Virus record (IMG/VR): IMGVR_UViG_3300037466_003065
Location: 64,001-128,000 of that record
From: a virus
Length of the DNA stretch: 64,000 bases
Reading direction: 5' to 3' (one strand)
Part shown: positions 1 through 64,000 of the stretch, one piece after another
Position numbering within the stretch: the stretch's first letter is position 1
How the letters are laid out: every line of letters begins with the position of its first letter
Notes under the pieces: generated by a model
The model's input: the letters and a program-made list of their open reading frames with translations, nothing else
Told to the model about the DNA's origin: nothing
The model's database searches: none
Translations under genes and position numbers: made by a program

Positions 1-270
1 CACATCTTCCTGCAGCGGGGTGGCCCCGACTACCGCCGCGGCATCCCCCTCTACCTCGACCGTGGGCGTGCCCGTTACGAGGAGTTGGCACTCAAGCGGT
101 GCTCGGACAACACGTACGCGAGGGCGAAGAACGGATGGTTCTCGGGGGAGGAAAACCGAATCCTCCAGTTCACCCGCGAGCGGCAGAAGGCTCTCCACAC
201 CGAGAAGACATCAAAGGCGGCCAAGCTGCCGGGCGGCGGGGCCCCGGACACCGCATCGGTTGCAGGCTAA
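1..270 (+). CDS. C-terminal fragment of a gene running in from the window edge; probable DnaB-like replicative helicase
   Basis: Frame 1 is open from base 1 (HIFLQRGGPDYRRGIPLYLDRGRARYEEL...), loosely resembling the DnaB C-terminal R-x-G / l.fd...rf.e segment; abuts the primase start. Confidence 0.4.
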   Translation, partial: HIFLQRGGPDYRRGIPLYLDRGRARYEELALKRCSDNTYARAKNGWFSGEENRILQFTRERQKALHTEKTSKAAKLPGGGAPDTASVAG

Positions 271-1452
271 ATGGCGATCATCGTTCACAACTACTGGACG
301 CGACTGGCCGACCAGGTGTTGGCCCAGTACGTCGCCCACCCGCACCTGATCGAGTCGCTACTGACGAAGATCGGCGTGCAGGAGATGCACCACGATCACG
401 GGAAGGACATCCGGTGCCCGTGCCCCATTCACGGGGGCACGAAGCTGGAGAACTTCCGGATCTGGTATCACCTGGGCGTCCCGCGGTGGCGGTGCTTCAG
501 CGGGTCGTGTGGCAACGGCGACCTGGTCAAGCTGCTCCGGCTGAAGTACGGCGCCAGCTACTCACAGGCCGTCGTCTCGCTCGCCCGGCTCGCCGGCATG
601 CAGGTGGACGGCATGAGCGTCCACGTCCCGGTGGAGACCCTTCAGGAGGAGTCGATCTCGGCGATGGAGCGGCGGCTGGGCATCCACCGCAAGACGGAGG
701 AGCCCAAGACCTTCCCGGAGGAGATGAACGAGCGTGCCCAGCGGTTCCTCGGGAACCGGCAGAACGTGCACGTGCAGGAGTATTTGACCGGGCCGATCAC
801 CCAGCGTGCCCGGTGGGGTGAGAAGTGCCGCCAGCTCCCCTACGACATCATCAGGCAGTTCGAGATGGGCTTCGTCCCTGCCCGGTCGTGGATCTACGAG
901 GATCCGAACGAGAAGGACAGGCGGGGGCAGCCCAAGCAGAAGGGGTGGTTCGTCGACCGCATCAGCGTCCCGTGGCGAATGCCGGACGGGCGACTGATCG
1001 GCTTCGCCGGCCGGCGGGTCGACGGGCAGAAGGACAAGAAGTGGCACACGCTCTTCGGCACGAAGAAGTCCATGACGTTCTACGGCCTGCACTACCCGCA
1101 GACCTTGGAGATGATCCGGGCGACCCGCCAGGTCATCCTCGTCGAGGGCTACACCGACGTGATGCGGGCGTGGCAGTTCGGACTCTTTAACACGATCAGC
1201 GGCGGCGGCACGGAGCTGAGCGAGGAGCAGATGCGACTCCTCGCCCAGTTCGACCTCGCCCGCGCGTTCACCTACATGGACGGGGACGACGCCGGCCAGA
1301 TCGCGACTCAGACCATCGGGAGGCAGCTCTCGCGAATTACCAATGTCTTTAACGCCATTCCGCCGATTGATTGTGATCCCAGCGATTTAGTCGATTTTGA
1401 CTCATTCATTCAGCCGCTCAAGGCGGCACTTCAATTCACTCCAAAGGAGTAG
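271..1452 (+). CDS. dnaG: DNA primase (CHC2 zinc finger + TOPRIM)
   Basis: CPIH...WRCFSGSC zinc finger; LIGFAGRR; VILVEGYTD and YMDGDDAG TOPRIM motifs. Confidence 0.92.
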   Translation: MAIIVHNYWTRLADQVLAQYVAHPHLIESLLTKIGVQEMHHDHGKDIRCPCPIHGGTKLENFRIWYHLGVPRWRCFSGSCGNGDLVKLLRLKYGASYSQAVVSLARLAGMQVDGMSVHVPVETLQEESISAMERRLGIHRKTEEPKTFPEEMNERAQRFLGNRQNVHVQEYLTGPITQRARWGEKCRQLPYDIIRQFEMGFVPARSWIYEDPNEKDRRGQPKQKGWFVDRISVPWRMPDGRLIGFAGRRVDGQKDKKWHTLFGTKKSMTFYGLHYPQTLEMIRATRQVILVEGYTDVMRAWQFGLFNTISGGGTELSEEQMRLLAQFDLARAFTYMDGDDAGQIATQTIGRQLSRITNVFNAIPPIDCDPSDLVDFDSFIQPLKAALQFTPKE

Positions 1453-1457
1453 CTCAG

Positions 1458-2333
1458 ATGAACGGTAACGGCATCCAGTTCCCCTACGAAAACAACTGCG
1501 TCCTCGCCGGGCAGGTCGCCCCGAAGAAGCAGGGCGAGAACCCCATCCAGTACAAGGCCGGCCAGAACGGCGGCCCCGGTCGCGTGATCGTCTCCATCAA
1601 GATGAAGCGCGAGTGGAACAAGAACGGCCAGGTCGAGCGGCGCATCCAGTTCGTCCGCCTCGTCGGCTACGGGCAGGCCGGTAAGTTCCTGCAGGACAAC
1701 CTCCAGCCGGGCATGTTCGTCCGCTTCAAGGGCGAGTTCAAGATGTCCTGGTTCAAGGTGCAGCAGGGCCCCGAGGCCGGCCAGTTCAAGCCCAACATCG
1801 AGTTCATCCTCGGCCGGCCCGAGCAGCAGGGCGGCAACCCCCCGATCTCCTGCATCGGCAACGGCCCCATCGAGTTCGAGCAGGCCACCAACAACCAGCA
1901 GGGTGGCGGCAACTTCAACAACAACGGTGGCGGCAACGGCTTCAACAACGGCAACAACGGCGGCGGGTTCAACGGCGGCGGGAACGGCTTCAACAACGGC
2001 GGTGGGAACCAGCAGGGCGGCTTCCAGAACGGCGGCAACCAGGGCGGGTTCAACAGCCAGCAGGGCAACGGCAACAACGGGAACTTCAACAACGGCGGCG
2101 CCCAGCAGAACGGGAACGGCGGCGGCTTCAACCAAGGCCAGCAGCAGAACCAGCAGGGCAACGGCGGCGGCAACGGGTTCCAGGGTTCGACGATGCCCCA
2201 GCAGGGCCAGAACCAGGGCTTCAACGGCGGCGGCCAGTTCCAGAACAACGGCGGCCAGCAGCAGGGCAACGGTGGCGGGCAGGGCGGGAATGGCGGGCAG
2301 GGCAACTTTCGCCAGGACGACATTCCGTTCTAG
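1458..2333 (+). CDS. ssb: single-stranded DNA-binding protein with long G/N/Q-rich linker
   Basis: OB-fold-like N-terminus (VLAGQV...LVGYGQAG...PGMFVRFKGEF), low-complexity linker, acidic DDIPF C-terminal tip. Confidence 0.88.
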   Translation: MNGNGIQFPYENNCVLAGQVAPKKQGENPIQYKAGQNGGPGRVIVSIKMKREWNKNGQVERRIQFVRLVGYGQAGKFLQDNLQPGMFVRFKGEFKMSWFKVQQGPEAGQFKPNIEFILGRPEQQGGNPPISCIGNGPIEFEQATNNQQGGGNFNNNGGGNGFNNGNNGGGFNGGGNGFNNGGGNQQGGFQNGGNQGGFNSQQGNGNNGNFNNGGAQQNGNGGGFNQGQQQNQQGNGGGNGFQGSTMPQQGQNQGFNGGGQFQNNGGQQQGNGGGQGGNGGQGNFRQDDIPF

Positions 2334-2455
2334 CAGCATCTTGCTAGAGGATGCCACCGATCGACTGAACGCAACTCAGGGGCTGCCTTACGGCTCCCCT
2401 GAGTTGCAGGCTGTGGTCGACGAGCTCGTCGACCTGCTTAGGAAAGGATTTTGAC

Positions 2456-2686
2456 ATGATCACCAGCAACACCCACACCCACACCGTCAGCGTCTGCCTT
2501 CGCCAGCTCGAGACCGGCCGCGAACTTCTGCCCGACTGCGGTCGCGGCCTCGTTAAGGCCGAGGCCGAGAAGCGTAACCCGGGCGTTGCAATCGCCGCGA
2601 TCATCCTGATCTCGAGTTACGTCGACCGCGTCGCCGGCCGCATCGAGTACACCTGGGAAGTCATCCACGCCGAACAGGGGGCTTGA
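2456..2686 (+). CDS. hypothetical protein
   Basis: 76-aa ORF with AGGA upstream; packs against the next gene. Confidence 0.6.
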   Translation: MITSNTHTHTVSVCLRQLETGRELLPDCGRGLVKAEAEKRNPGVAIAAIILISSYVDRVAGRIEYTWEVIHAEQGA

Positions 2687-2688
2687 AC

Positions 2689-3336
2689 ATGCGAGTTCTT
2701 GGAGTTGACCAGTCCCTGAACGCCACAGGCTTCGTGGTGCTCGACAACGGGACGGAGATCGTGGCCCAGAAGACGTTCCTCCTGGAGAAGGAAGAAGGGG
2801 TCGCCCGGTACGCCCGGATCCACGAGGTGGCTGACAATCTCGGCGCGTGGATCGGGGATCACGATCCCGACATCGTGTGCATGGAGGATTACGCCTTCAT
2901 GGCCGCGTCGGCGTCGATCGTACCGCTGATCGAACTGGGTGGCTCCATGCGGCTCGAGGCGTATCGCCGCGGGTACCACATGTCCCGCGCCACGGTGGCC
3001 GGCGGGCATAAGGCCCTGGTCATCCAGAACCAGTCGTCCATGAAGAAGTTCATGTTCGGCAAGGGCGACACGAAGAAGGACTCGGCCTATCTGCTGAAGG
3101 TGCTCGACATCACGGGCGTCCGGTTCGCCGACGACAACGTGGCCGACGCCTTCATGCACGCCCAGCTCACCACCTTCTACGCGAAGGTCGTCAGGGGCGA
3201 GATCCTGATGTCCAGCCTGAAGCGCGAGCAGCAGCTCGTCCTGTTGGGCAAGTTCATCAAGGGGACGAAGAAGATGAGCGAGGCCAAGGCCCTCGCGATG
3301 TCCGACGAAGAGAAGGCTCAACACGCGAGGCTGTAG
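2689..3336 (+). CDS. ruvC: RuvC-like Holliday junction resolvase
   Basis: MRVLGVDQSLNATG, VCMEDY and DNVADA acidic RNase-H-fold motifs. Confidence 0.8.
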   Translation: MRVLGVDQSLNATGFVVLDNGTEIVAQKTFLLEKEEGVARYARIHEVADNLGAWIGDHDPDIVCMEDYAFMAASASIVPLIELGGSMRLEAYRRGYHMSRATVAGGHKALVIQNQSSMKKFMFGKGDTKKDSAYLLKVLDITGVRFADDNVADAFMHAQLTTFYAKVVRGEILMSSLKREQQLVLLGKFIKGTKKMSEAKALAMSDEEKAQHARL

Positions 3337-3339
3337 ACG

Positions 3340-3825
3340 GTGGCTGGCTTTCCGAAGCATGAGATCAAGTTCAAGCCGGCGATGTGTCACCCTGACAAGC
3401 CGGCTTGGGCCCGTGGCCTGTGCAAGAACTGCTACAACAAATGGCTCCTGGCCAACAACCCCGCATACAAGGCGAAGCAGCAAGAGAACACTGACAGGTG
3501 GCACAAGAAGCACCCCGAACGGGTCTCGGGCCACAAGAAGAAGTGGGAGAAGGCAAACGGTAAGGCCGCATCCCGCCGCAAGGTGCTTCAGCAATACGAC
3601 CTCACTGAGGCCGACTACCAGCGGATGCTCACAAAGCAGGGAGGCGTCTGTCAGATCTGCCTGCAGCCGCCCAAGCCTGGTAAGTCGTTACATGTCGACC
3701 ACTGCCACGAGTCGGGGCGTGTCCGGGGTCTGCTTTGTTTCCGCTGTAACTTTGGTTTGAGCTGGTTTGCCGAGTCTGCCGAACGAATGGAGCGGGCGGT
3801 CGCCCACCTGAAAGGAACATCATGA
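3340..3825 (+). CDS. recombination endonuclease VII-like (His-Me finger) endonuclease, probable homing endonuclease
   Basis: CQIC...LHVDHCHESGRVRGLLCFRCN motif; less GC-biased codons than neighbours. Confidence 0.88.
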   Translation: MAGFPKHEIKFKPAMCHPDKPAWARGLCKNCYNKWLLANNPAYKAKQQENTDRWHKKHPERVSGHKKKWEKANGKAASRRKVLQQYDLTEADYQRMLTKQGGVCQICLQPPKPGKSLHVDHCHESGRVRGLLCFRCNFGLSWFAESAERMERAVAHLKGTS

Positions 3826-4295
3826 GCGAAGTATTGAAGAGCGATAAGCCGGAGCGTGAATTTGGCACCGGCGCCATTCGCGACAACGCCGAGGGCAAGG
3901 GTCGCTTCGACCTCGTCCCTTGGACTGCGATCTGGGATTTGGCGAAGTACCAGGAGGTCGCATCGAAGCGGTACCCCTCCGACAACTGGAGGCACGGGAT
4001 CCCGCTGCGCACGTTCCTCGACTCGGCCCTGCGTCACCTGATCAAGCTGACGCTCGGCATGCAGGACGAGGATCACTGGGCGGCGGCCATGTGGAACCTC
4101 ACGTGCATGCGTGAGACCTACTACATGGTCAAGCTCGGGAAGATCCCCCAATTCGTCGACGACCCCAAGAATCCGGGCAAGCAGATCGACCTCCTCGACC
4201 TGCCGGCCTGGTTCGACATGGCGACGGTGACCAAGGACAACAGGCTGGTGCTCCGCGAGGAGCCGAAACTGCCAGCGGGCAGCCCGCCTCTGTAA
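3822..4295 (+). CDS. dATP/dGTP diphosphohydrolase domain protein (DUF5664-like)
   Basis: GKGRFDLVP...RYPSDNWRHG...LDSALRHL...DHWAAAMWN pattern. Confidence 0.8.
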   Translation: MSEVLKSDKPEREFGTGAIRDNAEGKGRFDLVPWTAIWDLAKYQEVASKRYPSDNWRHGIPLRTFLDSALRHLIKLTLGMQDEDHWAAAMWNLTCMRETYYMVKLGKIPQFVDDPKNPGKQIDLLDLPAWFDMATVTKDNRLVLREEPKLPAGSPPL

Positions 4296-4319
4296 CTATT
4301 CGCCCAGAAGGAAGGCATC

Positions 4320-4724
4320 ATGGAAGAAGAGATCAAGAAGCTGCCACGGTACGTCAAGACCTGGCTGAGCGGCCTGAAGCTGCTCACGCCGGACATGATC
4401 CAGGCCGCACCGCTCACGATGTGCGACCGCCGGGATCTGATCCAGGCGTACATGTTCCACCGCAACGTGCCCGTCGCCCAGGCCCAAGCAGAACTACGGA
4501 CGCTCGACGAGATCATCGTCGCGCTGTGCAAGCACGACGACATCACCAACGGCGAAGTCAAGCGGGTGAAGCAGCTCATGGAGAACAAGCATAGGGATAC
4601 GGGCAACTTCACCGCCGAAGAGGTCGCGTACGTCCTCCAGCTCAACACGAAGTACCTGTGCACGCCCAAGCGGCCCCCGGTCGGCGAGGGCAGCCCCACC
4701 AGCATGATCCCCGACCTCGGTTAA
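4320..4724 (+). CDS. hypothetical protein
   Basis: 134 aa, GAAGG upstream, phage-type codon bias. Confidence 0.7.
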   Translation: MEEEIKKLPRYVKTWLSGLKLLTPDMIQAAPLTMCDRRDLIQAYMFHRNVPVAQAQAELRTLDEIIVALCKHDDITNGEVKRVKQLMENKHRDTGNFTAEEVAYVLQLNTKYLCTPKRPPVGEGSPTSMIPDLG

Positions 4725-4740
4725 TCGGAAGGAATCTCCC

Positions 4741-6135
4741 TTGAAAGTGTCAACGCTCAGCCCGACCAAGCTCGAGACCGCCCGCCTCTGCGAGGCCCGC
4801 CTCGCGGCCAAGATGCACGACGAGGAGTACGAGGAGGAGCAGGGTTCCGGTGCCCTGATCGGCGTCCTCGCCCATGGCGCCGCCAAGAACTGGTACCGCT
4901 ACTGCTACTACACCAACCCGGAGACGGGCAAGATCGTCACCGGCGAGCCCAAGCCCACGGACGTCCGCGTCCCCGTCAACACCCCGGACGAGGCGTTCGA
5001 GGCCGCCATGCAGGAGTGTGCGGAGTCCGTCGACTTCGACGGCAACCCGGCCAGCCAACTCCCGAAGGAGCCCAACGACGTCATCGAGGCCCGGACGATG
5101 TTCGACATGATCATCGCCAACTACAACCGGGACGTCGTGAAGGTGCTGTACGCCGAACGCCGGTACAAGGGCCACCTGTCCAACGGCGTGCCGATCCACA
5201 CGATCATCGACCTGATCCTCGACCGCGGCAACGGCGTGATCGAGGTGGTCGACTTCAAGACCGGGTTCATCACCTGCACCGAGGACGAGATGATGAACAA
5301 GGATCAGGTTCTGATGAACCTGGTCGTCCTCAACCAGGATCAAGACCTCGCCCGCTTCCCGCACAAGCAGTTCACCTACTTCTGGGTGCGGAAGGGCTTC
5401 CAGACCGGGCCGGTCAGCATGCCGGTCGAGCGGCTGAAGGACTACGAGCTGTTCCTGCTCTACGAGTACCAGCGGCTGCTGAACATCCAGGAGCCGAAGG
5501 AGTCGATCAACCGCTTCTGCGGGAGCTGCGGGCGCCGGCACAAGTGCCAGAAGTTCGCCGACTTCGTCGCCGAGGCCCTCGGCAAGCCCAAGGAGCTGAC
5601 CCCGGAGGAGGCGGCCGCCGTCGACGACGAGACCCTGCTCTCCCAGAGCGACCTGCTCAAGGGCCAGATCCAGTTGCTGGAGTCCCGCCGCGAGGCGATC
5701 GGCGAGGTCATCAAGCTGCGGATGAAGAACGCCAACGTCAAGGAGATCGTCGGCGACAAGTTCAAGGTGCGGCTGCAGCAGAACATCTCGACCAGCTACA
5801 GCTACACGACCGTCGCGAGGCTGTGTAACGAGCGGAACGTCAACCTTGGCGACCTCGTGTCGCTCAGCAAGTCGAAGGTCGAGGCGGCGTTCAGCTCGGA
5901 CGCCGATGCCATGGCCGCCCTAACCCAGACGATGCAGAAGTTTTCGACTGCACCGTTCATCGTTGTCTCGCCGAAGAGTGCTGCGAAGCGTACGGCGGCG
6001 ACGGCTAAGGCGGCCCTCGACGGCAGCCAGCCCGCCAAGCCGCGGGCCCCGCGCAAGCAGAAGGCCGACCCGGCACCCCAGTCGGTGGCCGAGGCGTCGG
6101 TCGCCCCGCCGCCCGACGACACCCCTGCACTCTAA
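4741..6135 (+). CDS. PD-(D/E)XK Cas4/RecB-like exonuclease
   Basis: SPTKLET..C N-terminus, IDLI...VVDFKTG nuclease motif, C-terminal CGSCGRRHKC cysteine cluster. Confidence 0.82.
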   Translation: MKVSTLSPTKLETARLCEARLAAKMHDEEYEEEQGSGALIGVLAHGAAKNWYRYCYYTNPETGKIVTGEPKPTDVRVPVNTPDEAFEAAMQECAESVDFDGNPASQLPKEPNDVIEARTMFDMIIANYNRDVVKVLYAERRYKGHLSNGVPIHTIIDLILDRGNGVIEVVDFKTGFITCTEDEMMNKDQVLMNLVVLNQDQDLARFPHKQFTYFWVRKGFQTGPVSMPVERLKDYELFLLYEYQRLLNIQEPKESINRFCGSCGRRHKCQKFADFVAEALGKPKELTPEEAAAVDDETLLSQSDLLKGQIQLLESRREAIGEVIKLRMKNANVKEIVGDKFKVRLQQNISTSYSYTTVARLCNERNVNLGDLVSLSKSKVEAAFSSDADAMAALTQTMQKFSTAPFIVVSPKSAAKRTAATAKAALDGSQPAKPRAPRKQKADPAPQSVAEASVAPPPDDTPAL

Positions 6136-6147
6136 GGAAGGACTCAC

Positions 6148-7557
6148 ATGAACAGCTTGTACCGCCGCACGCGGGTGCTGCTCGTGTCCGATCATCCCGC
6201 CCTCGACACCGGCTTCGGCCGGGTGATCAAGGAGATCGGCACGGGCCTCGCCCTCAGCGACCAGTTCGAGGTCGCCCAGCTCGCGTGGTTCCCGCAGTGG
6301 GCCAACCGCGACCGCATGATCCCGTACCGCATCTTCCCCACCGGCCAGGTCGGCACGATCGCCGAGCGTCAGGCCGACAGCTACGGCCAGGTCAGCTTCG
6401 ACAAGGTCGTCGCCGAGTTCCAGCCCGACGTCGTCCTCACGCTGGGCGACGTCCACTGGGTCGACCACATCGCCCGCCGGCCCCGCAGCCATAAGCTGGT
6501 CGGGTACATCCCGGTCGACTGCGGGCCGATCCCCAAGAGCTGGATGCGGACGCTGGCGGCCTTCGACGAGGTCGTCGCGTTCGGGAAGTTCGGCGCCCAG
6601 CAGATCTGGGCCCACGATCCGGGCAAGCTCCTCAAGATCATCCCTCACGGGTGCGACGCCGACACGTTCAAGCCGCTGCGGGGCAAGCCCAACCCGGCCC
6701 GCGAGGCGATCGCCGGCCCGTTCAAGTTCGTGGTCGGCACGGTCGCCCGGAACACGGGCCGCAAGAACCTCCCTCGCCTCCTGAAGGCGTTCAAGAAGTT
6801 CATCAGTCGATACGGCGTCTGCGAGAACTGTGAGACCGTCAACTTCCTCGAGCCCGACCAGCGTGAGTGTTCGTGCAGCAACTGTGGCGGCAATCACTTT
6901 GCCTGGGGCCCGGGCAAGGATGACGCCTTCCTCTACCTGCACACGGTGGCAAAGGACTCGGCCGGCTACGACCTGCACGCCCTGATCGACCGCCTCGGCC
7001 TCAAGGGACGCGTCGGGATCCCGGACGGCATGGAGGTGGGGCAGGGCGTCCCGGACGACGAGCTGAACCTGATCTACAACGCGATGGACGTCTTCACCCT
7101 TCCCACGATGGGTGAAGGCTGGGGCCTGCCGATCGCAGAGGCCATGGCCGCCGGCCGGCCCGTGCTGGTCACCAACTACTCCGGACACATGGAGTTCGTG
7201 CAGGACGCCGGCTCGACGATCGACGTCGCGGAGTTCGAGACCAGCACGACCCACGGGGGCGAGTTCGCCCTGGTCGACATCAACGACTACGTGATGAAGC
7301 TCGACCAGCTCTACTACGATTCGGACTCGTTCTGGACGAAGTGGGGCCGGCACCTGATGGCCGGCGGCGTCCCCGAGGAGGCCAAGTCGCAGTTCATCAC
7401 CGGCGACCCGCTCCGGCTCGAGCTGGGCAACCGTGCCCGCGGGAAGATGCTCGACTACCGCTGGAACCTGATCGTCGCCCAGTGGGCGAGTCTCCTGAGC
7501 AGCCTGGTGGGCACGAAGCCCACCGTCGCCGACATGCTCGGCATGGAGGAAATGTGA
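6148..7557 (+). CDS. glycosyltransferase family 4 (GT-B) with inserted Cys-rich segment
   Basis: IPHG, VARNTGRKN, DVFTLPTMGEGWGLPIAEAMAAGRPV motifs; CENC...CSNC insert. Confidence 0.9.
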   Translation: MNSLYRRTRVLLVSDHPALDTGFGRVIKEIGTGLALSDQFEVAQLAWFPQWANRDRMIPYRIFPTGQVGTIAERQADSYGQVSFDKVVAEFQPDVVLTLGDVHWVDHIARRPRSHKLVGYIPVDCGPIPKSWMRTLAAFDEVVAFGKFGAQQIWAHDPGKLLKIIPHGCDADTFKPLRGKPNPAREAIAGPFKFVVGTVARNTGRKNLPRLLKAFKKFISRYGVCENCETVNFLEPDQRECSCSNCGGNHFAWGPGKDDAFLYLHTVAKDSAGYDLHALIDRLGLKGRVGIPDGMEVGQGVPDDELNLIYNAMDVFTLPTMGEGWGLPIAEAMAAGRPVLVTNYSGHMEFVQDAGSTIDVAEFETSTTHGGEFALVDINDYVMKLDQLYYDSDSFWTKWGRHLMAGGVPEEAKSQFITGDPLRLELGNRARGKMLDYRWNLIVAQWASLLSSLVGTKPTVADMLGMEEM

Positions 7558-8696
7558 GCCACAGCCGCAACATCATCTGGCGGGGCGCCGCCACCGACCC
7601 GTCCGGGTACGGGGAGGCCACCCGCAACTACGTCCTGGGCCTCGCCGACGCGGCGGCCGTCAAGCTGCAGAACGAATCGTTCTTCAAGGGGCAGCCCTGC
7701 CTGAACCACTGGGCCACGCTGGAGCGGTTGCGTCGGACGCGCGTCGACAACGACAAGCCCCACACCTACGTGCAGCACCTGACCCCCGAGAACTACGTCA
7801 CCCTCCCCGGCCAGCACGTCTACCACGTCGGCATGACGACGTTCGAGACCGACCGGATCCCCGACCAGTGGCGCACGCCGATGCGGGCGATGGACGAGAT
7901 CTGGACGCACAGCACGTGGGGCAAGACCGTCTTCGAGGAGCAGGGCATCCGCAACGTTAAGGTCGTCCCCCACGGGGTCGACACGAAGCGGTTCACCCCG
8001 GAGGGGCCCGCGCTCGGCGTGATCGAGGAGAGCGGCCTTGGTCGCTCATTCCTGTTCGGCTCCAACTTCGACTGGACGGAGCGGAAGAACCCGCGGGCCC
8101 TGCTCCGGGCCTTCCTCGGCGAGTTTGGGCCGGACGACGACGCCGCCCTGGTGATCAAGTCGTACCATCAGTTCCCCCTCGAGCGGTCGCGGGCCTACAT
8201 CCGCGGCTACATCGAGTCGGTGCGAAAAGAGTTGGGTAAACGAAAAGGCGACTCCGCGCCGATCTATGTCATCAGCGACATGCTGGACGGCGAAGACCTG
8301 CCCAGCTTCTACCGGTCGCTCGACGCGTACGTCCTCCCGACGCGCGGCGAGGGCTGGGGCCTGACGTACAGCGAGGCCATGGCGTGTGCGGTGCCGACGA
8401 TTGGTACGGGATGGGGTGGCAACACCCAGTTCATGAACACGCGGAACAGCGTCCTGCTCAGTTCCAAGTTGGTGCCGATCACCGCCGAGCAGGCGGGGCC
8501 CCAGCGACAGTACGCGGGACACCGGTGGGCCGAAGTGGACGTCGACGAGCTGCGTGTGGTCATGCGGAAGCTCTACGAGAGCAACTCGCTGGCCCAGTTC
8601 GGTGCGGTCGCCCGCGGTGACATGGTCAAGTATTTCAGTTGGGAGAACGCCTGCGTCCAGGCAATCGACGCGCTCGAGTTCGACGTCGCCTTCTAG
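7554..8696 (+). CDS. glycosyltransferase family 4 (GT-B)
   Basis: GTG start overlapping the previous stop (GTGA); SGYG, VPHGVD, ERKN, DAYVLPTRGEGWGLTYSEAMA motifs. Confidence 0.9.
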   Translation: MSHSRNIIWRGAATDPSGYGEATRNYVLGLADAAAVKLQNESFFKGQPCLNHWATLERLRRTRVDNDKPHTYVQHLTPENYVTLPGQHVYHVGMTTFETDRIPDQWRTPMRAMDEIWTHSTWGKTVFEEQGIRNVKVVPHGVDTKRFTPEGPALGVIEESGLGRSFLFGSNFDWTERKNPRALLRAFLGEFGPDDDAALVIKSYHQFPLERSRAYIRGYIESVRKELGKRKGDSAPIYVISDMLDGEDLPSFYRSLDAYVLPTRGEGWGLTYSEAMACAVPTIGTGWGGNTQFMNTRNSVLLSSKLVPITAEQAGPQRQYAGHRWAEVDVDELRVVMRKLYESNSLAQFGAVARGDMVKYFSWENACVQAIDALEFDVAF

Positions 8697-8703
8697 GAGA
8701 ACC

Positions 8704-9372
8704 GTGAGACGTACAAAGGACAACAGCAAGGAGCCGCTGGTCGAACTCGACCCCGGCAAGATGGTGGGGATGTTCGGGGTGAACTGGCGACAGTTGCCCA
8801 TGGTCTACGCGAGTTGCAACCTGCAGGGGACGCACGAGCAGCGCCAGCGGACGTACGACGGCCACTTCCGCATCGCCACGGAGCTGTGCCCCTTGGGCAT
8901 CCTGCTCTCCCCGCTCCGCAGCAACGGGGCCCTGGAGATCTGCGACGGCAGGGTCGGCAGCACCAGCCCGCTGAACTCCCTCACGCGGCCCGAGATCAGG
9001 GCACGAGACCTCAAGGACGTCGCCCGTTCCCGCGTCGTGATGCTCGACCTCGAAGCCCACGAGATCGAGTACGACGTGCTCGAGCGCGAGGATCGGATCG
9101 GTGCCACTCCCAAGGAGCACCGCCTGATCCGGGCCGGCTCGCCGCCCGGTTACCAGGCCAAGGTGCTCGGCCAGGTCACGATGCCCGCTCCGTTCACGGG
9201 CAGCGTCGTCGAGTGTTACGAGGCTTACCGGCTGGGCATCCCGGTCGTCGCGTACAACGCCCCCAAGCGAACCCCTCAAAGCTACTCGCCCTGGTTCGGG
9301 GACTTCTTCACCAAGGTGCTCGACACCGAGAAGGACGCGATCGAGTACGTCCGGCGTAACTGGCTGGTGTAA
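8704..9372 (+). CDS. nucleoside 2-deoxyribosyltransferase / nucleotide N-glycosidase-like protein
   Basis: AGGAGA + GTG start; D(V)ARSRVV and TGSVVECYEAYRLGIPVVAY resemble the NDT-family D..ad.v / GT..E.g.A...gkpv motifs. Confidence 0.5.
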   Translation: MRRTKDNSKEPLVELDPGKMVGMFGVNWRQLPMVYASCNLQGTHEQRQRTYDGHFRIATELCPLGILLSPLRSNGALEICDGRVGSTSPLNSLTRPEIRARDLKDVARSRVVMLDLEAHEIEYDVLEREDRIGATPKEHRLIRAGSPPGYQAKVLGQVTMPAPFTGSVVECYEAYRLGIPVVAYNAPKRTPQSYSPWFGDFFTKVLDTEKDAIEYVRRNWLV

Positions 9373-9404
9373 AGAACCACCCTCGTTCGGTCGATCATTT
9401 CACC

Positions 9405-9983
9405 ATGCTCAACATGGTGAAATCATTGATTGACGAGGGTCTCTCTTTGGCTCAAATCGGGGAGCGTGTTGGCTGGCACTATCTGAAGGTTTATCGCTTT
9501 CTCAACGAGCACGGGCTCAAGACCAAGCATCGTCGCAAGGCTCGCACCCTCCCTTCTCGCAATCGCCCCCACCTATGTGAGTGTGGCGAGTCAGACCCGT
9601 CTCGCTTCAGCAGGAAGAACAAAACCGTCTGCATGGCATGCGTCCAGGCTGCGGTACGTGTACGGGTTAAGCAGCTTCGCCGGCAGATGATCGATTTTCT
9701 TGGGGGGCAATGCTGCCTGTGCGAGTTCAGCTTGTACCCATCCGCGCTCCATATCCACCATTTCGATCCAGCGATCAAAGATCCGCGGCTAAAAAAGGAC
9801 GGGGATGCGTGGCTTAGTTGGCGATGGGAGCGAGTTGAGGTTGAGCTGAGAAAGTGCGTCCTTTTGTGTGCCAACTGTCATGCGGGGGTTACTTGGGATG
9901 GCGCTATTGTCCCCCCGAATAAAATGCCACCTCACCTCTTGTACTCGAATTTAATCCCGGGTACATTACCTACCCATAAGTGA
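9405..9983 (+). CDS. HNH endonuclease with N-terminal HTH, probable mobile homing endonuclease
   Basis: CCLC...LHIHHFDP...CVLLCANCH; visibly more A/T-rich than flanks. Confidence 0.85.
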   Translation: MLNMVKSLIDEGLSLAQIGERVGWHYLKVYRFLNEHGLKTKHRRKARTLPSRNRPHLCECGESDPSRFSRKNKTVCMACVQAAVRVRVKQLRRQMIDFLGGQCCLCEFSLYPSALHIHHFDPAIKDPRLKKDGDAWLSWRWERVEVELRKCVLLCANCHAGVTWDGAIVPPNKMPPHLLYSNLIPGTLPTHK

Positions 9984-9993
9984 GTCTGATCCC

Positions 9994-10593
9994 ATGAATA
10001 ATCCCACCACCAAGAGCTTTGAGGACTGGCGGCGGGAGTTGGACGGGGCGTACCCACCGGGTCGCCTCGTCCACTCCTACGGGGGAGACCACCCGAACAT
10101 CCTGATCGTGGGGTACAAGGCCGTCCGCGGCGAACAGCACCCGTTCCAGACGTCCCCGGGCATCAGGGTGGTCGAGGGCCTCGTCCGCCTCGGCGTGCCC
10201 CCGGCGGCCGTCCGGATCGGCTACCTGTTCCGCGACCACGAGGCGCCGAACGACGATAAGGCGTGTACCAAGCTGTGGGTCAAGGAGCTCATGGAGGAGA
10301 TCGACATCCTCAAGCCCCGGGCCGTCCTCCTGCTCGGCAAGCGGGTGGCCGACACCATCCTCGGCGTCAACGACAACGACATCGACAAGTACCGCCGCAC
10401 CCGGTTCGCCACCAAGCCGCTGGGGGTCAACTTCATGGTGACCTACTCGCCGGAGGAGCTGGCGGCCGCCGGCGACTGGGACACCGAGACCTCCAAGACG
10501 TTCATGGAAGACCTCTTCGCCCTGGTCACCGTGAACGAGAAGCACTACCCAAACCTGATCCTGCTCGCCCCGGCCAAGGAGGGGATGAAGTAA
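9994..10593 (+). CDS. uracil-DNA glycosylase family-4-like fold protein (degenerate motifs)
   Basis: LIVG, ACTKLWVKEL.EEIDILKPRAVLLLGKRVA..ILG and VTYSP match the family-4 UDG core; canonical GE(A/G)PG and HPA motifs absent. Confidence 0.65.
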   Translation: MNNPTTKSFEDWRRELDGAYPPGRLVHSYGGDHPNILIVGYKAVRGEQHPFQTSPGIRVVEGLVRLGVPPAAVRIGYLFRDHEAPNDDKACTKLWVKELMEEIDILKPRAVLLLGKRVADTILGVNDNDIDKYRRTRFATKPLGVNFMVTYSPEELAAAGDWDTETSKTFMEDLFALVTVNEKHYPNLILLAPAKEGMK

Positions 10594-12071
10594 TGCCCAA
10601 GGCACCCGACATCCAGTTCCTCGACGACGCGGCCCACGTCGCCGCCCGCAAGTACATCGTCGAGCAGTTCCCCGGCGTCGTCGGCGTCAAGCTGAAGCAG
10701 GACGACGGCAGTCCGTGGCTGGTCAACCCGTCCAACAACACGACGTACAACGTCGCGGTCGGCATGCCCCAGCAGGATCCCCGCATCCTGACCGTAGCCT
10801 TCCTCGCCGGCGCCCTGCCGCGGTTCGGCCGGGTCGGTTCGGTCTGGTACGGCCTGCTCAACCCAGCCACCTCCCAACTCCACCTGATCACGACGGCCGA
10901 CCTGACGGCCCTGATGAACAACTGGCAGGCGACGGCCGGCGGGGTGACGGTGACCCAGAACGGCGAGTACCTGATGTTCCACCTGAACGTCGCGTACCTC
11001 CAGGACACCAACAAGATCCGCAAGACGTTCACGCTGGGCAAGGGCGACGACAGCTTCGACATGTTCCGCCGGCTCGACGGGGCCACGGACGACGGCTTCT
11101 GCCACCTGCACGCCCACTCGATGTACTCCCTGCTCGACGGGGCCACCTCGATCGAGGGCATGGCCCGGGCGGCGGCCCTGAACGGCCAGAAGGCGATGGC
11201 CCTGACCGACCACGGGGTCATGTTCGGCACGTGGAAGTTCTACAAGGCGTGCCGGGAGTGGGGCGTCAAGCCCCTGCTCGGCGTCGAGGCGTACGTCGTC
11301 GACGACCTGCACGACGGGTACCGCACCGCGGACGGCACCAAGGCCCGGTTCGAACACCACATGGGCATGGTGGCCATGAACGACGAGGGCTGGGGGAACC
11401 TCTGCCAGATGATGTCGGAGGCCAGCCGGGACTGGTTCCACTACGTCCCCCGGATCGGGCACGAGCTGATCCGGAAGTACAACAAGGGCATCATCTTCTT
11501 CACCGGCTGCTTTAAGGGTCTCGCCCCCTGGTACTGCCAGGACTTCGACCCGCCGCCCGCCGACATGCCTACCGGTCAGCACAAGTGGTGGTTCAAGAAG
11601 GATCTCGACCGGGCCTTCCGCTACCTCCAGTTCTACAAGGAGATGCTCGGCGACCGCCTGTACGGCGAGGTCATGAACATCGACTTCGAGCGGTACATGC
11701 GGTGCGTTCCGACGCTCCGCGAGATGTACGCCAAGCTCGGGATCAAGGAGTTCATGTCGAACGACTGCCACTACGAGACGGCCGAGGAGTCGATCGTCCA
11801 GGCCCTCGCGTCCCGCATCAACAACACGAAGGTCGACGAGCTGGGGGACAAGTTCACGAAGCAGGGCTGCTACTTCATCAAGTCGGTGGCCGAGATGAAG
11901 GCCGACTGGACGAGCCCGAATTTGTTCAGCACGACCATGGAGGTTGCCGAACGTTGCAACATCGACTGGTCGCCGAAGAAGGGGGAATCGAAGTATTTGT
12001 TCCCACGATTCCCAGTCGAAGACGATGTCGATTGGCAAGAGTTCTTGCAGAGCGAAGGAGCACGCCAGTGA
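10593..12071 (+). CDS. dnaE: DnaE N-terminal half: ~165-aa unknown domain fused to the PHP domain of DNA polymerase III alpha
   Basis: HLHAHSMYSLLDG, LTDHG, GVEAY, FTGC, SNDCHY PHP motifs; ends YLFPRFP..., where the DnaE palm normally begins. Confidence 0.9.
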   Translation: MPKAPDIQFLDDAAHVAARKYIVEQFPGVVGVKLKQDDGSPWLVNPSNNTTYNVAVGMPQQDPRILTVAFLAGALPRFGRVGSVWYGLLNPATSQLHLITTADLTALMNNWQATAGGVTVTQNGEYLMFHLNVAYLQDTNKIRKTFTLGKGDDSFDMFRRLDGATDDGFCHLHAHSMYSLLDGATSIEGMARAAALNGQKAMALTDHGVMFGTWKFYKACREWGVKPLLGVEAYVVDDLHDGYRTADGTKARFEHHMGMVAMNDEGWGNLCQMMSEASRDWFHYVPRIGHELIRKYNKGIIFFTGCFKGLAPWYCQDFDPPPADMPTGQHKWWFKKDLDRAFRYLQFYKEMLGDRLYGEVMNIDFERYMRCVPTLREMYAKLGIKEFMSNDCHYETAEESIVQALASRINNTKVDELGDKFTKQGCYFIKSVAEMKADWTSPNLFSTTMEVAERCNIDWSPKKGESKYLFPRFPVEDDVDWQEFLQSEGARQ

Positions 12072-12751
12072 ATCACATCGACCTCAATCGTATTGCCACG
12101 TCGTATCGTCCGATCCACCTGAACGTCCCGGATCACGCCAGCTTCCAGAACGAGCACGAGCCCCACGCCTTCAACGGCCTGGTGCAGCAGACCCTGAAGT
12201 GCGCGAACTTCAAGGACTGGAAGAACCGGATGACCCACCTCCAGATCTCCGAGCGTGATCTGAGCAACCCGCCGCCGACGCCCCGCTACCTCGAGATCGG
12301 GACGTACCGCGGGTGCAGCCTGGTGCAGGTCTTCGCGATGTGCCCGGGCATGGAGCTGCACACGCTGAACATCCTCCCCGAGCAGGCCCGGGACAAGACG
12401 ATCGAACTGCTCCCGAAGGAGGAGATCGGTCTCGCCGCACGTCAGCAGGGGATCGCGTTCACCCAGCACTACGGCGACAGCAAGGAGTTCGACTTCTCCG
12501 AGCTGGGCGAGTTCGACGTCATCTTCATCGACGGCTGTCACGAGCCAAGCTACGTCAAGTACGACGCCGTCACCGGCCGAAACCTGCTCTCGCCGGGCGG
12601 TGTCCTGATTTTCCACGACTACCACGACCGAAACGAGATCGGTCGCGGGGTCATGAAGATGCTCGACTACCTCAACTCCGGAGCCCTCTTCGACGGCCAA
12701 CTCCAGCACATCGAAGGCACCTCCCTCGTGTACTGGAGGAAGCCGCTGTGA
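12068..12751 (+). CDS. class I SAM-dependent methyltransferase (Methyltransf_24-like)
   Basis: YLEIGTYRGCS; FDVIFIDGCH...PGGVLIFHDY; GTGA overlap with the PHP gene stop. Confidence 0.88.
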   Translation: MNHIDLNRIATSYRPIHLNVPDHASFQNEHEPHAFNGLVQQTLKCANFKDWKNRMTHLQISERDLSNPPPTPRYLEIGTYRGCSLVQVFAMCPGMELHTLNILPEQARDKTIELLPKEEIGLAARQQGIAFTQHYGDSKEFDFSELGEFDVIFIDGCHEPSYVKYDAVTGRNLLSPGGVLIFHDYHDRNEIGRGVMKMLDYLNSGALFDGQLQHIEGTSLVYWRKPL

Positions 12752-12936
12752 AGCTGGTTACCCACTCCTTCAGCAAGCCGTGGATCAAGCTGTGCTGGGC
12801 CCTGTACTGGCCCGACAAGTACCGAGTCTTCCGCGTGACCTGGTGGCTCCTCGGCTTCATCCCCTTCTGGACTGGCGTCTACGCAACCCCCGACCAGACC
12901 GGCGTCGCAGACGCCCCCATCGACGAGTACACCTGA
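12748..12936 (+). CDS. small hypothetical protein (W-rich)
   Basis: GTGA-coupled 62-aa ORF. Confidence 0.5.
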   Translation: MKLVTHSFSKPWIKLCWALYWPDKYRVFRVTWWLLGFIPFWTGVYATPDQTGVADAPIDEYT

Positions 12937-13124
12937 TGCGAGACCTTCACGACGACGACTACACCCCACCGCCCGAACCCGAAAACATCATGGAACTGGA
13001 CGAGAACGAGCGGATCATCCTCGGCCGCTATCGCCAGTGCGGCAGGGTAAGCACGGAAATCGCCAAGCTCTTCAACGACCTCGCAGCGAGCTACTCCAAT
13101 GAGAATCCTGATCGCCCGACATAA
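12936..13124 (+). CDS. small hypothetical protein
   Basis: TGATG-coupled 62-aa ORF. Confidence 0.5.
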   Translation: MRDLHDDDYTPPPEPENIMELDENERIILGRYRQCGRVSTEIAKLFNDLAASYSNENPDRPT

Positions 13125-13872
13125 CGGCCTCGGTGATATGGTGATGCTGTTCCCGTTCATCGGGACGTACCTCGCCGCCGGCCACCAGGTGACGGTGGAG
13201 ACCCACCCGCGGAACCATGAGTTCCTCCGTTGGGTCTTCCCCTCGGTTCAGACTCTAGCCTGCACGTGCGACCCCTACACTGACTTCCGCCAGCGACAGC
13301 ACGGGTTCGACGTGCTCCTCAACTACAACCGGCTCGAGCTCATTGACGGGTTGTACCGGGATCTCGGCTTGCCCGCCCTCAACTGGCAGTTGCAGTGCTT
13401 AGCAATCGCACTGCAGGCCGGTCTGCCTCGGGTCGCCGACCTGTCGCCCAGCGCGTACGTCGACTACCCGGTCAAGAAGGTCAGGGGGTCGGTGATGGTC
13501 TTCACGCGGTCGACCCATCACTCCCGCACCATGGGCCCGAGCGTCGTCGATCAGCTCCGCCAGAAGTACCCCAACGCCACGATCGACCCGGAGTACGAGA
13601 CCCAGGTCGGCCTCGCCGAACACATCGCCCACGCCGACCTCGTGATCGGCATGGACAGCGGTGCGATCCATGTGGCCGAGGCGTTCAAGACGCGGTGGGT
13701 CTGCCTGCACACGACGTTCGACGAGGCGTCCCGACACCAGTTCTACAAGCACGGCGTCTGCCACCAGTCCGATCACACCTCCTCGCCCTGTTACGCCCAC
13801 GACGGGTGCGGCTTCTGCGGCGGGGCGTGTCCGAGCGAGTTCAACATCAAGGAGCTCAGTAATGGCCAATGA
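13099..13872 (+). CDS. glycosyltransferase family 9 (heptosyltransferase-like)
   Basis: RILIARHNGLGDMVM N-terminal motif and ADLVIGMDSGAIHVA C-terminal motif. Confidence 0.85.
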   Translation: MRILIARHNGLGDMVMLFPFIGTYLAAGHQVTVETHPRNHEFLRWVFPSVQTLACTCDPYTDFRQRQHGFDVLLNYNRLELIDGLYRDLGLPALNWQLQCLAIALQAGLPRVADLSPSAYVDYPVKKVRGSVMVFTRSTHHSRTMGPSVVDQLRQKYPNATIDPEYETQVGLAEHIAHADLVIGMDSGAIHVAEAFKTRWVCLHTTFDEASRHQFYKHGVCHQSDHTSSPCYAHDGCGFCGGACPSEFNIKELSNGQ

Positions 13873-14422
13873 GGCAAAGAAGGTTCTGTCCCGCGTCGAG
13901 AAGATGGTCAGCAAGGGCAAGGTCGTAGACCTCGGCTGCGGCCCCTTCAAGATCCACCCCAACGCGATCGGCGTCGACCCGGGCGGGTACGAGGGAATCG
14001 AGTCGCAGTCCTCGCTCGAGTACCTGAAGGCCCTGCCCGACAACAGCGTCGACGTGGTCTTCAGCTCGCACTACTTCGAGCACGAGCGGGAGATCGCCGA
14101 AGTCCTCGGCCACGTCACCCGCACCCTCAAGCCGGACGGCAAGCTAATCGCCTACCTGCCCAACCGCCTGGCTTACAAGGGCGCCGACGGGAACGACCCG
14201 AACGGCGACCACGTGAACCACTGGACGGCCGGCGAGTTCGCCGACCTGATCCTCGCGGTCACACCACTCGTCATCCTGTCCATCGAGAACCGCGTTGACG
14301 GCGTCCCGCCGAACCACGCGTTCACCGGCAACGGCGAGACCGAGCACCCCGACACCGGCAAGTGGGAGTACAGCTTCCTCGTCATCGCCCGCAAGCCCAA
14401 GCCCTCGGAGGTGGCGAAGTGA
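13862..14422 (+). CDS. class I SAM-dependent methyltransferase (Methyltransf_11-like)
   Basis: VVDLGCG; SVDVVFSSHYFEH; LKPDGKL. Confidence 0.88.
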   Translation: MANEAKKVLSRVEKMVSKGKVVDLGCGPFKIHPNAIGVDPGGYEGIESQSSLEYLKALPDNSVDVVFSSHYFEHEREIAEVLGHVTRTLKPDGKLIAYLPNRLAYKGADGNDPNGDHVNHWTAGEFADLILAVTPLVILSIENRVDGVPPNHAFTGNGETEHPDTGKWEYSFLVIARKPKPSEVAK

Positions 14423-14778
14423 TCTTCACCCTCCCCCTCTGGTTCCTCGCCTGCCACATGGTCGGCGACTACATCTTCCAGACCGACGACATGGCGGCCA
14501 AGAAGATGAGCTGCCCACAAGTGCGGACGAAGCACGTGATCTGGTACCTCGTCCCGTTCGCGATGACGGCGCCGCGGTTCATCTTCCTCCTGCACGGCCA
14601 CGGCCTCGACGCCTGGTACCGGTACCTCATGTTCCTGTTCACCCTCGGCCTGATGCACTGGATCACGGACATGCGGCGGTGGGCGTCCGGCGAGAAGTGG
14701 TGTGCGAAGCCCATCATGGTCGATCAGACCTTGCACGTGCTCCAGATCTCGCTCTGTACCTCCTGGTTCATCTGCTAA
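14419..14778 (+). CDS. DUF3307-like membrane protein
   Basis: HMVGDYIFQT...K, HWITD and DQTLH motifs with hydrophobic segments. Confidence 0.8.
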   Translation: MIFTLPLWFLACHMVGDYIFQTDDMAAKKMSCPQVRTKHVIWYLVPFAMTAPRFIFLLHGHGLDAWYRYLMFLFTLGLMHWITDMRRWASGEKWCAKPIMVDQTLHVLQISLCTSWFIC

Positions 14779-14815
14779 CAGGTGCCGGACGGTGGCAAGC
14801 CGCCCGGAACCCATC

Positions 14816-17299
14816 ATGACCCACGACCCCGACCAACTGAACCGATTCTTGAAGTACAAGGTCATTAAAGGGTTCCGGGAAGCCGGCCTCCCGATGACCC
14901 AGCCCTACCTCGAGCGCATCGACTTCGAGCTGGGCATCATCAAGCAGATGGGCTTCGACCAATACTTCTTGATCGTGGCCGACCTGTGTCGGTTCATGCG
15001 GTCGAAGAAGATCAAGTTCCTCGTCCGCGGCTCGGGTTGCGGAAGCTGTGTCGTCTGGGGGCTTCGGATCTCGCACAAGTGGCTCGACCCGATCCAGTAC
15101 GGCCTCCCGTTCGAACGCTTCCTCAACCCGAGCCGGGTGACGATGCCCGACTTGGACATCGACATCCAGGACGACCGGCGGCACGAGGTCGTCACGTACA
15201 CGCTGGAGAAGTACGGCCGCGACCGGGTCGCCCGCATCATTACGTTCGGCACCATGGGCGCCAAGGTGGCGATCGCCGACACCTGCCGGGCCCTGCAGAT
15301 CGAGAACTACCAGGAGGTGGCGGCCAAGATCACCGCCCTGATCCCCGCCGGCAAGGGCGAGGACGGGAAAAACATCCGCATCGCCGACGAGCTGAAGCGG
15401 AACGAGGCACTGCGTGAGCAGCAGAAGCTGTACCCGCAGGTCTTCGAGATGGCCCAGAAGATCGAGGGCAAGGTGCGGCACGCGTCGATCCACGCGGCCG
15501 GCATCATCATCGCCCCCGACGTGATCACGAAGTACGCCCCGCTGTTCTTCAAGGGCAACCCGGACAACCGCTCCGAGGAGGACAACTTCCCCACGATCCA
15601 GTGGGACATGTACGACGCGGAAGAACGCGGCATGTTGAAGATGGACTTCCTCGGGCTCAAGACGCTCCGGGTCATCGACCAGACCGAGCGGCAGATCCGG
15701 GAGGTGCAGAAGGCCCGCGGCGAGGCGCCGACCTTCGACATCGACGAGATCGACCGGTACGACGACCCGGCCTGGCGGGTACTGGCGGCCGGGCAGACGG
15801 CCGGCGTGTTCCAGATCGAGCGGGGGTTCGTCCGCAACTTCGCCCGCCGCATGTCCCTGATGCGGAAAGACCCGTGGCAGCTCGCCATCCTGATCTCCAT
15901 CATCCGCCCCGGCATGATGGACACCGGCGCCACCGAGGAGTACCTCAAGCGTGCCTCCGGGAAGTCGGCCCCCACCCCGCTCGACGCCCTACTGGAGGAG
16001 ACCCTCAGGGGCAACTTCGGCCTGTTCGTGTTCCAGGAGGACTGCATGTGGGCGGCCGTGCGGATGGCCGGCCTCAGCCTGTCGAAGGCCGACGAGCTGC
16101 GTCGCGCGATCGGCAAGAAGAAGCCCAAGGACATGGCGGCGATCAAGCCCGAGTTCATCCAGGGCTGCATCAAGAACGGGGCGACGTTGGAGCGGGCCGA
16201 GTTCGTCTGGCAGAACATGGAGACGTTCGGCCGCTACGGGTTCAACAACGCCCACGCGGCGGCCTACGGGATGGTCGGCTCGTACCAGACGGCCTACCTC
16301 AAGGCCAACTGGCCCGTCCTGTACATGACGAACTTGATCAACTCCGAAGCCGGGGTGGGCAACAAGGACGACGGCTACAACTGCAAGGTCGCCGAGTACG
16401 TCGAGGAGTCCCGCATGATGGGCCTCAAGGTGCTCAAGCCGTGCGTCCTGAAGTCGCAGGCGATGTGCCACCCGGTGTGGCCCAACCAGATCCGCTTCGG
16501 CCTGTCGCTGGTCAAGAAGGTCAGCTCGGGCGCCGTCGCCTGGGTGGGCCAGAAGTGCCGAGACGCCGTGAGCCTGAAGGACTTCATGCTCAAGTCCCTG
16601 TCGATCGAGCTGAACGAACGAAACGAGGAGAGACCCCATGTCATGGTTGGGAAGGGAGACTTGGAAGGACTGGCCCTCTCCGGCGCTCTGGACGTGTTTG
16701 AGGGTAACCGCAGCCGCATCCTCGCGATGCTTCCGACTCTACAGGAGCTTGCGAAGGGGTTTCATGAACAGTCTTGCAAGGTTCGGGCCGGCAAAGGCGC
16801 TCGCATGCGCAAGACGCCGGAGGCGGTTATGCAGACGCTGGAGGCGTACCGGATCGAGGACGACGACATTCCGAACGAGATGACCCTCGAGCGCCAGCTC
16901 GAGCGTGAGCGGGAGGTGACCGGCTGCTACCTCTCCGACTCCCCGTTCACCCCGTACAAGTCGGCGATCGACCAATGGGTCACCTGCACGGTTGGCGAGA
17001 TTCTACAGGGGCACGCCGAACAGCCGATGATCTTCGTGGCCGTCCTGACCAAGTTCCGCGAGATTGTGGTCAAGAACGGCAAGAACGCCGGCCAGACCAT
17101 GGCCATCATGCAGTGGGGCGGCGTCGACGGCGACGTCGAGACCGCTGCTTTCAGCCGCCAGTGGGCCGACATCAAGGCCAAGCCGGGCGGCGTCGAGAAG
17201 GGCAAGGTCTACTTGGTTATGGTGACGCCGGATCGTGACGGCGTGCGGGTGAACATCAAGGATATTTTGAGGTTGAGCAACTGCGGCTACGCCGACTGA
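14816..17299 (+). CDS. dnaE: DnaE C-terminal part: palm, thumb, fingers, HhH and OB domains of DNA polymerase III alpha
   Basis: GFDQYFLIV, RGSGCGS, FERFLNP, PDLDID (catalytic), HAAG, KMDFLGL, YGFNNAHAAAY and C-terminal OB fold; lacks PHP. Confidence 0.95.
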   Translation: MTHDPDQLNRFLKYKVIKGFREAGLPMTQPYLERIDFELGIIKQMGFDQYFLIVADLCRFMRSKKIKFLVRGSGCGSCVVWGLRISHKWLDPIQYGLPFERFLNPSRVTMPDLDIDIQDDRRHEVVTYTLEKYGRDRVARIITFGTMGAKVAIADTCRALQIENYQEVAAKITALIPAGKGEDGKNIRIADELKRNEALREQQKLYPQVFEMAQKIEGKVRHASIHAAGIIIAPDVITKYAPLFFKGNPDNRSEEDNFPTIQWDMYDAEERGMLKMDFLGLKTLRVIDQTERQIREVQKARGEAPTFDIDEIDRYDDPAWRVLAAGQTAGVFQIERGFVRNFARRMSLMRKDPWQLAILISIIRPGMMDTGATEEYLKRASGKSAPTPLDALLEETLRGNFGLFVFQEDCMWAAVRMAGLSLSKADELRRAIGKKKPKDMAAIKPEFIQGCIKNGATLERAEFVWQNMETFGRYGFNNAHAAAYGMVGSYQTAYLKANWPVLYMTNLINSEAGVGNKDDGYNCKVAEYVEESRMMGLKVLKPCVLKSQAMCHPVWPNQIRFGLSLVKKVSSGAVAWVGQKCRDAVSLKDFMLKSLSIELNERNEERPHVMVGKGDLEGLALSGALDVFEGNRSRILAMLPTLQELAKGFHEQSCKVRAGKGARMRKTPEAVMQTLEAYRIEDDDIPNEMTLERQLEREREVTGCYLSDSPFTPYKSAIDQWVTCTVGEILQGHAEQPMIFVAVLTKFREIVVKNGKNAGQTMAIMQWGGVDGDVETAAFSRQWADIKAKPGGVEKGKVYLVMVTPDRDGVRVNIKDILRLSNCGYAD

Positions 17300-17308
17300 G
17301 GACAAACA

Positions 17309-17839
17309 ATGAGATACGAGTTCCAGTGCAACGATTGTCAAGGCCCCCGCCCCGAGGGCGCCCCGAAGACCGGGGCCATCAACGTGGCCCACGAGCGGGA
17401 CTTCCCGATCGGCAAGGCCCCCAAGCTGGGCGCCAAGGTGAAGTGCCCGAACTGCAGGAAGAAGTCGGCCGCCCGCATTGTCTCCGAGGGCATCCAGGGC
17501 ATCGTCCGCGGCAAGGCCGTGGTCGACTGGCGGCACGGCCAATCCGTGATCGAGCGTCTGCCGGACGGGCAGGAGGTCAAGATGACCTTCGTCGATCACC
17601 CGCACACCTCGACGGAGTACCAGCGTAACCTCGCCCACCTCGCCAAGAAGGAGGAGATCACGGCGCCGAACGTGTCGGCCCTCTCCAAGGCGTACTACTC
17701 CGAGAAGCACGACCGCCTGGTCGTCGACGTCCACTCCAACGTCAAGGATCCGCTGGGCACGATCGAGCGGAACAAGAAGAACATCAGCGTGACCAAGCGG
17801 CACGTCGGCCAGAAGGTCAAGATCCGGGGGCAGAAGTAA
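17309..17839 (+). CDS. FmdB-like zinc-ribbon protein
   Basis: MRYEFQCNDC...CPNC. Confidence 0.65.
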   Translation: MRYEFQCNDCQGPRPEGAPKTGAINVAHERDFPIGKAPKLGAKVKCPNCRKKSAARIVSEGIQGIVRGKAVVDWRHGQSVIERLPDGQEVKMTFVDHPHTSTEYQRNLAHLAKKEEITAPNVSALSKAYYSEKHDRLVVDVHSNVKDPLGTIERNKKNISVTKRHVGQKVKIRGQK

Positions 17840-18333
17840 TGGGAGTCCCACCGTCCCCCCCGGCCGCCCCGAAGCCGAAGGTCGTCGTACCGGGCATCGG
17901 CTCTCCGCTCCCGCAGCCCCCACAGGGCGGCGAGCGGGTCATGCAGCAGCGGAGGATCCCGGTCACCACGGGCATCGGCATGCCGGTGCCCGAGGAGCAC
18001 AGGCCGGAGAACGCCGCCAGCCACCTGCTCAACTCGGTCTACCAGGACGAGGTGGGGCGGATGCTGCTGGCCCCCGAGGTGATGGCCCAGCTCCCGCAGT
18101 GGGCCGCCTACATCATCAACCAGAACCGCACGCTCACGATCGAGCTGCAGGTGCTGACCAGCCTCCTGATGAAGCGGGGCCTGATCACCCAGGTCGAGCT
18201 CACCCAGTTCCACCAGCAGGTCATGAAGGCCCACGACGAGCACTTCGCCAAGATGGTCGCCCAGCTTGGGCGGCAGTTCGGCCCCAAGCCGCCGCCCGCC
18301 CAGGAACCCGCCCCCGACCCCCGGAGACTCTGA
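17839..18333 (+). CDS. hypothetical protein
   Basis: TAATG-coupled 164-aa ORF. Confidence 0.7.
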   Translation: MGVPPSPPAAPKPKVVVPGIGSPLPQPPQGGERVMQQRRIPVTTGIGMPVPEEHRPENAASHLLNSVYQDEVGRMLLAPEVMAQLPQWAAYIINQNRTLTIELQVLTSLLMKRGLITQVELTQFHQQVMKAHDEHFAKMVAQLGRQFGPKPPPAQEPAPDPRRL

Positions 18334-18334
18334 G

Positions 18335-19018
18335 ATGATCCCCGAGCATTGCCCGGTCTGCGACGCCCCCATCGAGCAGCACAAGTGGGACTGGGACGCC
18401 CAGCAGACGTTCGAGGGGACGTGGCTCACCAAGTTCCGCAACGGGACGACGAGCTGCGCCCGGTGCGGCCGGAAGCTGCGGGCCGTCGAGCCCGACGACG
18501 CCACGCCGCCGGTCATCGAGGCCGACCAAGTCATGGTCGCCGGTCGCGACTACGACATGCTCTTCCAGAGCTACCGGGCCAAGCGGTTCGGCCTGCTGCC
18601 GATGCACGTCTTCTGGTGGTGGAGTCCGCTGAAGCACGACATCGCGTTCAACACCCTGATCGCCAACCAGATCAACGCCTTCGCGCACACCCGCAACCGG
18701 TCGACGGTCATGGGGGTGATCGTCGTCCAGCCGGGCGTCGAGGTGCCGGGCACGTTGATGGAGGGAAAGATCGACGGGATCTACAGGATCAGGTCGCACA
18801 TGCTCAGTGACGCCCGCGGCCCCTACCCCAGCCTCAAGGCCGAGGACGGGATCCGCGCAACGTTCACGAACCACCTGCAGCACATCTACCACTACTGGCC
18901 GTCGTTCACGCTCCCGCCGAATGACTTCAGAAACCTCGGCGACACGGTCGATCTAGTTCGCCTGTGGACGCGGTACTCCCGCTACAACATCCCCGTGACC
19001 GTCAGAAGGACAGCATGA
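18335..19018 (+). CDS. hypothetical protein with N-terminal zinc ribbon
   Basis: CPVC...CARC; strong codon bias. Confidence 0.7.
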   Translation: MIPEHCPVCDAPIEQHKWDWDAQQTFEGTWLTKFRNGTTSCARCGRKLRAVEPDDATPPVIEADQVMVAGRDYDMLFQSYRAKRFGLLPMHVFWWWSPLKHDIAFNTLIANQINAFAHTRNRSTVMGVIVVQPGVEVPGTLMEGKIDGIYRIRSHMLSDARGPYPSLKAEDGIRATFTNHLQHIYHYWPSFTLPPNDFRNLGDTVDLVRLWTRYSRYNIPVTVRRTA

Positions 19019-19722
19019 ACAACCAGAACATGACCGCCGGCTTCCATCCCGCCGTTCGCCAGCTCCTCGAGAAGCCCTTCGAGGCGAACCAGCTCAAGCA
19101 GATCCCGTCCAAATGGGACAGGACGAAGATGCTGACGTACGTCATGCCGGAGCCCGTGATCCGCCGCCTGAACGACGCGTTCAACTCGGCGTGGAGCTTC
19201 GAGATCAAGCACGACTCCGTCACGTGGAACACGGTGGCCGGAAAGGTCACCGTCGTCGTCCGCATCCTCGCCCAGCACTTCGTGCCGGATCCGAACGGCA
19301 ATTTCCACCTGGTCACCACGTTCAAGGACGGGATCGGCGAGGCCGACCTGAAGCCCGCTGACGGCGGCGGGTACATCGACGTGGGCCTCGACCTGAAGAG
19401 CGCCGTCACGGACGGCCTGAAGCTGGCGTGCAAGCTGTTCGGGGTCGCCCTCGACCTGTATGAGCGGAAGGACGAGGGAATGGTCGCCGGAAACGACGGC
19501 GCCAAGGCCCAGCAGTTCCAAATCGAAAAGATCGACCGCTACTTCGGCTCCTGCGGGATCGGCCAGGCCCAGTGGCTCGGGAGGTACAACCTCCAACGGC
19601 CCGAGGACATGCCCCTCGAACTGGCCAACTCGCTGCTGAACGGCACCCACCCCGACGTCGTCATGCTCGCCCAGAACACGGGCAAGACGATCACGGGCGG
19701 GATCCGCGCCTCGAACGCCTAA
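19015..19722 (+). CDS. Rad52/Rad22 (Sak)-like single-strand annealing protein
   Basis: LTYV..EPVIRRLNDAF..AWSFE; KSAVTDGLKLACKLFGVALDLY. Confidence 0.85.
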   Translation: MNNQNMTAGFHPAVRQLLEKPFEANQLKQIPSKWDRTKMLTYVMPEPVIRRLNDAFNSAWSFEIKHDSVTWNTVAGKVTVVVRILAQHFVPDPNGNFHLVTTFKDGIGEADLKPADGGGYIDVGLDLKSAVTDGLKLACKLFGVALDLYERKDEGMVAGNDGAKAQQFQIEKIDRYFGSCGIGQAQWLGRYNLQRPEDMPLELANSLLNGTHPDVVMLAQNTGKTITGGIRASNA

Positions 19723-19800
19723 CCCATCAAGGCCCACCGCCGAGCTAGTCGATAGACCCAGAACAAGGTCACCGCTCTCGGTGCGTGAAAGGCCAATAAT

Positions 19801-21270
19801 ATGCCATTGATTAACCCGCCCGCCCCGGTCAGCTCTGTGGCCGGCAAGCAGGGCGACGTATCCCTCGAGGTCAGCGACGTCAACTCGCTGGGCTTTACGC
19901 TCAGCAGCAAGGTTGGCCTTTCGATGATCAACGCCCCCAACGGGGTGATGGGGCTGGACGCGGACGGCAATGCTGTCGGCACGTGGCAGGTGCGACAAGG
20001 CACGAGCGCCCAACTGGCCGGCACCGTTGCCGAGCCCGGCGAGCCCGTGCTGAACACCGACACGGGCGTCCTGTACGTCGGCTGGAACAACCTGTCGCCC
20101 GGCATCGCCGTGGGCAGGCCCGTTACCAAAACGGTTCCCGTTGACACTACTGTCGCCAGTGCCCTGAACGTTGACGCCACCGGCTATGACGTCGTGCGGC
20201 TGACGTGCTCGAATGTCGACGTCAGCCGCGCCCGGGGATTCTCGCTCGCCGCCGGCACCGCTGTCGGCCAGCGGGTGCGGGTGGAGTGGGACTTCACGGC
20301 GAAGTGGGTGACCGCCCCGGCCGGCGCCCAGCTCACGCTCACGTTCACCGACGTCCTGAGCAACGCCGTGAAGATGACCAGCGGCTTCGACGACTCGGGC
20401 AGCGGGTACGGGATGGCCGGGTCGATGGAGGTGGTGTGGGCGGACCTCGGCGCGGGCTTCGTCGGGTGGCTGATCGAGGCGTACCGGCCGGGCGTGGGCG
20501 TGAGCCAGACCAGTACCTTCCCCTACGGGCTGAACGTGGGGAGCAACTCCGTGGGCGCCGTGCCCACGGCCAGCGGCGGGATCGTCCCGTGCGGCGCCGT
20601 CGGCCTCAGCAACATCGTCAGCGGCGCCGGCTCGTTCGCGGTCGGCAGCTCCAACACGCTCCAGGCGGGCAACATGCTCGCCATCGGCCAGGGCAACGGG
20701 CAGACCGGCACGTCGAACATGTCCTACTCGCTGCTGCTCGGCCAGAACAACCGCGCCGGGAACGTCAGCAGCCTTGTGATGGGCAACCGGGCCAAGGGTG
20801 GGCTGCCGTATGGCTATTACCAGGCCAGCGAGTCGGCGGGGGCGAGCAGCAGCTATGGTACCACCCAGTACGAGCGGCACGTGCCCTGCGGCCAGACCAC
20901 GGACGCGACGCCCAAAGACCTGAAGATCGGCAACAACAACACCATCGGCGACTTCGTGCGACTGATCGGCGCCGGGGCGGCGGGGGCGTACGACATCAGT
21001 GTGGTGGGGTGGTCGCACACCCTTCAGGAATCGTTCGCCATCTGGTTCCGTGCCCTGATCCAGCGGGACACGTCCAACAACACGACGATCGTCGGCTCGA
21101 CCGAGATCGCCCGCATCTCGGGCACGAACATGACCGGATGCAACGTGGGGTTGTCCATGTCGGCCGCCAACAGCGGCCACCTGGCCATCACGGTGACGGG
21201 ACTCGCCGCCAACACGATTACGTGGACGGCCGCCGCCAAGGCGGTCGTTAGCCAACAGGTGACGCGATGA
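19801..21270 (+). CDS. tail fibre/spike-like virion protein
   Basis: VSSVAGKQGDVSL fibre motif; GEPVLNTDTGVLYVG (Mtd-N/hyaluronidase-like); G/S/T-rich beta repeats. Confidence 0.65.
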   Translation: MPLINPPAPVSSVAGKQGDVSLEVSDVNSLGFTLSSKVGLSMINAPNGVMGLDADGNAVGTWQVRQGTSAQLAGTVAEPGEPVLNTDTGVLYVGWNNLSPGIAVGRPVTKTVPVDTTVASALNVDATGYDVVRLTCSNVDVSRARGFSLAAGTAVGQRVRVEWDFTAKWVTAPAGAQLTLTFTDVLSNAVKMTSGFDDSGSGYGMAGSMEVVWADLGAGFVGWLIEAYRPGVGVSQTSTFPYGLNVGSNSVGAVPTASGGIVPCGAVGLSNIVSGAGSFAVGSSNTLQAGNMLAIGQGNGQTGTSNMSYSLLLGQNNRAGNVSSLVMGNRAKGGLPYGYYQASESAGASSSYGTTQYERHVPCGQTTDATPKDLKIGNNNTIGDFVRLIGAGAAGAYDISVVGWSHTLQESFAIWFRALIQRDTSNNTTIVGSTEIARISGTNMTGCNVGLSMSAANSGHLAITVTGLAANTITWTAAAKAVVSQQVTR

Positions 21271-22586
21271 TCTTCAGCATGAGCGGCGGCACGCGGAAGT
21301 TCCGCAGTTGGGCTCCCACCGAGGTGGGGTTCACCATGACGGCCACGCCGCGACAAGTGGTGATCTCCTCGTCCTCCAACAGTGTTACCCAGGTGCGGGA
21401 CGCCGACATCCAGACCGACGTCTCGGCGACGGTGGACAACGAGTACGACATCGGCATCGACGAGACGGTGCCGAACAGCATCGCGTACGCGGAGTTCACC
21501 AACCTCACGCCGGACATCGTCACGCTGACCGGCGGCAAGCTGACCCGCCTCGCTGACGGCACGGCGAGCATCCTCTACGGCAGCCCCAAGCTGCGCAAGC
21601 GACTCGACCTGGCCATCAGTCGCACCGGCGGGGGCACGGTCACCTCGTTCATCGGGTACGTCGCCGGCTGGCTGGCGAAGTCGATGACGGACGCGGTGGA
21701 CTTGAAGCTGGCCGGGGTTGCCCCCGCGAACGTCACGAGCAGCATGTCGCTGTTCAGCACCGCCGACCACGCCAACGGCAACTACGTGTGGAATCCCAAC
21801 CGCTGGTGCCTCGGGTTGGACTACACGTGCCGCGCGGTCTGGAACTCGTGGGCCTGGGCGAACGTCGTCGCCGGCTCGCCCGGGGCGCTTGCCCCCCAGA
21901 TGGCCGGCACCATGGTCACCCCGCAACACGTGTTGTTCTCTGCCCATTACAATCCCCTCGGCACGATGAACCCCCTGACCATCCGGTTCGTCGACCACAA
22001 CAACGTGTGCTACACGCGGCGGATCCTGGGCGGCGCCCGAATGGGTGACCCCTTTTCGCAAGGGTTCAACTACGACGTCGCCCTCGGGGTCTTGGACACA
22101 CCGCTGCCCGCATCGATCAAGCCCGCCAAGATGATGCCCACGAACGGGTTCGTGCGGCAGTTGCCCAGCTTTTCCTACTCGGGCCCAAACCCCATCGCCG
22201 GCTGGACGAACGTGCCCTCGGTGCGATTCGTGCCCGTGGTGAAGCACAACCAGTTTCTCCAGGCGTCCGTGGGGGATTGGGGTTATCACGACTGCACGAA
22301 CTTCAGCAACACGTTCTTCTCCTATCCCAGCAGCACCCTTCGGGCGGCGTTCTACCTCAACATCATCAACGGGGACTCCAGCTCTCCGGCGTTCGTGCAC
22401 CCGAACGGCGACACGGTGCTGGTGACCACCTGGTCGACGGGCGGTAACGGCGCCGGCCCCAACTACTCCTCCAACGACCAGAAGGCTTGGATCAATTCCA
22501 CCATCCCCGCCATCGACGCGAGTGCGGGGCTGAACACGGGCTATCAGGTGCAGACCTACAACCTGTCCGGCTGGCCCACATTCTAA
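21267..22586 (+). CDS. virion-associated protein with trypsin-like serine protease domain
   Basis: GTMVTPQHVLFSAHY (His), YDVALG (Asp), NGDSSSP (Ser); Ig-like segment upstream. Confidence 0.65.
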   Translation: MIFSMSGGTRKFRSWAPTEVGFTMTATPRQVVISSSSNSVTQVRDADIQTDVSATVDNEYDIGIDETVPNSIAYAEFTNLTPDIVTLTGGKLTRLADGTASILYGSPKLRKRLDLAISRTGGGTVTSFIGYVAGWLAKSMTDAVDLKLAGVAPANVTSSMSLFSTADHANGNYVWNPNRWCLGLDYTCRAVWNSWAWANVVAGSPGALAPQMAGTMVTPQHVLFSAHYNPLGTMNPLTIRFVDHNNVCYTRRILGGARMGDPFSQGFNYDVALGVLDTPLPASIKPAKMMPTNGFVRQLPSFSYSGPNPIAGWTNVPSVRFVPVVKHNQFLQASVGDWGYHDCTNFSNTFFSYPSSTLRAAFYLNIINGDSSSPAFVHPNGDTVLVTTWSTGGNGAGPNYSSNDQKAWINSTIPAIDASAGLNTGYQVQTYNLSGWPTF

Positions 22587-22624
22587 TCACCCGCCCCCGA
22601 AGGGGCACTTCTCAAGGAGGCACT

Positions 22625-23851
22625 ATGCCACCTCGCATCCTGATCGTTACCCTGACCCTACTGCTCGGCTGGTGCGGTGCGGCCGCGGGCCAGCCGGTCA
22701 CCCGCCCCTCCACCCAGCCGGCGGATCTGGCGTTCATCCCCGACCCGCCGAAGGTCTCGCCGCTGGCCGGCACCAACTGGAAGCCCCGGATCTTCTTCGA
22801 CTACAACGCGACGCCGATCTTCGGGTGGAACCCCAAGTTCGTGAACGACGGCAGGGGAACGGAGCCCGACCGGAACGGGCGGTACTCGTGGGAGCGGAAC
22901 GGCGAGGCGTCCGAGTACCTGCTCAAGTGCGGGTTCACGCCGACGATCATCGCCTACAACGGCACCCTGAACCGTGCGGGCACGTGGTGGAACTTCGACA
23001 CCAACACGTGGGATCCCGGCGTGACCCCCGGCGCGAACCGGTGGGCCGTCCTCTGGAACAAGCCCGATGGCACGACCCGGGAGGGCAACTTCAGCGATCC
23101 GGTCAACCCGCGGGCCGTGGACGCCATCTGTGCCCTCGCCCGAAAGCCGTACGCGTTCGGCGCCCCACTGAAGAGCGCAAGGCCGGTCTGGACGGATATC
23201 GAGGGCACGGCCACCTACAACCCCGACGCCTACGGCCACCCCGGCCCCGTCGAGGCGGTGAAGGTCGCCAAGGCGTGGCTGGGAATGGCCCAGGAGTTCC
23301 GCCGGTGGGGCAACCTGTACACGTACGACCAGGAGCTCTACACCTACGGCGGCCACCTCTGGTGCTACTACGACTACCTCGACGAGAACACCTACGAACA
23401 GAAGCTGAAGGGGGCCGCGACCGCCGAGGAGAAGGCGAAGGCGGCCAAGGAGCTGGGGGCCGTCAGGGAGTTCGCCGCCGTCGAGCGTCAGCACGCCCAC
23501 CTGTACAGCGGCTTCACGGGCTGCACGTACAACGCGAACCAGGTCATCGAGTCCGGGCTGGATGCGTTCGCCCAGGGTGTCGACCGGTATGGGGTGATCG
23601 TCAACAAATACTACCCCGAGTTCCGCGACAACAAGGTGATGTACGTATCGCCGGTGTACACGGTGATGTGGAAGGACTCGCAGGCCGACGAGGTGAAGGC
23701 GCTGGACGGCCAGCCGGTGCCGCTGGATCTCTGGAAGTCCGAGATCGACTACCTCGTCTCGCGAGGGTGGCACGTCTACGTGTGGATGGGGTACACGTAC
23801 GACCTGAAGCCCGTCAAGCCCCACCTCGACTACCTGCTCCGGTTCAAATGA
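22625..23851 (+). CDS. exported glycoside-hydrolase-like (TIM-barrel) protein with signal peptide
   Basis: AAGGAGG RBS; hydrophobic signal MPPRILIVTLTLLLGWCGAAAG; aromatic-rich body, WTDIEG. Confidence 0.5.
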   Translation: MPPRILIVTLTLLLGWCGAAAGQPVTRPSTQPADLAFIPDPPKVSPLAGTNWKPRIFFDYNATPIFGWNPKFVNDGRGTEPDRNGRYSWERNGEASEYLLKCGFTPTIIAYNGTLNRAGTWWNFDTNTWDPGVTPGANRWAVLWNKPDGTTREGNFSDPVNPRAVDAICALARKPYAFGAPLKSARPVWTDIEGTATYNPDAYGHPGPVEAVKVAKAWLGMAQEFRRWGNLYTYDQELYTYGGHLWCYYDYLDENTYEQKLKGAATAEEKAKAAKELGAVREFAAVERQHAHLYSGFTGCTYNANQVIESGLDAFAQGVDRYGVIVNKYYPEFRDNKVMYVSPVYTVMWKDSQADEVKALDGQPVPLDLWKSEIDYLVSRGWHVYVWMGYTYDLKPVKPHLDYLLRFK

Positions 23852-24150
23852 TCTACGTCCACAACCGATCAACCTACCGTGGCCCCGGAGTGAAAGTCTT
23901 CCGGGGCCACTTGCTTGGTAACCGGTACGTCATAGGCCGCGACGGGGATCGGGCCACCGTGATTGCCAAGTTCCGGCGTTGGCTCTGGGCACAACTTCAA
24001 GTCCCTGCGGAGGTGGCCGCGGAAGTCCGGCGGCTCGCCGAGCTCCACCGCCGGGGCGAGGACATTCACCTGATCTGCTGCTGCGTGCCCGACGACTGCC
24101 ACGCATTCGTGATTAAAGCCGCGATCGAGTGGATGGCGATGAGACTGTGA
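23848..24150 (+). CDS. DUF4326-like protein
   Basis: LGNRYVIGRDGDRATVIAKFRRWL...LICCCVPDDCHA. Confidence 0.75.
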   Translation: MIYVHNRSTYRGPGVKVFRGHLLGNRYVIGRDGDRATVIAKFRRWLWAQLQVPAEVAAEVRRLAELHRRGEDIHLICCCVPDDCHAFVIKAAIEWMAMRL

Positions 24151-24843
24151 ATGCCCAAGAAGCAACTGAGCGAAGCTGACGTGTGCAAGGAGATGATCGC
24201 CTACCTGGAGGAGCGAGGCTGGTGCTGCTATCAGGAGGTTTCCTTCAAGGGCGAGCGGGGCCGAGCCGACATCGTCGCCGTGTATGACGGTCGCATCGTC
24301 TGGGTGATCGAGGCCAAGAAGGCCCTGAACCTCGACGTGCTCGCCCAGGCGTACGACTGGGTCGGCGTAGCCCACTACGTGAGCATCGTGGTGCCCTACC
24401 CGGCGCGGGGTGAGTGGGCCAAGAAGGGGTTCGTGAAGCAGGTGCTGGGCGACCAGGGCATCGGCCTGTTCTACACCTGCAAGACATCCGATGTGCGAGT
24501 TGCGACGCCGGTACACGCCCGGCTGAACCGGTCGGCCCACCGCCACACCGAGAAGCTGCTCTCCCAGCTCCGGCCCGAGCACCAGACCTTCGCGGCCGCC
24601 GGCACCAGCGGCACGTTCTGGACGCCATACAAGGAGAGTTGTCGGGAGATCCTGAAGGAGGTCAGCGGCACGCCGGGGATCAATTTCACGGAGCTGATGA
24701 AGCGGGTGGGCAAAATGCACTATTCGTCTCCTTCCTCGGCCCGATCCACGATGTTGAAGCGGATCATTCGGGGGCACGTCCCCGGCGTCCACATCACACG
24801 GGTCGGCAAGGAGTTCCGAGTCTATCCCGGGGCCCAGAAATGA
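24151..24843 (+). CDS. PD-(D/E)XK nuclease-like protein with C-terminal winged helix
   Basis: YQEV...RADIVAV...VIEAKK. Confidence 0.7.
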   Translation: MPKKQLSEADVCKEMIAYLEERGWCCYQEVSFKGERGRADIVAVYDGRIVWVIEAKKALNLDVLAQAYDWVGVAHYVSIVVPYPARGEWAKKGFVKQVLGDQGIGLFYTCKTSDVRVATPVHARLNRSAHRHTEKLLSQLRPEHQTFAAAGTSGTFWTPYKESCREILKEVSGTPGINFTELMKRVGKMHYSSPSSARSTMLKRIIRGHVPGVHITRVGKEFRVYPGAQK

Positions 24844-24920
24844 GAAACCCCCGGGGCGACCGGGGGTTACTCACCTTCAAGGAGGCATCTGTGAGCCCTA
24901 CTCGCAGAGGCCAAGATCGC
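24843..24920 (-). ncRNA. putative ~75-nt small RNA displaying an anti-RBS loop
   Basis: Bounded by a TTGACG-N16-TAGTAT promoter (24953-24926) and a hairpin (24846-24868); internal CUCAC/GUGAG stem encloses AGAUGCCUCCUUGAAG. Confidence 0.5.
24846..24868 (-). terminator. GC-rich hairpin, probable intrinsic terminator of a minus-strand small RNA
   Basis: AACCCCCGG-ggcga-CCGGGGGTT; on the minus strand the stem runs into TTTCTCATTT. Confidence 0.6.
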
Positions 24921-24932
24921 CCGCCATACTAA
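24891..24932 (+). CDS. possible 13-aa peptide (MSPTRRGQDRPPY)
   Basis: GTG 5 nt after AAGGAGG, but the start codon lies in the predicted CTCAC/GTGAG stem. Confidence 0.25.
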   Translation: MSPTRRGQDRPPY

Positions 24933-24953
24933 CAACACGCCTGGGGGCGTCAA
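24926..24953 (-). promoter_or_regulatory. sigma70-type promoter with extended -10
   Basis: Minus strand TTGACG-16 nt-TAGTAT with TG at the extended -10 position. Confidence 0.6.
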
Positions 24954-25035
24954 GAGGAATTTTGCGATTCGTAAACCGGACTCATGCCCGATGCGGGCTG
25001 GGGCCGATATGTCTGGCGTGATGTCCCGTCTGAGC

Positions 25036-25075
25036 GAAGGCCCCCGGTGGTGATGCCCGGGGGCCTTCTTTATTG
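25036..25075 (+). terminator. intrinsic terminator
   Basis: GAAGGCCCCCGG-loop-CCGGGGGCCTTC followed by TTTATT. Confidence 0.8.
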
Positions 25076-25142
25076 CGGATGAAGTCGCTCGTGGGAGCTG
25101 TCGATATCCCGAATGGCAGAGCGCCATTGACGGAGATCCCCC

Positions 25143-25928
25143 ATGAGCAAGATGTCGAATTACCTCGAGAACCTGATCATCGAGCGCCATTTGCGCGGCG
25201 GGGCGTTCACGCCTCCCGCGACGGTGTATCTCGCACTGGCCTCGGGGATCACGGCCGGTGGCGACGGCGACCCCACCGCCTTCAGCGAAGTCTCGACGAC
25301 CAGCACGGGGTATGGTCGTCAGGCGATCACGTTCGGTGCGGCCTCCGGCGGTGCCGCCAGCAACAGCGTTGCGATCTCCTTCAGCCCCGCGACCGCCGAC
25401 TGGGCGTCGGGCTCGAACCTCACGCACTGGGCCATCTACGACGCCTCCACCGGCGGCAACATGCTCTACTGGGGCACCGTCCCCACGCCGGGCACCGTCC
25501 TGAGTGGCGAGACGTTCACCGTCGACGTCGGCAACATCACGGTTACCCTCTCCGGCAACTGGACGACCACCTTCATGAACCAGATCCTGGACGCGACCCT
25601 GCGTGCCCAGGCCCTTCCCGCCCCCACGATCCGCGTCGCCCTGCTCACCGCCTTTACCAACGACTCAACGTTCACCGAGTGCCCGGACAGCAACTACGCC
25701 CGCCTCACGACCACGTGGGGCGCGTCCTCGAACGGCCAGTCCCTGAACGCGGTCGACATCGCGTATGCCGCGATGAACGCCCAGCAGGTGATCACGCACG
25801 TCGCCCTGTTCGATGCGGCGACCGCCGGCAACATGAGCTACCGCGGCCCGCTCGCGGCCAGCAAGACCGTGGGCGCCGGCAAGGTGCTCAAGTTCCTGTC
25901 CGGCCAGTTGTCGATCAACGCTCAGTAA
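25143..25928 (+). CDS. tail/structural protein made of two tandem copies of one domain
   Basis: Both halves follow ...VYLAL/IRVAL...GYGRQAITF/NYARLTTTW...THWAIYDA/THVALFDA.T.GNM pattern. Confidence 0.75.
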   Translation: MSKMSNYLENLIIERHLRGGAFTPPATVYLALASGITAGGDGDPTAFSEVSTTSTGYGRQAITFGAASGGAASNSVAISFSPATADWASGSNLTHWAIYDASTGGNMLYWGTVPTPGTVLSGETFTVDVGNITVTLSGNWTTTFMNQILDATLRAQALPAPTIRVALLTAFTNDSTFTECPDSNYARLTTTWGASSNGQSLNAVDIAYAAMNAQQVITHVALFDAATAGNMSYRGPLAASKTVGAGKVLKFLSGQLSINAQ

Positions 25929-25960
25929 TTCACGGGGGTTCGTCCTGAGACGAGAGGGCC

Positions 25961-26632
25961 ATGAACTACGTCGAGCTATACCAGGTCTTCGTCGCGCCCG
26001 ACCCGAACAGGTCGGACGCCGACATTCTCGCCGCCGCGAACGCGAAGACGTTGGTGCCGAACGGCAAGGGCGAGTTCCGCGCCGGCGAACTGACACTCGC
26101 CGCCGCGCTCGGCCCCAACGCGGTCGCCGACTTCCTGTCGGACGTTCTCGCCGCAGCCAACGGGCCCGACCCGCGGGTCACCCTGTCAAACCCGAACGCG
26201 CCGTCGAACCACACGCTCGATCTGATCTACCGCAAGCTCACCACCGAGGGCGTCGACCTCCGGAATCCGGTGACGCGGGCCATGATCGACGTCCTGCGCA
26301 TCGTGCCGCTCAAGGTGGTCAACGGCGTGCCCACCCCGATCCTCACGTCCGATCAGGCCGAAGCGATCATCAGCCTTGCCTGGGTGGAGAAGTCTCCCGC
26401 CCTCGACGCGATGGGTCGCGACATGGGCCCGGAAGACCTGGCGACCATTCGCCAGATCGGCACGAGGCTCGCCACGTTGAACGCCTGCCGCGGGCGAGTG
26501 CAGCAGTGGTTTCAGCAGTTGCAGCAGGCCCTGAAAGATTTCGCCGTCACCGAGGACGCCCTGACTAACGGCTCCCTCGTCGCCGTCCCGTCGCTCGACG
26601 ACATCAAGGCGAACCTGAGCACGAACGCGTAG
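25961..26632 (+). CDS. hypothetical protein (structural module)
   Basis: GAGAGG RBS, 223 aa. Confidence 0.7.
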   Translation: MNYVELYQVFVAPDPNRSDADILAAANAKTLVPNGKGEFRAGELTLAAALGPNAVADFLSDVLAAANGPDPRVTLSNPNAPSNHTLDLIYRKLTTEGVDLRNPVTRAMIDVLRIVPLKVVNGVPTPILTSDQAEAIISLAWVEKSPALDAMGRDMGPEDLATIRQIGTRLATLNACRGRVQQWFQQLQQALKDFAVTEDALTNGSLVAVPSLDDIKANLSTNA

Positions 26633-26688
26633 GCGTGCCAAGGTCTCGCGTGACGACCTGACCGCAGCCGAGGCGTTGAAGTATCGCC

Positions 26689-29600
26689 ATGTCAACCCTG
26701 TATTCGGACAGCTTCTCGGGCAACCTGACGGCGTACGACCAGTGGGACGGCAACGTCGCGAACAGCGGCGGGCCGTACTACACGATCGCCTCCGGGGCGC
26801 TCCAAGTCGTCGCGAACGGGACGTCCGCGCCGCTGGTCTTGTCGGTCAAGACGAGCAGTCTCGCGGCGTTCGCCAACGGCCAGGTGACGGTCACGGTCAA
26901 GAACCCGAGTTCCACCTGGGACGGCGGGCCGGTCATCCGCATGGTGGACGGCCTCACCATGTACGCGCTGGACGTGTACAACTCCGGCGGGTGGCGGGCC
27001 GACCTCACCCTGTACAGCGGCAGCGGCGCCGGCACCGCCCTCGCGAGCAACACTACGATCGCCGCGCCGGTCGACGGCGACAAGCTGACGATCAAGGCCA
27101 ACGGGACGACGCTGACCGGGTACATCAACGGCGTCCAGGTCGTCACGGTCACGAACTCCACGATCGCGAACGGGCAGCCGGCGATTCACTGGTGGGGGTC
27201 GCCGCAGACGGTGGCGTTCGACGACTTCCTGGTCGAAGACCTGGCGTCGGCCACGGTCAACCAGGCGGACTTCCTGTTCCGCAATGACGACGGGAGCGAG
27301 TCGGCGGCGACCGCGGTCACCACGCAGAACACGAACGCGACGATCCCCGCCGGCACAGCATTTCGCCTCCGCACGGCAATCGTGGGGGTGGACGCCGCGT
27401 CCGTCGTGCCGCAAATCGAGTTCAAGAAGTCGACCGACTCGACCTTCACGGCGATCAAGGCGTCCGGCCTCGCCAGCAACATTGCCAGCGTCGGCACGCT
27501 CGGCACGGGCGTCAGCAGTACCAGTAGTACCACGCTCGCACTGACGACGACGACTAACGGCCTGGCGGTCGGCGACTACGCCATCGTTACGATCTCGGCC
27601 GCCAACACGAGCACGACGGACGGCGACAACGGCGAGGTGTCGTCAGTCACTGACAGCGTGGGCAATACGTGGACGAAGCTGGGCGAACAGACCAACAGTA
27701 ACGCCGCCGCCGCGGGGGGCGTTACGTGCTCGGTCTGGTACTCGCGCGTCACGGTCGCCGCCGCGGTCGGTACCGTGATCACCGCCAACTTCGGGACGGC
27801 ACGGGTCGACAAGTGCATCTCGGGGTGGAAGTTCACGTCCCCGAAGAAGCTGATCCTGTCGGCCACCGCCGTCGCGAACGTCACGGACGGCGGTTCCGGC
27901 TTCGGCTCCGTGTCGTTCTCCGGCCTCGCCTCGAAGCAGCGGGTCTACTTCCGTGCCCTCGCCAAGAAGGCCAACAGCACGACCGCCATCACGGCCTCCA
28001 CCAACTTCACGACGCAGGGCATCACGATCCGGTCGCGTAACAGTACGTCAGCGGTCATCCTCCGCGGCGAGTTCCGGGTCAACGCGAGCACGGGCGAGAC
28101 CAGCAACCCGACACTGGCCGTGACCGGTGACACGGCCGCCGTGTTCGTCGCCATGGAGGAGCAGGAGTACCCGATCACCCTGTCGATCTCGAGCAACATC
28201 TCGGCCGGCGGCACGCAGGCCACCGCCTACGGCCCGATGGCGGCACCCAGCGGATACACGTCCTCCAACTTTTCCGCCGGCAACATCAGCGACGACACCA
28301 ATCCGCTCGCCTCGAAAAGTTTGACGGCCGGTTCGTACACGGAGTACGAGTTTTCGCTGGTGCCCACCTCCGGCGTCGTGGTGAATGGCGACAGCTACCA
28401 GTTCAGGATTACGAACTCCGGCACGGCCCTAACTAACTACAGCACCACGCCGACCCTCACGATCGGCACGCCCGCGTCCGACGTCACGGCCAGTGCAACC
28501 CTCACGGGCACCGCGACGACGTCGATCGCGAAGCTCACCTTTGCACAGGGTGCGTCCACGCTGGCGGGTGCCGCCACCACCTCCTTCACTGGCCGCGCCT
28601 GCCTCATGGGTGCCGCCACGTTGACGGGGGTGGCCGCCACGTCGATCGTTGGGGGCATCTATGCTCGCGGGGCCGCCACGTTGACCGGCCTGGCGAGTAC
28701 GGCCTTCTCCAGCTCGAGCGCGTTCCTCGCCGGTGCCACGCTGACCGGAGTTGCGACCACCGCCATTGCCCGCACCGTGTTCGCCTCCGCGGCGTCCACC
28801 TTGGCGGGCCTGGCCTCGACCACCTTCTCGGGCGCGTCCTACCCGATGGCGGCCGCCACGCTCTCCGGGGCGGCCGCCACCAACTTCGCCAGTTCCGTCT
28901 CTGTGTCTGCGGCCGCGTCGCTCGCGGGCACGGCCGCCACTGCATTCTCGGGCTTTAGCCATGTGGGTGGGGCCGCCTCGTTGACCGGCTCGGCCAACAC
29001 GTCGCTCACGCCCGTCGTGGTGGTGGTGGCGTCGGCGACGCTGGTGGGGTCGGCCGACGACTCCTTCAACACGGGCGCGGAAACCACGGCGAGCATCGCC
29101 CTGACCGGCTCGGCCGAGACCTCCCTGATTCCCACGGTCTACCTGACCGCGTCGGTCTCGCTCATCGGCACCGCCGCCACCTCGATCGCCGCCCGGACGA
29201 ACGTCGCCGGCGCCGCGACACTGACCGGCACGGCCAGCTCCCTACTATCGCCCCGCGTATCCGTCCCCGCGGCGGCGACCCTGACCGGCGTGGCCGCCAC
29301 GTCCTTCGTGGGCAAGTCGTTCGTGCTCAGTGCCGCCACCCTGGTCGGCACCGCATCGCTTTCGTTTTCCCCCACCACTTCGCTGACGGGTGCGGCCTCG
29401 CTGCTGGGGCAGGCTGCGACCTCGCTCACGAAGACCATTGCGGTCGGGGCTTCCGCCTCCCTGTCGTCCACGGCCTCCACCCTGTTCCTGCAAACGGTCA
29501 GCGTGCCGGCCGCCGCGTCCGTGGGTGGCGCGGCCGACACCTCCCCTTTGATTTACCTGGTGTACGCCGGGGCGACCTCGACGCTTACGGGGTCGGCCTC

Positions 29601-29964
29601 CACCGTGGTGCAGCCGATCACCTTCCTGGCTGGCGCCGCCACCCTCACCGGGGCCACGGACACCTCACTGCACCGGAAAAGGTTCGACCTGGTCTTCGCC
29701 GACTACGAGGACGCCATCCTCGAACCCCTACTTCCGATCAGTGATGGGGTCTATGTCCTGAACATTGATGTCGCGGGAGCCGATCTAACTCAGGTACTGG
29801 TGTGTGATCCGGCGGCCGACGTTCCGAATCCTTCGGTCGTCGGGGCGGATGTGCACAACCAGAGTGTGACCCAGGCCGACGTGTCGGGGCAGATGACCGC
29901 CTCGCCGGCCGACATCCCCGTGCCCCTGACGATGGTCGAGTTCGATTTCCTGATCGACAAGTAG
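26689..29964 (+). CDS. large S/T/A-rich virion fibre/decoration protein with C-terminal 20-aa repeats
   Basis: 1091 aa; beta-sandwich-like N-terminal domains, then repeated A(A/S)TLTG.A.T units. Confidence 0.75.
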   Translation: MSTLYSDSFSGNLTAYDQWDGNVANSGGPYYTIASGALQVVANGTSAPLVLSVKTSSLAAFANGQVTVTVKNPSSTWDGGPVIRMVDGLTMYALDVYNSGGWRADLTLYSGSGAGTALASNTTIAAPVDGDKLTIKANGTTLTGYINGVQVVTVTNSTIANGQPAIHWWGSPQTVAFDDFLVEDLASATVNQADFLFRNDDGSESAATAVTTQNTNATIPAGTAFRLRTAIVGVDAASVVPQIEFKKSTDSTFTAIKASGLASNIASVGTLGTGVSSTSSTTLALTTTTNGLAVGDYAIVTISAANTSTTDGDNGEVSSVTDSVGNTWTKLGEQTNSNAAAAGGVTCSVWYSRVTVAAAVGTVITANFGTARVDKCISGWKFTSPKKLILSATAVANVTDGGSGFGSVSFSGLASKQRVYFRALAKKANSTTAITASTNFTTQGITIRSRNSTSAVILRGEFRVNASTGETSNPTLAVTGDTAAVFVAMEEQEYPITLSISSNISAGGTQATAYGPMAAPSGYTSSNFSAGNISDDTNPLASKSLTAGSYTEYEFSLVPTSGVVVNGDSYQFRITNSGTALTNYSTTPTLTIGTPASDVTASATLTGTATTSIAKLTFAQGASTLAGAATTSFTGRACLMGAATLTGVAATSIVGGIYARGAATLTGLASTAFSSSSAFLAGATLTGVATTAIARTVFASAASTLAGLASTTFSGASYPMAAATLSGAAATNFASSVSVSAAASLAGTAATAFSGFSHVGGAASLTGSANTSLTPVVVVVASATLVGSADDSFNTGAETTASIALTGSAETSLIPTVYLTASVSLIGTAATSIAARTNVAGAATLTGTASSLLSPRVSVPAAATLTGVAATSFVGKSFVLSAATLVGTASLSFSPTTSLTGAASLLGQAATSLTKTIAVGASASLSSTASTLFLQTVSVPAAASVGGAADTSPLIYLVYAGATSTLTGSASTVVQPITFLAGAATLTGATDTSLHRKRFDLVFADYEDAILEPLLPISDGVYVLNIDVAGADLTQVLVCDPAADVPNPSVVGADVHNQSVTQADVSGQMTASPADIPVPLTMVEFDFLIDK
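28490..29670 (+). repeat. about 20 degenerate tandem 60-nt (20-aa) coding repeats
   Basis: e.g. AATLTGVAATSIVGGIYARG / AATLTGLASTAFSSSSAFLA / AATLTGVAATSFVGKSFVLS. Confidence 0.85.
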
Positions 29965-29974
29965 GGAGAATCCC

Positions 29975-30286
29975 ATGGCTGCCGGAAACTGGCTGGTTGA
30001 AACCGATACGAAAGTCACGCTGCGCGGCCTGAAGGACGAGCTGGGGGCGTTCGTCAACGACGCGACGGTCACCGGTGACTTGTACGACAAGACCGTGGTC
30101 GTCGACAACGGGTCGAACATCCCCTTCACCTACGTCGACGGGTCGGACGGCGACTACGAAGGCGTGATCCCCGCAAACGTGCCCATCAAGGAGGGGTCGT
30201 CCTACGACCTGTTCCTGACGGCCGTCCGTAGCGGCAAGATGATGGTCGTCCGCGTGCGTCGCACCGCGAAGTACCTGGACGTGTAA
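29975..30286 (+). CDS. hypothetical protein (possible baseplate/tail accessory)
   Basis: GGGAG RBS; beta-rich 103 aa. Confidence 0.6.
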   Translation: MAAGNWLVETDTKVTLRGLKDELGAFVNDATVTGDLYDKTVVVDNGSNIPFTYVDGSDGDYEGVIPANVPIKEGSSYDLFLTAVRSGKMMVVRVRRTAKYLDV

Positions 30287-30299
30287 TTAGGAGGAACCC

Positions 30300-30800
30300 A
30301 TGGGGCCAATGATGTATCTGGCGTTCTGGAAGGGCGAGGGTTGGTTCGGCGGGAGCCTGACCGACGCGGCGATCCGCCTGTTCTCCCTGAGCAACGTCTC
30401 GCACGTCGAGATGGTGTTCCCCGAGGAGGACGCGGAGGGCCGCAACCTGTGCTTCAGCAGCTCCCCGCGGGACGGGGCGCCGGGCATGACGAACGGCACG
30501 CGGTTCAAGTACATCGGGGTCATGAACGACCCGAAGTGGATCGTGGTGCGGGTGCCCTGGCACCCCGGGATCGTGAAGGCGTTCTGCAAGCGGATCGAGG
30601 GCCTGCCCTACGATTGGGCCGGCGTCCTCCGCTTTGCCTTTCCGTTTCTGCAGGAGTCAGCCGATAAGTATTTCTGCAGCGAGGTCTGCACGGACGGCGG
30701 GCAGGAAGTCCTCCAGCTCGAGGATCTCATTTCTTGGCGGACTCGCCCCGGCGACCTGCTCAAGGCTGTCCGCGAACGGTACGCGTCTTTTAACCAGTAG
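30300..30800 (+). CDS. permuted papain-like amidase (YiiX/YaeF, NlpC/P60-related)
   Basis: SHVEMV (His) precedes LPYDW...KYFCSEV (Cys), i.e. permuted catalytic order. Confidence 0.8.
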   Translation: MGPMMYLAFWKGEGWFGGSLTDAAIRLFSLSNVSHVEMVFPEEDAEGRNLCFSSSPRDGAPGMTNGTRFKYIGVMNDPKWIVVRVPWHPGIVKAFCKRIEGLPYDWAGVLRFAFPFLQESADKYFCSEVCTDGGQEVLQLEDLISWRTRPGDLLKAVRERYASFNQ

Positions 30801-30808
30801 GAAGATCT

Positions 30809-31069
30809 ATGCATTATCGGAACGGCCGCGAGGCCAAGAACGGGGACAAGATCGTCATGCTCGGCGGGTACGGCAGCGGCCCCGTCAAGATCGTCGCCGT
30901 TGGCGTCCTGTACGACGCCACGCCGGGCAACGACCACTGCAACGGGTACATCGCCCCCACCATCGGTGGGCCGGTTCATGCCGCCTGCCTTTGCGACTGC
31001 CTGCACCAGGACGACCTGGGCGACCTCATTGCGAAGGAAGGTCTCGATAAGCGGCCGCCGGGCAAGTAG
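30809..31069 (+). CDS. hypothetical protein
   Basis: 86 aa, AGGAAG RBS, last plus-strand gene. Confidence 0.65.
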   Translation: MHYRNGREAKNGDKIVMLGGYGSGPVKIVAVGVLYDATPGNDHCNGYIAPTIGGPVHAACLCDCLHQDDLGDLIAKEGLDKRPPGK

Positions 31070-31094
31070 GCCGACACGATTCCCGCTGACGCAA

Positions 31095-31126
31095 AGAGGG
31101 CTCCCGAGTTCGCTCGGGAGCCCTCT
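31095..31126. terminator. bidirectional terminator at the convergence of the two arms
   Basis: Perfect 14-bp stem AGAGGGCTCCCGAG-TTCG-CTCGGGAGCCCTCT. Confidence 0.85.
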
Positions 31127-31166
31127 CTGTTTGGAGACCTTACCGGGGCCGGCAGGAGGAAGGATC

Positions 31167-31463
31167 TTAGTCGAGATCCTCCCGGACGAACAGGTCGTAG
31201 TAGCCGGGGTCTTCGTTGAACGACCCGCACTTCTGGCTGGCGGCAGCCTCGCTGGTGAACAGGAGTCGCTTGGACACGAAAACTATCTTGTCCAAGGGGA
31301 CGCTGTAGCCGACGCCGGGTATGTAGAAGTTGGCCGGGAACGTTACGCAGGCGAGCGGGTCGTCCGAGATCGCGATCAGCCTCGCCTCCTTCGTTTCGAA
31401 CCGCGGGCCGGGGTAGCTGTGCTTCCCGTGGTCGATGATGGCCCAGATCTGGTCGCCGATCAT
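31167..31463 (-). CDS. hypothetical protein
   Basis: 98 aa, coupled to upstream gene. Confidence 0.6.
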   Translation of the reverse strand: MIGDQIWAIIDHGKHSYPGPRFETKEARLIAISDDPLACVTFPANFYIPGVGYSVPLDKIVFVSKRLLFTSEAAASQKCGSFNEDPGYYDLFVREDLD

Positions 31464-31717
31464 TTATCACCGTCCTTCACCAGCTTGCGGTACTCGGGGG
31501 TCAAGAACCGGTCGGCCAGCGTAGCTACGCCGTCGAGGACAGCCTTGACGTCTCGCTGGCACACGCGGGTCTTGTGGTGGATCAGGATCACGAGGGCCTC
31601 CTGAGTTAGCCCGGACGTCTTCATGGCCATCGCGGCCGCATGGATCTTATTCAGCGACGCCGCCATCGCCCTGAACTCGTCGGGCGAAATCGGCGCGGGC
31701 TCGTTCTTGTTGGGCAT
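31460..31717 (-). CDS. hypothetical protein
   Basis: 85 aa, GAGG RBS. Confidence 0.65.
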   Translation of the reverse strand: MPNKNEPAPISPDEFRAMAASLNKIHAAAMAMKTSGLTQEALVILIHHKTRVCQRDVKAVLDGVATLADRFLTPEYRKLVKDGDK

Positions 31718-31967
31718 TGATTTCCTCGGGGGTATGAAGCATCAGGACGCGGGCGAACACCAGCACGTTGGCGAGCGGGCAGTCGCCCTTGACGACCCAC
31801 TTCAGCATGGACTTCGGGACGTCGGGGTACAACGCGACGAGGGGCTTGACGGCCTCCTCGGCCGCGTCCTCGGCGAGTAACACGCCGGCGAAGAACGAGA
31901 CCCGCGCAGCGGCAAACGCCGCGCGGGCCTCTGGGTCGTTCACGATCTCTTTGAACACGTCGGTCAC
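31647..31967 (-). CDS. hypothetical protein
   Basis: GTGA-coupled to the ligase stop. Confidence 0.55.
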   Translation of the reverse strand: MTDVFKEIVNDPEARAAFAAARVSFFAGVLLAEDAAEEAVKPLVALYPDVPKSMLKWVVKGDCPLANVLVFARVLMLHTPEEINAQQERARADFARRVQGDGGVAE

Positions 31968-34051
31968 TTGATCATCTCCAAGAACTGGTCGAAGCTGATC
32001 ACGGGCGTGCCGACCTCGGCCGCCTTCGCGCTCTTCGACGTGGCCTTCGTGGCGTCCTTCTGGACGAGGTACGACAGCCCATTCGACACGCCGCTCTTCT
32101 CCTCGCCGCCGAGCTGGGCGAGCCGCTTCGCCTGGTCGGGGTTCATCCGGCAGGTCGTGAAGCAGAACGTCTGGCCCTTCAGCTTGTCGCTGACGACCTC
32201 GACGGCCTCCTCCGGCTTGATCTTGACGTAATCCAGCAGCTCCTCGATCAGCGGCCGGCGGGCGTCGATCGCCTTCTGGAACTTTTCGGCCGTGTTGGGG
32301 ATGCTCAGCTCGTCGGCGTAGGCCATCAGGCTCGAGTAGCCCGCGTCATTGGTGAACCAGTTGGTCACGACGTTCAGCTCACCGGGCGTCGGCCCGCCCC
32401 CGGGGAGGCCGTCATAGTCCTTGCCGGCATGAGTCGAGTCCCACGCCTGCCGGATCAGCTTCACGCGATCCTTGCCCAGACCGTGGATCGAGAGCGACCC
32501 GAGGAACTGGTCGATAGTCAGCTCGCGGGTCTTATTGATCTCCGCAATGACCCTGGACGCGGTCGACTCGCCCAGCCGCTTCCCGCCCACCAGCATGCGG
32601 CCGAGCGTGGTCGCGTTCGGGAGCGTGTAGAGGTCAGGGATCGTCTCGACCACCTTGCCGAGCTTCTTGTCCGGCTTGCCGGGGAGGTCGAACAGCGAAT
32701 CGCAGTCGGTCTCCATCATGGCTTGGATGATCTCGTCGCCGAGCCACTTGATCTCCAGCGACTTCACCCACCGCATCACCATGCCCTTCTGCAGGCCGGC
32801 ACAGTTGACGTTCTCGCAGGCGATGATGATGCCGGGCGTTCCGTCCGCGTTCTTCCGGTTGTCGACCGGCTGGAGGCAGGCCGGGCAACGCTCCGGCTTC
32901 TCGATCACCTTCCGGAGGGCGGGCCGCGACTCGACCCGGTCAATGAACGGGATCACATCGCCCGAGCGGACGACGACGATCGTGTCACCGATCGCGATGT
33001 CTTTGTCCCGGATGTTCTGGAGGTTGTGCAGAGTCGGACTGGTCACCTCGGCGCCGCCCAGGATCACGGGGTCGATCTTGGCCACCGGCGTCAGGTTGCC
33101 GCCGTCGCCGAGCTGCCAGACGCACGCCCGCAGAACCGTCCGGGCCTCGGTCGAGGGGAACTTGAACGCCGTCGCGAACTTCGGCCGCTTACCCGACCAG
33201 CCCATCTTCTTCTGCTGGTCGAGGTCGTTCACGGTGAACACGATCCCGTCCAGCTCGACCGGGAACTCGGCGCGTCCCTTCTCGGTCATGCGGGCGTGGT
33301 ACCGCATCGCCTCACCCAGTGAGACGAAGAGGGTGGAGGGAACGACGGTCAGCCCAAGCCGCTCCATCTTGCGGAACTTGTCGGCCTCGTCCTTGATCGA
33401 GAGTTGGCCGCTCGCGTCGACGATCCCGTGGGCCAGGAACTCCAGCCGGTCGCAGAACTGGCCGTCCTTGCTGCCTAGGATCCCGGAGGCGGCGTTGCGG
33501 CTGGTCTTGTACCTCTCCTCCTCGGGGAGGCTCGCGTTGATCTGGTCGAACTCGTACTTCGACAGGTAGACCTCGCCCCGGATCTCTCCCCAGAAGGGCA
33601 GCTTCAGGAGCGTCGGGATGCCGCGCACCATGAAGGCGTTGGCCGTCACGTCGTCGCCGAACGTGCCGTTGCCGCGGGTCACACAGCGGACGACCTTACC
33701 CTCCTCGCAGGTGAGGACGAGGGTAAGGCCGTCGATCTTGGGGGAGCCGACCGAGGGGCCGGGCCACCACGAGGTGAACTCTTTGTCGTTCAAGCTGTTC
33801 GCGAGGGAGCCGATCAGGTTGGCGTGCTTGGTCTTCTTGCGGAAGCCCTCCTTGCCCTTGGGTGGGCCGACGCGGTCGAGCCGCACGCGGTCATCGGGCC
33901 GGAGCTGGGCGTACTCCCGCTTCATGGAATCGTACTCGGCGTCGGTGATGCCGGGGCACTTGCCGCCGAGGTTGTAGTAGACCTGGTCGGCACGGTCGAT
34001 CTGGGCCGCAAGGTAGTAGGCCCGATCGGTTTGTTCGCTCGTCAAAGCCAT
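31964..34051 (-). CDS. ligA: NAD-dependent DNA ligase (may start at 34264 with a Cys-rich extension)
   Basis: SPKIDG (KxDG), VTRGNG.FGDDVT, ELDGIV, AFKF, TLHN, RSGDVIP, C4 zinc finger, HhH, BRCT; own AGGAG RBS before ATG 34051. Confidence 0.95.
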   Translation of the reverse strand: MALTSEQTDRAYYLAAQIDRADQVYYNLGGKCPGITDAEYDSMKREYAQLRPDDRVRLDRVGPPKGKEGFRKKTKHANLIGSLANSLNDKEFTSWWPGPSVGSPKIDGLTLVLTCEEGKVVRCVTRGNGTFGDDVTANAFMVRGIPTLLKLPFWGEIRGEVYLSKYEFDQINASLPEEERYKTSRNAASGILGSKDGQFCDRLEFLAHGIVDASGQLSIKDEADKFRKMERLGLTVVPSTLFVSLGEAMRYHARMTEKGRAEFPVELDGIVFTVNDLDQQKKMGWSGKRPKFATAFKFPSTEARTVLRACVWQLGDGGNLTPVAKIDPVILGGAEVTSPTLHNLQNIRDKDIAIGDTIVVVRSGDVIPFIDRVESRPALRKVIEKPERCPACLQPVDNRKNADGTPGIIIACENVNCAGLQKGMVMRWVKSLEIKWLGDEIIQAMMETDCDSLFDLPGKPDKKLGKVVETIPDLYTLPNATTLGRMLVGGKRLGESTASRVIAEINKTRELTIDQFLGSLSIHGLGKDRVKLIRQAWDSTHAGKDYDGLPGGGPTPGELNVVTNWFTNDAGYSSLMAYADELSIPNTAEKFQKAIDARRPLIEELLDYVKIKPEEAVEVVSDKLKGQTFCFTTCRMNPDQAKRLAQLGGEEKSGVSNGLSYLVQKDATKATSKSAKAAEVGTPVISFDQFLEMIK

Positions 34052-34260
34052 GGATGTCTCCTGTACTTGAAGGTGGGGATTTTCTTTCAGGCAACGGAAG
34101 CAGATCGGACAGTCCTCGTTGCTGAGCGTTCGACACGCGACACAGTAGGGCTTGGCGCAGATGCAGCACGGTTCGAGGTCGAGCTCGTCGATATTGCTGT
34201 GCTCCTCGTGGTCGTCCTCGACCTCGCCGCAGCCGTCGCACGCTTGATTGTATCGCATGG

Positions 34261-34785
34261 TCATTGCCTCGAACGAAAGGTCTCCTCGTCCGCGTTGAGC
34301 CGGTCGTTGAGCTGGGCCTCGGTCTCCGGGTTCATGTGGAACTTGTCGCACATGCGGTTGTAGAAGCCGAGCCAGACGTCTCGCACGAACGGGTCGGGGT
34401 GCTTGTACCCGACGATCTCGGCGGCATGGACGAAGTGGAGGATGTAGTGGTGGGGGAGGTGGTCGTGGTTCTTCGCGAACGCCTTCATGTGCTCGCGCAA
34501 CGACTCCAGCGTGTGGTGATCCATCGCACTGAACCGGCCGGTCGGGTCGGCGGGGCCGTAGGTGACCGGCATCATGAACGAACTGGGGTTCTCGTCGTGC
34601 GTGTAGAGGATCAGCGGCCGGTACATCCGGGCGAGGATCTTGGACGTCTCGTCCCGGTCGATGCCGTCGGCGCCGCGGACGGCCGCGAGCAGCACGCCCT
34701 GCATGCGGGCGCCGAGCGCGCAGACCCATTCTTTGACGATGCCCTTGCCGGGCGTTCCTTTGACCTGATGCGGATCGGGCTTCAT
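34261..34785 (-). CDS. hypothetical protein
   Basis: AGGAGACATC RBS; His-rich HHYILHFVHAAE segment. Confidence 0.75.
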   Translation of the reverse strand: MKPDPHQVKGTPGKGIVKEWVCALGARMQGVLLAAVRGADGIDRDETSKILARMYRPLILYTHDENPSSFMMPVTYGPADPTGRFSAMDHHTLESLREHMKAFAKNHDHLPHHYILHFVHAAEIVGYKHPDPFVRDVWLGFYNRMCDKFHMNPETEAQLNDRLNADEETFRSRQ

Positions 34786-34807
34786 GTGATGTCTCCTGTG
34801 TGAAGGG

Positions 34808-35518
34808 TTACTTGCTTGTGAGGGCAGCGGCGATGCTTGCACGGATCTTCTCGTCGACCTCCGGATTGTCGAGAACGCCTGTGTACGAATACTCCGTCGA
34901 GTCGTCGACCCAGCGGCGACGTGCGGTGAGGTTCCAGTGTTCGCCATTGCTCGCACTTAGGATCCTCGACTCCTGGTCGAAGATGTTGTAGCCGTTCATG
35001 CCCTCCGGCCGCTCGCGGCGGATGCCGAGCTTCGCCAGCTCCTCCCACGTCGGCGCGGGCGGGATGAACCGCTCGAACATGACGTCGCACCAGTGGCCCT
35101 TGACCCCGCCGACAATGTCGGCCTTGCGGTAGCTGTGGTGGTGCCACGCGTCGAGCGGATCGATCGGGTACCAGCCGTCCGCAGCGGCCTTGGCGCTCAG
35201 CTCGGCCCCTAAGACTGCGGCGATCTTGGCGTTCTTGTACTCCTCCTGGGTCAGGCTGTTGGTGTCGGTGGGGACGGTCACCTCGGGTACGAAGATACGG
35301 AACTCCTTGGTCTGCCGCAGGTGTCCGATCCGGGTGTCCTGTGTGAGCTCCACGTCCGCCTCTTTGCCGCCCTGGTGGCCACCCGCGAAGGCGTCCGCGA
35401 TCGCGTCGCTGGGGATGTCGACCGTGCCGACGCGCCGGCCGCTCGCCTTGTCGTCGAGCAGTACGGTGACTCCCTTCACGCTTCGGATCAACTTAATTGA
35501 GCACTTCAAGTTCAACAC
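34808..35518 (-). CDS. hypothetical protein
   Basis: 236-aa ORF; start uncertain. Confidence 0.65.
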   Translation of the reverse strand: MLNLKCSIKLIRSVKGVTVLLDDKASGRRVGTVDIPSDAIADAFAGGHQGGKEADVELTQDTRIGHLRQTKEFRIFVPEVTVPTDTNSLTQEEYKNAKIAAVLGAELSAKAAADGWYPIDPLDAWHHHSYRKADIVGGVKGHWCDVMFERFIPPAPTWEELAKLGIRRERPEGMNGYNIFDQESRILSASNGEHWNLTARRRWVDDSTEYSYTGVLDNPEVDEKIRASIAAALTSK

Positions 35519-36608
35519 GCTTGCTCCTGTACTTGTTCTGGGCCTTCTTCGTAGCCATCAACTCTTCGTACCGCTCGACGATCGAGCGGGCCGTAGTGTA
35601 CTTGATCTGTAATCCAATGCCATCGGCGACCTGTTTCCGCACGGTGGCCAGCAGATCGGCGTCTTCCAGCGAGGGGACGGCCGTTGGCCAGCCCTTTTGG
35701 TAGAGCATGGACTTCGGCAGCCTGTCCTCCAACACCGCCCTGATCCGGGCTGTCTCTTTGGCCGGCCCGACCCGCCGCCGCTGCTCGACGGTCAGGTCAC
35801 TGGGTGACACGTCGCACAGCCACTTGCCGCTCTGGAACGCGAACGTCGACCGCAGCTCGAGGTCACACATCTCCCGGTAGAGGTCGAGGTTGTCTGGGCA
35901 AGACACGGCCGCCCGGAGGTCGGCGGCGGCCGACATGATGCAGAACGCACAGCTCACCCGAGACGCGCCGTACTTGGTGTACGCCTCGTGCTGGGCGAAG
36001 TGGTTCTCCTTGGCGATCACTAGGACGTCCTCCAGCTTCCAGTCGATGATGGGGTGCCAGTCGAAGCCGTAGGTCTTGTGCGTGACGCTGGACAGCTTCG
36101 GCTGCTGCTTGACCACCGGGGCCTTCGCGCGGTTGGCCGACTCTTCCCTGCGGATGCCGCTGACGCTGAGGATCTGCTGGCCGGGGAACCGCCGGATCAG
36201 CTCACGGCAGATCACGGCCGTCTTTAGCTCCGACGTGCAGAACCGCATCGACGGCGTCGACCAGGGTAGGATGAGTTGGACGCATTCGAGGTTGGCGTAC
36301 CGCTCGCAGTTGTTCGACCACCGGGTCAGCCAACGATCCATCATGTCGCCGGCCGTGCGACGCACCGTCACCAGCTCCAGACCGAGCCGCTGAGACAGCC
36401 GCTCGCAGGTGGGTGCGGAATCTTGCCATTCCACTCTGCCTAAGTCTGCGTGCACTAAGATCCTGGGGCCGCTGTGACCGATTCGCCGCAGGTACTGGAC
36501 GGTGGCCCACGCGGCGGCGACCGAGTCCTTGCCGCCGGACACACCAATGGCGACCGGGGAGCCCGCGGCCAGAGCACGATCGACGACGGGGTCAGTTGCG
36601 ATGTTCAT
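35493..36608 (-). CDS. PAPS-reductase-family (PP-loop) protein
   Basis: VSGGKDS PP-loop, HADLG, RFCTSELK, GIRREES..RA, RVSCAFC. Confidence 0.88.
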   Translation of the reverse strand: MNIATDPVVDRALAAGSPVAIGVSGGKDSVAAAWATVQYLRRIGHSGPRILVHADLGRVEWQDSAPTCERLSQRLGLELVTVRRTAGDMMDRWLTRWSNNCERYANLECVQLILPWSTPSMRFCTSELKTAVICRELIRRFPGQQILSVSGIRREESANRAKAPVVKQQPKLSSVTHKTYGFDWHPIIDWKLEDVLVIAKENHFAQHEAYTKYGASRVSCAFCIMSAAADLRAAVSCPDNLDLYREMCDLELRSTFAFQSGKWLCDVSPSDLTVEQRRRVGPAKETARIRAVLEDRLPKSMLYQKGWPTAVPSLEDADLLATVRKQVADGIGLQIKYTTARSIVERYEELMATKKAQNKYRSKRVELEVLN

Positions 36609-36961
36609 CGTGGCACCTCCGTGGCTTCGTAGTATTCGGGGGGCGGGAACTTCTCGGGGTGCTCGCCGTCGTAGCTCTTGGGCGGCTCCCGGAACTGGAT
36701 CGGCACCTGCTTCAGGGCTAGTAACGATTCGCGGACGGCCTCGATCTCCTTCTTGGAGAAGCGGTCGAAGTCCGTCCACTCGTCGCACGCCTTCAGGCTG
36801 AAGTCGATGTCGTCGTCGTCGAAGTTCTCGTCCTCCCATACGATGTGGGACGGGCCCCAGCGCAGGGCATCGGAGGAGTCGTTCAGCTTCTCGACGGCCG
36901 CCTTGTAGATGTCGACGACGCGACGTGCCCATCCCCAGTGACAGAACCAACAGATGCTCAT
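36605..36961 (-). CDS. hypothetical protein
   Basis: GGGAGGCATC RBS; ATGA-coupled to the PAPS-reductase gene. Confidence 0.7.
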   Translation of the reverse strand: MSICWFCHWGWARRVVDIYKAAVEKLNDSSDALRWGPSHIVWEDENFDDDDIDFSLKACDEWTDFDRFSKKEIEAVRESLLALKQVPIQFREPPKSYDGEHPEKFPPPEYYEATEVPR

Positions 36962-36978
36962 GATGCCTCCCAAAAGAA

Positions 36979-37002
36979 GGGCCCGCCCCGAAGGGCGGGC
37001 CC
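36979..37002 (-). terminator. terminator-like hairpin directly before an RBS
   Basis: 10-bp stem GGGCCCGCCC/GGGCGGGCCC followed on the minus strand by TTCTTTTG. Confidence 0.75.
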
Positions 37003-37027
37003 ATTTGTTGCGGGTTGACGGACGGGC

Positions 37028-37801
37028 TTAGGCGCCCTTCGGGGCGTCCAGCTTGGTGTCCGTGGAGATGACCCCGCGGCTCTTCATCAGCTCCTCCACC
37101 TTCCGGCGGGCGTCCGCGTTGGCGATCTCGCGATCCTCGGCCACCCGATTCCGGCGAGCTGCGGCAGCCGTATCGACGACGGCAGGGGCGCGGCGGGTGT
37201 CGGTGCGCTGACGTAGACGCTCCATCGCCTCGGCGAGCTGGCTGCTCTCGGAGGACAGGTCGAGGCTGGTGCTCACCGCATTGTTGGCCTCGTCGGCCTT
37301 GGCGAGCTCGTCGTTGCTGACCAGCTCCTTGAGCTGCTCGCGCTGCAGCTCGTAGTCCTGCTGGGCTTGGGTGGCCTCGGCCTGCGATGCCTCGAACTGC
37401 TTGTTGGCGTTGGCCAGCGACTCCTCGGCCTGGTGCAGGGCCTCGGTCTTCATGTCGAGCTGACGCTGGGCCTCGGTGGCACCGTCAACGTCGTTCTTGC
37501 CCATGCGGTGGTTGCGGCGACTCTCCCACTCCTTCACGTCGGCGAGAAGGTCGTTGACCTTCCGCTGGCGGCTCTCGAGGGTAGCCCAGTACGTCTGCCG
37601 ACGCTTGGCCGCGTCGTCCATCTTGTCCTTGATCTGGGACAGGATGCCCTGAGCTTGCGTGGCCGGGTCGACCTTGTCCAGCTTGGTGCCGTAGCCGTGG
37701 GCGAGGTTGCGGAGGGACTGGGCGGCGCCGCCGGGGCCCCGCACCTTGGTGTAGAGGATGATGCCGACGATGACGAGAACGATAAAGATGATGAGATACA
37801 T
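37028..37801 (-). CDS. PspA/IM30-like coiled-coil protein with N-terminal transmembrane helix
   Basis: MYLIIFIVLVIVGIILY TM segment, then long heptad helices in PspA-like order. Confidence 0.6.
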   Translation of the reverse strand: MYLIIFIVLVIVGIILYTKVRGPGGAAQSLRNLAHGYGTKLDKVDPATQAQGILSQIKDKMDDAAKRRQTYWATLESRQRKVNDLLADVKEWESRRNHRMGKNDVDGATEAQRQLDMKTEALHQAEESLANANKQFEASQAEATQAQQDYELQREQLKELVSNDELAKADEANNAVSTSLDLSSESSQLAEAMERLRQRTDTRRAPAVVDTAAAARRNRVAEDREIANADARRKVEELMKSRGVISTDTKLDAPKGA

Positions 37802-37821
37802 TGTGCGTTGCTCCTTGGGGG

Positions 37822-38583
37822 TTAGTAACTGATGCGTTCCGGGTTGATCTCGATCCCCTTGTAGATCTCGACGTAGCTGGTCTTGGCGTCCTGTTCGACG
37901 AACACGAACTCGTTGACCTTGTTGCCTCCTTCGGTGGTTGTTTCGCGGGAGAAGTCCCACAGCTTGAGCCGGTGCCGGCGGGCCGCCGCCAGGCCCTTGC
38001 CGTGCGGCCGGAACGAGACCGACTTGCAGCCGTGCGGGGCGTGGACGCCCTTGGCCCGCCAGTACGTGGCGGTAATGTCCTTGCTCTCGTCGTCAAACTC
38101 CACGAACTTGCCGGTGTTGTCGTCCTCGCGCTCGAGGAGGGCCGCCATCAGGTCGCGGAAGTCCTTGTGGTCGGCGCCCAGTTCGTCGTGCAGGCGGCAG
38201 ATCACGTAGTCGAACTCCATCTCCCCGCCACCCAGATCCTTCGGGAAGATCCGCAGCACGAGCCGGTTGGCGCTGAAGACTTGGGTCAGCATGTAGTCGG
38301 TGAACGGGTATACATCCTCGTGGATCTGCTCGACCGACCGCACCTGGCTGACCACGTAGTCGCCGCCATAAAGGGGGTGGTCGATCGTGATCTTCGCCTG
38401 CATACCCTTCGTCATCTTCCCGATCGCGTGCACCGGATCCTCGAACCGGTATTCGTTGTCGCCGCTGGTCTTCACGGTGACATTGTGGGCGTCCGCGGGC
38501 GTCGCGGCTGGCTTGCCCTTGAACAGCTCCTTCACGTTGGCGCCGATCCATCCGGCGAATGTGCGTCCTTTGAGCGATGCCAC
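37822..38583 (-). CDS. DUF4178/DUF2491(YjfK)-like protein
   Basis: Duplicated aromatic beta-rich modules next to a PspA-like gene; family call tentative. Confidence 0.4.
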   Translation of the reverse strand: MASLKGRTFAGWIGANVKELFKGKPAATPADAHNVTVKTSGDNEYRFEDPVHAIGKMTKGMQAKITIDHPLYGGDYVVSQVRSVEQIHEDVYPFTDYMLTQVFSANRLVLRIFPKDLGGGEMEFDYVICRLHDELGADHKDFRDLMAALLEREDDNTGKFVEFDDESKDITATYWRAKGVHAPHGCKSVSFRPHGKGLAAARRHRLKLWDFSRETTTEGGNKVNEFVFVEQDAKTSYVEIYKGIEINPERISY

Positions 38584-38584
38584 G

Positions 38585-39103
38585 TTAGTACCTCCGGAAG
38601 AATATGAAGTAGACGGCGGCCCCGATCAGGCCGGCCCAGAACAGGAACTTGATGACGCCCCAGCACGGGTCGAAGCTGTAGTGGTGGGCGACCGGGCTGC
38701 CGTTCACGTACACCGTGTCGTGGCCGCTCGACCGGCCCATCATCCAGCCCCAGAAGAAGCCGTCGTTGCTGCTCCCGCCGCCGTAGTTGTGAATGTGGGT
38801 GTCGCCGCTGCGCGGGGTCGAAGACGAGCTGCCGGACGAGTCGCCCTTCTTCGACGAGCTCCCCCACCAAGACGACCCGGAACCGGAGGAGCCGCTCGAC
38901 GACGAGCTGCTGGACGGCTTAGAATACGACTCGCTCTGCGAGCGGCGGGCGGCCGAGCTGGCCCCACTGTTCACGCTGGACGAGCTGCGAGAGCTGCCCG
39001 AGCTGCTACTGCTCGACCGGCCCGACGACCCGCTCGACCCGTAGCCCGCCCACGCCGCGGTGGACATGCAGAGAGCGAGCAGGATTACCAATACCTTTTT
39101 CAC
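38585..39103 (-). CDS. exported S/G-rich membrane protein
   Basis: Signal peptide MKKVLVILLALCMSTAAWA, Ser-rich linker, GFFWGWMMG, C-terminal TM helix. Confidence 0.8.
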   Translation of the reverse strand: MKKVLVILLALCMSTAAWAGYGSSGSSGRSSSSSSGSSRSSSSVNSGASSAARRSQSESYSKPSSSSSSSGSSGSGSSWWGSSSKKGDSSGSSSSTPRSGDTHIHNYGGGSSNDGFFWGWMMGRSSGHDTVYVNGSPVAHHYSFDPCWGVIKFLFWAGLIGAAVYFIFFRRY

Positions 39104-39162
39104 GATCGTGTTCTCCTTGAAGACGCCCCCATTAGTTTCGGTTGTGTGGGTGAGGTGCCCCG

Positions 39163-39192
39163 ATTATAGATCCGGCCCGATTCTCTACGCCT
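39163..39192 (-). promoter_or_regulatory. putative promoter of the PspA operon
   Basis: Minus strand AGGCGTAG-N10-CGGATC-TATAAT. Confidence 0.55.
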
Positions 39193-39517
39193 TTCCTGCC
39201 ACATCCCCCTTTCCACAGACCAGGACGGTCACCTCGCCTCGATGCGCTGCACAAAGGAACTCTTGCAACGGGCGACGGTTGGCGTCGTCCCAAGGCCCGT
39301 CGTCGAACTTGAGCTCATACCGGTATGGGACGGTCGGCACGTGCCTCATATCGTCCTGGTTCGTGAAGTAGACATTAACGCGGGAGTCGTCGGCAACGAC
39401 CGGGTAGTAGGTGGGTCTAAACGAGTGCACGCGGAACCCTTCACCCTCGGGGGTCTGGCCATCGGGCACGAAGCGGATCCGCACTTGGTGCGGCAAGTAC
39501 ATCGGCGTGTCCTTCAT
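39185..39517 (-). CDS. hypothetical protein
   Basis: 110 aa, ATGA-coupled. Confidence 0.6.
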   Translation of the reverse strand: MKDTPMYLPHQVRIRFVPDGQTPEGEGFRVHSFRPTYYPVVADDSRVNVYFTNQDDMRHVPTVPYRYELKFDDGPWDDANRRPLQEFLCAAHRGEVTVLVCGKGDVAGKA

Positions 39518-39858
39518 AGCTCGACCACCCCCAGTCCCACGTTGTAGCTGGGGATCGGCGGGTGCATGAGCTTCTGGATCCGCTCGACGCTGGTCACCCG
39601 GTACAACTTGCCGGTGTACGGGTTGCTGGTCGGGCGAGCGTTGCGGCCCCACTGGAACACGACCGTCTTCCCGACGATGTCAACCATGTCCAGGTCGGCG
39701 TCCTGCTCCCGCATGTCGACGATCCAGATGGTGCCGCGACCCTGCGTCACGAAGACGTCGTCCACCCGAAGTAGGAGCACGCCGCAGATCTGTCGCTCGG
39801 CCGGCGTGAGGTAGGGCAGGGCCGAGCGGCGGATCTCCTCCAGCATCGCGGCGGTCAT
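39514..39858 (-). CDS. hypothetical protein
   Basis: 114 aa from MTAAMLEE; start uncertain. Confidence 0.55.
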   Translation of the reverse strand: MTAAMLEEIRRSALPYLTPAERQICGVLLLRVDDVFVTQGRGTIWIVDMREQDADLDMVDIVGKTVVFQWGRNARPTSNPYTGKLYRVTSVERIQKLMHPPIPSYNVGLGVVEL

Positions 39859-39931
39859 GCCGCCGCCGCCCAGCTTGGGGGTGAGCATGCGGTAGAGGCG
39901 GGCTGACCAGCGACCCAGGCCGATGGGGTCG

Positions 39932-40165
39932 TCATTGATCAGAGAGCACGGATTTGACCCACCGCTCGGCGTCTCGGCCGTCCACCCAGTATTTTGAGAG
40001 GTCGGTTCTGTCTTCGATTCCATCGATCGTTTTCTCCAGTAAGTGTAGTGACCGGTGCGTGAAGTTGATCGTCCGCTCGATGCGGTCGGTGCCGACCTCG
40101 CGGACGTGGATCTTCCCGCAGCTATTCTTCTTCCTCTGCTTCCTCGTCGGTGTCGTCGTCCCCAT
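39932..40165 (-). CDS. hypothetical protein
   Basis: 77 aa overlapping the acidic tail of the upstream gene. Confidence 0.35.
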   Translation of the reverse strand: MGTTTPTRKQRKKNSCGKIHVREVGTDRIERTINFTHRSLHLLEKTIDGIEDRTDLSKYWVDGRDAERWVKSVLSDQ

Positions 40166-41270
40166 CGTCGTCCTCGTCTTCCAGTGATTCTTCCTGGTCG
40201 TCTTCCTCATCGAAGTCCTCCTCCTCGTCTTCGAAGCCGATCTCCTCGCGACGGTCTTGCTCCTCGTCCGGGTCGAGGCCAAGGCTTTCGTCGAGCAGCT
40301 CGACATCCGGCTCGTCCTTGACGTAGTTGTCTGCCAAGAACCTGATGACCTCGTTCCAGTTCTCGGCGACGCCGGCCAGGAGCTGCTTCTCGCGAGCCTC
40401 CTTCGTGAGGAGCTTGTTGAACTTCTCGTTGCTCCGCAGCGGCTCGACGGCCTCCCGGATCAGGCGGTCGAGGATCGTGGGCTCGAGCGCGTCCAACTCC
40501 CAGCTCTCCTCGCCGTGGAGGCGGATGTACTCCTTCGCCCGCGGATCCTTGATCTTGGCCGGGTTCGGCGGGGGGTTGTAGACGTCGACCTGGTCGCGGT
40601 TCAACGCGATCCGCTTGACCTCCAGCCTTCGACCCTGCCGTCCCATGAACTGCCGCGTACGCTCGATGATGTCGCGGGTCATGTCGATGCCGCTGGGGTC
40701 GTGGTCGCCGAGGTGGACGATCACGGGGATGTGTCCCTCGTCCACCAGATTCTTCAGCCGCTGTGCGTTGTTCCACATGGCGGTCTGTGAGACGTACCCG
40801 CGGCACGAGAAGAACGGGATGTCGAGCTCGCGGCAGGGGCGGCCGATCACGCCCTCGAGCGCGTCCTTCTCGACATAGACCTCGGGGCGGTAGAGCTGAT
40901 CCTCCCACTTGTTGATCAGGTACTGCTGGGCGACCGCGTTCACGATCGACTGCGGGCTCGACCAGTGGCTGTTGCCGTCCATCTCGCGGGTGCGATCCTC
41001 GATGGCGTTCCAGTCGATCAGGCCGGCCATGCGGCCGTAGTTCACAATGTCCCCGAGCTTCTTGTACGTCTTCGGGTTGTTCGTGCTGCCGTACTTCGGA
41101 TCGAAGTAGCGTTCGTCGAACCAGTCCCGAGCAACAAACTGATAGTAAACCTGCCGGAGCGTCAGGTTGTAGCCCTGCCGCTTGTAGCTGTTCACCACCT
41201 GGTTGACCTTCTGGATCATGTCCAGGTGATGCTTCGAGAACTTCTTGTTGATGTACTTGATCTTGGGCAT
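40122..41270 (-). CDS. topoisomerase VI-A / JetD-like TOPRIM protein with acidic tail
   Basis: LTLRQVYY (winged helix Tyr), VYVEKDA, SCRGY, HLGDHDPSG, WELDAL. Confidence 0.8.
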   Translation of the reverse strand: MPKIKYINKKFSKHHLDMIQKVNQVVNSYKRQGYNLTLRQVYYQFVARDWFDERYFDPKYGSTNNPKTYKKLGDIVNYGRMAGLIDWNAIEDRTREMDGNSHWSSPQSIVNAVAQQYLINKWEDQLYRPEVYVEKDALEGVIGRPCRELDIPFFSCRGYVSQTAMWNNAQRLKNLVDEGHIPVIVHLGDHDPSGIDMTRDIIERTRQFMGRQGRRLEVKRIALNRDQVDVYNPPPNPAKIKDPRAKEYIRLHGEESWELDALEPTILDRLIREAVEPLRSNEKFNKLLTKEAREKQLLAGVAENWNEVIRFLADNYVKDEPDVELLDESLGLDPDEEQDRREEIGFEDEEEDFDEEDDQEESLEDEDDDGDDDTDEEAEEEE

Positions 41271-41650
41271 TACTTGTCCTCCTTGAAGTGATCCGCGATC
41301 GCCTTGTGCACCGCGGTTCCCAGTTCGGTGGCGGCCGGACTGACGTTGTATCCGACGATCCGGTCGGACTCCTCGATCATCTTGAGGGCCACATCCATCT
41401 CGGCCGGGTCGATGTCGATCGCCTCGGCCAGCTTCACCCCGTACGACTCAGCGATCTTCGGGTCGAGATCCATCTCCGTGGCGACGTAGATGATGGGGAT
41501 GCCGCGGTCTTTCGCGGCCTGTATCGCCATCATCTGGTAGTGCATGTTGCCGCGAGGCTCAAGAAGTCTTGGCAGGGCGCCGGCGTCGCACATCACCTCC
41601 TTGGGGATGCCGCTGGGGAACAGCCGCTTTAGGTCTTCTGCTGTGGTCAT
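41270..41650 (-). CDS. short RecA-like fragment protein
   Basis: AAKDRGIPIIYVATEMDLDPKIAESYGV resembles RecA [27 protein letters not shown]; no Walker A. Confidence 0.5.
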   Translation of the reverse strand: MTTAEDLKRLFPSGIPKEVMCDAGALPRLLEPRGNMHYQMMAIQAAKDRGIPIIYVATEMDLDPKIAESYGVKLAEAIDIDPAEMDVALKMIEESDRIVGYNVSPAATELGTAVHKAIADHFKEDK

Positions 41651-41697
41651 CTGATACCTCCTGAAGGGTTATGTCCGCGAGGCGTGTATTGCGTGCG

Positions 41698-42741
41698 TCA
41701 ATCGCGTTGGATTCTTCGTTTCATTCGGGCCGGCCCGTCGTCGATGGGTGGGGGTGCGGGTGGGGCCGAGGGTGTGGGGGTAGCAGCCCGCGACCGGGGC
41801 GGGCTCACAGCCACCCCCACCCCCGTCGCGTCGGTGCCTGTCACTGAATGCCTTGCTGGGTTTTGGGGTAACCGATCGGCCCACACCATCGGCGTCATCA
41901 GCGACACGTTGCCCTGCTGAGTGTGCACCTCCATCGTCCCCTGACACGCACGACAGACCGTGTCGAAGCGGAACGCCTGCCCCTGCTGCATCCGGTAGCG
42001 GTGCGCGATGGCGAGCTGTGGCTCGCGGCAGTGGGGGCAAATGTGGTGCTGGCCGTTGTTGCCGCTTGGGAACGGGCAACCCATCCGGATCTCGCCCGGC
42101 CGCAGGGTCAGCTCACGGTGCTCTCGCTCCAGCCGTCGCCGCGACTCGTCCGGGTCGACGCGGAGCTGCTGCTCGACCTGGGCACGCATCCGCTCCATGA
42201 ACGCCCCGCCCCGCGAGACCGTGTCTTGGGCGTAGAACTGGGTCTGGCGGTCGCCGAGGGATTGGCTGACCGGGGGCAGGTGGCCCTCGATCAGGGTGCG
42301 AGCCCAAGCCGAGACGATCTCGTAGTTGCCGTAACTGCCGGCGCCGAACGTTACCCTGTACTCTTGCCTGCAACGATCGCACGCACCCCAGCATTCCACC
42401 TGCAGCCCGGGCTCGAACTGGAGTTGGCCCTGCCGGCACGCCGGGCACATACCGCGGGTGTTGTTGGCGTACTGTCGGTCTTCTTCGGTGACCGGGATCA
42501 TGGGATTGTCGACCGTCTCGGCCATCGTGTTCCTGTCGCTTATTCCGTAGGCGTCGTACGCCATCAGGGCACCTCTGAGTGCGTCGTCTGCGTGCTGGTC
42601 GGCGATCGGCATCGGGTATGCGTATCGCGACGACGGCTCGTTCGCGATGTTCGCCCGGTGCGTGCTCAAGGGTGGCATGAAAGCCCGATACTCCCGCAGG
42701 TGCTCCCGCCACTTGGCCAGCGTTTCGGCGGGCGGGATCAG
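41698..42741 (-). CDS. hypothetical protein with two zinc-ribbon regions (start uncertain)
   Basis: CPAC...CDRC and CPHC...CRAC. Confidence 0.55.
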   Translation of the reverse strand: MIPPAETLAKWREHLREYRAFMPPLSTHRANIANEPSSRYAYPMPIADQHADDALRGALMAYDAYGISDRNTMAETVDNPMIPVTEEDRQYANNTRGMCPACRQGQLQFEPGLQVECWGACDRCRQEYRVTFGAGSYGNYEIVSAWARTLIEGHLPPVSQSLGDRQTQFYAQDTVSRGGAFMERMRAQVEQQLRVDPDESRRRLEREHRELTLRPGEIRMGCPFPSGNNGQHHICPHCREPQLAIAHRYRMQQGQAFRFDTVCRACQGTMEVHTQQGNVSLMTPMVWADRLPQNPARHSVTGTDATGVGVAVSPPRSRAATPTPSAPPAPPPIDDGPARMKRRIQRD

Positions 42742-43736
42742 GCGGCCTCGGGCAGCGGCCGACCCTCCACGATCCGGTTCTTCTGCTTGGCGAGGAGCAC
42801 CCGCAGCATCGGGCCCAGGTCGAAGTTCGCCCAGACGCACTCGACCTTCTTGACCTTGGTCTTGGTCTGGCCCACCTTGCTGTCGATCTCGAACCTGATC
42901 TTCTCGAAGCCCCTGAACCAGGTGTCGTACTCCTCCGAGTTGTAGCCGCTCACCGCGATCAGCGACTGCGGGTTCCGCCGTGCGTCCTCCATGATCAGGT
43001 GGGCCATCTCCTCGTGCTCCTCCCGCGTCATCTCTCGGCGGTACGCCTTTGGCGTGACGCGCTTTGAGGGCAGATAGGGCGGATCGTAATACTTGTAGAG
43101 CCTTTTGCCACGCAGTACGCCGTGGTTCATGATGCGGGGGATCGCCGTCCGGAAGTGGCTGTGCCACAGGTATACTCCTTTCCAGAAGGCAGCCGTTTCG
43201 GTGATTGCGGCCACCACGTTCTCGTACGCGTTGATGTCGCCCGGCTTGCCGCCGCGGGTGCGGGTGCCGATCCCGAAGTCTTCGCCCAGGCCGGCCCGGC
43301 TCATCCTCGACTGGACGAACCAGACCACGGCCAGCTCCATCCGCTTCCGCTTGTCGAACGAGTCGACCACGTCGGGGTCACGGGTGATGCTGGCGTCGGC
43401 CTGTCGGTAGATCTCCTTGGCCGTCCTGAACTGGGACTCCTCGTACGGGATCGCCTCGAGCGCAGACTGCAGGCCCGCCGCGTCCTCCTGAACGCACTGG
43501 AAGAAGTTGTACTTGAACCAGTCGTCGTCGTTATAGATGCGACATGGGACGAAGCTGGCGTTCTGGGTGAGGACGCCGCCCCCGCCGAACGCGTCGAAGA
43601 ACCCGTCGACCGGCGTGCCGGCCAAGGCGGCCTCGACGATGGGGGCGAGCAGGATCTTCCGCTGGTACCACTTGCCCCCCCAAATTTTCGTAAAAGGCCA
43701 TACATTGAGCAGCTTGGCCATCTGTGACTTCTTCAC
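42738..43736 (-). CDS. dam: Dam-like (D12 class) DNA adenine methyltransferase
   Basis: WGGKW, DAFGGGG (SAM binding), YND, YYDPPY. Confidence 0.9.
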   Translation of the reverse strand: MKKSQMAKLLNVWPFTKIWGGKWYQRKILLAPIVEAALAGTPVDGFFDAFGGGGVLTQNASFVPCRIYNDDDWFKYNFFQCVQEDAAGLQSALEAIPYEESQFRTAKEIYRQADASITRDPDVVDSFDKRKRMELAVVWFVQSRMSRAGLGEDFGIGTRTRGGKPGDINAYENVVAAITETAAFWKGVYLWHSHFRTAIPRIMNHGVLRGKRLYKYYDPPYLPSKRVTPKAYRREMTREEHEEMAHLIMEDARRNPQSLIAVSGYNSEEYDTWFRGFEKIRFEIDSKVGQTKTKVKKVECVWANFDLGPMLRVLLAKQKNRIVEGRPLPEAA

Positions 43737-43978
43737 GCCAACACCTCCGGGTGTGCCTTGATCTTCATCTGGAGCGTACGGACGCCGATGCCGAGCGACT
43801 GGGCCGTCTTCGCGCGACGACCGCCGAACACCTGCAGACGCTCGCGGATCGTGTCCAGTTCGAGCTGGGCCAGCGTCGGCCTGTCATCGGCCGGCGGCAG
43901 GGCCACGGACGCCCCGTTCGTCGCGCGACAAGCGACGAGGCGAGGAGTCCGTGGCGAGATGCGGATCACGTTGCTCAT
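43733..43978 (-). CDS. stand-alone Fis-type HTH protein
   Basis: TLAQLELDTIRERLQVFGGRRAKTAQSLGIGVRTLQMKI matches the Fis / NtrC C-terminal HTH. Confidence 0.8.
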   Translation of the reverse strand: MSNVIRISPRTPRLVACRATNGASVALPPADDRPTLAQLELDTIRERLQVFGGRRAKTAQSLGIGVRTLQMKIKAHPEVLA

Positions 43979-44043
43979 TCCTGTAATCCTTTGATGGTTA
44001 CTTTTGCCAGTCGGCGTGGTGCTGACCGGCTAATGTCGCTGGG

Positions 44044-44071
44044 ATTATAACGGGCGCGTAATTGGATGCAA
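44044..44071 (-). promoter_or_regulatory. sigma70-type promoter
   Basis: Minus strand TTGCAT-N16-TATAAT in an A/T-rich intergenic gap upstream of the Fis-like/dam operon. Confidence 0.7.
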
Positions 44072-44088
44072 GCAGTTAATGCGCGGGG

Positions 44089-44454
44089 TTATTTCAAATA
44101 CCGCGCGTCGCACGGCAACCCCTGCACCACGGCGATCTTGGCCGCCATGGCAGCCTTGGCACCCTCCCTGTCCATGCGGAGCAGCTCCTGTGCCTGCTCC
44201 GGGGAGATGGGCCACGCCTCGCAGGCGTAGTCGATCCGGTTGTCGCCGCTCTCGTCGCGGCGGTCACGCTCGATGAGGAGACGGGCCGACACGTACCGCA
44301 GCCCGTCTGCGTTGACGACGACCTTCCGATCATCGTGGTCGAGCTTGCAGAAGAGCTGAGCCTGGTACTCGGGCCAGTCGAGACGCCACAGGTTCTCGCC
44401 GTCCTCGACTCCGTCTTCGTACCAATCACGATGCACGTTGGTAATCTGGAACAT
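44089..44454 (-). CDS. hypothetical protein
   Basis: AAGGAG RBS, 121 aa. Confidence 0.7.
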   Translation of the reverse strand: MFQITNVHRDWYEDGVEDGENLWRLDWPEYQAQLFCKLDHDDRKVVVNADGLRYVSARLLIERDRRDESGDNRIDYACEAWPISPEQAQELLRMDREGAKAAMAAKIAVVQGLPCDARYLK

Positions 44455-44467
44455 GGGACTCCTTTCG

Positions 44468-45265
44468 TTAGTGGGCGGGGTATACGATGGACACGTCGGG
44501 CATCGCACATGCAGTGCACGCGCCGCATTTGGCCTTGGGCGAGCCGGCCACATTCTTGTAGCGACCGGTCTCCTCCAGGTTCTTGATGGTGGCGTAATAG
44601 CGGCTCGCAACCGCTGGACATACGATCACTTTCTGGCCCGTCTTCTCCGTCCTCAAGCGGGCCACCCGCTTCGCCTCGACCAGCCGTTCCTTGATGCTCA
44701 TGGTGCGGTCGCCCGCCACGTAGCTGACGGCGCCGGCGGCGTACAGGAACCGCCGCAGGGTCTGGGCCGACTCCCGCACGACGACCCGCCACTTCAGGAC
44801 GCGGCGGTAGAAGCGGGCCTTGCTCGGCGACTCGACCGGGAAGTGGACGGGCACGCCCTTCTCGTCGAGGAGCTCGGTCAGCTCCCGGAGGTTGTCGACG
44901 AACTCGGGCGTCGCGTCCTGGGGCTTGGGCAGGCTGCCGTTGGTGCTGAACCGGAACCAGGGGATCGGCTTTCGCCGGCGACGCACCTCGTCGGTCGCCT
45001 TGGCCACGACGGCTGCAGGATCCGACCGCTCGTGCCGGGCCAGCTTTTGCCTCAGTTCGACCCGGTCGAACCGCTGCTCGGTGTTGTAGGCGTAGCACCG
45101 GACGTCCTTGTCGCCGTCGACGTTCTGCGGGTGGTAGCGGCAGGACATGTCGCAGTTCTTGCCGCCGGACTCTCCGAAGTTGAGCGAGGCCGACCCCTCG
45201 ACCCCCTTGTCGAACGACCCGAGGACGGGCGCAGTGCTCTCGATGACGGTCAGTGCGATCTTCAT
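44468..45265 (-). CDS. Gp88-like Cys-rich protein
   Basis: NCDMSC...CYA, WFRFSTNGSL, CPAV, CGACTAC. Confidence 0.6.
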   Translation of the reverse strand: MKIALTVIESTAPVLGSFDKGVEGSASLNFGESGGKNCDMSCRYHPQNVDGDKDVRCYAYNTEQRFDRVELRQKLARHERSDPAAVVAKATDEVRRRRKPIPWFRFSTNGSLPKPQDATPEFVDNLRELTELLDEKGVPVHFPVESPSKARFYRRVLKWRVVVRESAQTLRRFLYAAGAVSYVAGDRTMSIKERLVEAKRVARLRTEKTGQKVIVCPAVASRYYATIKNLEETGRYKNVAGSPKAKCGACTACAMPDVSIVYPAH

Positions 45266-45283
45266 GATGTCTCCTTGAAAGAA

Positions 45284-45310
45284 GAGGCCCCGCCGAACGG
45301 GCGGGGCCTC
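45284..45310 (-). terminator. terminator-like hairpin directly before an RBS
   Basis: 11-bp stem GAGGCCCCGCC/GGCGGGGCCTC then TTCTTTCAAGGAG on the minus strand. Confidence 0.75.
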
Positions 45311-45340
45311 GTGAACCTCTGCGACGTAGTAGGGCTACGT

Positions 45341-45541
45341 TTACTTCAGATGAGCGTACGGGTGTCGGGGGCAGTCGTCCTTGTGGATCTGGGGCGGCTT
45401 ACCGTCGAGGCGGAACGCCCCGCAGTGCGGACACTTGTTGGGCATGCCCTGCAGGGACACGACCTCGACGGCATTCTTGAGGTCTACTGTGGATCGCTCA
45501 ATCAGATCCAGATCTTCAGAAGGAATCGGGCTCGAACTCAT
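45341..45541 (-). CDS. small zinc-ribbon hypothetical protein
   Basis: CPHC...HKDDC. Confidence 0.45.
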   Translation of the reverse strand: MSSSPIPSEDLDLIERSTVDLKNAVEVVSLQGMPNKCPHCGAFRLDGKPPQIHKDDCPRHPYAHLK

Positions 45542-45728
45542 CTCGTTTCACCTCGATCGTGTCGCCAGCCTCCAGGCAGGCCGTGTCCTCCAGCAATTCT
45601 ACCTCCAGCGTGTCGTCGTAGGGTTGGGAGTCGCTCACCAACCTCGCCTTCGCACTGGTGATGTTGCCGGAGGACACGGTGCCCTCGAGGCCCGCAGACC
45701 ACGTGTCCATGGGGCCGCGTCCGATCAT
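45516..45728 (-). CDS. small hypothetical protein
   Basis: 70 aa; overlaps the upstream stop. Confidence 0.5.
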   Translation of the reverse strand: MIGRGPMDTWSAGLEGTVSSGNITSAKARLVSDSQPYDDTLEVELLEDTACLEAGDTIEVKRDEFEPDSF

Positions 45729-47113
45729 GCCGGGTTACCTCCGAGGGATTTGACGACCACCCCGAGGGCGCCGATCGCATTGTTGATCACGGCATCCTTG
45801 GCGGTCACCAACTGCTGGTAGCCGGCGATTGTCTTGGCCTGCTCGGTGAGCTGGGTCGCCAAGCCGTCGATCTGTTGCCGGGCTTTCGTGATCGCTGCGG
45901 TCGCCTCGTCGATCGCACCTTTCTGGCTGGCAATCGTGGCCTGAGACGCCGTGAGCTGGGCGGTCAGGTCGGCGATCTTCTGCAGGTTCGGATCGACGGG
46001 GGCCGGCGCCGCCTCGACGTACGGGTGCGACCCGGCGTACGTGATCGCCGGCGCCGTCGCTCCGCTCAGGTCGAGGCTGACGACCAGCGTCTCGTCGCCG
46101 AGCGTCCACGTGTGCACCTCGGTGGTCGGGAAGACCATCGTCCCCTTGTTCGTGTCGTTCTGGAATTTGGGGGTCTGCACCATCGTGTGCGACCCGGTGG
46201 CGATCAGTTTCTGGTGCCAGAGGATGAAGGCGTTGTCCTTCTTCATCTGGGCCTCGTTCTCCGGCGACACGTTCTCATACTTGAACGTGCGGTCGTTGCC
46301 GCCACCGATCCGCTGCGGGAAGTAGATGATCTGCCGCCCGCCGTGGCCGAGCACCATCCACACGAGCGTGCTCTGCTCGTTCGGGGTGGGCCCACGGTAG
46401 GGGCCGCCGTTCTCGACGCCGTCGAGCACCTGGTCGGAGCACTCGACGTAGGCGCCGACCGCGTTGGCCTTGTCCCACGCGTTGAGGCGGTCGAAGGCCA
46501 CCATCAAGTAGTACAGGGGCCACGCGGTGCCGCGGGCGTTGCGGGCGTACAGGTCGGCCGTCGACACGTCGGACGCGTCGAGGTACGCCTGGTGCTGGGC
46601 GCCGTTGCCGTAGTACGCGTTGATCAGGTTCTGGCCGTTCAGGTTGATGCTGATCGGCACGTTGGGGGCGAGGGCCTTCCACCGCTGGTAGCGATCCGCC
46701 GCGACGCTGGCGAGCGTCCAGCCGACCATGCTCGGGTGCGGGGCGGCCACGGCGCCTGGCACGCTGGGGGCGACGGCCGCCGGGAAGTAGATCTGCTTGG
46801 CCAAGTCGGCGTCGGACACCTTGCCCCGCTGGCCGTCGAGGCGGTTCAGGTCGGGCTCGTCGGGCTGCCCGACCGAGATCAGGTAGGGGTCGGTCGCGAG
46901 ATCGGCGGGCCAACCTTGGGCGTCCAGTGCGTCGCCCTGAATCACGTAGAAGAGGCCGGCGGCCTGGGCGGCGGCACGCCACGCCGCAACCGTCACCGAC
47001 TTCTGGGGGCCGCTGTCGTACCGGTGCAATGCGTTGCAGCCCATCGACTTGATCCAGTCGAACGTGCCGGGATGCTGGGCGTCCATCCCGATGAGGATCA
47101 GAGGCTTGTCCAT
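45725..47113 (-). CDS. glycoside-hydrolase-like TIM-barrel protein with C-terminal coiled coil
   Basis: GCNALHRY, GQPDEPD, ADLY, WMVLGHGGRQIIYF pattern; heptad tail. Confidence 0.5.
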   Translation of the reverse strand: MDKPLILIGMDAQHPGTFDWIKSMGCNALHRYDSGPQKSVTVAAWRAAAQAAGLFYVIQGDALDAQGWPADLATDPYLISVGQPDEPDLNRLDGQRGKVSDADLAKQIYFPAAVAPSVPGAVAAPHPSMVGWTLASVAADRYQRWKALAPNVPISINLNGQNLINAYYGNGAQHQAYLDASDVSTADLYARNARGTAWPLYYLMVAFDRLNAWDKANAVGAYVECSDQVLDGVENGGPYRGPTPNEQSTLVWMVLGHGGRQIIYFPQRIGGGNDRTFKYENVSPENEAQMKKDNAFILWHQKLIATGSHTMVQTPKFQNDTNKGTMVFPTTEVHTWTLGDETLVVSLDLSGATAPAITYAGSHPYVEAAPAPVDPNLQKIADLTAQLTASQATIASQKGAIDEATAAITKARQQIDGLATQLTEQAKTIAGYQQLVTAKDAVINNAIGALGVVVKSLGGNPA

Positions 47114-47181
47114 TCGATGCTCTCCTTGAAAGGGTGTAATTGTACCTATCGGCCTTCAGGCGGCGGGGTCTTTCGTGATGG

Positions 47182-47403
47182 TCATGATACCTCTTGAAGT
47201 TCTGATCGTTGGAACCACCACCCGCCGTACAAATGGTCGTCCCTGGGGAAGCAGTCGACGGTGACGAAGTACAAAACAAGGGGAGGTGCCCCGGCGAGGG
47301 GCACCTCCCTGACTTGCTCGATCGTCCCCGTCTCGTCCTGGTAGCACCCGGCGGTGTAGCTGGCGCCATCGTGGACGATGCGGACGCGATCGTTGGGCTT
47401 CAC
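47182..47403 (-). CDS. small SH3/KOW-like hypothetical protein
   Basis: KPNDRVRIV...GTIEQV...WFQRSEL. Confidence 0.55.
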   Translation of the reverse strand: MKPNDRVRIVHDGASYTAGCYQDETGTIEQVREVPLAGAPPLVLYFVTVDCFPRDDHLYGGWWFQRSELQEVS

Positions 47404-47735
47404 GGCTTGATCTCGATCTTCTCGCCGTTCCGCATCCGCTCCATGTCCTCCGTCGAGATCTGGATGAGGCCATGGTCGTCCATCCACCGCTCGGCGCGGT
47501 CGCGGCTGCCGAAGCGGATGTGCGAGTTGTCCTTGTCCCGCGTGTCGAAGAACTCGACCTTGAAGATCAGGCCCCGGGCGAACGCCTCGGCGTCCTGATC
47601 CTTGTCCGTCGCGTCCAGCTCGAGCATGACGCACGGGTAATACTTCTTGTGCGACGCGGGGTCGGTGTAAACCTCCGGGTTGTTGTACGGGTACGGGGGC
47701 GGCGTGTTGTCCTTCGGGTTCTTACTGCCTGCCAT
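47400..47735 (-). CDS. hypothetical protein
   Basis: CAGGAGG RBS, 111 aa. Confidence 0.7.
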   Translation of the reverse strand: MAGSKNPKDNTPPPYPYNNPEVYTDPASHKKYYPCVMLELDATDKDQDAEAFARGLIFKVEFFDTRDKDNSHIRFGSRDRAERWMDDHGLIQISTEDMERMRNGEKIEIKP

Positions 47736-48102
47736 GTTGCCTCCTGCTGAAGAGTTTGAGGTTGCCGAACGTATTGCGGGCGTTGGAAGCCAGGTGGGTC
47801 ATCTGCATCGCGGCCCCACTGCCCGTGCCCAGTTGGCCGGCGGCGGACTCGATCGCGGCTACTACGCCTTCCGCGTTCAAGGATCCGTCCGCCCTGAGCA
47901 AGTCGCCTTCTCGACAGGTCTCCTGGTAACGTTCGTGGACGGTGAGCTGCTTGGACAGGCCGTCGACCGTCGCCGCGACGATCGAATCCATTTGCCGCTC
48001 ACTATAATGCTCGCTGATTAACGATTCCAGCACTTCTTTTAGCACCGGGGTTAGGGCCTCGGTGATGGTTCCGATTAGTCTTTGATCTCGGCTGGGTTCC
48101 AT
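47722..48102 (-). CDS. hypothetical protein with atypical (A/T-richer) composition
   Basis: AAGGAG RBS; codon usage differs from neighbours. Confidence 0.6.
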   Translation of the reverse strand: MEPSRDQRLIGTITEALTPVLKEVLESLISEHYSERQMDSIVAATVDGLSKQLTVHERYQETCREGDLLRADGSLNAEGVVAAIESAAGQLGTGSGAAMQMTHLASNARNTFGNLKLFSRRQHGRQ

Positions 48103-48202
48103 ACTCCTTTCTTCGGCGAGTCTTGCCAGTGATGTCACCGACAAAAGACTGGCCCCCGGAGTCCCGAGGGCCAGTCCTTGTCGATAAGTTGTTCCGGTTA
48201 CA

Positions 48203-48580
48203 TTACGCACCCATGCGACGCTCGGCGGCGTACTCGAGCTGGGTGAGGTGCTCCTGTCTCAGGTGCTCGCACCACTTCTCGTAGTGCTCCCGCTGCTCCG
48301 GGGTCATGGCGGCCTCCACGATCTCCAGCTCGACCCGCTGGCCGTCGCAGGTACGGCAGGGCACGTCGTAGTTGCCCCGCAGGAGGTCTTCCTTGAAGTC
48401 AGGATCCTCGTTCAGCTCGTCCGACGTGAAGCCATTGCTGAACGCGGCGGGCCACTGCACGCCAGAGCCGTGACACGTGCCGCAGACCTTGTACTCGGCC
48501 GGCAGCGACGCCGTCACTTCGAGGATCATGTCCTCGTTGTCCGGGTCGCTGGTGACGTAGGTAATTTCCTTCATGGGCAT
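48203..48580 (-). CDS. hypothetical protein with DnaJ-like CxxCxGxG zinc ribbon
   Basis: CGTCHGSG...CRTCDG. Confidence 0.7.
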   Translation of the reverse strand: MPMKEITYVTSDPDNEDMILEVTASLPAEYKVCGTCHGSGVQWPAAFSNGFTSDELNEDPDFKEDLLRGNYDVPCRTCDGQRVELEIVEAAMTPEQREHYEKWCEHLRQEHLTQLEYAAERRMGA

Positions 48581-48866
48581 GGCGACCTCCCAGAACGTTG
48601 GTGTTGATCCAGTCCTCTTCGGCCTGCAGGGCCTCGGCGCGGCTCAGGAAGCCCGTCAGCTTCGGCCCACCGCTCGGGGCCATGTCGGCGTACCACCGGA
48701 CGCCGTCCGGCGTACTGTAGGGCTCCACGTGGCTCGCCCGCTCGACCTTGGCGTCCGGACTGAGGATCTTGGCGGCGAGCGCGTCGTCGTGGAGGAAGGT
48801 CATCTCCCCGCTACGACTGACGGAGATGATTTTGATTCGCTTCGGCGACGGGCTGGTTGTATTCAT
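48399..48866 (-). CDS. conserved hypothetical protein of the DUF1257/DUF2997 neighbourhood type
   Basis: RASHVEP...WYADMAPSGGP.L..F..RAEAL.AE.DW; the 3' tail overlaps the next gene and may be spurious. Confidence 0.6.
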   Translation of the reverse strand: MNTTSPSPKRIKIISVSRSGEMTFLHDDALAAKILSPDAKVERASHVEPYSTPDGVRWYADMAPSGGPKLTGFLSRAEALQAEEDWINTNVLGGRHAHEGNYLRHQRPGQRGHDPRSDGVAAGRVQGLRHVSRLWRAVARRVQQWLHVGRAERGS

Positions 48867-49014
48867 CGGTGAGCTCCTCGGTGATGACGGCGCCGCCCAT
48901 GGCGACGGTAAGGGGTTCGGTCAGCGCGGTGCAGCTCGGGCCGGCGACGCCCTCGACCTCGGTCAGGACGGGCTGGGTGCGGTCGCGGGCAACACTAACA
49001 CGGATCTCTGCCAT
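48811..49014 (-). CDS. DUF2997-like protein
   Basis: EVEGVAGPSCTALTEPL..AMG...ELTDEY. Confidence 0.75.
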   Translation of the reverse strand: MAEIRVSVARDRTQPVLTEVEGVAGPSCTALTEPLTVAMGGAVITEELTDEYNQPVAEANQNHLRQS

Positions 49015-49052
49015 CGGAATCTCCTGTTGGGGGTGTTGGTTGTGGGGAATGG

Positions 49053-49427
49053 TTACTGGACGGCGACTACCTGCATCACGCCGTTTTCGGCGGCGCGACG
49101 CTCGACCCGCCAGCCCTGCGGGCCGTACAGTTCCGTCATGGCCGCCTCGGCGAGCTGGAGGCGGTACTCCTGGACGAACGCGTCGAGCTCGTCCTCGGCA
49201 CCCCACTTCCCCTCGTAGTTGTCGTACTGGACGTTGCCGGTCGCGAAGTTGATCGCGACCGGGTAGCTCCAGTCCTTGAGGTAGAGGGCGGCGTCGGCAC
49301 TGACGGTTTCGCTGTACAGCTCGACCTTCTGCGGCTTGATGTCGATCCGCACGCCGCGGGCCTTGGCCGTGCTTTCGAGCAGCGTGACGTTGTTCATGCC
49401 GGGTGTCTGCGTGACCTTGTGGGACAT
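49053..49427 (-). CDS. DUF1257 (Ycf35)-like protein
   Basis: MSH...LL.....G...YPVA...G.VQYDNYEGKWG...QEY. Confidence 0.75.
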   Translation of the reverse strand: MSHKVTQTPGMNNVTLLESTAKARGVRIDIKPQKVELYSETVSADAALYLKDWSYPVAINFATGNVQYDNYEGKWGAEDELDAFVQEYRLQLAEAAMTELYGPQGWRVERRAAENGVMQVVAVQ

Positions 49428-49455
49428 TGACTGCCTCCTTGAAGGCTATGGGGTG

Positions 49456-49893
49456 TTACTGGGCGGTCGCCTTGCGCGACGACCGCAACGTGTACCGGCC
49501 GTTCCGCTTGTGCTTCGGGTCGGCACGGCGGAACAGGTCGGAGTGCTCCTTGATCGCCTGCCCTACCACCTTGCCGAACGCGTTCGACTTCGTGGGGTAG
49601 CCGGCGTTGATCGCGGCGTTGGCCATCTCGTCGATCGTCATCGGCCGCTTGGCCGTTTGCTGGATCCGGACGAGCAGGTTGTGCAGCCGTTCGCCGTCCG
49701 CAGCCCTGACCAGGGTGACCTGTTCGGGGAGCGGGTCGCCGAGCGGCGATTTGGTGATCGCCGCGATCTGGTTATCAATGACGTGCATTTCCTGGGTGAG
49801 TGCCTCCCTCCTCTCGGCGAGCGCGGTGACCTGGTTGACCTTGTCGGCCGCGATCTTCACGAGGGCCATTGGGTTCTCTACGACAGCTTCCAT
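49456..49893 (-). CDS. hypothetical coiled-coil + winged-helix protein
   Basis: 145 aa, GGAG RBS. Confidence 0.65.
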   Translation of the reverse strand: MEAVVENPMALVKIAADKVNQVTALAERREALTQEMHVIDNQIAAITKSPLGDPLPEQVTLVRAADGERLHNLLVRIQQTAKRPMTIDEMANAAINAGYPTKSNAFGKVVGQAIKEHSDLFRRADPKHKRNGRYTLRSSRKATAQ

Positions 49894-49959
49894 TGTGATT
49901 CTCCGAATCCGGCCCGCGAATGTGGTAGCCGCCCCGGGCCGTTGGGTAGGCCGGAGGGC

Positions 49960-49992
49960 AGTATACCAGATCCGGGGCCCGCGACTACGCCT
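49960..49992 (-). promoter_or_regulatory. putative promoter
   Basis: Minus strand AGGCGTAG-N10-CGGATC-TGGTATACT (extended -10). Confidence 0.55.
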
Positions 49993-50353
49993 GTGTGGCC
50001 GATGGCTTCTTCGTGTAGAGCTGCTCGAACATCTCGTCGCCCCCGCCGTGCTGGTGGTGCCAGCATGACCAGCGGAACTGCCGACGCTCGTTCAGGTCGA
50101 CGAACTTGTCCATGGCGTCGTAGAAGGCGCCGACGTTGCCCCTCTTGGCGGCCTTGATGTCGGTGTAAATCTTCTTCTCACTGGCGTTGCACAGAGACGG
50201 GTCGCCCAGCTCGGACTCCATGAACTCGATGCCGTCCGCGACCAACTCCTCCATGGTGGCGTGCGTCGTGATGCGGATGCCGCTGTGGTAGGCGACCTTG
50301 TCGTCGGTGACAATGACGAGGACGAAGTCTCGCTGCCTATTCTGCTCGCTCAT
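49985..50353 (-). CDS. hypothetical protein
   Basis: CAGGAG RBS, 122 aa. Confidence 0.7.
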   Translation of the reverse strand: MSEQNRQRDFVLVIVTDDKVAYHSGIRITTHATMEELVADGIEFMESELGDPSLCNASEKKIYTDIKAAKRGNVGAFYDAMDKFVDLNERRQFRWSCWHHQHGGGDEMFEQLYTKKPSATQA

Positions 50354-50373
50354 GCTGGCTCCTGAAAAGTGAT

Positions 50374-50402
50374 GGGCCCGGCTGGGGTTGCCAGCCGGGC
50401 CC
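50374..50402 (-). terminator. terminator-like hairpin before an RBS
   Basis: 12-bp stem GGGCCCGGCTGG/CCAGCCGGGCCC then ATCACTTTTCAGGAG. Confidence 0.7.
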
Positions 50403-50426
50403 GGGTCGAAAGAGTAGATGTGGGGG

Positions 50427-50993
50427 TTAGGCGCCGGCCGGGGCGAGCTCCTCCTTGGTCATGGGTTCCCCGGCGGTCGCCGGCGCGTCCGGCTTGCGGC
50501 CAAGAAACTCGTTGAGGATGGCCCGCAGGTCGGCCTCCTCGGGCTCCTTGCCCTCCATGAACTTGATGCCGAGCGTCGCGACCTCCTTGACCTCGGAGAT
50601 CTGGGAGATGGCCCGGCCGGTCATGAAGACCTCGCACGCCGCCTTGTTGACCGTGATCGCGGAGAGGAAGTCCTTCTCGCTGATCGCGCCCTTCTTCATC
50701 AGGGCGTACAGCTTGCCCGGGTCGGGCACCTCCTTCCGCTGCTTGCCGAGGGTGGCCTCGCAGATCTCGCCGACCACCTTGCCGGCGCCCTTCTCGAACA
50801 TCGTGTCCTTGACCTCGGATTTCATTTCGTCGCCGAAGTACGCGACCATCTGGGCGGCGACCTTGATCAGGTCGATGCGGCGGTCGGAGATCTGCTTCTC
50901 CATGTCGACCGCGTCCAGGATCGAGACGTCCTTCTTGGCCGCCTTCGCCTTGGGGGTGCTCGCCTTGCCGTTGTTGCTGGTGTTCTTAGCCAC
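50427..50993 (-). CDS. hypothetical protein
   Basis: AAGGAG RBS, 188 aa, strong codon bias. Confidence 0.75.
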   Translation of the reverse strand: MAKNTSNNGKASTPKAKAAKKDVSILDAVDMEKQISDRRIDLIKVAAQMVAYFGDEMKSEVKDTMFEKGAGKVVGEICEATLGKQRKEVPDPGKLYALMKKGAISEKDFLSAITVNKAACEVFMTGRAISQISEVKEVATLGIKFMEGKEPEEADLRAILNEFLGRKPDAPATAGEPMTKEELAPAGA

Positions 50994-51014
50994 TGTGTGA
51001 TGCTCCTTCTGAAG

Positions 51015-51497
51015 TTAGTCCCGGCGGATCACCCGGCGCACGCGGCCGGATTGATCTGCCTCTTCCGCCGGCTGTCGTCCCCGCCGCCGGCCCGCGGGTG
51101 CCACAGACGCCTGTGGCGTAGGGTGCCTTGCGGTTACGCTCGGCTGTGCCGCAGCGTAACCTACAAGGTTTGAGAGGTCAAGGATTTTGTCGAGGATGTG
51201 GGCCAGCGTTAGTCCGCCGGTATACCCCGCCTCCTCGACGTCCTCGTACCCCTCACGGATCTTCTTGTGAAGCTGCTTGGTGACCTCCAGGAGGGCGTCG
51301 GCCTCCGTGACGTGCGGCACGTGCTTCTTCTCGTTCAGCACCTTCATGCCGGTCGGGCCCCATGCGAACACGGGGTAGTAGAGGTCGCCGATCTTCTCGA
51401 CGCGTCCCACGTACACCTTGTTGGCTCCGTGGTAGTTGTGGAGGGCGGTAACCAACCAGTTACGGCGATCCCTCCAGTTCATGGTGTGATTGGGCAT
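51015..51497 (-). CDS. WGR-domain-like protein
   Basis: VFAWGPTG...A.....K...KKIREGY pattern. Confidence 0.65.
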   Translation of the reverse strand: MPNHTMNWRDRRNWLVTALHNYHGANKVYVGRVEKIGDLYYPVFAWGPTGMKVLNEKKHVPHVTEADALLEVTKQLHKKIREGYEDVEEAGYTGGLTLAHILDKILDLSNLVGYAAAQPSVTARHPTPQASVAPAGRRRGRQPAEEADQSGRVRRVIRRD

Positions 51498-51540
51498 TGG
51501 GCTCCTCGGTATTCAGTTGTAAAGATCGTCGCGACGGGCG

Positions 51541-52566
51541 TCAGTCCATGATGATTCGGCGCCGCACCCGGCCGCTGGACGCATCCTCCTGAAGTTGCCT
51601 GACCGCCTCACCCAGTGGGGCGAACGCCGCCTTCACTGCCTGCTGGATGGACGAGTTCTTGTTCAAGTCGCTGATGCTCACGCCGGCCACCGCGGAGCGG
51701 GCCTCGGCGACGCGCCGCAACACCTCCTCGTCGGCGAACTGGGCGAAGTTCTGCACGCGGTCGAGGACGTTCAGCAGGTTCGTGATCGCCTCGGGCCGCC
51801 GCGTGCCCGACTCCAGCGAGCCCAGGTTGATCTGCTCGCAGACGTCGGCGACCTCGCCGAAGACGTTCGACATGACTGCGTCGAGCTGCTCGCGGGCCTT
51901 GTCCTCACACATCTTCTTGATCGACCGGCGAACCTCCTCGGCGTCGGTGGGCGAGAGCTGGGAGACGTCGACCTCGGCGTCGCTCATCGGGGCAAGCCGC
52001 CGGAGCGTCCACCGCACCGCGAACTTGTCGACGAACGTGTCGGGCGACGGGAGCAGGGGCCTGATCTGGAAGAAGTGTTCGGGGTTCTCCGTCTGGAGCT
52101 GCGGGATCGCCTCGGACTCCCACTTGTCGGCCAGCTCCTGGGCGAGACGGTCGCGTTCCTGCTTCTTGGCCTCGAGCTGCTGGAGCAACTCACCCATCTT
52201 GTACATCGAGACCATGTAGCTGCCGGCGACCTTGTCGTCTCCGCTCTTGTCGTTGACCGCGTAGAACTTCATCAGTTCGCCGATCTCGCGGGCGTTCGCG
52301 TCGAGCCTGCCCCAGAGGTGGTGGGTGTCGTAGATCCAGGACGGCCGCGTCATCCGCTTGGCGCCGACCTCGGTCGTGCCGCCGTACTGGGCCTGGGCCT
52401 CGACCTTCACCTTGTCCTTGTCGCTCTTCGCCCGGCCGCTGGGCCGCTTGATCGTCAGCTCGAGCAGGACGAGGTTGGCCTTGAGGGTGGGCCGCTCCAT
52501 CTCGGCGATGACTTGGTCACTGACTTGGGGACTGCGGCTACGACGGGGGTTCGTTGCAGTTGCCAT
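51541..52566 (-). CDS. DUF3150-like helical protein
   Basis: 341 aa; overall pattern resembles DUF3150 proteins found near AAA+ genes (tentative). Confidence 0.45.
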   Translation of the reverse strand: MATATNPRRSRSPQVSDQVIAEMERPTLKANLVLLELTIKRPSGRAKSDKDKVKVEAQAQYGGTTEVGAKRMTRPSWIYDTHHLWGRLDANAREIGELMKFYAVNDKSGDDKVAGSYMVSMYKMGELLQQLEAKKQERDRLAQELADKWESEAIPQLQTENPEHFFQIRPLLPSPDTFVDKFAVRWTLRRLAPMSDAEVDVSQLSPTDAEEVRRSIKKMCEDKAREQLDAVMSNVFGEVADVCEQINLGSLESGTRRPEAITNLLNVLDRVQNFAQFADEEVLRRVAEARSAVAGVSISDLNKNSSIQQAVKAAFAPLGEAVRQLQEDASSGRVRRRIIMD

Positions 52567-52622
52567 TGCGATGCTCCTTGAAGAGTTTATTTTTGGACGA
52601 ACGAAAGATATGTTAGTGGGTA

Positions 52623-53081
52623 CTAGACGTTCAGGTGGGCGTACGCCTCCCGGACGGATTGGGCGAAGGTGCGACAGGTGACCTTGTAGCCCTCGTCGTC
52701 CTTGGGGTCGTCGACGGTGCACGCCGACCCGTTCTTGGTGATGCGGTATCCCTGCCCGTGCAGCCACTTCAGGCGGGACGCGAGGTGGCACCCGTCGAGG
52801 TCACCGCACTGCGAGCACGGCGCGTTGTTCATCGAGTGCCCCTCGTCCATGCCCATGCGCCGCAACTGCTGGTACTGCAGCGTGGACTCGTCGGGGGCCT
52901 TGGGCTTCCGCGCCCGGATCAGCCACCTCGCCACGAGGGTGCCGATCTCGTAGTCGATGTTGTCGATCGGCCGGAGCGTGATGTCTCGCTTCGCCGCCAG
53001 TTTCTCGATCGCGTCGGTCGCCTCGTCGACCACGCACTTCTCGTCGTGAGTGAGCTGGTCGTAGATGTCACTTGCGGGCAT
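52623..53081 (-). CDS. hypothetical protein
   Basis: AAGGAGG RBS; CSQCGDLDGCH. Confidence 0.7.
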   Translation of the reverse strand: MPASDIYDQLTHDEKCVVDEATDAIEKLAAKRDITLRPIDNIDYEIGTLVARWLIRARKPKAPDESTLQYQQLRRMGMDEGHSMNNAPCSQCGDLDGCHLASRLKWLHGQGYRITKNGSACTVDDPKDDEGYKVTCRTFAQSVREAYAHLNV

Positions 53082-53101
53082 TAAGCCTCCTTGTTGAAGG
53101 G

Positions 53102-53452
53102 TTAGCGGAGATTGGCGTCGTCGTTGCGTTGCTCCTGTTCACAGCCCGGACACAGCTCGCCGAACTGGTTGGGCTTCTCGCATTCGGGGCAGGCGTTCAC
53201 GCTGTCGTCGACGTCGGGCTCCTCCGGCGGGCCGTAATCTTCGTCAACGTGTTCGCAGGTGGTCAGGTCGCCGTTGAAGTCGACGCGGTCGCGGGGGCGG
53301 TGCTTCTTGTAGATGATGACGCGGTTTGGTTGCTCGTCGACCTCGTCAAGGTCGAACTCCTCGGCCATGGACGAAGTGTCATCGGCCGTGAGCGGCTTAT
53401 CGAGGTCGCTAACCTTCGACAGCTTCTCGATGGCCTGTCGGACTGTGATCAT
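53102..53452 (-). CDS. hypothetical acidic zinc-ribbon protein
   Basis: CPEC...CPGC. Confidence 0.7.
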   Translation of the reverse strand: MITVRQAIEKLSKVSDLDKPLTADDTSSMAEEFDLDEVDEQPNRVIIYKKHRPRDRVDFNGDLTTCEHVDEDYGPPEEPDVDDSVNACPECEKPNQFGELCPGCEQEQRNDDANLR

Positions 53453-53658
53453 GATGCCTCCTGGGGCCAGTCGGTAAGGGTTTCAGACAGCTCGCGACGC
53501 ACGTCGTCGAGCCGGGAAGGTGGAACGCGCCGCAGCAGCGTCTCGACGGCCTGCTGAAGGTCGCCCACCTCGTGATCCGGTTCGTCGTTCTCGCCGTGCC
53601 GCCGGGCCGCATCGATGATCGTGTCGTACAGCTCCTGATGCGATTTGGGCAGACTCAT
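53449..53658 (-). CDS. small hypothetical protein
   Basis: CAGGAGGCATC RBS, 69 aa. Confidence 0.7.
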   Translation of the reverse strand: MSLPKSHQELYDTIIDAARRHGENDEPDHEVGDLQQAVETLLRRVPPSRLDDVRRELSETLTDWPQEAS

Positions 53659-53683
53659 GATGCCTCCTGTTGGGAGTGAAGGG

Positions 53684-54049
53684 TTAAGTGTGACGTGGTG
53701 GAGGGGCAGGGATAGTCGTCCTCAGCCATGCCTCCATCTCTTCGAAGTCTTGGCGTCGAATCTCGGGAACCGCATGGTGCTCGAGCTGACAGATTTGATC
53801 TACCTCCTCCTGGTTGAGGTCGAACCACTCACCGATGACGCGACGATGTTGGAACTCCTGATGAATCAGCACTTCCAGGAGTGTGTAGTCCCAACTGAAC
53901 CAGAATCCGATGAGTTCGTGCCGGATACCTGTACCCCGGTCGTAGTCACGCATGCGATTGGCGATCCTGAAGGCGCGTCCGACCTTGTACCAACCGGTCA
54001 CTGGTGAACGAATGAGGTAGACGAAGCCTCCGCACGGCGTCAGCCGCAT
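53684..54049 (-). CDS. GIY-YIG / T5orf172-like nuclease
   Basis: FVYLIR...YKVGRA...R...LEVLIHQEF...GEWF. Confidence 0.8.
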   Translation of the reverse strand: MRLTPCGGFVYLIRSPVTGWYKVGRAFRIANRMRDYDRGTGIRHELIGFWFSWDYTLLEVLIHQEFQHRRVIGEWFDLNQEEVDQICQLEHHAVPEIRRQDFEEMEAWLRTTIPAPPPRHT

Positions 54050-54759
54050 TAGCGAGCGGCGTGGAATGCGCCGTATGCGATCGCGGCTAGGATCGGGCTC
54101 GTCTTGATGCTTGACTTCGCCAGCAGGCTCTGCTGTACGGGAGTGAGTCGCTCCCAGACGATCTCTCGCAGGGCTGCGGCTTCGTCGTCGGTGAGGGCTT
54201 TGGCCCATTCTTTTACCTCCTGTGATGGCGCCGCTGTCGTAGATCTACTCTCTAATGCTCTATCTCCGGATTTAGATCTATCTCCTTCTAGTAGTGAGGT
54301 TTCGCGTAGGCGGGAATTTCCCATTGATGACTTCTTCTCATCAGCGGGAATTTCCTGTTGGCGGGAAATTCCTTTTGGGTGAGACCGAGGGTACTTCTGA
54401 GCTTCCTGCACAACCCAAGAAGGGTGCCTCTTACCCTTGTAGCCACGAGAGACCTTCTTTAGGATGGTTGACTCCTCCAGCTCGACGAGTGCCCGGTAAA
54501 CTGACGATTGATCAAGCCCGCTGAAACGCATGATGGTTTCTACGCCGGGCCATGCCTGACCTCCTTCTGCCTCATTGGCGAACTTTGCCATTACACCTAA
54601 AACGCCCCGGGCGGCCGGGGTTAAGACTGCCCACCAGCCGGTTTCAAACCAGCTATGGTACATCTTGAACCACCAGCCATCCCGGGGCTTTGCTCGGAAC
54701 TCAAGCTCCTGATCGGTTACGATCGCGTACCGATGGAGTCGCTCTGGATCTTGGGCCAC
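54049..54759 (-). CDS. replication-initiator-like helix-turn-helix protein
   Basis: W.KM...W; AWPGVETIMRFSGLDQSSVYRALVELE (HTH_36-type). Confidence 0.7.
   Translation of the reverse strand: MAQDPERLHRYAIVTDQELEFRAKPRDGWWFKMYHSWFETGWWAVLTPAARGVLGVMAKFANEAEGGQAWPGVETIMRFSGLDQSSVYRALVELEESTILKKVSRGYKGKRHPSWVVQEAQKYPRSHPKGISRQQEIPADEKKSSMGNSRLRETSLLEGDRSKSGDRALESRSTTAAPSQEVKEWAKALTDDEAAALREIVWERLTPVQQSLLAKSSIKTSPILAAIAYGAFHAAR
54241..54372. repeat. iteron-like direct repeats plus A/T-rich tract, putative replication origin
   Basis: GCGGGAATTTCC at 54310-54321 and 54344-54355, GCGGGAAATTCC at 54361-54372; A/T-rich 54241-54300. Confidence 0.6.
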
Positions 54760-54774
54760 ACTGATGCCTCCGTG

Positions 54775-56484
54775 CTAGTCGTCCCGGCGAGACCTCCTCT
54801 GCACGCGGCTGGGCTCCGAGCCGCTGGAGGTACAGGAGGTCTGCGACCTGCCCAGCAGCATAAACGTCTTGCAGGCTTCACGCATCTTCTGAAGATCCCC
54901 CGCCCACTCCGGCGTCTTCGAGAGGGGGGTGAAGGTCTTGGCCTTCTCGATCATCCAGTCGATGTCCAGTCGCTTCGACTTGGTCACCCCGGCCCGCCGC
55001 ACCGCGTCCTCGACGAAGCTGGTCAGCTCGGCGCCGCTGCAGCCATCGGTGATGTTGTCCTCGGCGAGCAGGGCCAGCTTGCTCTCGTCAGACGACGTCA
55101 GGTCGAACCGCTTCTGCCGCACTTTGGTGACCAGGATTTGGTGGCGGATCTCGAAGTCCGGGAGGTCGACGAAGCACACCTCGTTCACGCGGCCCTTGCG
55201 GAGCAGCTCGGGCGGGAAGCCGCCCAGCCGGTTGCCGGTGAACCCGACGATCATCTTGTTGTCGGGCAGGGCGAGCTCGGTCAGCACCATCTGCAGCACC
55301 GACCCGGTGACCTCGTTCCCGGAGTTGCCCTGGGCCGCGTTGTTCAGGCCGGCCTTGTCCAAGTCGTCGAGGATCAGGACGGCGCCCACGGCCTGTGCGA
55401 CCTGCAGGATGCGGCGGGCGTTGTGCTGCGATTCGCCCACCCACTTGCTCTGTGACTCTCCCAGGTTCCAGATCAGGGCCGGCCGCTTCGCCCGCTTACC
55501 CAGCGCGAGGGCGAACTGGGATTTGCCGGTGCCCGGCATGCCCAGCACGGCCAGGCCGGTGACGCCGCTGATCGCGTGCTCCGCGAGCCACGCCTCGTCG
55601 ACGTCGAGGTTCTCGTCGAGGTACTGGTTGAGCGGCTCGTAGCCCGGGAAATCCGACGCGTTCTGGATTTTCTCGGGCGGGATGTAGAGCACGCCGGGGA
55701 GGTCGTTGAACACCCGGCTCTTCTCCGACTGGACGACCTCGAGGAACTCCTCGAGCTTGTCCAGTCGGTACTGGGCGCTGGCGAGGCCGACCGCGTCCTC
55801 GAAGCCTTGGTAAGTGAACCCGCGGCCCATCCGGACGATCGCCCGCCGCTGCTCGGCGTTGGGCTTGGGCTCGACGTCGACGTTGTCCAGGGCTTCGCCC
55901 AGCGTCTCGTCGTCCGGGAGGGGAACGAGCTCGGGCTTGAGCTCGGGCAGCTCCTTCGGCTTCTCGTCGGTCGGCGTGATCAGGACGATCATCCGCTGGC
56001 CCCGCTGGCCGTCCCGGTAGTACCCCGGCTGGTGCATGTTGGAGTGGACGATGTTCTTGATGAACTGCTGGACGATCACGTCGTCCTTCAGCACGCCGTT
56101 CCAGTCCTTGAGCACGAACACGATGTCGCGCTCGAGGTTCATGCCCTGCGGGATCTCGAACCGGCCGGCCGGCGTGACCGCACGCCCGTTGATGTCGTCC
56201 AGCTCCTTCTGCGAACCCAGCATGATCTGCAGGGCCCGCAGCGGCGACGTAGTGCCGGCGTTCAGGGGCTGGATGGACGGCTTGCCCTTGTAGAAGCCGC
56301 ACATCTTGTCGTGGATCCAGAAGTCGACCTTCTCGGCCTGCTTCGAGATCCGCTCGTTCTGCCGGTCGACGGCCGCCCGCACCGCCTCCTGGCACCGGTA
56401 GGGCTCCTCGGTGACCAGCCAGATGATGCTGTGGCCGGCCTTCCAACGGTTGCGGATCCACTCGGGGAGTTGCTTGACGTTCAT
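54775..56484 (-). CDS. Ycf46-like AAA+ ATPase
   Basis: Degenerate N-terminal AAA (VFVLKDW), Walker A GMPGTGKS, SKWVGESQ, ILDDLDK, PPELLRKGRVNE..FVDLP. Confidence 0.88.
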   Translation of the reverse strand: MNVKQLPEWIRNRWKAGHSIIWLVTEEPYRCQEAVRAAVDRQNERISKQAEKVDFWIHDKMCGFYKGKPSIQPLNAGTTSPLRALQIMLGSQKELDDINGRAVTPAGRFEIPQGMNLERDIVFVLKDWNGVLKDDVIVQQFIKNIVHSNMHQPGYYRDGQRGQRMIVLITPTDEKPKELPELKPELVPLPDDETLGEALDNVDVEPKPNAEQRRAIVRMGRGFTYQGFEDAVGLASAQYRLDKLEEFLEVVQSEKSRVFNDLPGVLYIPPEKIQNASDFPGYEPLNQYLDENLDVDEAWLAEHAISGVTGLAVLGMPGTGKSQFALALGKRAKRPALIWNLGESQSKWVGESQHNARRILQVAQAVGAVLILDDLDKAGLNNAAQGNSGNEVTGSVLQMVLTELALPDNKMIVGFTGNRLGGFPPELLRKGRVNEVCFVDLPDFEIRHQILVTKVRQKRFDLTSSDESKLALLAEDNITDGCSGAELTSFVEDAVRRAGVTKSKRLDIDWMIEKAKTFTPLSKTPEWAGDLQKMREACKTFMLLGRSQTSCTSSGSEPSRVQRRSRRDD

Positions 56485-56509
56485 TGTGATGTCTCCTGAA
56501 GGTTTGGGG

Positions 56510-57565
56510 TCAGTCGATGCGGGAGCTGAGGATCGGGTTGCCACGGCCCAGGTGCTCCATGCCCTGCTCCGTGATCTGGCGGCCGCCGCCGCTGATGGTC
56601 ACGAACCCCTGCCGGATCAGGAAGGGTTCGACGTCGACCGTCAGCGACTCCTTGTCCATGTTCAGCCTCGCGGCGAGCGAGTCCACGCCCATCTTGCCGC
56701 TGTCGCTGTCCGCGAGCGTCTGGAGGTACTCCCGCATCGGGGCGGTCAGGCCCATGCGGTCGATGTCCAGCAGGCCGAGCACGCTCTCGACCATGCCCGC
56801 GTCGATCGATGACTTGTTCGTGCTGACCATCCGGGCCCGCACCCGCTTCAGCAGCGCGATCGCCGTCCGCGGGGTGCCCATCGACCGCTCGGCTATCAGT
56901 CGGATGGCCCGCAGGTCGACCGTCGTGCCCAGCCGCTGGGCGTGCTGCTGGAGGATGAACATCAGGTCGTCGACCGAGTACGGCTGGAACGTGTACTGGA
57001 TCGAGCAGCGGTTGACCGCGGCCTCCGCGACCTTGCGGAGCCTCCCGATGTAGTTGGTCAGCAGGATGATGGTGCACTCGGGCACCCAGATCTTGACCGG
57101 CTTCGACACGCCCGGAAGTTTGGCCTCCATGGTCGGGATGTCGCCGCCGTCCGGCTGCATCACGGTATGGAGAGACTCCCACAACTTCCGGGGGACGGCC
57201 TCGCACTCGTCGAACGCGATGATCGCACGCTGGGCCGCGCGTCGGTCGAGCAGTCGCCCGGTCTTCTTCTCGTAGCCCTCGCGGGGCAGGTACCCGAATA
57301 CCTCGGACAACCGGAGGTCGGTCACCCGCGGGCCCATGAGGACGCGGGCGGGCGGGCCGCCCATCACGCTGGCCAGCACGTGCACGAGTGCCGTCTTACC
57401 CAATCCCGGGGGCCCGTTCAGGATCATGTGGGGAAGGGGTCGCAGCTCCTTGACCGCCGCCACGACCTCGTCCTTGAGCTGGGACACCAGCTTGGGTTGC
57501 CCCCGGTACTCCATCAGGGCCTTCGGCTGCCAGTCCCGTTCGTACTTCACAATCGTATCATTCAC
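56510..57565 (-). CDS. ruvB: Holliday junction branch-migration ATPase RuvB
   Basis: HMILNGPPGLGKT, FDECE, GTPRTA, C-terminal winged helix (MGVDSLA...VEPFLIRQGF...GR). Confidence 0.85.
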   Translation of the reverse strand: MNDTIVKYERDWQPKALMEYRGQPKLVSQLKDEVVAAVKELRPLPHMILNGPPGLGKTALVHVLASVMGGPPARVLMGPRVTDLRLSEVFGYLPREGYEKKTGRLLDRRAAQRAIIAFDECEAVPRKLWESLHTVMQPDGGDIPTMEAKLPGVSKPVKIWVPECTIILLTNYIGRLRKVAEAAVNRCSIQYTFQPYSVDDLMFILQQHAQRLGTTVDLRAIRLIAERSMGTPRTAIALLKRVRARMVSTNKSSIDAGMVESVLGLLDIDRMGLTAPMREYLQTLADSDSGKMGVDSLAARLNMDKESLTVDVEPFLIRQGFVTISGGGRQITEQGMEHLGRGNPILSSRID

Positions 57566-58155
57566 GATGATGCCTCCTGCTGTTGAAGAAGAATGTCTAG
57601 GGTTCGGATGGCCGCACCGCTGTCCTTGCGGAACACGTACTCGGGCAGTTCGTGCAGCCACCGGATCGTCAGCTTGTTCACCTCCTCTTCGACCTCCTCA
57701 GTCGAGTGTAGTTTGTATGGCACGCCGGCCTTCTGGGAGAGGTGGTGGTGGGCCGTCTCGTGCACCACTGTTGACAGGACGGGCGACGGCCCGCCGAGCT
57801 TGTTCAGGTGCACGATGCTCCGATCCATGCCTCGCCAGTGTGTGCGGGTGCGTCGCCTCATTGAGCCGAAGCAGGCCCAGCCCCGGGCCGACTCCGTCTT
57901 GCGTAACGCCTCCTCGTGCGCGACTTCCGGGAACTGGTCGACGACCGCCTCGCGGTGGTCGGCGTACATTACGACGATCGGCCAGTAGTTCAGCAGTCGT
58001 TTCCGGAAACAAAAGAACCGCACCTCACGGCAGATCTCTTGCCAGTGACGTACGGTTTCTTCTGTGATCCCGAGCCGAAGCACGGAAGCCGAGACGAGGG
58101 AGGCGTGTTCCCGGTCACTTACGAGCGGCAACCTTGCGACCTGTCGTCTTATCAT
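57562..58155 (-). CDS. zincin-like metallopeptidase (HExxH)
   Basis: STVVHETAHH...EEEVN; GTGA-coupled to ruvB; start uncertain. Confidence 0.65.
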   Translation of the reverse strand: MIRRQVARLPLVSDREHASLVSASVLRLGITEETVRHWQEICREVRFFCFRKRLLNYWPIVVMYADHREAVVDQFPEVAHEEALRKTESARGWACFGSMRRRTRTHWRGMDRSIVHLNKLGGPSPVLSTVVHETAHHHLSQKAGVPYKLHSTEEVEEEVNKLTIRWLHELPEYVFRKDSGAAIRTLDILLQQQEASS

Positions 58156-58528
58156 CGGTGTTCTCAAATTCGGGGTCGATCCTCGCGCGGACGATGTTCT
58201 TGGCGGCCTCCAACTCCTCCTCGGCCTCGCGAACGCTGCGGTCGAAGTCTTTGCGGGCTTCGACCTTCTTGGCGAGCTCTCGCTCGGCGTCGGCCAGCTT
58301 GGCCCTCAGCGTGTCGATGTGCACCTCGAGCTTGGGGATGCCGAGGTTGTTGACGTGACGCTCCTTCTTGGCCAGGCGAACCGCCTCCTGTGCGGCGAGC
58401 AGGCCCCGGTCGGTACGCATCAGCTCGGCCAGCCTGGTCTCCCGGGCCTTCGTTCGGGCCTGGTCGAGGGCGGCCTGGGCGGCGAGAACCGACTTGTCCT
58501 GGGTGATGCGAGTCGTGGTGGCGGGCAT
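58115..58528 (-). CDS. coiled-coil hypothetical protein
   Basis: GAGG RBS; first gene after the promoter at 58572-58600. Confidence 0.7.
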   Translation of the reverse strand: MPATTTRITQDKSVLAAQAALDQARTKARETRLAELMRTDRGLLAAQEAVRLAKKERHVNNLGIPKLEVHIDTLRAKLADAERELAKKVEARKDFDRSVREAEEELEAAKNIVRARIDPEFENTDDKTTGRKVAARK

Positions 58529-58571
58529 TGATGTCCTCTGCTTTCGTGTCGGATCCCCGTGATGTCCGGGG

Positions 58572-58600
58572 ACTATAAACAAGCGGGTTTCCCTTGACAA
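58572..58600 (-). promoter_or_regulatory. sigma70-type early promoter
   Basis: Minus strand TTGTCA-N17-TATAGT within an A/T-rich ~220-bp intergenic region. Confidence 0.75.
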
Positions 58601-58753
58601 CATTAAATCCCAAAGATTACCGATCGTTTTGTGCCGTATCGCATACCGGTGATCCCCTTCAGATCACAATGGATCCCCTATTTTACTGGTTGCTTTCACC
58701 TATTTTGCGTCACCCTCACAGACCTCACCCCACAGATGAGAGAATGGTGAAGA

Positions 58754-59110
58754 TCAAAGCGACTCCAGCGACTCGGCGACGGTCACCAGGTCGTCGACGC
58801 TGAAGTGGTCGACGCTGGCGTCCGTCGAGCCGCCATCGGCGCACACGACGAAGAGCGTCAGGTGGCCTTGGTTGCTGCAGGTGATCATCTGCAGCTCCGC
58901 GATCGCCGTCGAGTTGTGCTCGTCTTCGTAGGGGTAAGAGGCGGCGATGCCCCTTTCGCAAAGGTCGATCGAGTGGACAGACCCGGCACCGCCGCCCGGC
59001 TGGGGCAGCGGGCCCACGCCCTTCTTGAGCACCAAGTCGCGAAGCAGCTTCACGACCTTTGCCCGTGTTCCCTCGAGCTGGTTTTTAATCTCTGTCAGTT
59101 TCATGCTCAT
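58754..59110 (-). CDS. hypothetical protein
   Basis: CAGGA RBS, 118 aa. Confidence 0.65.
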   Translation of the reverse strand: MSMKLTEIKNQLEGTRAKVVKLLRDLVLKKGVGPLPQPGGGAGSVHSIDLCERGIAASYPYEDEHNSTAIAELQMITCSNQGHLTLFVVCADGGSTDASVDHFSVDDLVTVAESLESL

Positions 59111-59136
59111 GGCGTTTCCTGTTCGTGTAAGAGAAG

Positions 59137-59168
59137 GGGGCCTCCGGGATGTCGTCCCCGGAGGCCCC
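59137..59168 (-). terminator. terminator-like hairpin
   Basis: 12-bp stem GGGGCCTCCGGG/CCCGGAGGCCCC then CTTCTCTT. Confidence 0.7.
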
Positions 59169-59207
59169 GATGCGTTGGCGGGCCCTTTCCGGCTCACCGT
59201 TGCCCGT

Positions 59208-59546
59208 TTAAGTGGCGCCCCTCTTGATCCGCCCGGTTCGCGGCCCGGTGTCCACGCCGGCCTGAACCGAAACCGCCTTTTGGAAGGCGACCTCGTGGGG
59301 CAGGGTGTACTCGTCGGAGCGGCCCTTGAGGCGGTAGATGACCGCCAGTGGGGTCACCTTGGAGATCTCGATCTCCCGGGTACCCCTTTCGAAGGTGGTA
59401 CAGGCGGTCTGGAACGGGCCGATCGAGCCCTTGATCTTCTTGGCTCTTGCCCGCTTGGGCTTCTCAGCTCCGGCGCCGCACTCGGGGCAAGGCGTGATGA
59501 GTCCCGGGTTGTTGTGCCACGGATGAGGACACGGTTCTTTTGCCAC
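59208..59546 (-). CDS. hypothetical basic protein
   Basis: GGAGGCATC + GTG; CPHPWH...CPEC. Confidence 0.7.
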   Translation of the reverse strand: MAKEPCPHPWHNNPGLITPCPECGAGAEKPKRARAKKIKGSIGPFQTACTTFERGTREIEISKVTPLAVIYRLKGRSDEYTLPHEVAFQKAVSVQAGVDTGPRTGRIKRGAT

Positions 59547-59754
59547 GATGCCTCCGGTTGAAGGGTAGGGACAACTGGTTCGGGTCGGGCTTGGGCGCCC
59601 GCGAGGGGCCGGCCGACCCGTGATTACTGCGAACGATGGTCTCGGTTGCGATGTCCCCCAAAACGATTGCGGCCAGCGGCACCTCGAAGAGTGCCTGCTG
59701 GCCGGGAACGTCGGAGCGGGGTCGCTCGACGGTCACAATCTGTAGCTTCATCAC
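59464..59754 (-). CDS. small hypothetical protein
   Basis: AAGGAGGCATC RBS; QLSLPF motif; 3' tail overlaps the next gene. Confidence 0.45.
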   Translation of the reverse strand: MMKLQIVTVERPRSDVPGQQALFEVPLAAIVLGDIATETIVRSNHGSAGPSRAPKPDPNQLSLPFNRRHRGKRTVSSSVAQQPGTHHALPRVRRRS

Positions 59755-60254
59755 GATGCCTCCTTGGTACGAACCTTGGCCTTGCCGGTCAGAATCAGTG
59801 TCTGCTTGGTTTCAAGGAGCAGTGCCTCCTTTCTTGTCATCTTGGGCCACTTGACGCCTCGCCACCTGGCGTACACGTTGAGCCAGCGGTACTGGTGGTA
59901 GGCGAACTTGTGCCACGGCGTACGCATCAGGTCGAACATTTGCGAGTCGACCGCGTCGGCCGCGTGCTCCGAAAGTCGACTGCCGACGTTCAGGCACTTG
60001 GCCACCTGGGCGGCCTTGTGGGTAATGGCGCCACGCTGGAGCATCGACAGAATATTGGCGAGGTGGGTGTCACTAAGATCCTTGAAGCGGATCCGCTGCT
60101 TATCCTTCGTCACCCAGACCATGTCCTCGACAAAGAACCTGCCGTTACCGGCAAGGCTTCCGTCGCAGGCGCCGCACGGGCCGGCGCCGGGGTCGTGGAT
60201 GTCCATGGCCCCGCTGCCACCGCAGAGCGAGCAGGGATACGTCGGCTTCTTCAT
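59751..60254 (-). CDS. hypothetical protein with N-terminal CxxCxGxG zinc ribbon
   Basis: CSLCGGSG...CGACDG. Confidence 0.7.
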   Translation of the reverse strand: MKKPTYPCSLCGGSGAMDIHDPGAGPCGACDGSLAGNGRFFVEDMVWVTKDKQRIRFKDLSDTHLANILSMLQRGAITHKAAQVAKCLNVGSRLSEHAADAVDSQMFDLMRTPWHKFAYHQYRWLNVYARWRGVKWPKMTRKEALLLETKQTLILTGKAKVRTKEAS

Positions 60255-60276
60255 GTGATGCCTCCCAAAAGGAGTG

Positions 60277-60312
60277 GGGCCGGGAACGTGGTTGGGTTCA
60301 CGTTCCCGGCCC
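60277..60312 (-). terminator. terminator-like hairpin before an RBS
   Basis: 14-bp stem GGGCCGGGAACGTG/CACGTTCCCGGCCC then CACTCCTTTTGGGAGG. Confidence 0.75.
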
Positions 60313-60330
60313 CGGGCTAAGAAACACTCG

Positions 60331-60903
60331 CTACTGGTGCATGTTCATGAGCCGGAACCGGCTCTCGAACCCGTGCACCCGCATGATAACCGCGGGGAGC
60401 TGGGTGTCCAACTCCCATTCGAAGCCCGCCGTGTTCGTCTCCTGGCCGAGCACGAACTGGGTCGAGTGGTGGATCCACCGGTAAATCGAGTGCCACCCGG
60501 TCGGGCACAGGATTTTCAGGTGCCGCATCTCCCCATGCCAGTGGTCGCGGAGCTGGGCGACGCAGTCGTCGAGGCTGACGACCTCCTTGGGGATGTACTC
60601 GTCGCCCGCGTCGGTCAGCGTGTCGATCGCGGTCAGGGCCTCCAGACCCGAGTCGAGCGGCACGGCACGGCCGAGGAACAGGGGCATGAACTGCACCGGG
60701 AAGCCGCCGCCCGACTTGAAGAGCTCGTCGACCTGGTCGGGGGTGATCTTGTCCGGGTTCTTGGGGATGTACTGGATCAGGCCCCGCGGCACCAGCTTGG
60801 CCGGCGAGATCTGGAGGCCGTTCATCCGCTCGTACGCCCATAGGTGGCCGGGCAGGGCGGCCTGCACGACCCGGTACTTCTCGATCAGTTGGTCATTCGT
60901 CAT
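60331..60903 (-). CDS. hypothetical protein
   Basis: 190 aa from MTNDQLIEKY, overlapping the upstream stop. Confidence 0.65.
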   Translation of the reverse strand: MTNDQLIEKYRVVQAALPGHLWAYERMNGLQISPAKLVPRGLIQYIPKNPDKITPDQVDELFKSGGGFPVQFMPLFLGRAVPLDSGLEALTAIDTLTDAGDEYIPKEVVSLDDCVAQLRDHWHGEMRHLKILCPTGWHSIYRWIHHSTQFVLGQETNTAGFEWELDTQLPAVIMRVHGFESRFRLMNMHQ

Positions 60904-61846
60904 CGTCGTCATCCTCGAAGTCAAAGTCATCATCGTCGTCCCAAGAGTCGTCGGACTCGGAGTCGGGCAGGGCCCCAGCTTCCTCGTCGAACTCTTCGAG
61001 GCTGTCGCCGAACGACCACTCCTTGGGCTCGGGCCCCTTGGTAAAGCCCTTCTCGGCGACGAGCCATGCGGCGAACTTGCACGCGCGGTCGACGCGACTG
61101 GTGAACATCGCGCTGCCCGGCCCCCTGAGCCACTCGAGATTGAGCTCGCGGAGGTCGACGTTCTCCGGGCCGTACAGCAGGTCGACCTGGACGCGGTCGC
61201 CATCCTCGCCGTCGTCGATCGCGTAAAGCGTGGAGTTGGCCGGCGGCTTTGGCGGCGTGTACCGGAGCAGTTTCCAGTGCGGCCCCGGCTGCTCCTGCAG
61301 CTTCCACGGCTTGGCGGGGCGGCCGGCGGCGAGCCACGCGTTGACCTCGATCTGGACGGCGTTCAGGATCGTGCACGCGTCATCGAGGCCGACCCACTCG
61401 ATCAGTTTCTCGGCGCCACCGAGCACGTTGGCGTCCACAAAGTCGTGGAGCTGGGAGAACGAGGCGACGTGCGGCGGCACGACCTGCTTCTCGATCAGGG
61501 CGAGAATCTCGTACTTGGTGTCGATGACCAACCGCGACTTTCGGAAGCAGAAGATCGCCTCGGCCACGTCGTCGGTCGCCAGGATGTTGCCCTCCTGGGA
61601 CTTGTACCCGGTGAAGCTGACGTGGTACCGGGGCGTCGGCGACATCTCACGGAGCTCGGGGTTCGGATGGTCGCTCCAGAGGCGGAGGCAGACGTCCTCG
61701 CCGAGGTGGGTGCAGCCCACGCCGAAGCTGGGGCAGACGTCGTTGTGCCAGCTCATGTCGTCGACGCCGTCCAGCTTCGGGTCAGTCAGTTTGAGGATCT
61801 CGGGCGGCGGGGCCCACTCCCCGCTGAACTCGCTCGCGTAACTCAT
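60893..61846 (-). CDS. hypothetical protein with acidic tail
   Basis: CAGGAGACATC RBS, 317 aa. Confidence 0.75.
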   Translation of the reverse strand: MSYASEFSGEWAPPPEILKLTDPKLDGVDDMSWHNDVCPSFGVGCTHLGEDVCLRLWSDHPNPELREMSPTPRYHVSFTGYKSQEGNILATDDVAEAIFCFRKSRLVIDTKYEILALIEKQVVPPHVASFSQLHDFVDANVLGGAEKLIEWVGLDDACTILNAVQIEVNAWLAAGRPAKPWKLQEQPGPHWKLLRYTPPKPPANSTLYAIDDGEDGDRVQVDLLYGPENVDLRELNLEWLRGPGSAMFTSRVDRACKFAAWLVAEKGFTKGPEPKEWSFGDSLEEFDEEAGALPDSESDDSWDDDDDFDFEDDDDDE

Positions 61847-61865
61847 GATGTCTCCTGAAAGGGAA

Positions 61866-61899
61866 GATGGCCTCGTGGTGGGGTCACCACAAGGCCATC
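61866..61899 (-). terminator. long hairpin before an RBS
   Basis: Minus strand GATGGCCTTGTGGTG...CACCACGAGGCCATC then TTCCCTTTCAGGAG. Confidence 0.7.
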
Positions 61900-61939
61900 G
61901 TGATTAGAACCGTCAACCAGAAAATCCGCCAGCCGTCGC

Positions 61940-62092
61940 TCAGACTCCCTCGGGGATTACGCCCCACACGGGCACCCTCCTCTCATGGTGAGCCTCCACA
62001 CATTCCAGGAACTCGCCGATCACCTTTCCGTTCCGGCTGATCGTGCAACAGACCCATGCCGCGTTCATCTGCTCGCGATGCAGTTGGTACAT
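61940..62092 (-). CDS. 50-aa hypothetical protein missing from the ORF track
   Basis: CCCTTCAGGAGGCATC-ATG; MYQLHREQMNAAWVCCTISRNGKVIGEFLECVEAHHERRVPVWGVIPEGV. Confidence 0.55.
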   Translation of the reverse strand: MYQLHREQMNAAWVCCTISRNGKVIGEFLECVEAHHERRVPVWGVIPEGV

Positions 62093-62182
62093 GATGCCTC
62101 CTGAAGGGGTGAGGGGATTGAACCATTCTTCGGCTTGAAGTCAATGGGATTACATGGGGAATTTCCGGAACATGACCCGGTG

Positions 62183-64000
62183 TTATGCCTCCGACGTTGT
62201 GATGGCCTCCGCGGGCTGCCGAGGCCGCTGTTTGTCCATCAACTGGATGTATTCGAAAATCGCCTTGAGGGGCTCCTCCTGGATGTGGGAGCTCCCGACG
62301 AAGTGCTTGATCATCGGGTACGCCCGGTTGAACGCCGCGATCGCGTTCGTGATTCGCTTCTCGACCCTCGAAAGGTCGGGCAGCGGCACGCCGAGCAGGC
62401 TGCAGGCGTAGTCGCACGCACCGGCCGTCACGTTGTTGTACTTGCCGTGCACCTCGTCCTGGGCCTCGTACAGCAAGCGGGCCGGCGACTTGGCCCGGAG
62501 CGACGGGATCGCCTCGAGGTAACCCTGCACACGCTGCACGAGGTTGGTCTCCAGGCAGTCCAGACTCCGGTCAAGCCGCCGGCGCATCGCGGCGTCGCGG
62601 GCTGCCGCGTCGGCCTCCAGTTTCTCCTTCAGCCAGACGTCCAGCCGCTTCCAGTTCTTCAGCTTCTCGATCTTCGGGAGCATCGCCGACCGGACGCCGA
62701 CCACGTCACGCCAGTACATCAGGCCCGTGTAGTCGTCCATTCGCTCGAGCCGCGACTTGAGGGACGCGGGAGGGGCGAACCCGCCCGTGCTCCAACTGTA
62801 GCGGTCTTCGGTCTCCGGGTCGGACACCTTGCCGGCCCTCCACTCGAAGCCCTTGACCTCGACGTAGACGACCTCTTCCTCGGTGTCGTCGAGGTCGACG
62901 TCGGCGTCCCGCCACGCGTAGACCGGCGAGTCGAAGCTGTGCTGCAGCCGCACGATCTTGGCCGTCTTCCGGCTCTCGCGTTCGGCCCGCGGCGGCTCGG
63001 GGAGCGACGACACCGGCTTGACCAGGTGGTCGAACTCCTCGTCCCGCATCCACTTCACGAAGGCCCCGTCGTCCTCGGTCGCCGGCTCGATCAGGTAGAC
63101 CGTGAGGTGTGTCCGGTTGCGGCGGGCCTGCTCCATGAGCAAGCGGATGCGGGTGTGGAAGCCGGTGTCCACGTCCTTGCGGAAGACGAGCACGTCCTCC
63201 TTGGCCGAGATGTACTCGACGCGATCACGGGCGATGCGCATCGGGTCGTTCGTCCGCCGGCCCGCCACCCACTCGTACCTCGTGCCGTAGGCCACCCGCT
63301 TGTCGCCGTCGCCGAAGTGAATGCCGGTCGAGACCTCCTTGCCTCGCCACCGCAGGCCACTGCTGTCGATCAGGCCGCGGAGGTAGTAGCGGCTCGTGAA
63401 CCGCCAGAGTTGGACGCGGGCGTCCCACATCGTCTCGACGGCCGAGAGGTCTCGCTCGGTCTCCGCGATCAGGTCGGCCGCCAGCTTGCGCAGCCGCTCC
63501 TTCAGCGTCGCGTAGGTGGGCCCGCTGTCGTACTTCAGGGCCTCGCGGCTGGCCGCCATGTTGACCTCGCCGATACCGACCCGGAGCACCGGGCCGACCT
63601 CCTGGGCGAGGAACGTCTCGGCCTTCGTGAGTGAGTTGCGGAACTCCTCGTCCAGGTCTTGCCACCGACCGACCGGGTAGTGGACGTTGCCCATCAGCAC
63701 GCCGAACGAGTCGACGTGCTGGCCCCGGTAATGGTGCCGCTGGCCTTGGTCGTGGGCGAAGATCATCCAGTCGCCGCTCTCCTTGGCGATGGCCGGGATC
63801 TTGAGCTGGTCGGCCGAGACGCCGGTGACCAGCGGCTTGGTCTCGAACCACTTGTAGACCTCGATCGCCTTCGTGCGGAACAGGTTGAAGTCCTTGGCCT
63901 GCACGGGCACGGTCACCTTCAGGCCGCTGGGCTCGTCGGTCGGCTCGTAGGACAGTCGCACCACGCCGGGCATCTCCTCGCCCTTGAACATGGTGTAGAT
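62183..64000 (-). CDS. rIIA: rIIA-like protein (5' end beyond the window)
   Basis: TDEPSGLKVTVPV (end of HSP90-type ATPase), VLMGNVHYP, GEVNMAASREALKYD..T match the rIIA pattern; frame open to the edge. Confidence 0.75.
   Translation of the reverse strand: MYTMFKGEEMPGVVRLSYEPTDEPSGLKVTVPVQAKDFNLFRTKAIEVYKWFETKPLVTGVSADQLKIPAIAKESGDWMIFAHDQGQRHHYRGQHVDSFGVLMGNVHYPVGRWQDLDEEFRNSLTKAETFLAQEVGPVLRVGIGEVNMAASREALKYDSGPTYATLKERLRKLAADLIAETERDLSAVETMWDARVQLWRFTSRYYLRGLIDSSGLRWRGKEVSTGIHFGDGDKRVAYGTRYEWVAGRRTNDPMRIARDRVEYISAKEDVLVFRKDVDTGFHTRIRLLMEQARRNRTHLTVYLIEPATEDDGAFVKWMRDEEFDHLVKPVSSLPEPPRAERESRKTAKIVRLQHSFDSPVYAWRDADVDLDDTEEEVVYVEVKGFEWRAGKVSDPETEDRYSWSTGGFAPPASLKSRLERMDDYTGLMYWRDVVGVRSAMLPKIEKLKNWKRLDVWLKEKLEADAAARDAAMRRRLDRSLDCLETNLVQRVQGYLEAIPSLRAKSPARLLYEAQDEVHGKYNNVTAGACDYACSLLGVPLPDLSRVEKRITNAIAAFNRAYPMIKHFVGSSHIQEEPLKAIFEYIQLMDKQRPRQPAEAITTSEA

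Follow-up and report, generated by a model that had tools for sequence, protein, structure and literature searches.

A conserved glycosyltransferase pair in a phage replication operon points to a possible sugar-coating of phage proteins rather than phage DNA

We sought to explain why a set of sugar- and methyl-transferring enzymes is encoded inside the replication operon of a phage, and on what those enzymes would act. The locus belongs to the complete 185-kb genome of an uncultured phage (the IMGVR phage), of which a 64-kb stretch, here called the window, was analyzed. A planctomycete host is predicted from the phage sigma-28 factor, which is 60-67% identical to FliA of Tepidisphaeraceae. Genes in the window were called by GC3 frame plot and start scan, and families were assigned with Pfam and PHROGs. 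A preliminary description of positions 6148-14778 had listed a pair of GT4 glycosyltransferases, an NDT/N-glycosidase-like protein, proteins resembling UDG and GT9, a DUF3307 membrane protein and two methyltransferases of class I. Each of these was recovered, the NDT-like protein through ESM, motifs and AF2, the others through Pfam and PHROGs. It had missed an HNH gene (9405-9983) and two 62-aa open reading frames (12748-12936 and 12936-13124). Its picture of co-oriented and mostly translationally coupled genes held throughout: every gene of this stretch lies on the + strand, in the direction of split DnaE, stop-to-start overlaps predominate, and junctions are overlaps of 1-26 nt or gaps of at most 32 nt. 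The claimed interweaving with replisome genes was borne out for split DnaE and not for primase (271-1452) and SSB (1458-2333), which lie upstream of the stretch. The dATP/dGTP diphosphohydrolase was found upstream as described (3822-4295).

The sugar and methyl genes in the replication operon form two layers, an ancient, conserved GT4 pair and swappable cargo that lies around and between the genes of split DnaE. New in this analysis is the standing of the pair: GT4a and GT4b, placed after a PD-(D/E)XK nuclease, make up a core of the replication module that is conserved in a lineage of uncultured phages of 125-185 kb and 29% to 65% GC. The nuclease (RecB/Cas4-like; 4741-6135, + strand; PF12705, 1.1e-10) is the conserved left neighbor, directly 5' of GT4a in L002, L004, L005, L099, two ENA contigs and Flavobacterium phage immuto_2-6A. 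The nuclease-GT4a-GT4b order occurs in phages of 29% GC (L004/L018, complete, with terminal repeats) as well as of 60-65% GC (the IMGVR phage, L002, L005 and L099), and a low-GC relative was binned with Melioribacteraceae. Across the lineage the pair is 39-54% identical, equal to the identities of primase, PHP and DnaE.

GT4a (6148-7557, + strand; PF00534, 3.8e-14) is a soluble retaining glycosyltransferase of GT-B fold, with an invariant EX7E motif at E323/E331 and an insert at about residues 222-250 that carries a CxxC...CxxC zinc ribbon confined to the phage clade. Its AF2 model (pLDDT 93.7) matched chlorovirus B736L best in Foldseek (3oy2; E 4e-21, TMt 0.78), followed by other GT4 enzymes. 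GT4b (7554-8696, + strand; PF13692, 1.7e-10), a second soluble GT4, is coupled translationally to GT4a through a GTGA overlap and retains the GEGWGL...SEAMA (EX7E) and RKN motifs, so that EX7E is intact in both enzymes. It is 40-48% identical in L002, L004 and L005, directly 3' of GT4a every time. A search for transmembrane segments found none in GT4a, GT4b, the GT9-like protein or the Methyltransf_24 protein.

Conservation of the whole cluster, on which the preliminary description had let its proposal depend, extended to the GT4a-GT4b pair only; the other sugar and methyl genes (GT9-like and both methyltransferases) are variable cargo, as are DUF3307 and the NDT-like gene. The short GT9-like protein (13099-13872, + strand; 257 aa; N-terminus MRILIARHNGLGD) matched PF01075 at 28.3 bits (cut-off 22) over residues 171-213 only, that is 43 residues, and had no match among PDB sequences. 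Each of its three homologs (43-49% identity) is followed by a Methyltransf_11 gene, and a C-terminal C-H-C-C knuckle (C231, H234, C237, C240) is invariant. GT4+GT9 fusion proteins exist as well (P0034, P0035, P0048) and link the GT9-like reaction to that of GT4. The Methyltransf_11 class I SAM methyltransferase (13862-14422, + strand; PF08241, 9.8e-9) follows the GT9-like gene in the window, L099 and L098, and the two genes form a mobile two-gene unit, which in L098 adjoins a Gp80 fibre gene. The Methyltransf_24 class I SAM methyltransferase (12068-12751, + strand; PF13578, 1e-13), also variable cargo, has a 51% identical ortholog in L002 and recurs beside GT4a-like genes in other loci. As described earlier, neither methyltransferase contains a DPPY-type motif ([DNS]PP[YFW]). 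Of the small frames, the first (12748-12936, + strand), in a high-GC3 frame and joined to the Methyltransf_24 gene by a GTGA overlap, encodes an aromatic, hydrophobic 62-aa protein with no Pfam or PHROGs family match; the second (12936-13124, + strand; frame and start scan) is an acidic 62-aa frame of uncertain gene status with no Pfam family match. The DUF3307 membrane protein (14419-14778, + strand; PF11750, 1.9e-9; PHROG 2470 'membrane protein', 6.8e-14) has a hydrophobic segment at residues 40-58. In relatives the cargo comprises GT2, GT34-like or extra GT4 genes, FkbM or Methyltransf_23 genes, and NDP-sugar genes.

We read the NDT/DNPH1-like, MazZ-like and UDG-like genes as nucleotide and replisome accessories outside the glycan pathway. 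The MazZ-like diphosphohydrolase named above (dGTP_diPhyd_N; + strand; PF18909, 4.3e-15) has homologs in the same module of a 179-kb ENA relative and of L073, and is variable cargo. The accessory NDT/DNPH1 (Rcl)-like protein (8704-9372, + strand) had no match in Pfam or PDB sequences; a word-indexed search returned only the protein itself, and full HMMER returned 9 distant homologs. Its ESM language-model features were closest to viral PF05014 clusters (score 0.94), D102, T165-G166 and E170 are conserved, and its AF2 model (pLDDT 77.6) matched DNPH1 (E 9e-5, TMt 0.63) and NDT in Foldseek, with E of about 1e-4 to 1e-3. The protein probably acts as a (deoxy)nucleotide N-glycosidase or transferase. 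An HNH homing endonuclease (9405-9983, + strand; PHROG 2255, 3.1e-17), lower in GC3 than its neighbors, is inserted in the operon. The UDG-superfamily (family-4-like) protein (9994-10593, + strand; PF03167, 1.8e-7), a replisome accessory, weakly matches T. thermophilus UDG (1ui0), has orthologs in the 179-kb ENA contig and L002, and keeps its position beside PHP in relatives. The PHP-domain protein (10593-12071, + strand; PF02811, 3.9e-34), the N-terminal part of split DnaE, is encoded separately in every relative, and in these the second part, the DnaE core (14792-17299, + strand; PF07733, 7.8e-73; PF17657; PF14579), is 41-57% identical.

The evidence points to sugar-coating of phage proteins over phage DNA. 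The reading we prefer, at a probability of roughly 45%, is that virion proteins carry a methylated oligosaccharide assembled by soluble enzymes. The analysis established which genes are present, that their catalytic motifs are intact, the GT-B fold and solubility of the enzymes, the conserved synteny and the variability of the cargo; which acceptor and donors are used, how the steps follow one another and what the pathway is for are inferred. GT4a and GT4b would take nucleotide-sugars from the host and attach the first sugars, in the cytoplasm, to a phage-encoded acceptor, most likely at least one virion protein (of capsid, tail or fibre). Extension of the chain would fall to the GT9-like enzyme and its O-methylation to the two methyltransferases, and the particle would acquire a coat of lineage-specific methylated glycan. 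The multi-step methylated-glycan pathway proposed earlier fits the three glycosyltransferases, the two SAM methyltransferases of non-DNA type and the NDP-sugar genes of relatives. Since the nuclease-GT4a-GT4b order is kept at 29% and 60-65% GC, with differing hosts, the enzymes must act on something that is either universal or supplied by the phage. The cluster showed no gene for a lipid carrier, flippase or ligase, which together with the lack of transmembrane segments fits direct cytoplasmic transfer.

A neighbor census covered 150 ORFs lying no more than two genes from a GT4a-like gene at 37 non-redundant viral loci. By Pfam it gave 7 capsid, 4 prohead protease and 4 BppU_N proteins and a single gp3 packaging protein, compared with 4 for replication or recombination, and PHROGs assigned 6 to the major head protein, 4 to the head protease and 4 to the head-tail adaptor, for relatives only 23-32% identical to GT4a and a background rate that is an estimate. 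Distant GT4a relatives, in smaller phages, mainly adjoin capsid, prohead-protease and adaptor genes; the order is portal-GT4-GT-MT-...-protease-capsid in S-CBS4, and capsid-119aa-GT4::GT9 fusion in L006. In the window, the fibre-like genes Mtd_N (19801-21270) and Gp80 (25143-25928) come after the cluster within 5-10 kb, on the same strand. Against virion proteins as acceptor, the candidate capsid protein lacks a C-terminal tail rich in Ser/Thr, and no sequence homology of the cluster enzymes to mycobacteriophage enzymes was detectable. The pair of this lineage lies within the replication/recombination module, away from virion genes, a position that also speaks against this reading.

Comparable systems are known. 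In Cluster O mycobacteriophages an O-methyltransferase and three glycosyltransferases modify capsid and tail tube, according to PMC11600133, which cites Freeman 2023. Like the present cluster, these mycobacteriophage systems (Cluster O Corndog-type, Che8) combine soluble phage glycosyltransferases with a SAM O-methyltransferase, from genes that need not sit in the structural operon, and glycosylation of phage proteins is presumed to be direct and cytoplasmic. They differ in that their hosts belong to another phylum; here the glycan is a predicted one, and a GT4 pair with a zinc-ribbon insert is fixed in the replication operon. Chloroviruses glycosylate their capsid, and the glycans carry methylated sugars. 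B736L of chlorovirus NY-2A is a virus-encoded cytoplasmic GT4, but it belongs to a eukaryotic virus and is 17% identical to GT4a, and the likeness is structural rather than through a known acceptor.

LPS core assembly uses a pairing of GT4 and GT9 enzymes, and the soluble GT4, GT4 and GT9-like enzymes could instead work at the cytoplasmic face of the inner membrane and change the LPS core, or a different surface glycan, of the diderm host. They would act like WaaG and WaaC/WaaF during infection, with the methyltransferases capping the new sugars, and superinfection would be blocked or progeny kept from sticking to debris. We consider this unlikely. WaaG (GT4) and WaaC/WaaF (GT9) show the same CAZy family pairing and are soluble or peripheral users of nucleotide-sugars, WaaG is among the Foldseek matches of GT4a, gp180 of immuto_2-6A is annotated RfaG, every host that is known or likely is a diderm, and variable cargo is in keeping with a receptor arms race. 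Jumbo-phage glycosyltransferase clusters have been read as modifying surface polysaccharide and so pre-empting other phages (Iyer et al. 2021, PMC7824862). DUF3307, a membrane protein, suits an envelope target better than a virion one. However, the pair is kept at 39-54% identity though hosts span phyla and phages range from 29% to 65% GC, and since envelope acceptors differ among such hosts, this conservation counts against an envelope target. In addition, the distant relatives lie within small-phage head operons and not in moron or lysogeny positions, and the cluster has no flippase, ligase or polyprenyl-phosphate transferase gene. Compared with the LPS core enzymes the cluster is without lipid A-core context, the GT9-like protein is short beside WaaC/WaaF and meets the family model over its 43 residues only, and we know of no C-H-C-C knuckle in WaaC/WaaF.

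That the pair adds sugar to a base of the phage DNA during replication, with accessories extending and methylating this sugar for protection from restriction and CRISPR, we regard as improbable. The pair's place is kept between recombination nuclease and DNA polymerase genes (in L020 it follows ERF-RusA, in L073 it adjoins primase-MazZ-PHP-DnaE), and the same slots hold nucleotide-pool genes (MazZ-like, NDT/DNPH1-like, MazG, NUDIX, DNMK-like, NT5C). Known phage DNA glycosyltransferases of GT-B fold, which install varied sugars, resemble the GT4 enzymes MshA and BshA (bioRxiv 10.1101/2023.12.21.572611). The genome also encodes DpdA (PF23859, 5e-67), 2.1 kb beyond the window end, and a C5 DNA methyltransferase, so the phage DNA is probably modified in some way. 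Yet no ThyA-like, TET/JBP or PurZ gene was found in the complete IMGVR phage genome, nor a ThyA-like or TET/JBP gene in G001, a complete relative that retains the pair, and every known glycosylated base begins with a hydroxyl that such enzymes supply (PMC13326640; bioRxiv 10.1101/2023.12.21.572611). The DNA glycosylation systems compared (T4 alpha/beta-GT; 5mYOX-/ThyS-linked GT-A/GT-B clusters, bioRxiv 10.1101/2023.12.21.572611; RB69/DLP3 arabinosyl-5hoC, PMC13326640) share with this locus structurally GT4-like GT-B enzymes near DNA polymerase, helicase or nuclease genes, and extra glycosyltransferases and sugar-modifying genes, but always have a hydroxyl-making enzyme (a ThyA homolog, or a C5-MT plus TET). 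DpdA is not co-inherited with the pair; neither G001 nor any of 29 further records that carry GT4a-like genes has it, and QueC and QueD are both missing from the IMGVR phage. T4 beta-GT fell outside the top 50 Foldseek matches of GT4a, whose orthologs are mildly acidic (pI 5.6-7.5).

The cultured phage immuto_2-6A, whose DNA composition is published, bears on the same question. It has the same order of PD-(D/E)XK nuclease, gp181 and gp180, which best match GT4a-type and GT4b-type proteins, respectively, followed by GT2, WecE aminotransferase, methyltransferase and epimerase genes; it differs in an identity of only 23-27%, in a gp181 without zinc ribbon, and in a family A polymerase in place of split DnaE. 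Its virion DNA yielded only dA, dC, dT and fdPreQ1 by LC-UV-MS/MS (bioRxiv 10.1101/2023.04.13.536721); by these published data, the DNA of a phage whose cassette is distantly orthologous is unglycosylated. The preliminary description, which had named DNA or virion as the target, is thus partly supported: the DNA half is weakened by the missing hydroxymethylase, TET/JBP and PurZ genes and by the immuto_2-6A DNA, and the virion half is better supported. Its remark that Que genes are absent is correct within the window and gives way to DpdA just past it; the genome-wide search returned DpdA, lacking in G001, and none of the other genes.

It is very improbable that the pair acts on a non-virion phage protein (e.g. 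a factor for replication or recombination) or produces a small-molecule glycoside in the manner of MshA, BshA and sucrose-phosphate synthase: its translational linkage to replication genes and the small-molecule GT4s among the top structural matches of GT4a (sucrose-phosphate synthase, MshA, BshA, GlgM) would agree with this, but it is without phage precedent, the additional, varying genes for glycosyltransferases, methyltransferases and amino sugars suggest an oligosaccharide and not a single glycoside, and the head-module position of the relatives stays unexplained.

Genes were called in the window (bases 64001-128000 of an IMG/VR virus record of 184,787 bp and 64% GC, complete by CheckV) from a GC3 frame plot combined with a start-codon scan, and families were assigned with Pfam and PHROGs. 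The result was an unbroken series of plus-strand genes whose junctions are mostly overlaps of 1-26 nt. The series leads from primase (271-1452), SSB (1458-2333), RuvC (2683-3336), endonuclease VII (3340-3825), a MazZ-like dATP/dGTP diphosphohydrolase (3822-4295) and a PD-(D/E)XK nuclease (4741-6135) into two glycosyltransferase genes, GT4a (6148-7557) and GT4b (7554-8696). These are followed by a 222-aa protein with no family match (8704-9372), an HNH endonuclease (9405-9983), a UDG-like protein (9994-10593), the PHP domain of DnaE (10593-12071), a methyltransferase of the Methyltransf_24 family (12068-12751), two 62-aa ORFs (12748-12936 and 12936-13124), a GT9-like protein (13099-13872), a Methyltransf_11 protein (13862-14422), a DUF3307 protein (14419-14778), for which no functional literature was found, and the DnaE core (14792-17299). 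On the plus strand of the first 20 kb of the window there were zero promoter-like sites, and plus-strand terminator-like matches were few and not above chance. Neither methyltransferase carries a DPPY-type motif. The gene list of the preliminary description, which had placed a glycosylation and methylation cluster among replisome genes at 6148-14778, was correct overall; it had overlooked the HNH gene, and primase and SSB actually lie upstream of that interval. The HNH gene, a homing endonuclease inserted in the replication operon between the 222-aa and UDG-like genes, has a GC3 below that of its neighbors. The N-terminal ~170 residues of the PHP protein are without assignment; in low-GC relatives (L004:14674-16485 and an ENA contig of 124 kb) the PHP gene encodes ~600 aa, with a cpYpsA (SLOG) domain at the N-terminus. 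Throughout the lineage DnaE is divided between a PHP gene and a core gene.

GT4a and GT4b scored 53 and 41.8 bits, respectively, against the Pfam models Glycos_transf_1 / Glyco_trans_1_4 (cut-offs 26-27). Both have the EX7E motif, which in GT4a is formed by E323 and E331, the latter invariant in 42 sequences, and in GT4b reads GEGWGLTYSEAMA. The AF2 model of GT4a (pLDDT 93.7) has the two-Rossmann GT-B fold, and its top 50 Foldseek matches were GT-B enzymes, mostly of GT4. By score and motif both proteins, and by modeled fold also GT4a, belong to the retaining GT-B family CAZy GT4. The best structural match of GT4a was chlorovirus B736L, followed by sucrose-phosphate synthase, MshA, methylmannose-polysaccharide mannosyltransferase, BshA and PglA; T4 beta-GT was not among the top 50, and the pI of GT4a is 5.9. 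GT4a proteins of the phage clade contain a CxxC...CxxC insert that is missing from cellular homologs. Judging from the secondary structure, the insert falls within a loop that joins a helix to a strand, and it would thus sit away from the catalytic cleft.

A megablast search of the stretch against cultured phages and a single-protein IMG/VR search with PHP gave no match, and relatives were reached through homologs of GT4a instead. These homologs are 39-54% identical and reside on contigs of 125-185 kb. Common to the relatives is the order RecA ... DnaB, DnaG, SSB-like, RuvC ... PD-(D/E)XK, GT4a, GT4b, a variable slot, PHP, a second variable slot, DnaE core. Identity across relatives was 40-48% for GT4b, 23-43% for primase, 23-41% for PD-(D/E)XK, 34-40% for PHP and 41-57% for DnaE, and by this comparison of sequences GT4b is as conserved as the neighboring replication proteins. 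One relative, complete with terminal repeats (L004, the same as L018), has 29% GC and was binned with Melioribacteraceae; the other relatives have 60-65% GC. The present phage encodes a sigma-28 factor (G000:C1:41989-42864 of the whole record, minus strand; locus L011:1989-2864) that shares 60-67% identity with FliA from MAGs of Tepidisphaeraceae and other Phycisphaerae, and this likeness points to a planctomycete host. In L003, a strain of the relative L002 from a sister sample, the two loci are identical for 11.7 kb and then, from GT4b on, only ~88% identical with many indels, and GT4b is not a single open frame. This divergence falls at the contig end, near base 11700 of both loci, and could reflect strain variation or mixing, a GT4b that has been lost, or faulty assembly.

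The two slots that flank PHP differ in content among relatives. Their cargo includes methyltransferases of the Methyltransf_11, _23, _25 and _24 types, glycosyltransferases (GT2, GT34-like and extra GT4 enzymes), MazG, NUDIX, NT5C, DNMK-like and DUF4326 proteins, an integrase, RNase T and a helicase. In the present phage the first slot holds the 222-aa protein, which had no Pfam match (E <= 0.01, including PF05014 and PF15891), no PHROG match and no PDB sequence match, and which retrieved only itself in a word-indexed search. A full HMMER search over 1.8 billion representatives yielded nine distant homologs. In the resulting alignment of 10 sequences an Asp is conserved, as is a T-G-T-x-x-E motif; E170, a candidate catalytic Glu, is invariant, and D102, a candidate substrate-pocket Asp, nearly so. 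By ESM features the protein lay nearest to viral clusters in which 17-75% of members carry PF05014. Its AF2 model (pLDDT 77.6) matched human DNPH1/Rcl (8rpt, E 9e-5, TMt 0.63) and bacterial NDTs (6evs, 7o62) in Foldseek, overall with E about 1e-4 and TMt 0.6-0.7. The model thus predicts a flavodoxin-like NDT fold, and the earlier reading of the protein as NDT- or N-glycosidase-like holds at the level of fold. The gene is accessory, since it is absent from relatives.

The GT9-like protein in the second slot scored 28.3 bits against Pfam Glyco_transf_9 (cut-off 22) over residues 171-213 only. It had no single-sequence match among PDB sequences, and a profile search gave chance matches only. Just three homologs were found, each with a Methyltransf_11 gene directly after it. 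Both here and in the relative L099 this two-gene unit occupies the interval from PHP to DnaE; in the L002 phage its place is downstream of DnaE, adjoining a Gp80 fibre gene. Near its C-terminus (residues 231-240) the family has an invariant C-x2-H-x2-C-x2-C knuckle, which is probably a metal site.

For more distant relatives of GT4a, we took a census of two ORFs on each side, comprising 150 proteins at 37 non-redundant IMG/VR loci. By Pfam these included 7 capsid proteins, 4 prohead proteases, 4 BppU_N proteins and 1 packaging protein, and only 4 proteins of replication or recombination; by PHROGs they included 6 major head proteins, 4 head proteases, 4 head-tail adaptors and 1 large terminase. 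Chance alone would put a capsid gene beside the GT4a-like gene at ~2 of the 37 loci, by a rough estimate rather than a measured background. The order in Synechococcus phage S-CBS4 is portal, GT4, GT, MT ... protease, capsid. GT4+GT9 fusion proteins exist, and in the relative L006 such a fusion is separated from the capsid gene by a single 119-aa gene.

The conservation of the pair in phages of hosts from different phyla argues for an acceptor that is either phage-borne or universal. We favor virion proteins, tentatively and with a probability of roughly 0.45, because relatives of GT4a are placed in head modules, the GT4::GT9 fusion of L006 is close to a capsid gene, the best structural match of GT4a is a chlorovirus protein, the enzymes are soluble, and a mycobacteriophage precedent exists. 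[quoted passage not shown] The present phage likewise has soluble glycosyltransferases and an enzyme of the O-methyltransferase type; however, tblastn revealed no homology of GT4a, Methyltransf_24 or GT9 here to the enzymes of mycobacteriophages Che8 and Corndog, as none of the three proteins matched a mycobacteriophage in a search of 50,697 phage records. The C-terminus of the candidate capsid protein (G000 176838-177764) is not rich in Ser/Thr. Ser/Thr-rich tracts in virion proteins were scattered only (g184, g187 and a 1091-aa protein at window 26689-29964) and are not decisive. The host envelope, a target proposed for the glycosyltransferase clusters of jumbo phages (PMC7824862), would fit the pairing of GT4 with GT9 and the DUF3307 membrane protein; set beside the conservation of the pair across phyla, we regard it as an unlikely acceptor.

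Modification of DNA was the other possibility raised in the preliminary description. Glycosylated phage bases described so far obtain their hydroxyl from a ThyA homolog, or from a C5-methyltransferase together with a TET-type dioxygenase (PMC13326640; bioRxiv 10.1101/2023.12.21.572611). That description had named hydroxymethylase, TET/JBP, PurZ and DpdA as genes to look for in the rest of the genome. The complete genome of the present phage gave no match to PurZ (PF00709), the ThyA family (PF00303) or TET/JBP (PF12851), and G001, a complete relative that keeps the pair, gave none to PF00303 or PF12851; the PF12851 search lacked a positive control that scored above cut-off, and this one-model negative is weak because the TGT model PF01702 missed a real DpdA. 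Judged by these searches, neither genome appears to encode an enzyme that would make an acceptor hydroxyl (ThyA-family hydroxymethylase, 5hoC synthase or TET/JBP). ThyX is present in the genome of the present phage, and of 30 records with GT4a-like genes just 5 have a ThyA-family gene. A Z-genome reading, prompted by the MazZ-like gene, was dropped when PF00709 found no match.

DpdA did turn up. The gene for this 7-deazaguanine DNA transglycosylase, with a C-terminal zinc ribbon, surfaced when the neighbors of a C5 cytosine DNA methyltransferase were scanned, and it lies 2.1 kb past the window end (G000:C1:130152-131135, minus strand; locus L013:2152-3135; PF23859, 5.3e-67). The methyltransferase itself (G000:C1:136644-137957, minus strand; locus L013:8644-9957; PF00145, 1e-31) begins with a SymE-toxin-like (AbrB-fold) segment (PF08845, 1e-8). 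Since DpdA is present and QueC and QueD are absent from the genome, the phage probably inserts a host-made 7-deazaguanine into its DNA. Glycosylated queuosine occurs in tRNA, and by analogy a 7-deazaguanine was considered as the acceptor of the pair. DpdA is missing from G001 and from 29 other records with GT4a-like genes (as with the ThyA count, co-occurrence was scored on IMG/VR records and not on the whole metagenome contigs behind L002, L004, L005 and L006). It is therefore not a partner of the conserved pair, and the idea was dropped as a general function.

The cultured Flavobacterium phage immuto_2-6A, whose cassette is distantly orthologous, bears on the same question. Its gp181 best matches the GT4a type and its gp180 the GT4b type, at 23-27% identity, and its other glycosyltransferases match neither. 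LC-UV-MS/MS of its virion DNA gave peaks of dA, dC and dT and one 324-Da peak, fdPreQ1 replacing dG, and a glycosylated nucleoside was not reported (bioRxiv 10.1101/2023.04.13.536721). Because identity is low and the study was a targeted one, this composition is evidence against bulk DNA glycosylation and not proof; a literature search on the immuto glycosyltransferases themselves found nothing useful. With no acceptor-making enzyme, a DpdA that is not inherited with the pair and immuto DNA that is canonical apart from fdPreQ1, we consider DNA an improbable acceptor. A version in which the pair carries out replication-coupled DNA glycosylation independently of any hydroxymethyl or hydroxy pyrimidine seems very doubtful: sugars would be added to a canonical base, a DpdA-inserted 7-deazaguanine derivative or a new acceptor, a methylated oligosaccharide would next be assembled on the DNA by GT9 and the methyltransferases, and the canonical immuto peaks would reflect low stoichiometry or nuclease-resistant adducts. 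Equally little weight falls on an acceptor other than virion protein, envelope or DNA.

Metagenomes are rich in phage cassettes of glycosyltransferases and methyltransferases, and to our knowledge the targets of such cassettes are known in two settings only, namely the DNA of T-even-type phages and the virions of a few mycobacteriophages. The pair newly defined here matches the replication proteins around it in age and conservation, and it spans phages of planctomycete hosts, of low-GC hosts (probably Ignavibacteriota) and, more distantly, of Bacteroidota. In contrast to capsid-adjacent cassettes, it is placed in a replication operon, and the hypervariable sugar-tailoring genes surrounding it follow a pattern typical of an arms-race surface. 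If virion proteins are the target, then particle glycosylation would be ancestral to a whole lineage of large environmental phages, with bearing on particle stability, adsorption and recognition. Because immuto_2-6A shares this layout and has a published DNA composition, it makes the glycosylation target directly testable at the bench.

The pair also occurs in large phages beyond the lineage. In L073 its neighbors are primase, MazZ, PHP and DnaE. In L020 (158 kb, 35% GC) it comes after ERF and RusA and before an FkbM methyltransferase and a sugar nucleotidyltransferase, and in L030 (128 kb, 38% GC) after an intein-holding GT9 gene and before GT2, a sugar dehydratase/epimerase and a DegT aminotransferase. 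The L030 GT9 gene (L030:7790-9916), directly upstream of the pair, is split by an intein with a LAGLIDADG endonuclease (PF01075, PF14890, PF14528); inteins in glycosyltransferases are unusual. Actin-like genes lie a few kb from the pair in both phages, of the ALP/Alp7A type at L020:16895-17914 and of the Volactin type at L030:6716-7771.

Follow-up and report, generated by a model that had tools for sequence, protein, structure and literature searches.

Background

To our knowledge, the only DnaE split to have reached the textbooks is the intein-spliced one of cyanobacteria. In that system, as Caspi et al. (2003) is cited in PMC3919608, dnaE-n and dnaE-c are joined by the DnaE split intein. The usual description of a C-family polymerase is a single chain, with the PHP domain, whose nine-residue metal-ligand motif is defined as HHDHEH[C/H]DH, “universally present” in the alpha subunit, and the E. 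coli Pol III core combines alpha with a separately encoded epsilon proofreader (PMC12926913). In split-intein “fractured genes”, the first half ends with an N-intein fragment and the second starts with a C-intein fragment (HN before Cys/Ser/Thr), often with a homing endonuclease gene in between (PMC2677866). Group 2.2 jumbo phages possess a split “minimal” Pol III alpha, encoded by two genes without an intein, whose products have been proposed to form one enzyme together (Iyer et al. 2021, PMC7824862). In the literature, we found no description of a DnaE split between the PHP domain and the polymerase core.

Gene organization and position of the cut

The uncultured phage IMGVR_UViG_3300037466_003065 is represented by a 185-kb metagenomic assembly, from which a stretch of 64,000 nucleotides (the window, to which all coordinates refer) was analyzed. 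An earlier note on this DNA had described the PHP and polymerase parts of DnaE as separate, intein-less genes in different frames with six ORFs between them. Re-reading of the ORFs returned the same coordinates and end sequences for both genes, and the ORF map bears out the rest: the two frames differ (10593 vs. 14816 modulo 3), and the intervening 2.7 kb is occupied by six tightly packed plus-strand ORFs, four of which have domain matches.

10593..12071, + strand: PHP subunit gene, 492 aa; ATG at 10593, preceded by AAGGAGG
12068..12751, + strand: class I SAM methyltransferase gene, 227 aa; Pfam Methyltransf_24, E 1e-13; GC3 0.90
12748..12936, + strand: 62-aa ORF; no family match (Pfam, PHROGs); GC3 0.91
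12936..13124, + strand: 62-aa ORF; no family match (Pfam, PHROGs); GC3 0.75
13099..13872, + strand: GT9-like glycosyltransferase gene, 257 aa; short Pfam Glyco_transf_9 match, E 1.4e-6
13862..14422, + strand: class I SAM methyltransferase gene, 186 aa; Pfam Methyltransf_11, E 9.8e-9
14419..14778, + strand: DUF3307 membrane protein gene, 119 aa; Pfam DUF3307, E 1.9e-9; phrog_2470
14816..17299, + strand: DnaE core subunit gene, 827 aa; ATG at 14816; palm, thumb, fingers and HhH/beta-binding region
17309..17839, + strand: Zn-ribbon (FmdB-like) protein gene; weak TIGR02605 match; placed from the ORF maps

Canonical DnaE is one polypeptide; as this locus has its domains on two ORFs that differ in frame and are separated by 2.7 kb, it was filed as a split variant. 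The GTG start of the first methyltransferase gene (12068) shares the sequence GTGA with the PHP stop, and such stop/start overlaps run from 9994 to beyond 18333 on the ORF map. No terminator-like site was found between 9000 and 18500, vs. 5.9 +/- 2.4 in shuffled sequences, and no sigma-70-type promoter was found on the plus strand. Third-position GC content is uniform (0.88-0.95) over the PHP gene, the five larger cassette genes and the core gene, with one 62-aa ORF at 0.75. The PHP and core genes thus sit in one densely packed plus-strand operon and are probably co-transcribed. There is no clear Shine-Dalgarno sequence at the core start (ATG 14816), which counts against the two-subunit model discussed below.

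Alignment of the halves to DnaE models, as the earlier note had proposed, places them as adjacent parts of DnaE on every full-length model tried: the PHP protein and the core cover positions 40-333 and 334-1073 of phrog_405, 1-297 and 294-1020 of TIGR00594, and 7-323 and 319-1043 of the M. tuberculosis DnaE1 chain 7pu7, respectively. Judging from these alignments, DnaE is divided between PHP and palm, without loss or duplication, and the boundary segments are retained on both sides (LFPxY..DxDW in the PHP protein, FLxFK in the core).

The PHP subunit

The first protein matches Pfam PHP at residues 171-361 (E 3.9e-34), and its residues ~166-487 correspond to the DnaE PHP domain through the LFPxF/Y...DxDW segment. 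The full set of nine metal ligands noticed earlier is indeed present, aligning with that of Taq Pol III (H173, H175, D182, H207, E232, H256, C306, D391 and H393); the 492-aa protein carries the entire HHDHEH[C/H]DH motif, and all nine positions are invariant across the clade described below. In an AF2 model of the protein (pLDDT 79.7), the PHP part resembles the alpha subunits of Taq, M. tuberculosis and E. coli Pol III with Z scores of 26-29.5, vs. at most 16 for other PHP enzymes. The subunit would contain a metal-dependent domain of the 3′-5′ exonuclease type, and it probably has exonuclease activity.

Residues 1-165 form a clade-specific alpha/beta domain that precedes the DnaE PHP domain and is covered by ~16 of the clusters found in the exhaustive search described below. 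Its fold matches include I-Ssp6803I (Z 8.4, rmsd 3.2, 115 aligned residues), NhoI (Z 8.4) and the N-terminal domain of Eco15I (Z 7.6), all in a Z range common for unrelated models, and clade alignments revealed no invariant D, E or K in these 165 residues that could represent PD-(D/E)xK catalytic residues. The domain has no Pfam match and no usable ESM Atlas match, and a model of the domain by itself, built from three sequences, was poor (pLDDT 57). Among stand-alone PHP proteins of this group and its sister group the N-terminal domains vary, from 165 aa here to a cpYpsA SLOG domain in relative G005 and ~470 aa in L009.

The polymerase core subunit

The core protein matches Pfam DNA_pol3_alpha (E 7.6e-73), DNA_pol3_finger (E 1.6e-34) and HHH_6 (E 1.7e-8), and can be aligned to Taq Pol III up to Taq residue 1092. 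Its catalytic aspartates D112, D114 and D277, which do not vary among 38-39 clade proteins, align with the PDIDTD and KMDFLG motifs of Taq. The Pfam OB domain (tRNA_anti-codon) was undetected in the core protein and in the clade, while bacterial DnaE matches have it.

The genome contains one PHP and one DnaE core, and no recognizable PolA, PolB (DNA_pol_B), RNase_T/DnaQ or beta clamp could be found in its 185 kb. The split DnaE is thus the only DNA polymerase of the phage, with no other recognizable polymerase or proofreader in the genome. By eye, the alignment shows no clear internal clamp-binding motif of the QxxLF type in the core; together, the missing clamp gene and the lack of an obvious clamp-binding motif count against the two-subunit model as to processivity.

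Conservation and age of the split

Relatives with the same split, which the earlier note had suggested looking for, were sought with the clade-specific DNA pattern YFLI[VI]xD[LI]CxFM and with searches of genome records, and were found across a deep clade, with the same cut. In an exhaustive search with the PHP protein, the top matches (E 1e-116 to 1e-70) are ~25 stand-alone PHP cluster representatives, mostly 445-583 aa long and 36-43% identical for the nearest ones, in which the match ends at or near the C-terminus. They are followed by proteins with a C-terminal PHP and other N-terminal extensions, and fused DnaE reaches ~150 bits or less. A search for longer forms yielded a best fused form at 160 bits, vs. 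314-385 bits for stand-alone relatives; there is no close fused form of DnaE. On the polymerase side, 38 homologues of the core (41-58% identical) have no PHP domain, and their N-termini coincide with that of the window's core to within ~10 residues.

Wherever matching was possible, both halves reside on one contig; five PHP/core pairs come from contigs with identical recorded lengths. The gap between them is 9.3 kb in G001, 1.2 kb in G002, 3.6 kb in G005 and 0.6 kb in L009, and in L111 there is an 8-nt overlap between the core ATG and the PHP stop, with the genes in different frames and no DNA in between, so that the two halves are predicted to be translationally coupled. In relatives, the gap holds a sigma factor gene, or a DnaQ-type exonuclease and a helicase, or nothing. 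Such unrelated cargo makes the methyltransferase/glycosyltransferase cassette a secondary feature, and we reject a tie between the split and DNA modification; the suggestion that the split tunes proofreading for modified DNA is unsupported, as the cassette is not conserved at the gap. The order PHP-...-core-Zn-ribbon is kept in relatives, the Zn-ribbon gene lying directly 3′ of the core in this phage, G001, G002 and G005.

In the phylogenetic tree, all 16 verified or presumed split members group together (97% SH-aLRT; 98% in FastTree), with 100% support for the window's clade and 99% for its sister (L002, L009, P0120); L013 and L042, which have stops inside the PHP match, were left out. Split relatives include a phage of 29.5% GC. 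Pairwise identities of PHP halves and cores from 11 genomes are correlated (r 0.88; 2 of 5000 permutations were as high), and this correlated divergence signifies co-inheritance, not contact. Overall, the split is old and conserved across a deep phage clade, rather than a product of damage.

Several candidates did not show this split. L023 is cut after about core residue 103, not at the PHP/core junction; MT835632, which alone among INPHARED records covers >80% of the PHP query, has an ordinary fused DnaE amid bacterial-type genes; and 302 Pseudomonas phage core matches are unsplit Pbunavirus polymerases of ~1036 aa with a divergent N-terminal region. An alignment-based IMG/VR scan gave mostly distant fused DnaE among the matches listed, and a related-locus search with the PHP protein alone returned nothing.

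A probable two-subunit polymerase and its alternatives

The earlier note had envisaged a two-subunit Pol III alpha assembling non-covalently. Comparative evidence lends good support to the central part of this claim, an intein-less two-subunit DnaE and not a broken gene: the cut is conserved, both halves keep their catalytic residues and are inherited together, in L111 they are apparently coupled, and there is no other polymerase; the physical assembly of the halves we only infer. Probably, the phage possesses a non-covalent two-subunit replicase, composed of the PHP subunit and the DnaE core and derived from one ancestral fission. A single fission would have taken place in the common ancestor of a broad clade of phages, with the 8-nt overlap of the two genes as its simplest surviving form, and the gap would later have been filled by unrelated cargo in different lineages, the 2.7-kb methyltransferase/GT9/DUF3307 cassette in the window being one such case. 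Two genes of an operon would each supply one polypeptide of the C-family polymerase, the two most likely docking via the PHP-core interface, which is intramolecular in ordinary DnaE, and the outcome would be a polymerase with a separately encoded proofreader. Going further, the clade may have independently evolved a replicase resembling alpha-epsilon, in which the ancestral PHP proofreader is now a free, exchangeable subunit whose lineage-specific N-terminal domains (PD-(D/E)xK-like here, cpYpsA SLOG elsewhere) recruit it not only to the core but also to other partners or substrates, and in which host-specific cargo, for instance the methyltransferase/glycosyltransferase cassette, preferentially lands in the gap; we regard this extension as speculative and rather doubtful.

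It is unlikely that the two halves are functionally independent, the core polymerizing alone and the PHP protein acting as a free nuclease or phosphoesterase in repair, end processing or nucleotide metabolism. The varied N-terminal domains of stand-alone PHP proteins and the separation of the two genes by up to 9.3 kb would agree with independence, and PHP enzymes with other roles, such as RNase AM and PolX, are among the fold matches; yet these are well below the similarity of the PHP part to Pol III alpha, the cut coincides exactly with a DnaE domain boundary whose segments persist on both sides, gene order is conserved down to probable translational coupling in one relative, and no second proofreader is encoded. 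Far less probable still is that a split intein, a trans-spliced intron or ribosomal bypass reunites the halves, or that the cassette is excised from DNA. Cyanobacterial DnaE is rejoined in the first of these ways (as cited in PMC3919608), and relatives do have inteins at sites other than the window's cut, inside the PHP domain in P0008 and as an intein C-fragment at the beginning of P0120. However, as the earlier note had observed, no intein is visible: no intein or Hint family was detected in either half or elsewhere in the genome, and only 5-14 residues at each of the two ends facing the cut extend beyond the DnaE models, leaving no room for a split intein. The region 9000-19000 yielded no intron family from Rfam at E up to 1, just two chance-level matches. 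The gap is filled with six coding genes of native codon usage, none of which matches a homing-endonuclease family in Pfam or PHROGs (the two 62-aa ORFs match nothing); no meaningful repeats flank the cassette, and Pfam detects no recombinase in it. Even in L111, without any intervening DNA, there are still two overlapping ORFs in different frames. Finally, a recent inactivating insertion, which the earlier note had named as grounds for abandoning its claim, or an assembly error would make the locus a dnaE pseudogene or a chimeric contig. The record is a metagenomic assembly, and accessory genes sit exactly in the gap, but this explanation is hardly credible: relatives show the opposite, namely the same cut in dozens of assemblies that are independent, differ in source and are 36-58% identical, with invariant active sites and each half having its own start and stop, while the GC3 values are uniform apart from the one 62-aa ORF, and the genome has no alternative polymerase.

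Comparison with known systems and implications

The cyanobacterial and phage systems both produce a C-family replicative polymerase from two distant genes, but the former is cut elsewhere and spliced into one chain, whereas the phage has its cut between PHP and palm and no intein, so that its product must remain two chains. Nor do the phage halves have the make-up of split-intein “fractured genes”. Group 2.2 jumbo phages likewise make an intein-less C-family polymerase as two stand-alone proteins; their version, however, has its cut within the catalytic nucleotidyltransferase module and neither PHP nor other accessory domains, and it occurs alongside a family B polymerase. In the present phage, one protein holds the intact core and the other is PHP, without any family A or B polymerase; with its PHP/palm cut, its PHP and no DNA_pol_B, the pair is thus not a group 2.2 minimal Pol III alpha. 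As in the E. coli Pol III core, polymerase and presumed 3′-5′ proofreader are separate and would need non-covalent docking, but E. coli places the DnaQ/DEDDh exonuclease epsilon on an inactive PHP fused to alpha, whereas in the phage PHP itself is detached, with its ligands intact, and there is no DnaQ. M. tuberculosis DnaE1 (5lew/7pu7) and Taq Pol III alpha (2hpi), the closest structural matches, share the full nine-residue motif and can be aligned with the core from the palm to the beta-binding domains, but are single chains without the 165-residue N-terminal domain.

Other intein-less phage dnaE fissions (Rossellomorea phage phiT1 gp20/gp18 and the PHROG fragment families 7513, 12219, 13169 and 11165) have their cuts within the core, following core residue ~108-122 or ~284-296, in contrast to the separation of whole domains in the window. 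They show that DnaE tolerates fission, and DnaE splits of this general kind are fairly common in phages. PHROGs already shows many other intein-less dnaE splits from phages, and gene fission at a domain boundary is a mild novelty. The split has consequences for annotation, as such halves are easily labelled “partial”, “pseudogene” or “PHP domain-containing protein”, making counts of phage polymerases wrong. The apparently active PHP on a separate polypeptide, in a genome with no other polymerase or proofreader, offers a natural experiment on PHP in trans: it poses the questions of what PHP contributes in this form, fidelity or structural support of the palm, and of how much covalent linkage a replicase needs.

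Organization of the dnaE locus

The IMG/VR virus record (184,787 bp, CheckV completeness 100%; the window covers its bases 64001-128000, with a GC content of about 64%) carries DnaE as two genes. The earlier note had read the sequence as a split into separate PHP and polymerase core genes, with the halves in different frames and six ORFs between them, and the coordinates, Pfam domains and gene map all agree: PHP occupies residues 171-361 of a 492-aa protein, DNA_pol3_alpha, DNA_pol3_finger and HHH_6 lie in an 827-aa protein, and their start codons do not share a reading frame.

Features of the split locus
10593-12071, + strand: PHP subunit gene, 492 aa, ATG preceded by AAGGAGG
10593-11087: clade-specific N-terminal alpha/beta domain (residues 1-165 of the PHP protein)
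12068-12751, + strand: methyltransferase (Methyltransf_24, Pfam)
12748-12936, + strand: 62-aa ORF without match
12936-13124, + strand: 62-aa ORF without match
13099-13872, + strand: GT9-like glycosyltransferase
13862-14422, + strand: methyltransferase (Methyltransf_11)
14419-14778, + strand: DUF3307 membrane protein
14816-17299, + strand: DnaE core gene, 827 aa

Aligned to full-length DnaE models, as had been proposed, the halves fit end to end, with the PHP half and the core covering, respectively, 40-333 and 334-1073 of phrog_405, 1-297 and 294-1020 of TIGR00594, and residues 7-323 and 319-1043 of M. tuberculosis DnaE1 (7pu7); on Taq Pol III, the PHP half corresponds to residues 7-304. Since the halves abut, the cut lies at the PHP-palm boundary, with no loss or duplication.

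Stop/start overlaps (GTGA, TGATG) run across nearly all of 9994-18333, and the ATG of the PHP gene itself overlaps the stop of an upstream weak UDG-like gene. No terminator-like site was found in 9000-18500 (9.5 kb), against 5.9 ± 2.4 in dinucleotide shuffles, nor was any + strand promoter-like site found there. GC3 in the six-gene cassette is 0.88-0.95, except for one small ORF (0.75), matching the PHP (0.94) and core (0.92) genes. Overlaps, lack of terminators and matching GC3 together indicate that the cassette is long-resident and probably co-transcribed with both halves. The 9000-18500 region resembles one extended replication operon with tight coupling. An HNH-type endonuclease-like ORF (9405-9983; CANCH motif read by eye), lying two genes upstream of PHP, has a GC3 of 0.62, versus 0.88-0.95 in all its neighbours, and was probably gained recently as a mobile endonuclease.

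Catalytic residues and predicted fold

The nine PHP ligands (H173, H175, D182, H207, E232, H256, C306, D391 and H393) align with Taq Pol III and are invariant among relatives, bearing out the earlier reading of a retained exonuclease-type set; they fit the HHDHEH[C/H]DH motif used as the criterion for an “active” PHP domain (PMC12926913). Core aspartates D112, D114 and D277 match the Taq motifs and do not vary across 38-39 clade proteins, so that both halves look active. Neither an OB-fold (tRNA_anti-codon) domain nor an obvious QxxLF-type clamp-binding motif was detected in the core (14816-17299).

The AF2 model of the PHP protein (pLDDT 79.7) superposes on the Pol III alpha PHP domains of Taq, M. 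tuberculosis and E. coli with Z of 26-29.5, whereas other PHP enzymes reach at most 16. Residues 1-165, confidently folded in the whole-protein model (pLDDT about 80-90), have no match in Pfam or Atlas; their best fold matches are PD-(D/E)xK-type nucleases (I-Ssp6803I and NhoI, both Z 8.4; Eco15I N-terminal domain, Z 7.6), at scores also common between unrelated models. Because this segment has no invariant acidic or lysine residue, it may represent an inactive nuclease-like domain serving in docking or DNA binding.

Conservation, genomic context and phylogeny of the split

The earlier note proposed looking for the same split in related phages, and it is indeed present there. A word-indexed search yielded eight PHP relatives (37-47% identity), six of them complete, stand-alone proteins of 466-487 aa which span 98-100% of the query (also its N-terminal domain) and end at the same position; the others are a fragment and a protein with an intein inside the PHP domain. 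In an exhaustive HMMER search of 1.84 billion representatives, the top ranks were held by about 25 stand-alone PHP proteins (E 1e-116 to 1e-70), followed by C-terminal PHP domains behind other N-terminal extensions, while fused DnaE (1100-1200 aa) scored about 150 bits or less; a separate search for longer homologues gave 160 bits for the best fused form. Core homologues without PHP numbered 38 (41-58% identity), the complete ones starting no more than about 10 residues away from the core start in the window. Five PHP/core pairs were found on equal-sized contigs (21,760, 185,521, 56,699, 179,832 and 163,867 bp). These comparisons argue that the split is conserved and old.

Related loci were collected from IMG/VR and the JGI metagenomes by a scan for a motif pattern specific to the clade, followed by a search of those records.

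PHP-core gap in related genomes and loci
G001 (193.7 kb, 64% GC): 9.3 kb
G002 and G004 (60% GC): 1.2 kb; sigma-70-like factor and unknown ORF
G005 (177.8 kb, terminal repeats, 29.5% GC): 3.6 kb; unknown ORF, DnaQ-type exonuclease, intein-bearing SF2 helicase
L009 (62% GC): 0.6 kb; one unknown ORF
L111 (metagenome contig, 54% GC): no gap; 8-nt overlap of core ATG and PHP stop (ATGGCTGA), different frames

The gap thus varies or is absent, and the split therefore predates the window's cassette and is independent of it; judging from these loci, the gap behaves as a cargo-accumulating site. As its content differs between relatives, the suggestion that the split serves the copying of modified DNA is unsupported. 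In the window, as in G001, G002 and G005, the gene next after the core encodes a Zn-ribbon protein.

The G001 gap (L100, G001:C1:19500-35500) holds about 11 ORFs, several of which, by N-terminal motifs alone, resemble sugar-nucleotide enzymes and transferases, with one N-terminus epimerase/dehydratase-like and one GDP-mannose-dehydratase-like. Methyltransferase similarity to the window's cassette, the sole similarity tested, is weak, and this gap may be the cassette's equivalent on a larger scale. At the G005 locus (L102, G005:C1:64500-74500), the PHP subunit carries a cpYpsA SLOG domain at its N-terminus, and the helicase in the gap bears a Hint (Hom_end_hint) segment.

In a core-domain tree (57 rows; IQ-TREE, LG+C20 PMSF, SH-aLRT), the window's clade of 13 rows forms one group (100%), which joins its sister group (L002, L009 and the core protein P0120; 99%) in an all-split group with 97% support, also recovered by FastTree (97 rows, 98%). 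Three further loci split at the junction (L015, L017 and L027) adjoin fused forms, so the PHP-core boundary has been cut more than once; parsimony requires four changes, at least two of them forced by starred branches. Among the matches listed, 67 of 82 scored loci (80 from the IMG/VR scan) have fused DnaE, and in others the break follows core residue 103-122 or 284-296 (approximate positions), the latter site being shared by gp20/gp18 of the cultured Rossellomorea phage phiT1. Pairwise identities of PHP and core across 11 genomes are correlated (r 0.88; 2 of 5000 Mantel permutations as high), indicating that the halves are co-inherited. Two IMG/VR loci, L013 and L042, carry in-frame stops in the PHP-matching part of DnaE genes that are otherwise sound; stop-codon recoding or errors in sequencing may account for them.

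Interpretation of the split

Rejoining of the halves through splicing or excision is very unlikely. The absence of an intein, observed earlier by eye, holds for intein/Hint families in both proteins and genome-wide; just 5-14 residues per protein end extend beyond the DnaE models, no introns were detected in 9000-19000 (Rfam, E up to 1), and the cassette has neither flanking repeats nor a recombinase among its genes. Misassembly of the contig and recent pseudogenisation of dnaE are likewise very unlikely. The main alternative, a PHP protein functioning independently of the core, is hinted at by the variety of N-terminal domains that stand-alone PHP proteins carry, but boundary conservation, synteny and the lack of another proofreader in the genome count against it, and we regard it as improbable. 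The whole genome encodes a single PHP and a single DnaE core, with no match to DNA_pol_A, DNA_pol_B, RNase_T/DnaQ or beta-clamp.

Inteins do invade the PHP gene of this clade, though not at the split site: the PHP-subunit relative P0008 (8.1-kb JGI contig) contains an intein with an HNH motif (about 300 aa; C...HN|S; Pfam Intein_splicing) that lies within the PHP domain, immediately past the HSMY metal-ligand motif. In P0120 (contig of 177,964 bp), the first 34 or so residues resemble a split-intein C-fragment (...VYDLKVKDVHSYSVDDIVVHN|S), and DnaE sequence restarts at the conserved SAAGS motif, near core residue 68, which suggests an extra split-intein break in the core of that phage.

Cyanobacterial split DnaE is joined via a split intein (PMC3919608), on which “fractured genes” likewise depend (PMC2677866), whereas the window's halves lack one. 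The split minimal Pol III alpha that Iyer et al. reported from group 2.2 jumbo phages (PMC7824862) is cut within the catalytic module, lacks PHP and lies beside PolB; the split in the window is at the PHP-palm boundary, with PHP present and without a DNA_pol_B match. Our literature search found no published description of a PHP|core split. We consider it likely that this phage has a two-subunit replicase. Its separate PHP and core genes would stem from a fission at the boundary between the domains in the distant past, and a PHP proofreader with predicted 3′-5′ exonuclease activity would dock with the core without a covalent link.

What the first reader, a model, noticed from the sequence alone, without database searches (positions are those of the whole stretch)
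24843..24955. Candidate phage sRNA displaying the complement of the phage's own early-gene RBS motif (global anti-RBS switch)
Seen: on the minus strand a TTGACG-N16-TAGTAT promoter with extended -10 (24953-24926) points at a 9-bp GC hairpin plus U-rich tail (24868-24843), defining a ~75-nt non-coding transcript. Within it G-CUCAC/GUGAG-U pairs to hold a 16-nt loop, AGAUGCCUCCUUGAAG. That loop is the reverse complement of the CTTCAAGGAGGCATC motif in front of about 20 minus-strand genes. Examples: 14-nt perfect pairing to the DUF1257 gene leader (49432-49445); one-bulge pairing at 62093-62107 and 52570-52583; one mismatch at 45266-45279; 11-nt perfect at 41278-41288. Established: loop-displayed anti-SD seeds are how many trans-acting sRNAs block initiation. 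Inference: one RNA, sitting among virion genes, could shut off translation of a whole early regulon (and perhaps host mRNAs with strong SDs).
Basis: partly seen in the sequence, partly recalled or inferred. Interest (0 to 1): 0.88.

Follow-up and report, generated by a model that had tools for sequence, protein, structure and literature searches.

The report
Candidate phage anti-ribosome-site small RNA
A 300-base gap in an uncultured 185-kb phage holds good signals for a roughly 75-base non-coding RNA that mirrors the ribosome-landing sequence used by about 25 of the phage's own genes; it may be a self-made translation brake, but no transcript or related copy could be found to prove it.

Summary
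The sequence facts hold. On the minus strand, TTGACG-N16-TAGTAT with a TGn extension (24953-24926) points at a 9-bp GC hairpin with a U-rich tail (24868-24835). The roughly 75-nt unit is antisense to a perfect CTTCAAGGAGGCATC on the plus strand. That 15-mer ranks 2nd of 2005 GGAG sites for fit to the minus-strand-gene initiation consensus. 25 of 102 minus-strand leaders share at least 9 nt with it, against 2 of 94 plus-strand leaders. The complementarity goes well beyond a generic anti-SD (0 of 200 flank-shuffled controls match it).

The proposed CUCAC/GUGAG stem with a 16-nt loop is not the predicted fold: -25.5 against -38.8 kcal/mol. The MFE fold is a 5' hairpin, a 9-nt open linker UCCUUGAAG, then the terminator.

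No diverged homologue exists in any collection searched. The nearest relatives lack the unit, and no RNA run was listed, so conservation and expression are untested.

The plus strand reads as an ordinary hairpin-RBS-GTG junction with a 13-codon ORF, so a relic of gene loss is a serious rival.

My odds: base-pairing RNA acting on these leaders 0.4, relic 0.3, cis-only antisense 0.15.

Earlier unchecked notes of this scan describe similar candidates in other phages.

The parts
24926..24953 (-). Sigma70-type promoter: -35 TTGACG (24953-24948), 16-nt spacer, TGn (24934-24932), -10 TAGTAT (24931-24926). An A/T-rich stretch (AAAATT) lies just upstream. A 5-bp inverted repeat ACGCC/GGCGT (24950-24937) overlaps the -35 box and the spacer.
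24843..24920 (-). Predicted non-coding transcript of about 75-78 nt. The start is inferred 6-8 nt after the -10 box, and the 3' end lies in the U-tract. Its only ORF is a 15-codon TTG frame with no SD.
   Evidence: the start and the ends are inferred, not observed
24884..24912 (-). 5' stem-loop SL1 (11 pairs with one C.A mismatch; -13.6 kcal/mol). Its 3' arm holds CAGAUGCC, half of the anti-RBS sequence. The same inverted repeat on the plus strand (-15.9 kcal/mol, with a G.U pair in place of the mismatch) buries the GTG start of the mini-ORF.
24875..24883 (-). Predicted single-stranded linker UCCUUGAAG, the accessible part of the seed. It is complementary to CUUCAAGGA, that is the upstream flank plus the first half of the SD.
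   Evidence: unpaired probabilities about 0.6-0.9
24835..24874 (-). Intrinsic terminator for the minus strand: GUGAG/CUCAU outer pairs, a 9-bp GC stem (24868-24846) with a 5-nt loop, and the tail UCUCAUUUCUG. The tail overlaps the TGA stop (24841-24843) of the plus-strand nuclease-like gene.
24875..24932 (+). Plus-strand mirror element: a perfect consensus initiation motif CTTCAAGGAGGCATC (24875-24889), GTG at 24891, then 13 codons and TAA (24930-24932, inside the -10 box of the minus promoter). GC3 is 7 of 13, so it does not look like coding sequence.
   Evidence: codon count read from the sequence
25003..25009 (+). GCCGATA box, the phage's candidate late-promoter -10 element. There are 15 copies on the plus strand against 2 on the minus; 8 of the 15 are intergenic. 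It diverges from the minus promoter, about 50 nt away.
   Evidence: lead from earlier notes e1-5859058 and e1-5859007
25036..25074 (+). Plus-strand intrinsic terminator (12-bp GC stem, -28.7 kcal/mol, tail UUUAUU). This is where read-through transcripts of the upstream operon should end. A terminator sits at the same place before the Gp80 gene in relative L063.
24151..24843 (+). Upstream neighbour: a 230-aa accessory protein. It has weak PD-(D/E)xK nuclease-like N-terminal hits (MmcB-like, Hjc, HSDR_N) and a weak wHTH hit, and it matches phrog_12193.
25143..25928 (+). Downstream neighbour: a Gp80 podophage fibre-like protein (PF23140, 5e-61).

Best explanation
The gap holds a genuine, strain-specific small RNA gene on the minus strand. 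A host-type sigma70 promoter with an extended -10 starts a non-coding RNA of about 75 nt, which ends at its own intrinsic terminator. The RNA folds as a 5' hairpin, a 9-nt open linker (UCCUUGAAG) and a terminator hairpin.

The linker, and after strand invasion the 3' arm of the 5' hairpin (together 5'-GAUGCCUCCUUGAAG-3'), base-pair with the CUUCAAGGAGGCAUC-type initiation region. That motif precedes roughly a quarter of the minus-strand (DNA-metabolism, presumably early or middle) genes. Pairing covers the SD and so hinders 30S binding, which lowers translation of those genes.

Plus-strand read-through transcripts of the nuclease operon carry the perfect complement. They would form a full duplex with the RNA and could titrate it or trigger its cleavage late in infection.

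Shown: the sequence signals, the fold and the complementarity statistics. Inferred: transcription, pairing in vivo, repression and timing.
For: Transcription signals:
- The promoter is the only TGn-extended sigma70-like hit in the 185-kb genome, and one of 15 hits overall. Its chance rate in the shuffled gap is 0.24%.
- A minus-oriented terminator follows 58 nt downstream. No minus-strand gene lies there for it to serve. Its style matches the hairpin-plus-UUCUUU terminators of the minus-strand gene blocks.
- The 82-nt RNA folds better than shuffles (z = -2.9), with the seed partly in an open linker next to the terminator.

Complementarity:
- The templating 15-mer ranks 2nd of 2005 GGAG sites on a flank-only PWM built from minus-gene RBSs. 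It is the only high-ranking (top-20) site that lacks a gene-length ORF behind it.
- Complementarity of at least 9 nt occurs at 25 of 102 minus-strand leaders and at 2 of 94 plus-strand leaders.
- With the CCUCC core fixed, the real flanks give 31 minus-strand leaders at a duplex energy of -18 kcal/mol or better. Flank shuffles give 6.6 +/- 4.3 and 0 of 200 reach the real count. Plus-strand leaders show no enrichment.

The plus-strand copy looks non-functional:
- The 13-codon plus ORF does not look coding, and its start codon is buried in a -15.9 kcal/mol hairpin. The plus-strand copy therefore has no evident job of its own.
- The motif class is rare among plus-strand genes, so its orientation fits a template for a minus-strand RNA.
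Against: - No diverged homologue was found anywhere. Four other assemblies are the same phage, so covariation cannot be tested.
- The nearest relatives lack the unit. L063 has only the plus terminator. L068 has a Peptidase_C1 gene and a secreted-protein gene after the nuclease homologue.
- Whole-RNA cofold energies against all leaders did not beat seed-shuffled controls.
- Complementarity to a consensus RBS is automatic for anything antisense to an RBS-like sequence.
- A GTG sits at the proper spacing on the plus strand, as at a real gene start.
- A sigma70 promoter would act at the same time as the supposed targets.
- The host, and so its promoter rules and its RNA chaperones, are unknown. 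The phage encodes no Hfq.
Confidence: 0.4

Rival explanations
1. Relic junction. The plus-strand hairpin, CTTCAAGGAGGCATC and GTG form one more copy of the phage's standard hairpin/RBS/start gene junction. It was left behind when an accessory gene was lost or truncated at a variable locus. The minus-strand promoter match is fortuitous or newly arisen, and any transcript has no function.
For:
- A start codon sits at the right spacing.
- The locus is variable. The relative L068 carries two extra genes after the nuclease homologue, and L063 has a different upstream gene.
- The unit is an orphan with no conservation.
- The stop of the mini-ORF lies inside the A/T-rich -10 box, as if that box had cut a frame short.
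Against: - This junction type is rare in plus-strand genes (2 of 94).
- The U-tract is on the wrong side of the hairpin for a plus-strand junction.
- A TGn-extended promoter arises in only 0.24% of shuffled gaps.
- The remnant has no homology to any paralogous junction or gene N-terminus in the genome, nor to the relative's genes.
Confidence: 0.3
2. Cis-only antisense RNA. The minus-strand RNA is real, but its only partner is the plus-strand read-through transcript of the DUF4326/nuclease operon. The perfect 75-bp duplex creates an RNase III-type processing or decay site, or transcriptional interference. This sets the 3' end or the level of that mRNA, as lambda OOP does for cII. The match to other RBSs is incidental.
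For: - Perfect complementarity to the plus transcript is guaranteed.
- The plus strand has no good terminator until 25036-25074, so operon transcripts should cross the unit.
- The two terminators and the two promoters are arranged convergently and divergently within 230 nt.
- Phage precedents exist: OOP and sar (PMC12197685).
Against: - This does not explain why the overlapped sequence is a near-perfect consensus (rank 2 of 2005) of a motif class used by the other strand's genes.
- There is no meaningful plus-strand ORF whose translation needs control.
Confidence: 0.15
3. The functional element is on the plus strand. Either a translated 13-residue mini-ORF or leader, or a decoy RBS in the 3' UTR that loads ribosomes or protects the mRNA end, possibly working with the downstream structures and the plus terminator as an attenuator before the fibre gene.
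For: - The SD is perfect and GTG follows at 6 nt.
- The 251-nt plus-strand RNA is very structured (z = -4.4).
- The SL1 inverted repeat is 2.3 kcal/mol more stable on the plus strand, with G.U in place of the C.A mismatch.
- A terminator follows, ahead of the Gp80 gene.
Against: - The start codon is buried in the hairpin.
- GC3 is 7 of 13 and the ORF contains a rare AGA codon.
- The peptide has no run of regulatory codons and is hydrophilic, so it is not like a type I toxin.
- A likely late promoter box (GCCGATA, 25003) lies between the mini-ORF and the terminator, which uncouples them.
- This leaves the minus-strand promoter and U-tract unexplained.
Confidence: 0.08

Closest known systems
sar RNA of Salmonella phage P22 (68/69 nt; review PMC12197685)
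   Same: A small phage RNA made from its own promoter in an intercistronic gap, on the strand opposite to the surrounding operon. It ends at an intrinsic terminator and pairs with a ribosome-binding region to block translation. The size is similar.
   Different: sar has one target, the ant gene that it overlaps, which is a real downstream gene. Here the overlapped RBS leads only a 13-codon frame, and the proposed targets are about 25 unlinked genes on the same strand as the RNA. No sequence or Rfam relationship was found.
c4 antisense repressor RNA of phages P1/P7 (PMC12197685)
   Same: A phage RNA whose exposed complementary segments pair around a ribosome-binding site at a distance (in trans), and whose function depends on its fold.
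   Different: c4 is processed from the same transcript as its target and controls a single operon (icd/ant). The candidate here has its own promoter and terminator and matches a whole class of leaders. Only half of its seed is predicted open.
T4 RegB endoribonuclease (PMC1702504, PMC3014915)
   Same: The same logic is proposed: a phage-made factor that recognises GGAG-containing SD regions with extra flanking sequence in many early mRNAs and inactivates them as a class.
   Different: RegB is a protein nuclease helped by ribosomal protein S1. Here the agent would be an RNA acting by pairing. No RegB homologue was found in this phage, but the control search was also silent, so this result is uninformative.
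C/U-rich anti-SD seed sRNAs of bacteria (for example S. aureus RNAIII and RsaE, B. subtilis RoxS); from my own knowledge, not checked here
   Same: Trans-acting sRNAs that use an exposed CCUCC/UCCC-type motif to occlude SD sequences of several mRNAs.
   Different: Those motifs sit in hairpin loops, are conserved across species and are host-encoded. Here the motif lies in a linker and a stem arm, extends into phage-specific flanks and has no known homologue.
Lambda OOP RNA (77 nt; PMC12197685)
   Same: A short phage antisense RNA with its own promoter and terminator. It is convergent with an operon transcript and forms a duplex with its 3' part.
   Different: OOP overlaps the 3' end of a real gene (cII) and acts through RNase III. 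No RBS mimicry is involved.

Membership tests
Stand-alone bacterial/phage sRNA gene (promoter + Rho-independent terminator, non-coding) | Recognisable promoter on the RNA's strand | tested here: met
   TTGACG-16-TGn-TAGTAT, 9 of 12 matches plus TG. Shuffle rate 0.24%. This is a consensus match only, and the host is unknown.
Stand-alone bacterial/phage sRNA gene (promoter + Rho-independent terminator, non-coding) | Intrinsic terminator on the same strand at sRNA distance | tested here: met
   9-bp GC stem 24868-24846 plus UCUCAUUUCU, 58 nt after the -10 box.
Stand-alone bacterial/phage sRNA gene (promoter + Rho-independent terminator, non-coding) | No plausible protein-coding frame | tested here: met
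   The only minus-strand frame is 15 codons from a TTG with no SD. This was read from the sequence.
Stand-alone bacterial/phage sRNA gene (promoter + Rho-independent terminator, non-coding) | A discrete transcript is observed | not testable with these tools
   No RNA run could be listed for this phage. That says nothing either way.
Stand-alone bacterial/phage sRNA gene (promoter + Rho-independent terminator, non-coding) | Conservation or covariation of the structure in relatives | tested here: inconclusive
   Only copies of the same phage at over 99.9% identity exist. Relatives at 53-58% protein identity lack the unit. No other match was found.
Trans-acting anti-SD sRNA | Seed complementary to target SD regions beyond chance | tested here: met
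   31 minus-strand leaders at -18 kcal/mol or better, against 6.6 +/- 4.3 for flank-shuffled seeds (0 of 200 reach it). 25 of 102 against 2 of 94 leaders share at least 9 nt.
Trans-acting anti-SD sRNA | Seed exposed (loop or single-stranded) in the favoured fold | tested here: inconclusive
   UCCUUGAAG is open and GAUGCC is paired in SL1. The proposed 16-nt loop fold is 13 kcal/mol worse.
Cis-antisense RNA of the sar/OOP type | Overlaps a real target gene on the opposite strand | tested here: inconclusive
   It overlaps a perfect RBS and a GTG, but the frame has only 13 codons and does not look coding. It also overlaps the 3' UTR of the nuclease operon and the stop codon of the nuclease gene.
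Any Rfam family | Covariance-model match | tested here: not met
   Nothing overlaps the minus-strand unit. The nearest match in the gap is ctRNA_pGA1 on the plus strand at 24997-25080, 18.4 bits against a gathering score of 45, E = 2.1.
Type I toxin-antitoxin (small toxin ORF + antisense RNA) | Small hydrophobic toxin peptide opposite the RNA | tested here: not met
   The plus-strand peptide VSPTRRGQDRPPY is 13 residues long, hydrophilic and basic (sequence).

The most novel reading that the evidence does not exclude
The phage makes an RNA that copies the ribosome's own anti-SD and extends it into phage-specific flanks, so that it recognises the leaders of one strand-defined class of about 25-30 of its own genes. 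This would be an RNA counterpart of T4 RegB/RegA that throttles a whole gene class. Late plus-strand read-through transcripts, which carry the perfect complement, would act as a built-in sponge that times its action.
Probability: 0.2. Interest if true: 0.85.

Novelty: new variant of a known kind. Interest (0 to 1): 0.5.

Why it matters
Known phage antisense RNAs that block ribosome-binding sites (sar, c4) each control one gene. Class-wide shut-off of early mRNAs is known only for proteins (T4 RegB and RegA). A phage sRNA aimed at a shared initiation motif would be a new layer of temporal control in large phages. It would also explain why a subset of genes keeps an extended leader motif beyond the SD.

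The candidate gives a compact test system: one 75-nt RNA, defined leaders and compensatory mutations. Unchecked notes from this scan report similar anti-RBS RNA candidates in several unrelated large phages. If any one of them is verified, the class could be general.

As it stands, this example is an orphan. It has good signals, but no evidence of expression or conservation.

Tried and rejected
- RNA evidence: no RNA holder was listed for window 23000-27000, so read laying could not be used.
- Homologues:
  - blastn against INPHARED found only a 112-nt Gp80-gene match to Burkholderia phages DC1 and JC1.
  - The exact 26-mer in viral contigs gave 0 hits.
  - The 15-mer gave 56 scattered single hits, which are ordinary RBSs.
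blastn of the gap against all 244 fetched loci found only the same phage.
  - Protein-anchored searches through both neighbours gave relatives at 58% identity or less, without the unit.
- Rfam at permissive E-values: nothing credible.
- Whole-molecule cofold target scan: 32 leaders at -10 kcal/mol or better, but seed-shuffled controls gave 40 on average. Shuffling opens SL1 and GC-rich RNAs pair promiscuously. I rejected this measure as uninformative and replaced it with the core-fixed flank-shuffle duplex test.
- Paralogy of the gap within the genome, as a test of the relic idea: only short RBS-type matches.
- Type I toxin-antitoxin reading: rejected because the peptide is hydrophilic.
- Leader-peptide attenuator reading: considered unlikely, because there are no regulatory codon runs and a late-promoter-like box lies in between.
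- Phage-encoded Hfq: none found.
- RegB family: no hit, but the control was also silent, so this is uninformative.

Full report
**Context.** The window is bases 64001-128000 of a 184,787-bp IMG/VR virus record, rated complete and about 64% GC. Genes run on the plus strand up to about 31.1 kb and on the minus strand from 31.2 kb to the end of the window.

The finding lies in a 300-bp gap (24844-25142) between two plus-strand genes.
- 24151-24843 encodes a 230-aa protein. It has weak PD-(D/E)xK-nuclease-like and wHTH hits and matches phrog_12193.
- 25143-25928 encodes a Gp80 podophage fibre-like protein (PF23140, 5e-61).
- Further upstream lie a DUF4326 gene and tail-fibre-like genes.
- The minus-strand block holds DNA-metabolism genes such as an NAD-dependent ligase and a PAPS-reductase-like protein.

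**The observation.**
- Promoter. The minus-strand promoter-like site is exactly as described, with a TGn extension. By the same rule, the whole genome has only 15 sites on both strands, 7 of them intergenic, and this is the only one with TGn. Dinucleotide shuffles of the gap give any such site in 7.8% of trials and a TGn site in 0.24%.
- Terminator. 58 nt downstream on the same strand lies a 9-bp GC hairpin followed by UCUCAUUUCU. Among the plus/plus intergenic hairpins listed (stem of at least 7 bp), it has the most T on the minus side (6 of 10). It also resembles the hairpin-plus-UUCUUU terminators of the minus-strand blocks.
- No minus-strand gene lies between the promoter and the terminator.

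**The motif.** CTTCAAGGAGGCATC occurs perfectly at 24875-24889 on the plus strand. I called genes by GC3 frame bias and anchored their leaders on GGAG.
- A subset of minus-strand genes clearly shares cCTTCAaGGAGgCATCatg. Averaged over all 80 leaders, however, the flanks carry only 0.1-0.4 bit per position.
- On a flank-only PWM built from minus-strand genes, the gap copy ranks 2nd of 2005 GGAG sites. Most of the top 40 are minus-strand sites, and about two thirds of them are called gene starts.
- 25 of 102 minus-strand leaders share at least 9 exact nt with it, and 15 share at least 10. Only 2 of 94 plus-strand leaders do.
- With the CCUCC core fixed and only the 13 flank letters shuffled, the real seed gives 31 minus-strand leaders at -18 kcal/mol or better. 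Controls give 6.6 +/- 4.3, and none of 200 reaches 31. Plus-strand leaders show no excess.

**The fold.** The proposed CUCAC/GUGAG stem with a 16-nt loop gives -25.5 kcal/mol when forced. The MFE is -38.8. The favoured fold has three parts:
- SL1 at 24912-24884, -13.6 kcal/mol, with one C.A mismatch;
- a 9-nt open linker, UCCUUGAAG;
- the terminator hairpin, extended by GUGAG/CUCAU pairs.

Only the half of the seed that pairs with CUUCAAGGA is predicted accessible. The GAUGCC half would need SL1 to open.

The same inverted repeat is 2.3 kcal/mol more stable on the plus strand, where G.U replaces C.A, and there it buries the GTG.

**The plus strand.** Read left to right, the gap looks like one of the phage's usual junctions: hairpin, CTTCAAGGAGGCATC, then GTG 6 nt after GGAG. 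The frame, however, stops after 13 codons, at a TAA inside the minus-strand -10 box. It has a GC3 of 7 of 13.
- Further on lies a GCCGATA box (25003-25009). This heptamer occurs 15 times on the plus strand against 2 on the minus, and 8 of the 15 plus copies are intergenic. That supports earlier notes that it marks late promoters.
- Next comes a strong plus-strand terminator (25036-25074).
- A GTCGATA box (25100-25106) and the RBS of the fibre gene follow.
- Transcripts of the upstream operon should therefore cross the candidate RNA gene and end at 25074. They would carry its perfect complement.

**Relatives.**
- Four other assemblies of the same phage are identical across the unit. The single SNP in 5.5 kb is at 24996, outside it.
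- The closest fibre-gene relative (57% identity, L063) has a different upstream gene. A plus-strand terminator and a GCCGATA box precede its fibre gene.
- The closest nuclease relative (53% identity, L068) continues with GCCGATAA, a Peptidase_C1 gene, GCCGATCA and a secreted-protein gene.
- The locus is thus a variable accessory spot, and the unit is an orphan.
- No other search found a homologue.
- No RNA run could be listed.

**Weighing.**
- For a real minus-strand transcription unit: the promoter and a wrong-way terminator coincide, which is hard to get by chance even across all gaps of the genome.
- For trans action: the templated sequence is a near-perfect consensus of a motif class used almost only by genes on the RNA's own strand, and the plus-strand copy has no evident function.
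- Against: any antisense to an RBS-like sequence would show this complementarity. A start codon sits where a gene start would have one. The locus gains and loses genes. The seed is only half open. A sigma70 promoter does not give the late timing that the shut-off idea needs. Nothing shows expression or conservation.

My odds are:

| Reading | Odds |
|---|---|
| Base-pairing RNA acting on these leaders | 0.4 |
| - of which regulon-wide switch | about 0.2 |
| Relic junction | 0.3 |
| Cis-only antisense | 0.15 |
| Plus-strand element | 0.08 |

**Comparison with known systems.** In form and size the unit is closest to P22 sar and lambda OOP. In acting at a distance on RBSs it is closest to P1/P7 c4 (PMC12197685). 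In logic it is closest to T4 RegB, which inactivates early mRNAs at GGAG sites with extended context (PMC1702504). It belongs to no Rfam family and is not a type I toxin-antitoxin pair.

Earlier notes of this scan describe similar anti-RBS RNA candidates in other uncultured large phages. Those are unchecked leads and were not used as evidence.

Noticed in passing
window 25003-25009 (+), and genome-wide: GCCGATA is strongly strand-biased (15 plus, 2 minus), and 8 of the 15 plus copies are intergenic, often just after terminators. Relatives L063 and L068 have GCCGATA/GCCGATAA/GCCGATCA boxes before their homologous late genes. This fits a phage-sigma-dependent late promoter element. The copy in this gap lies upstream of, not after, the plus-strand terminator.
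   Followed up: partly
window 24151-24843 (+) and 23848-24150 (+): An accessory pair sits inside the tail-fibre module: a DUF4326 protein (7e-15) and a 230-aa protein with a D...E-A-K motif. The latter has weak MmcB-like, Hjc and HSDR_N hits plus a weak wHTH hit, so it looks like a PD-(D/E)xK nuclease with a DNA-binding tail. The pair is kept together in relative L068, but the genes downstream differ.
   Followed up: partly
window 24996: The only polymorphism (G/A) in about 5.5 kb shared by five assemblies of this phage lies in this gap, 7 nt upstream of the GCCGATA box.
   Followed up: no
window 24937-24950 (-): A 5-bp inverted repeat ACGCC-N4-GGCGT overlaps the -35 box and the spacer of the candidate promoter. 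It could be an operator, or it could be chance.
   Followed up: no
window 36979-37002, 45284-45310, 50373-50403, 60275-60314 (-): Terminator hairpins in the minus-strand block run straight into the next gene's RBS (for example hairpin + UUCUUUCAAGGAGACAUCAUG). Part of the CTTC/CTTT flank of the extended RBS motif is therefore the terminator U-tract itself.
   Followed up: partly
genome 156400-159700 (outside the window): A large divergent non-coding region carries repeated GGGCGGGGG and CGACAGTCCCAG motifs and several sigma70-like promoters on both strands (-10 ends at 156980, 158180, 159346, 159366). It is probably the early control region or the origin.
   Followed up: no
window 24997-25080 (+): A GCCGATA box followed within about 30 nt by a strong terminator could define a second, plus-strand short transcript of about 55 nt. 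The only Rfam hint is a far sub-threshold ctRNA_pGA1 match (18.4 bits, E = 2.1).
   Followed up: no
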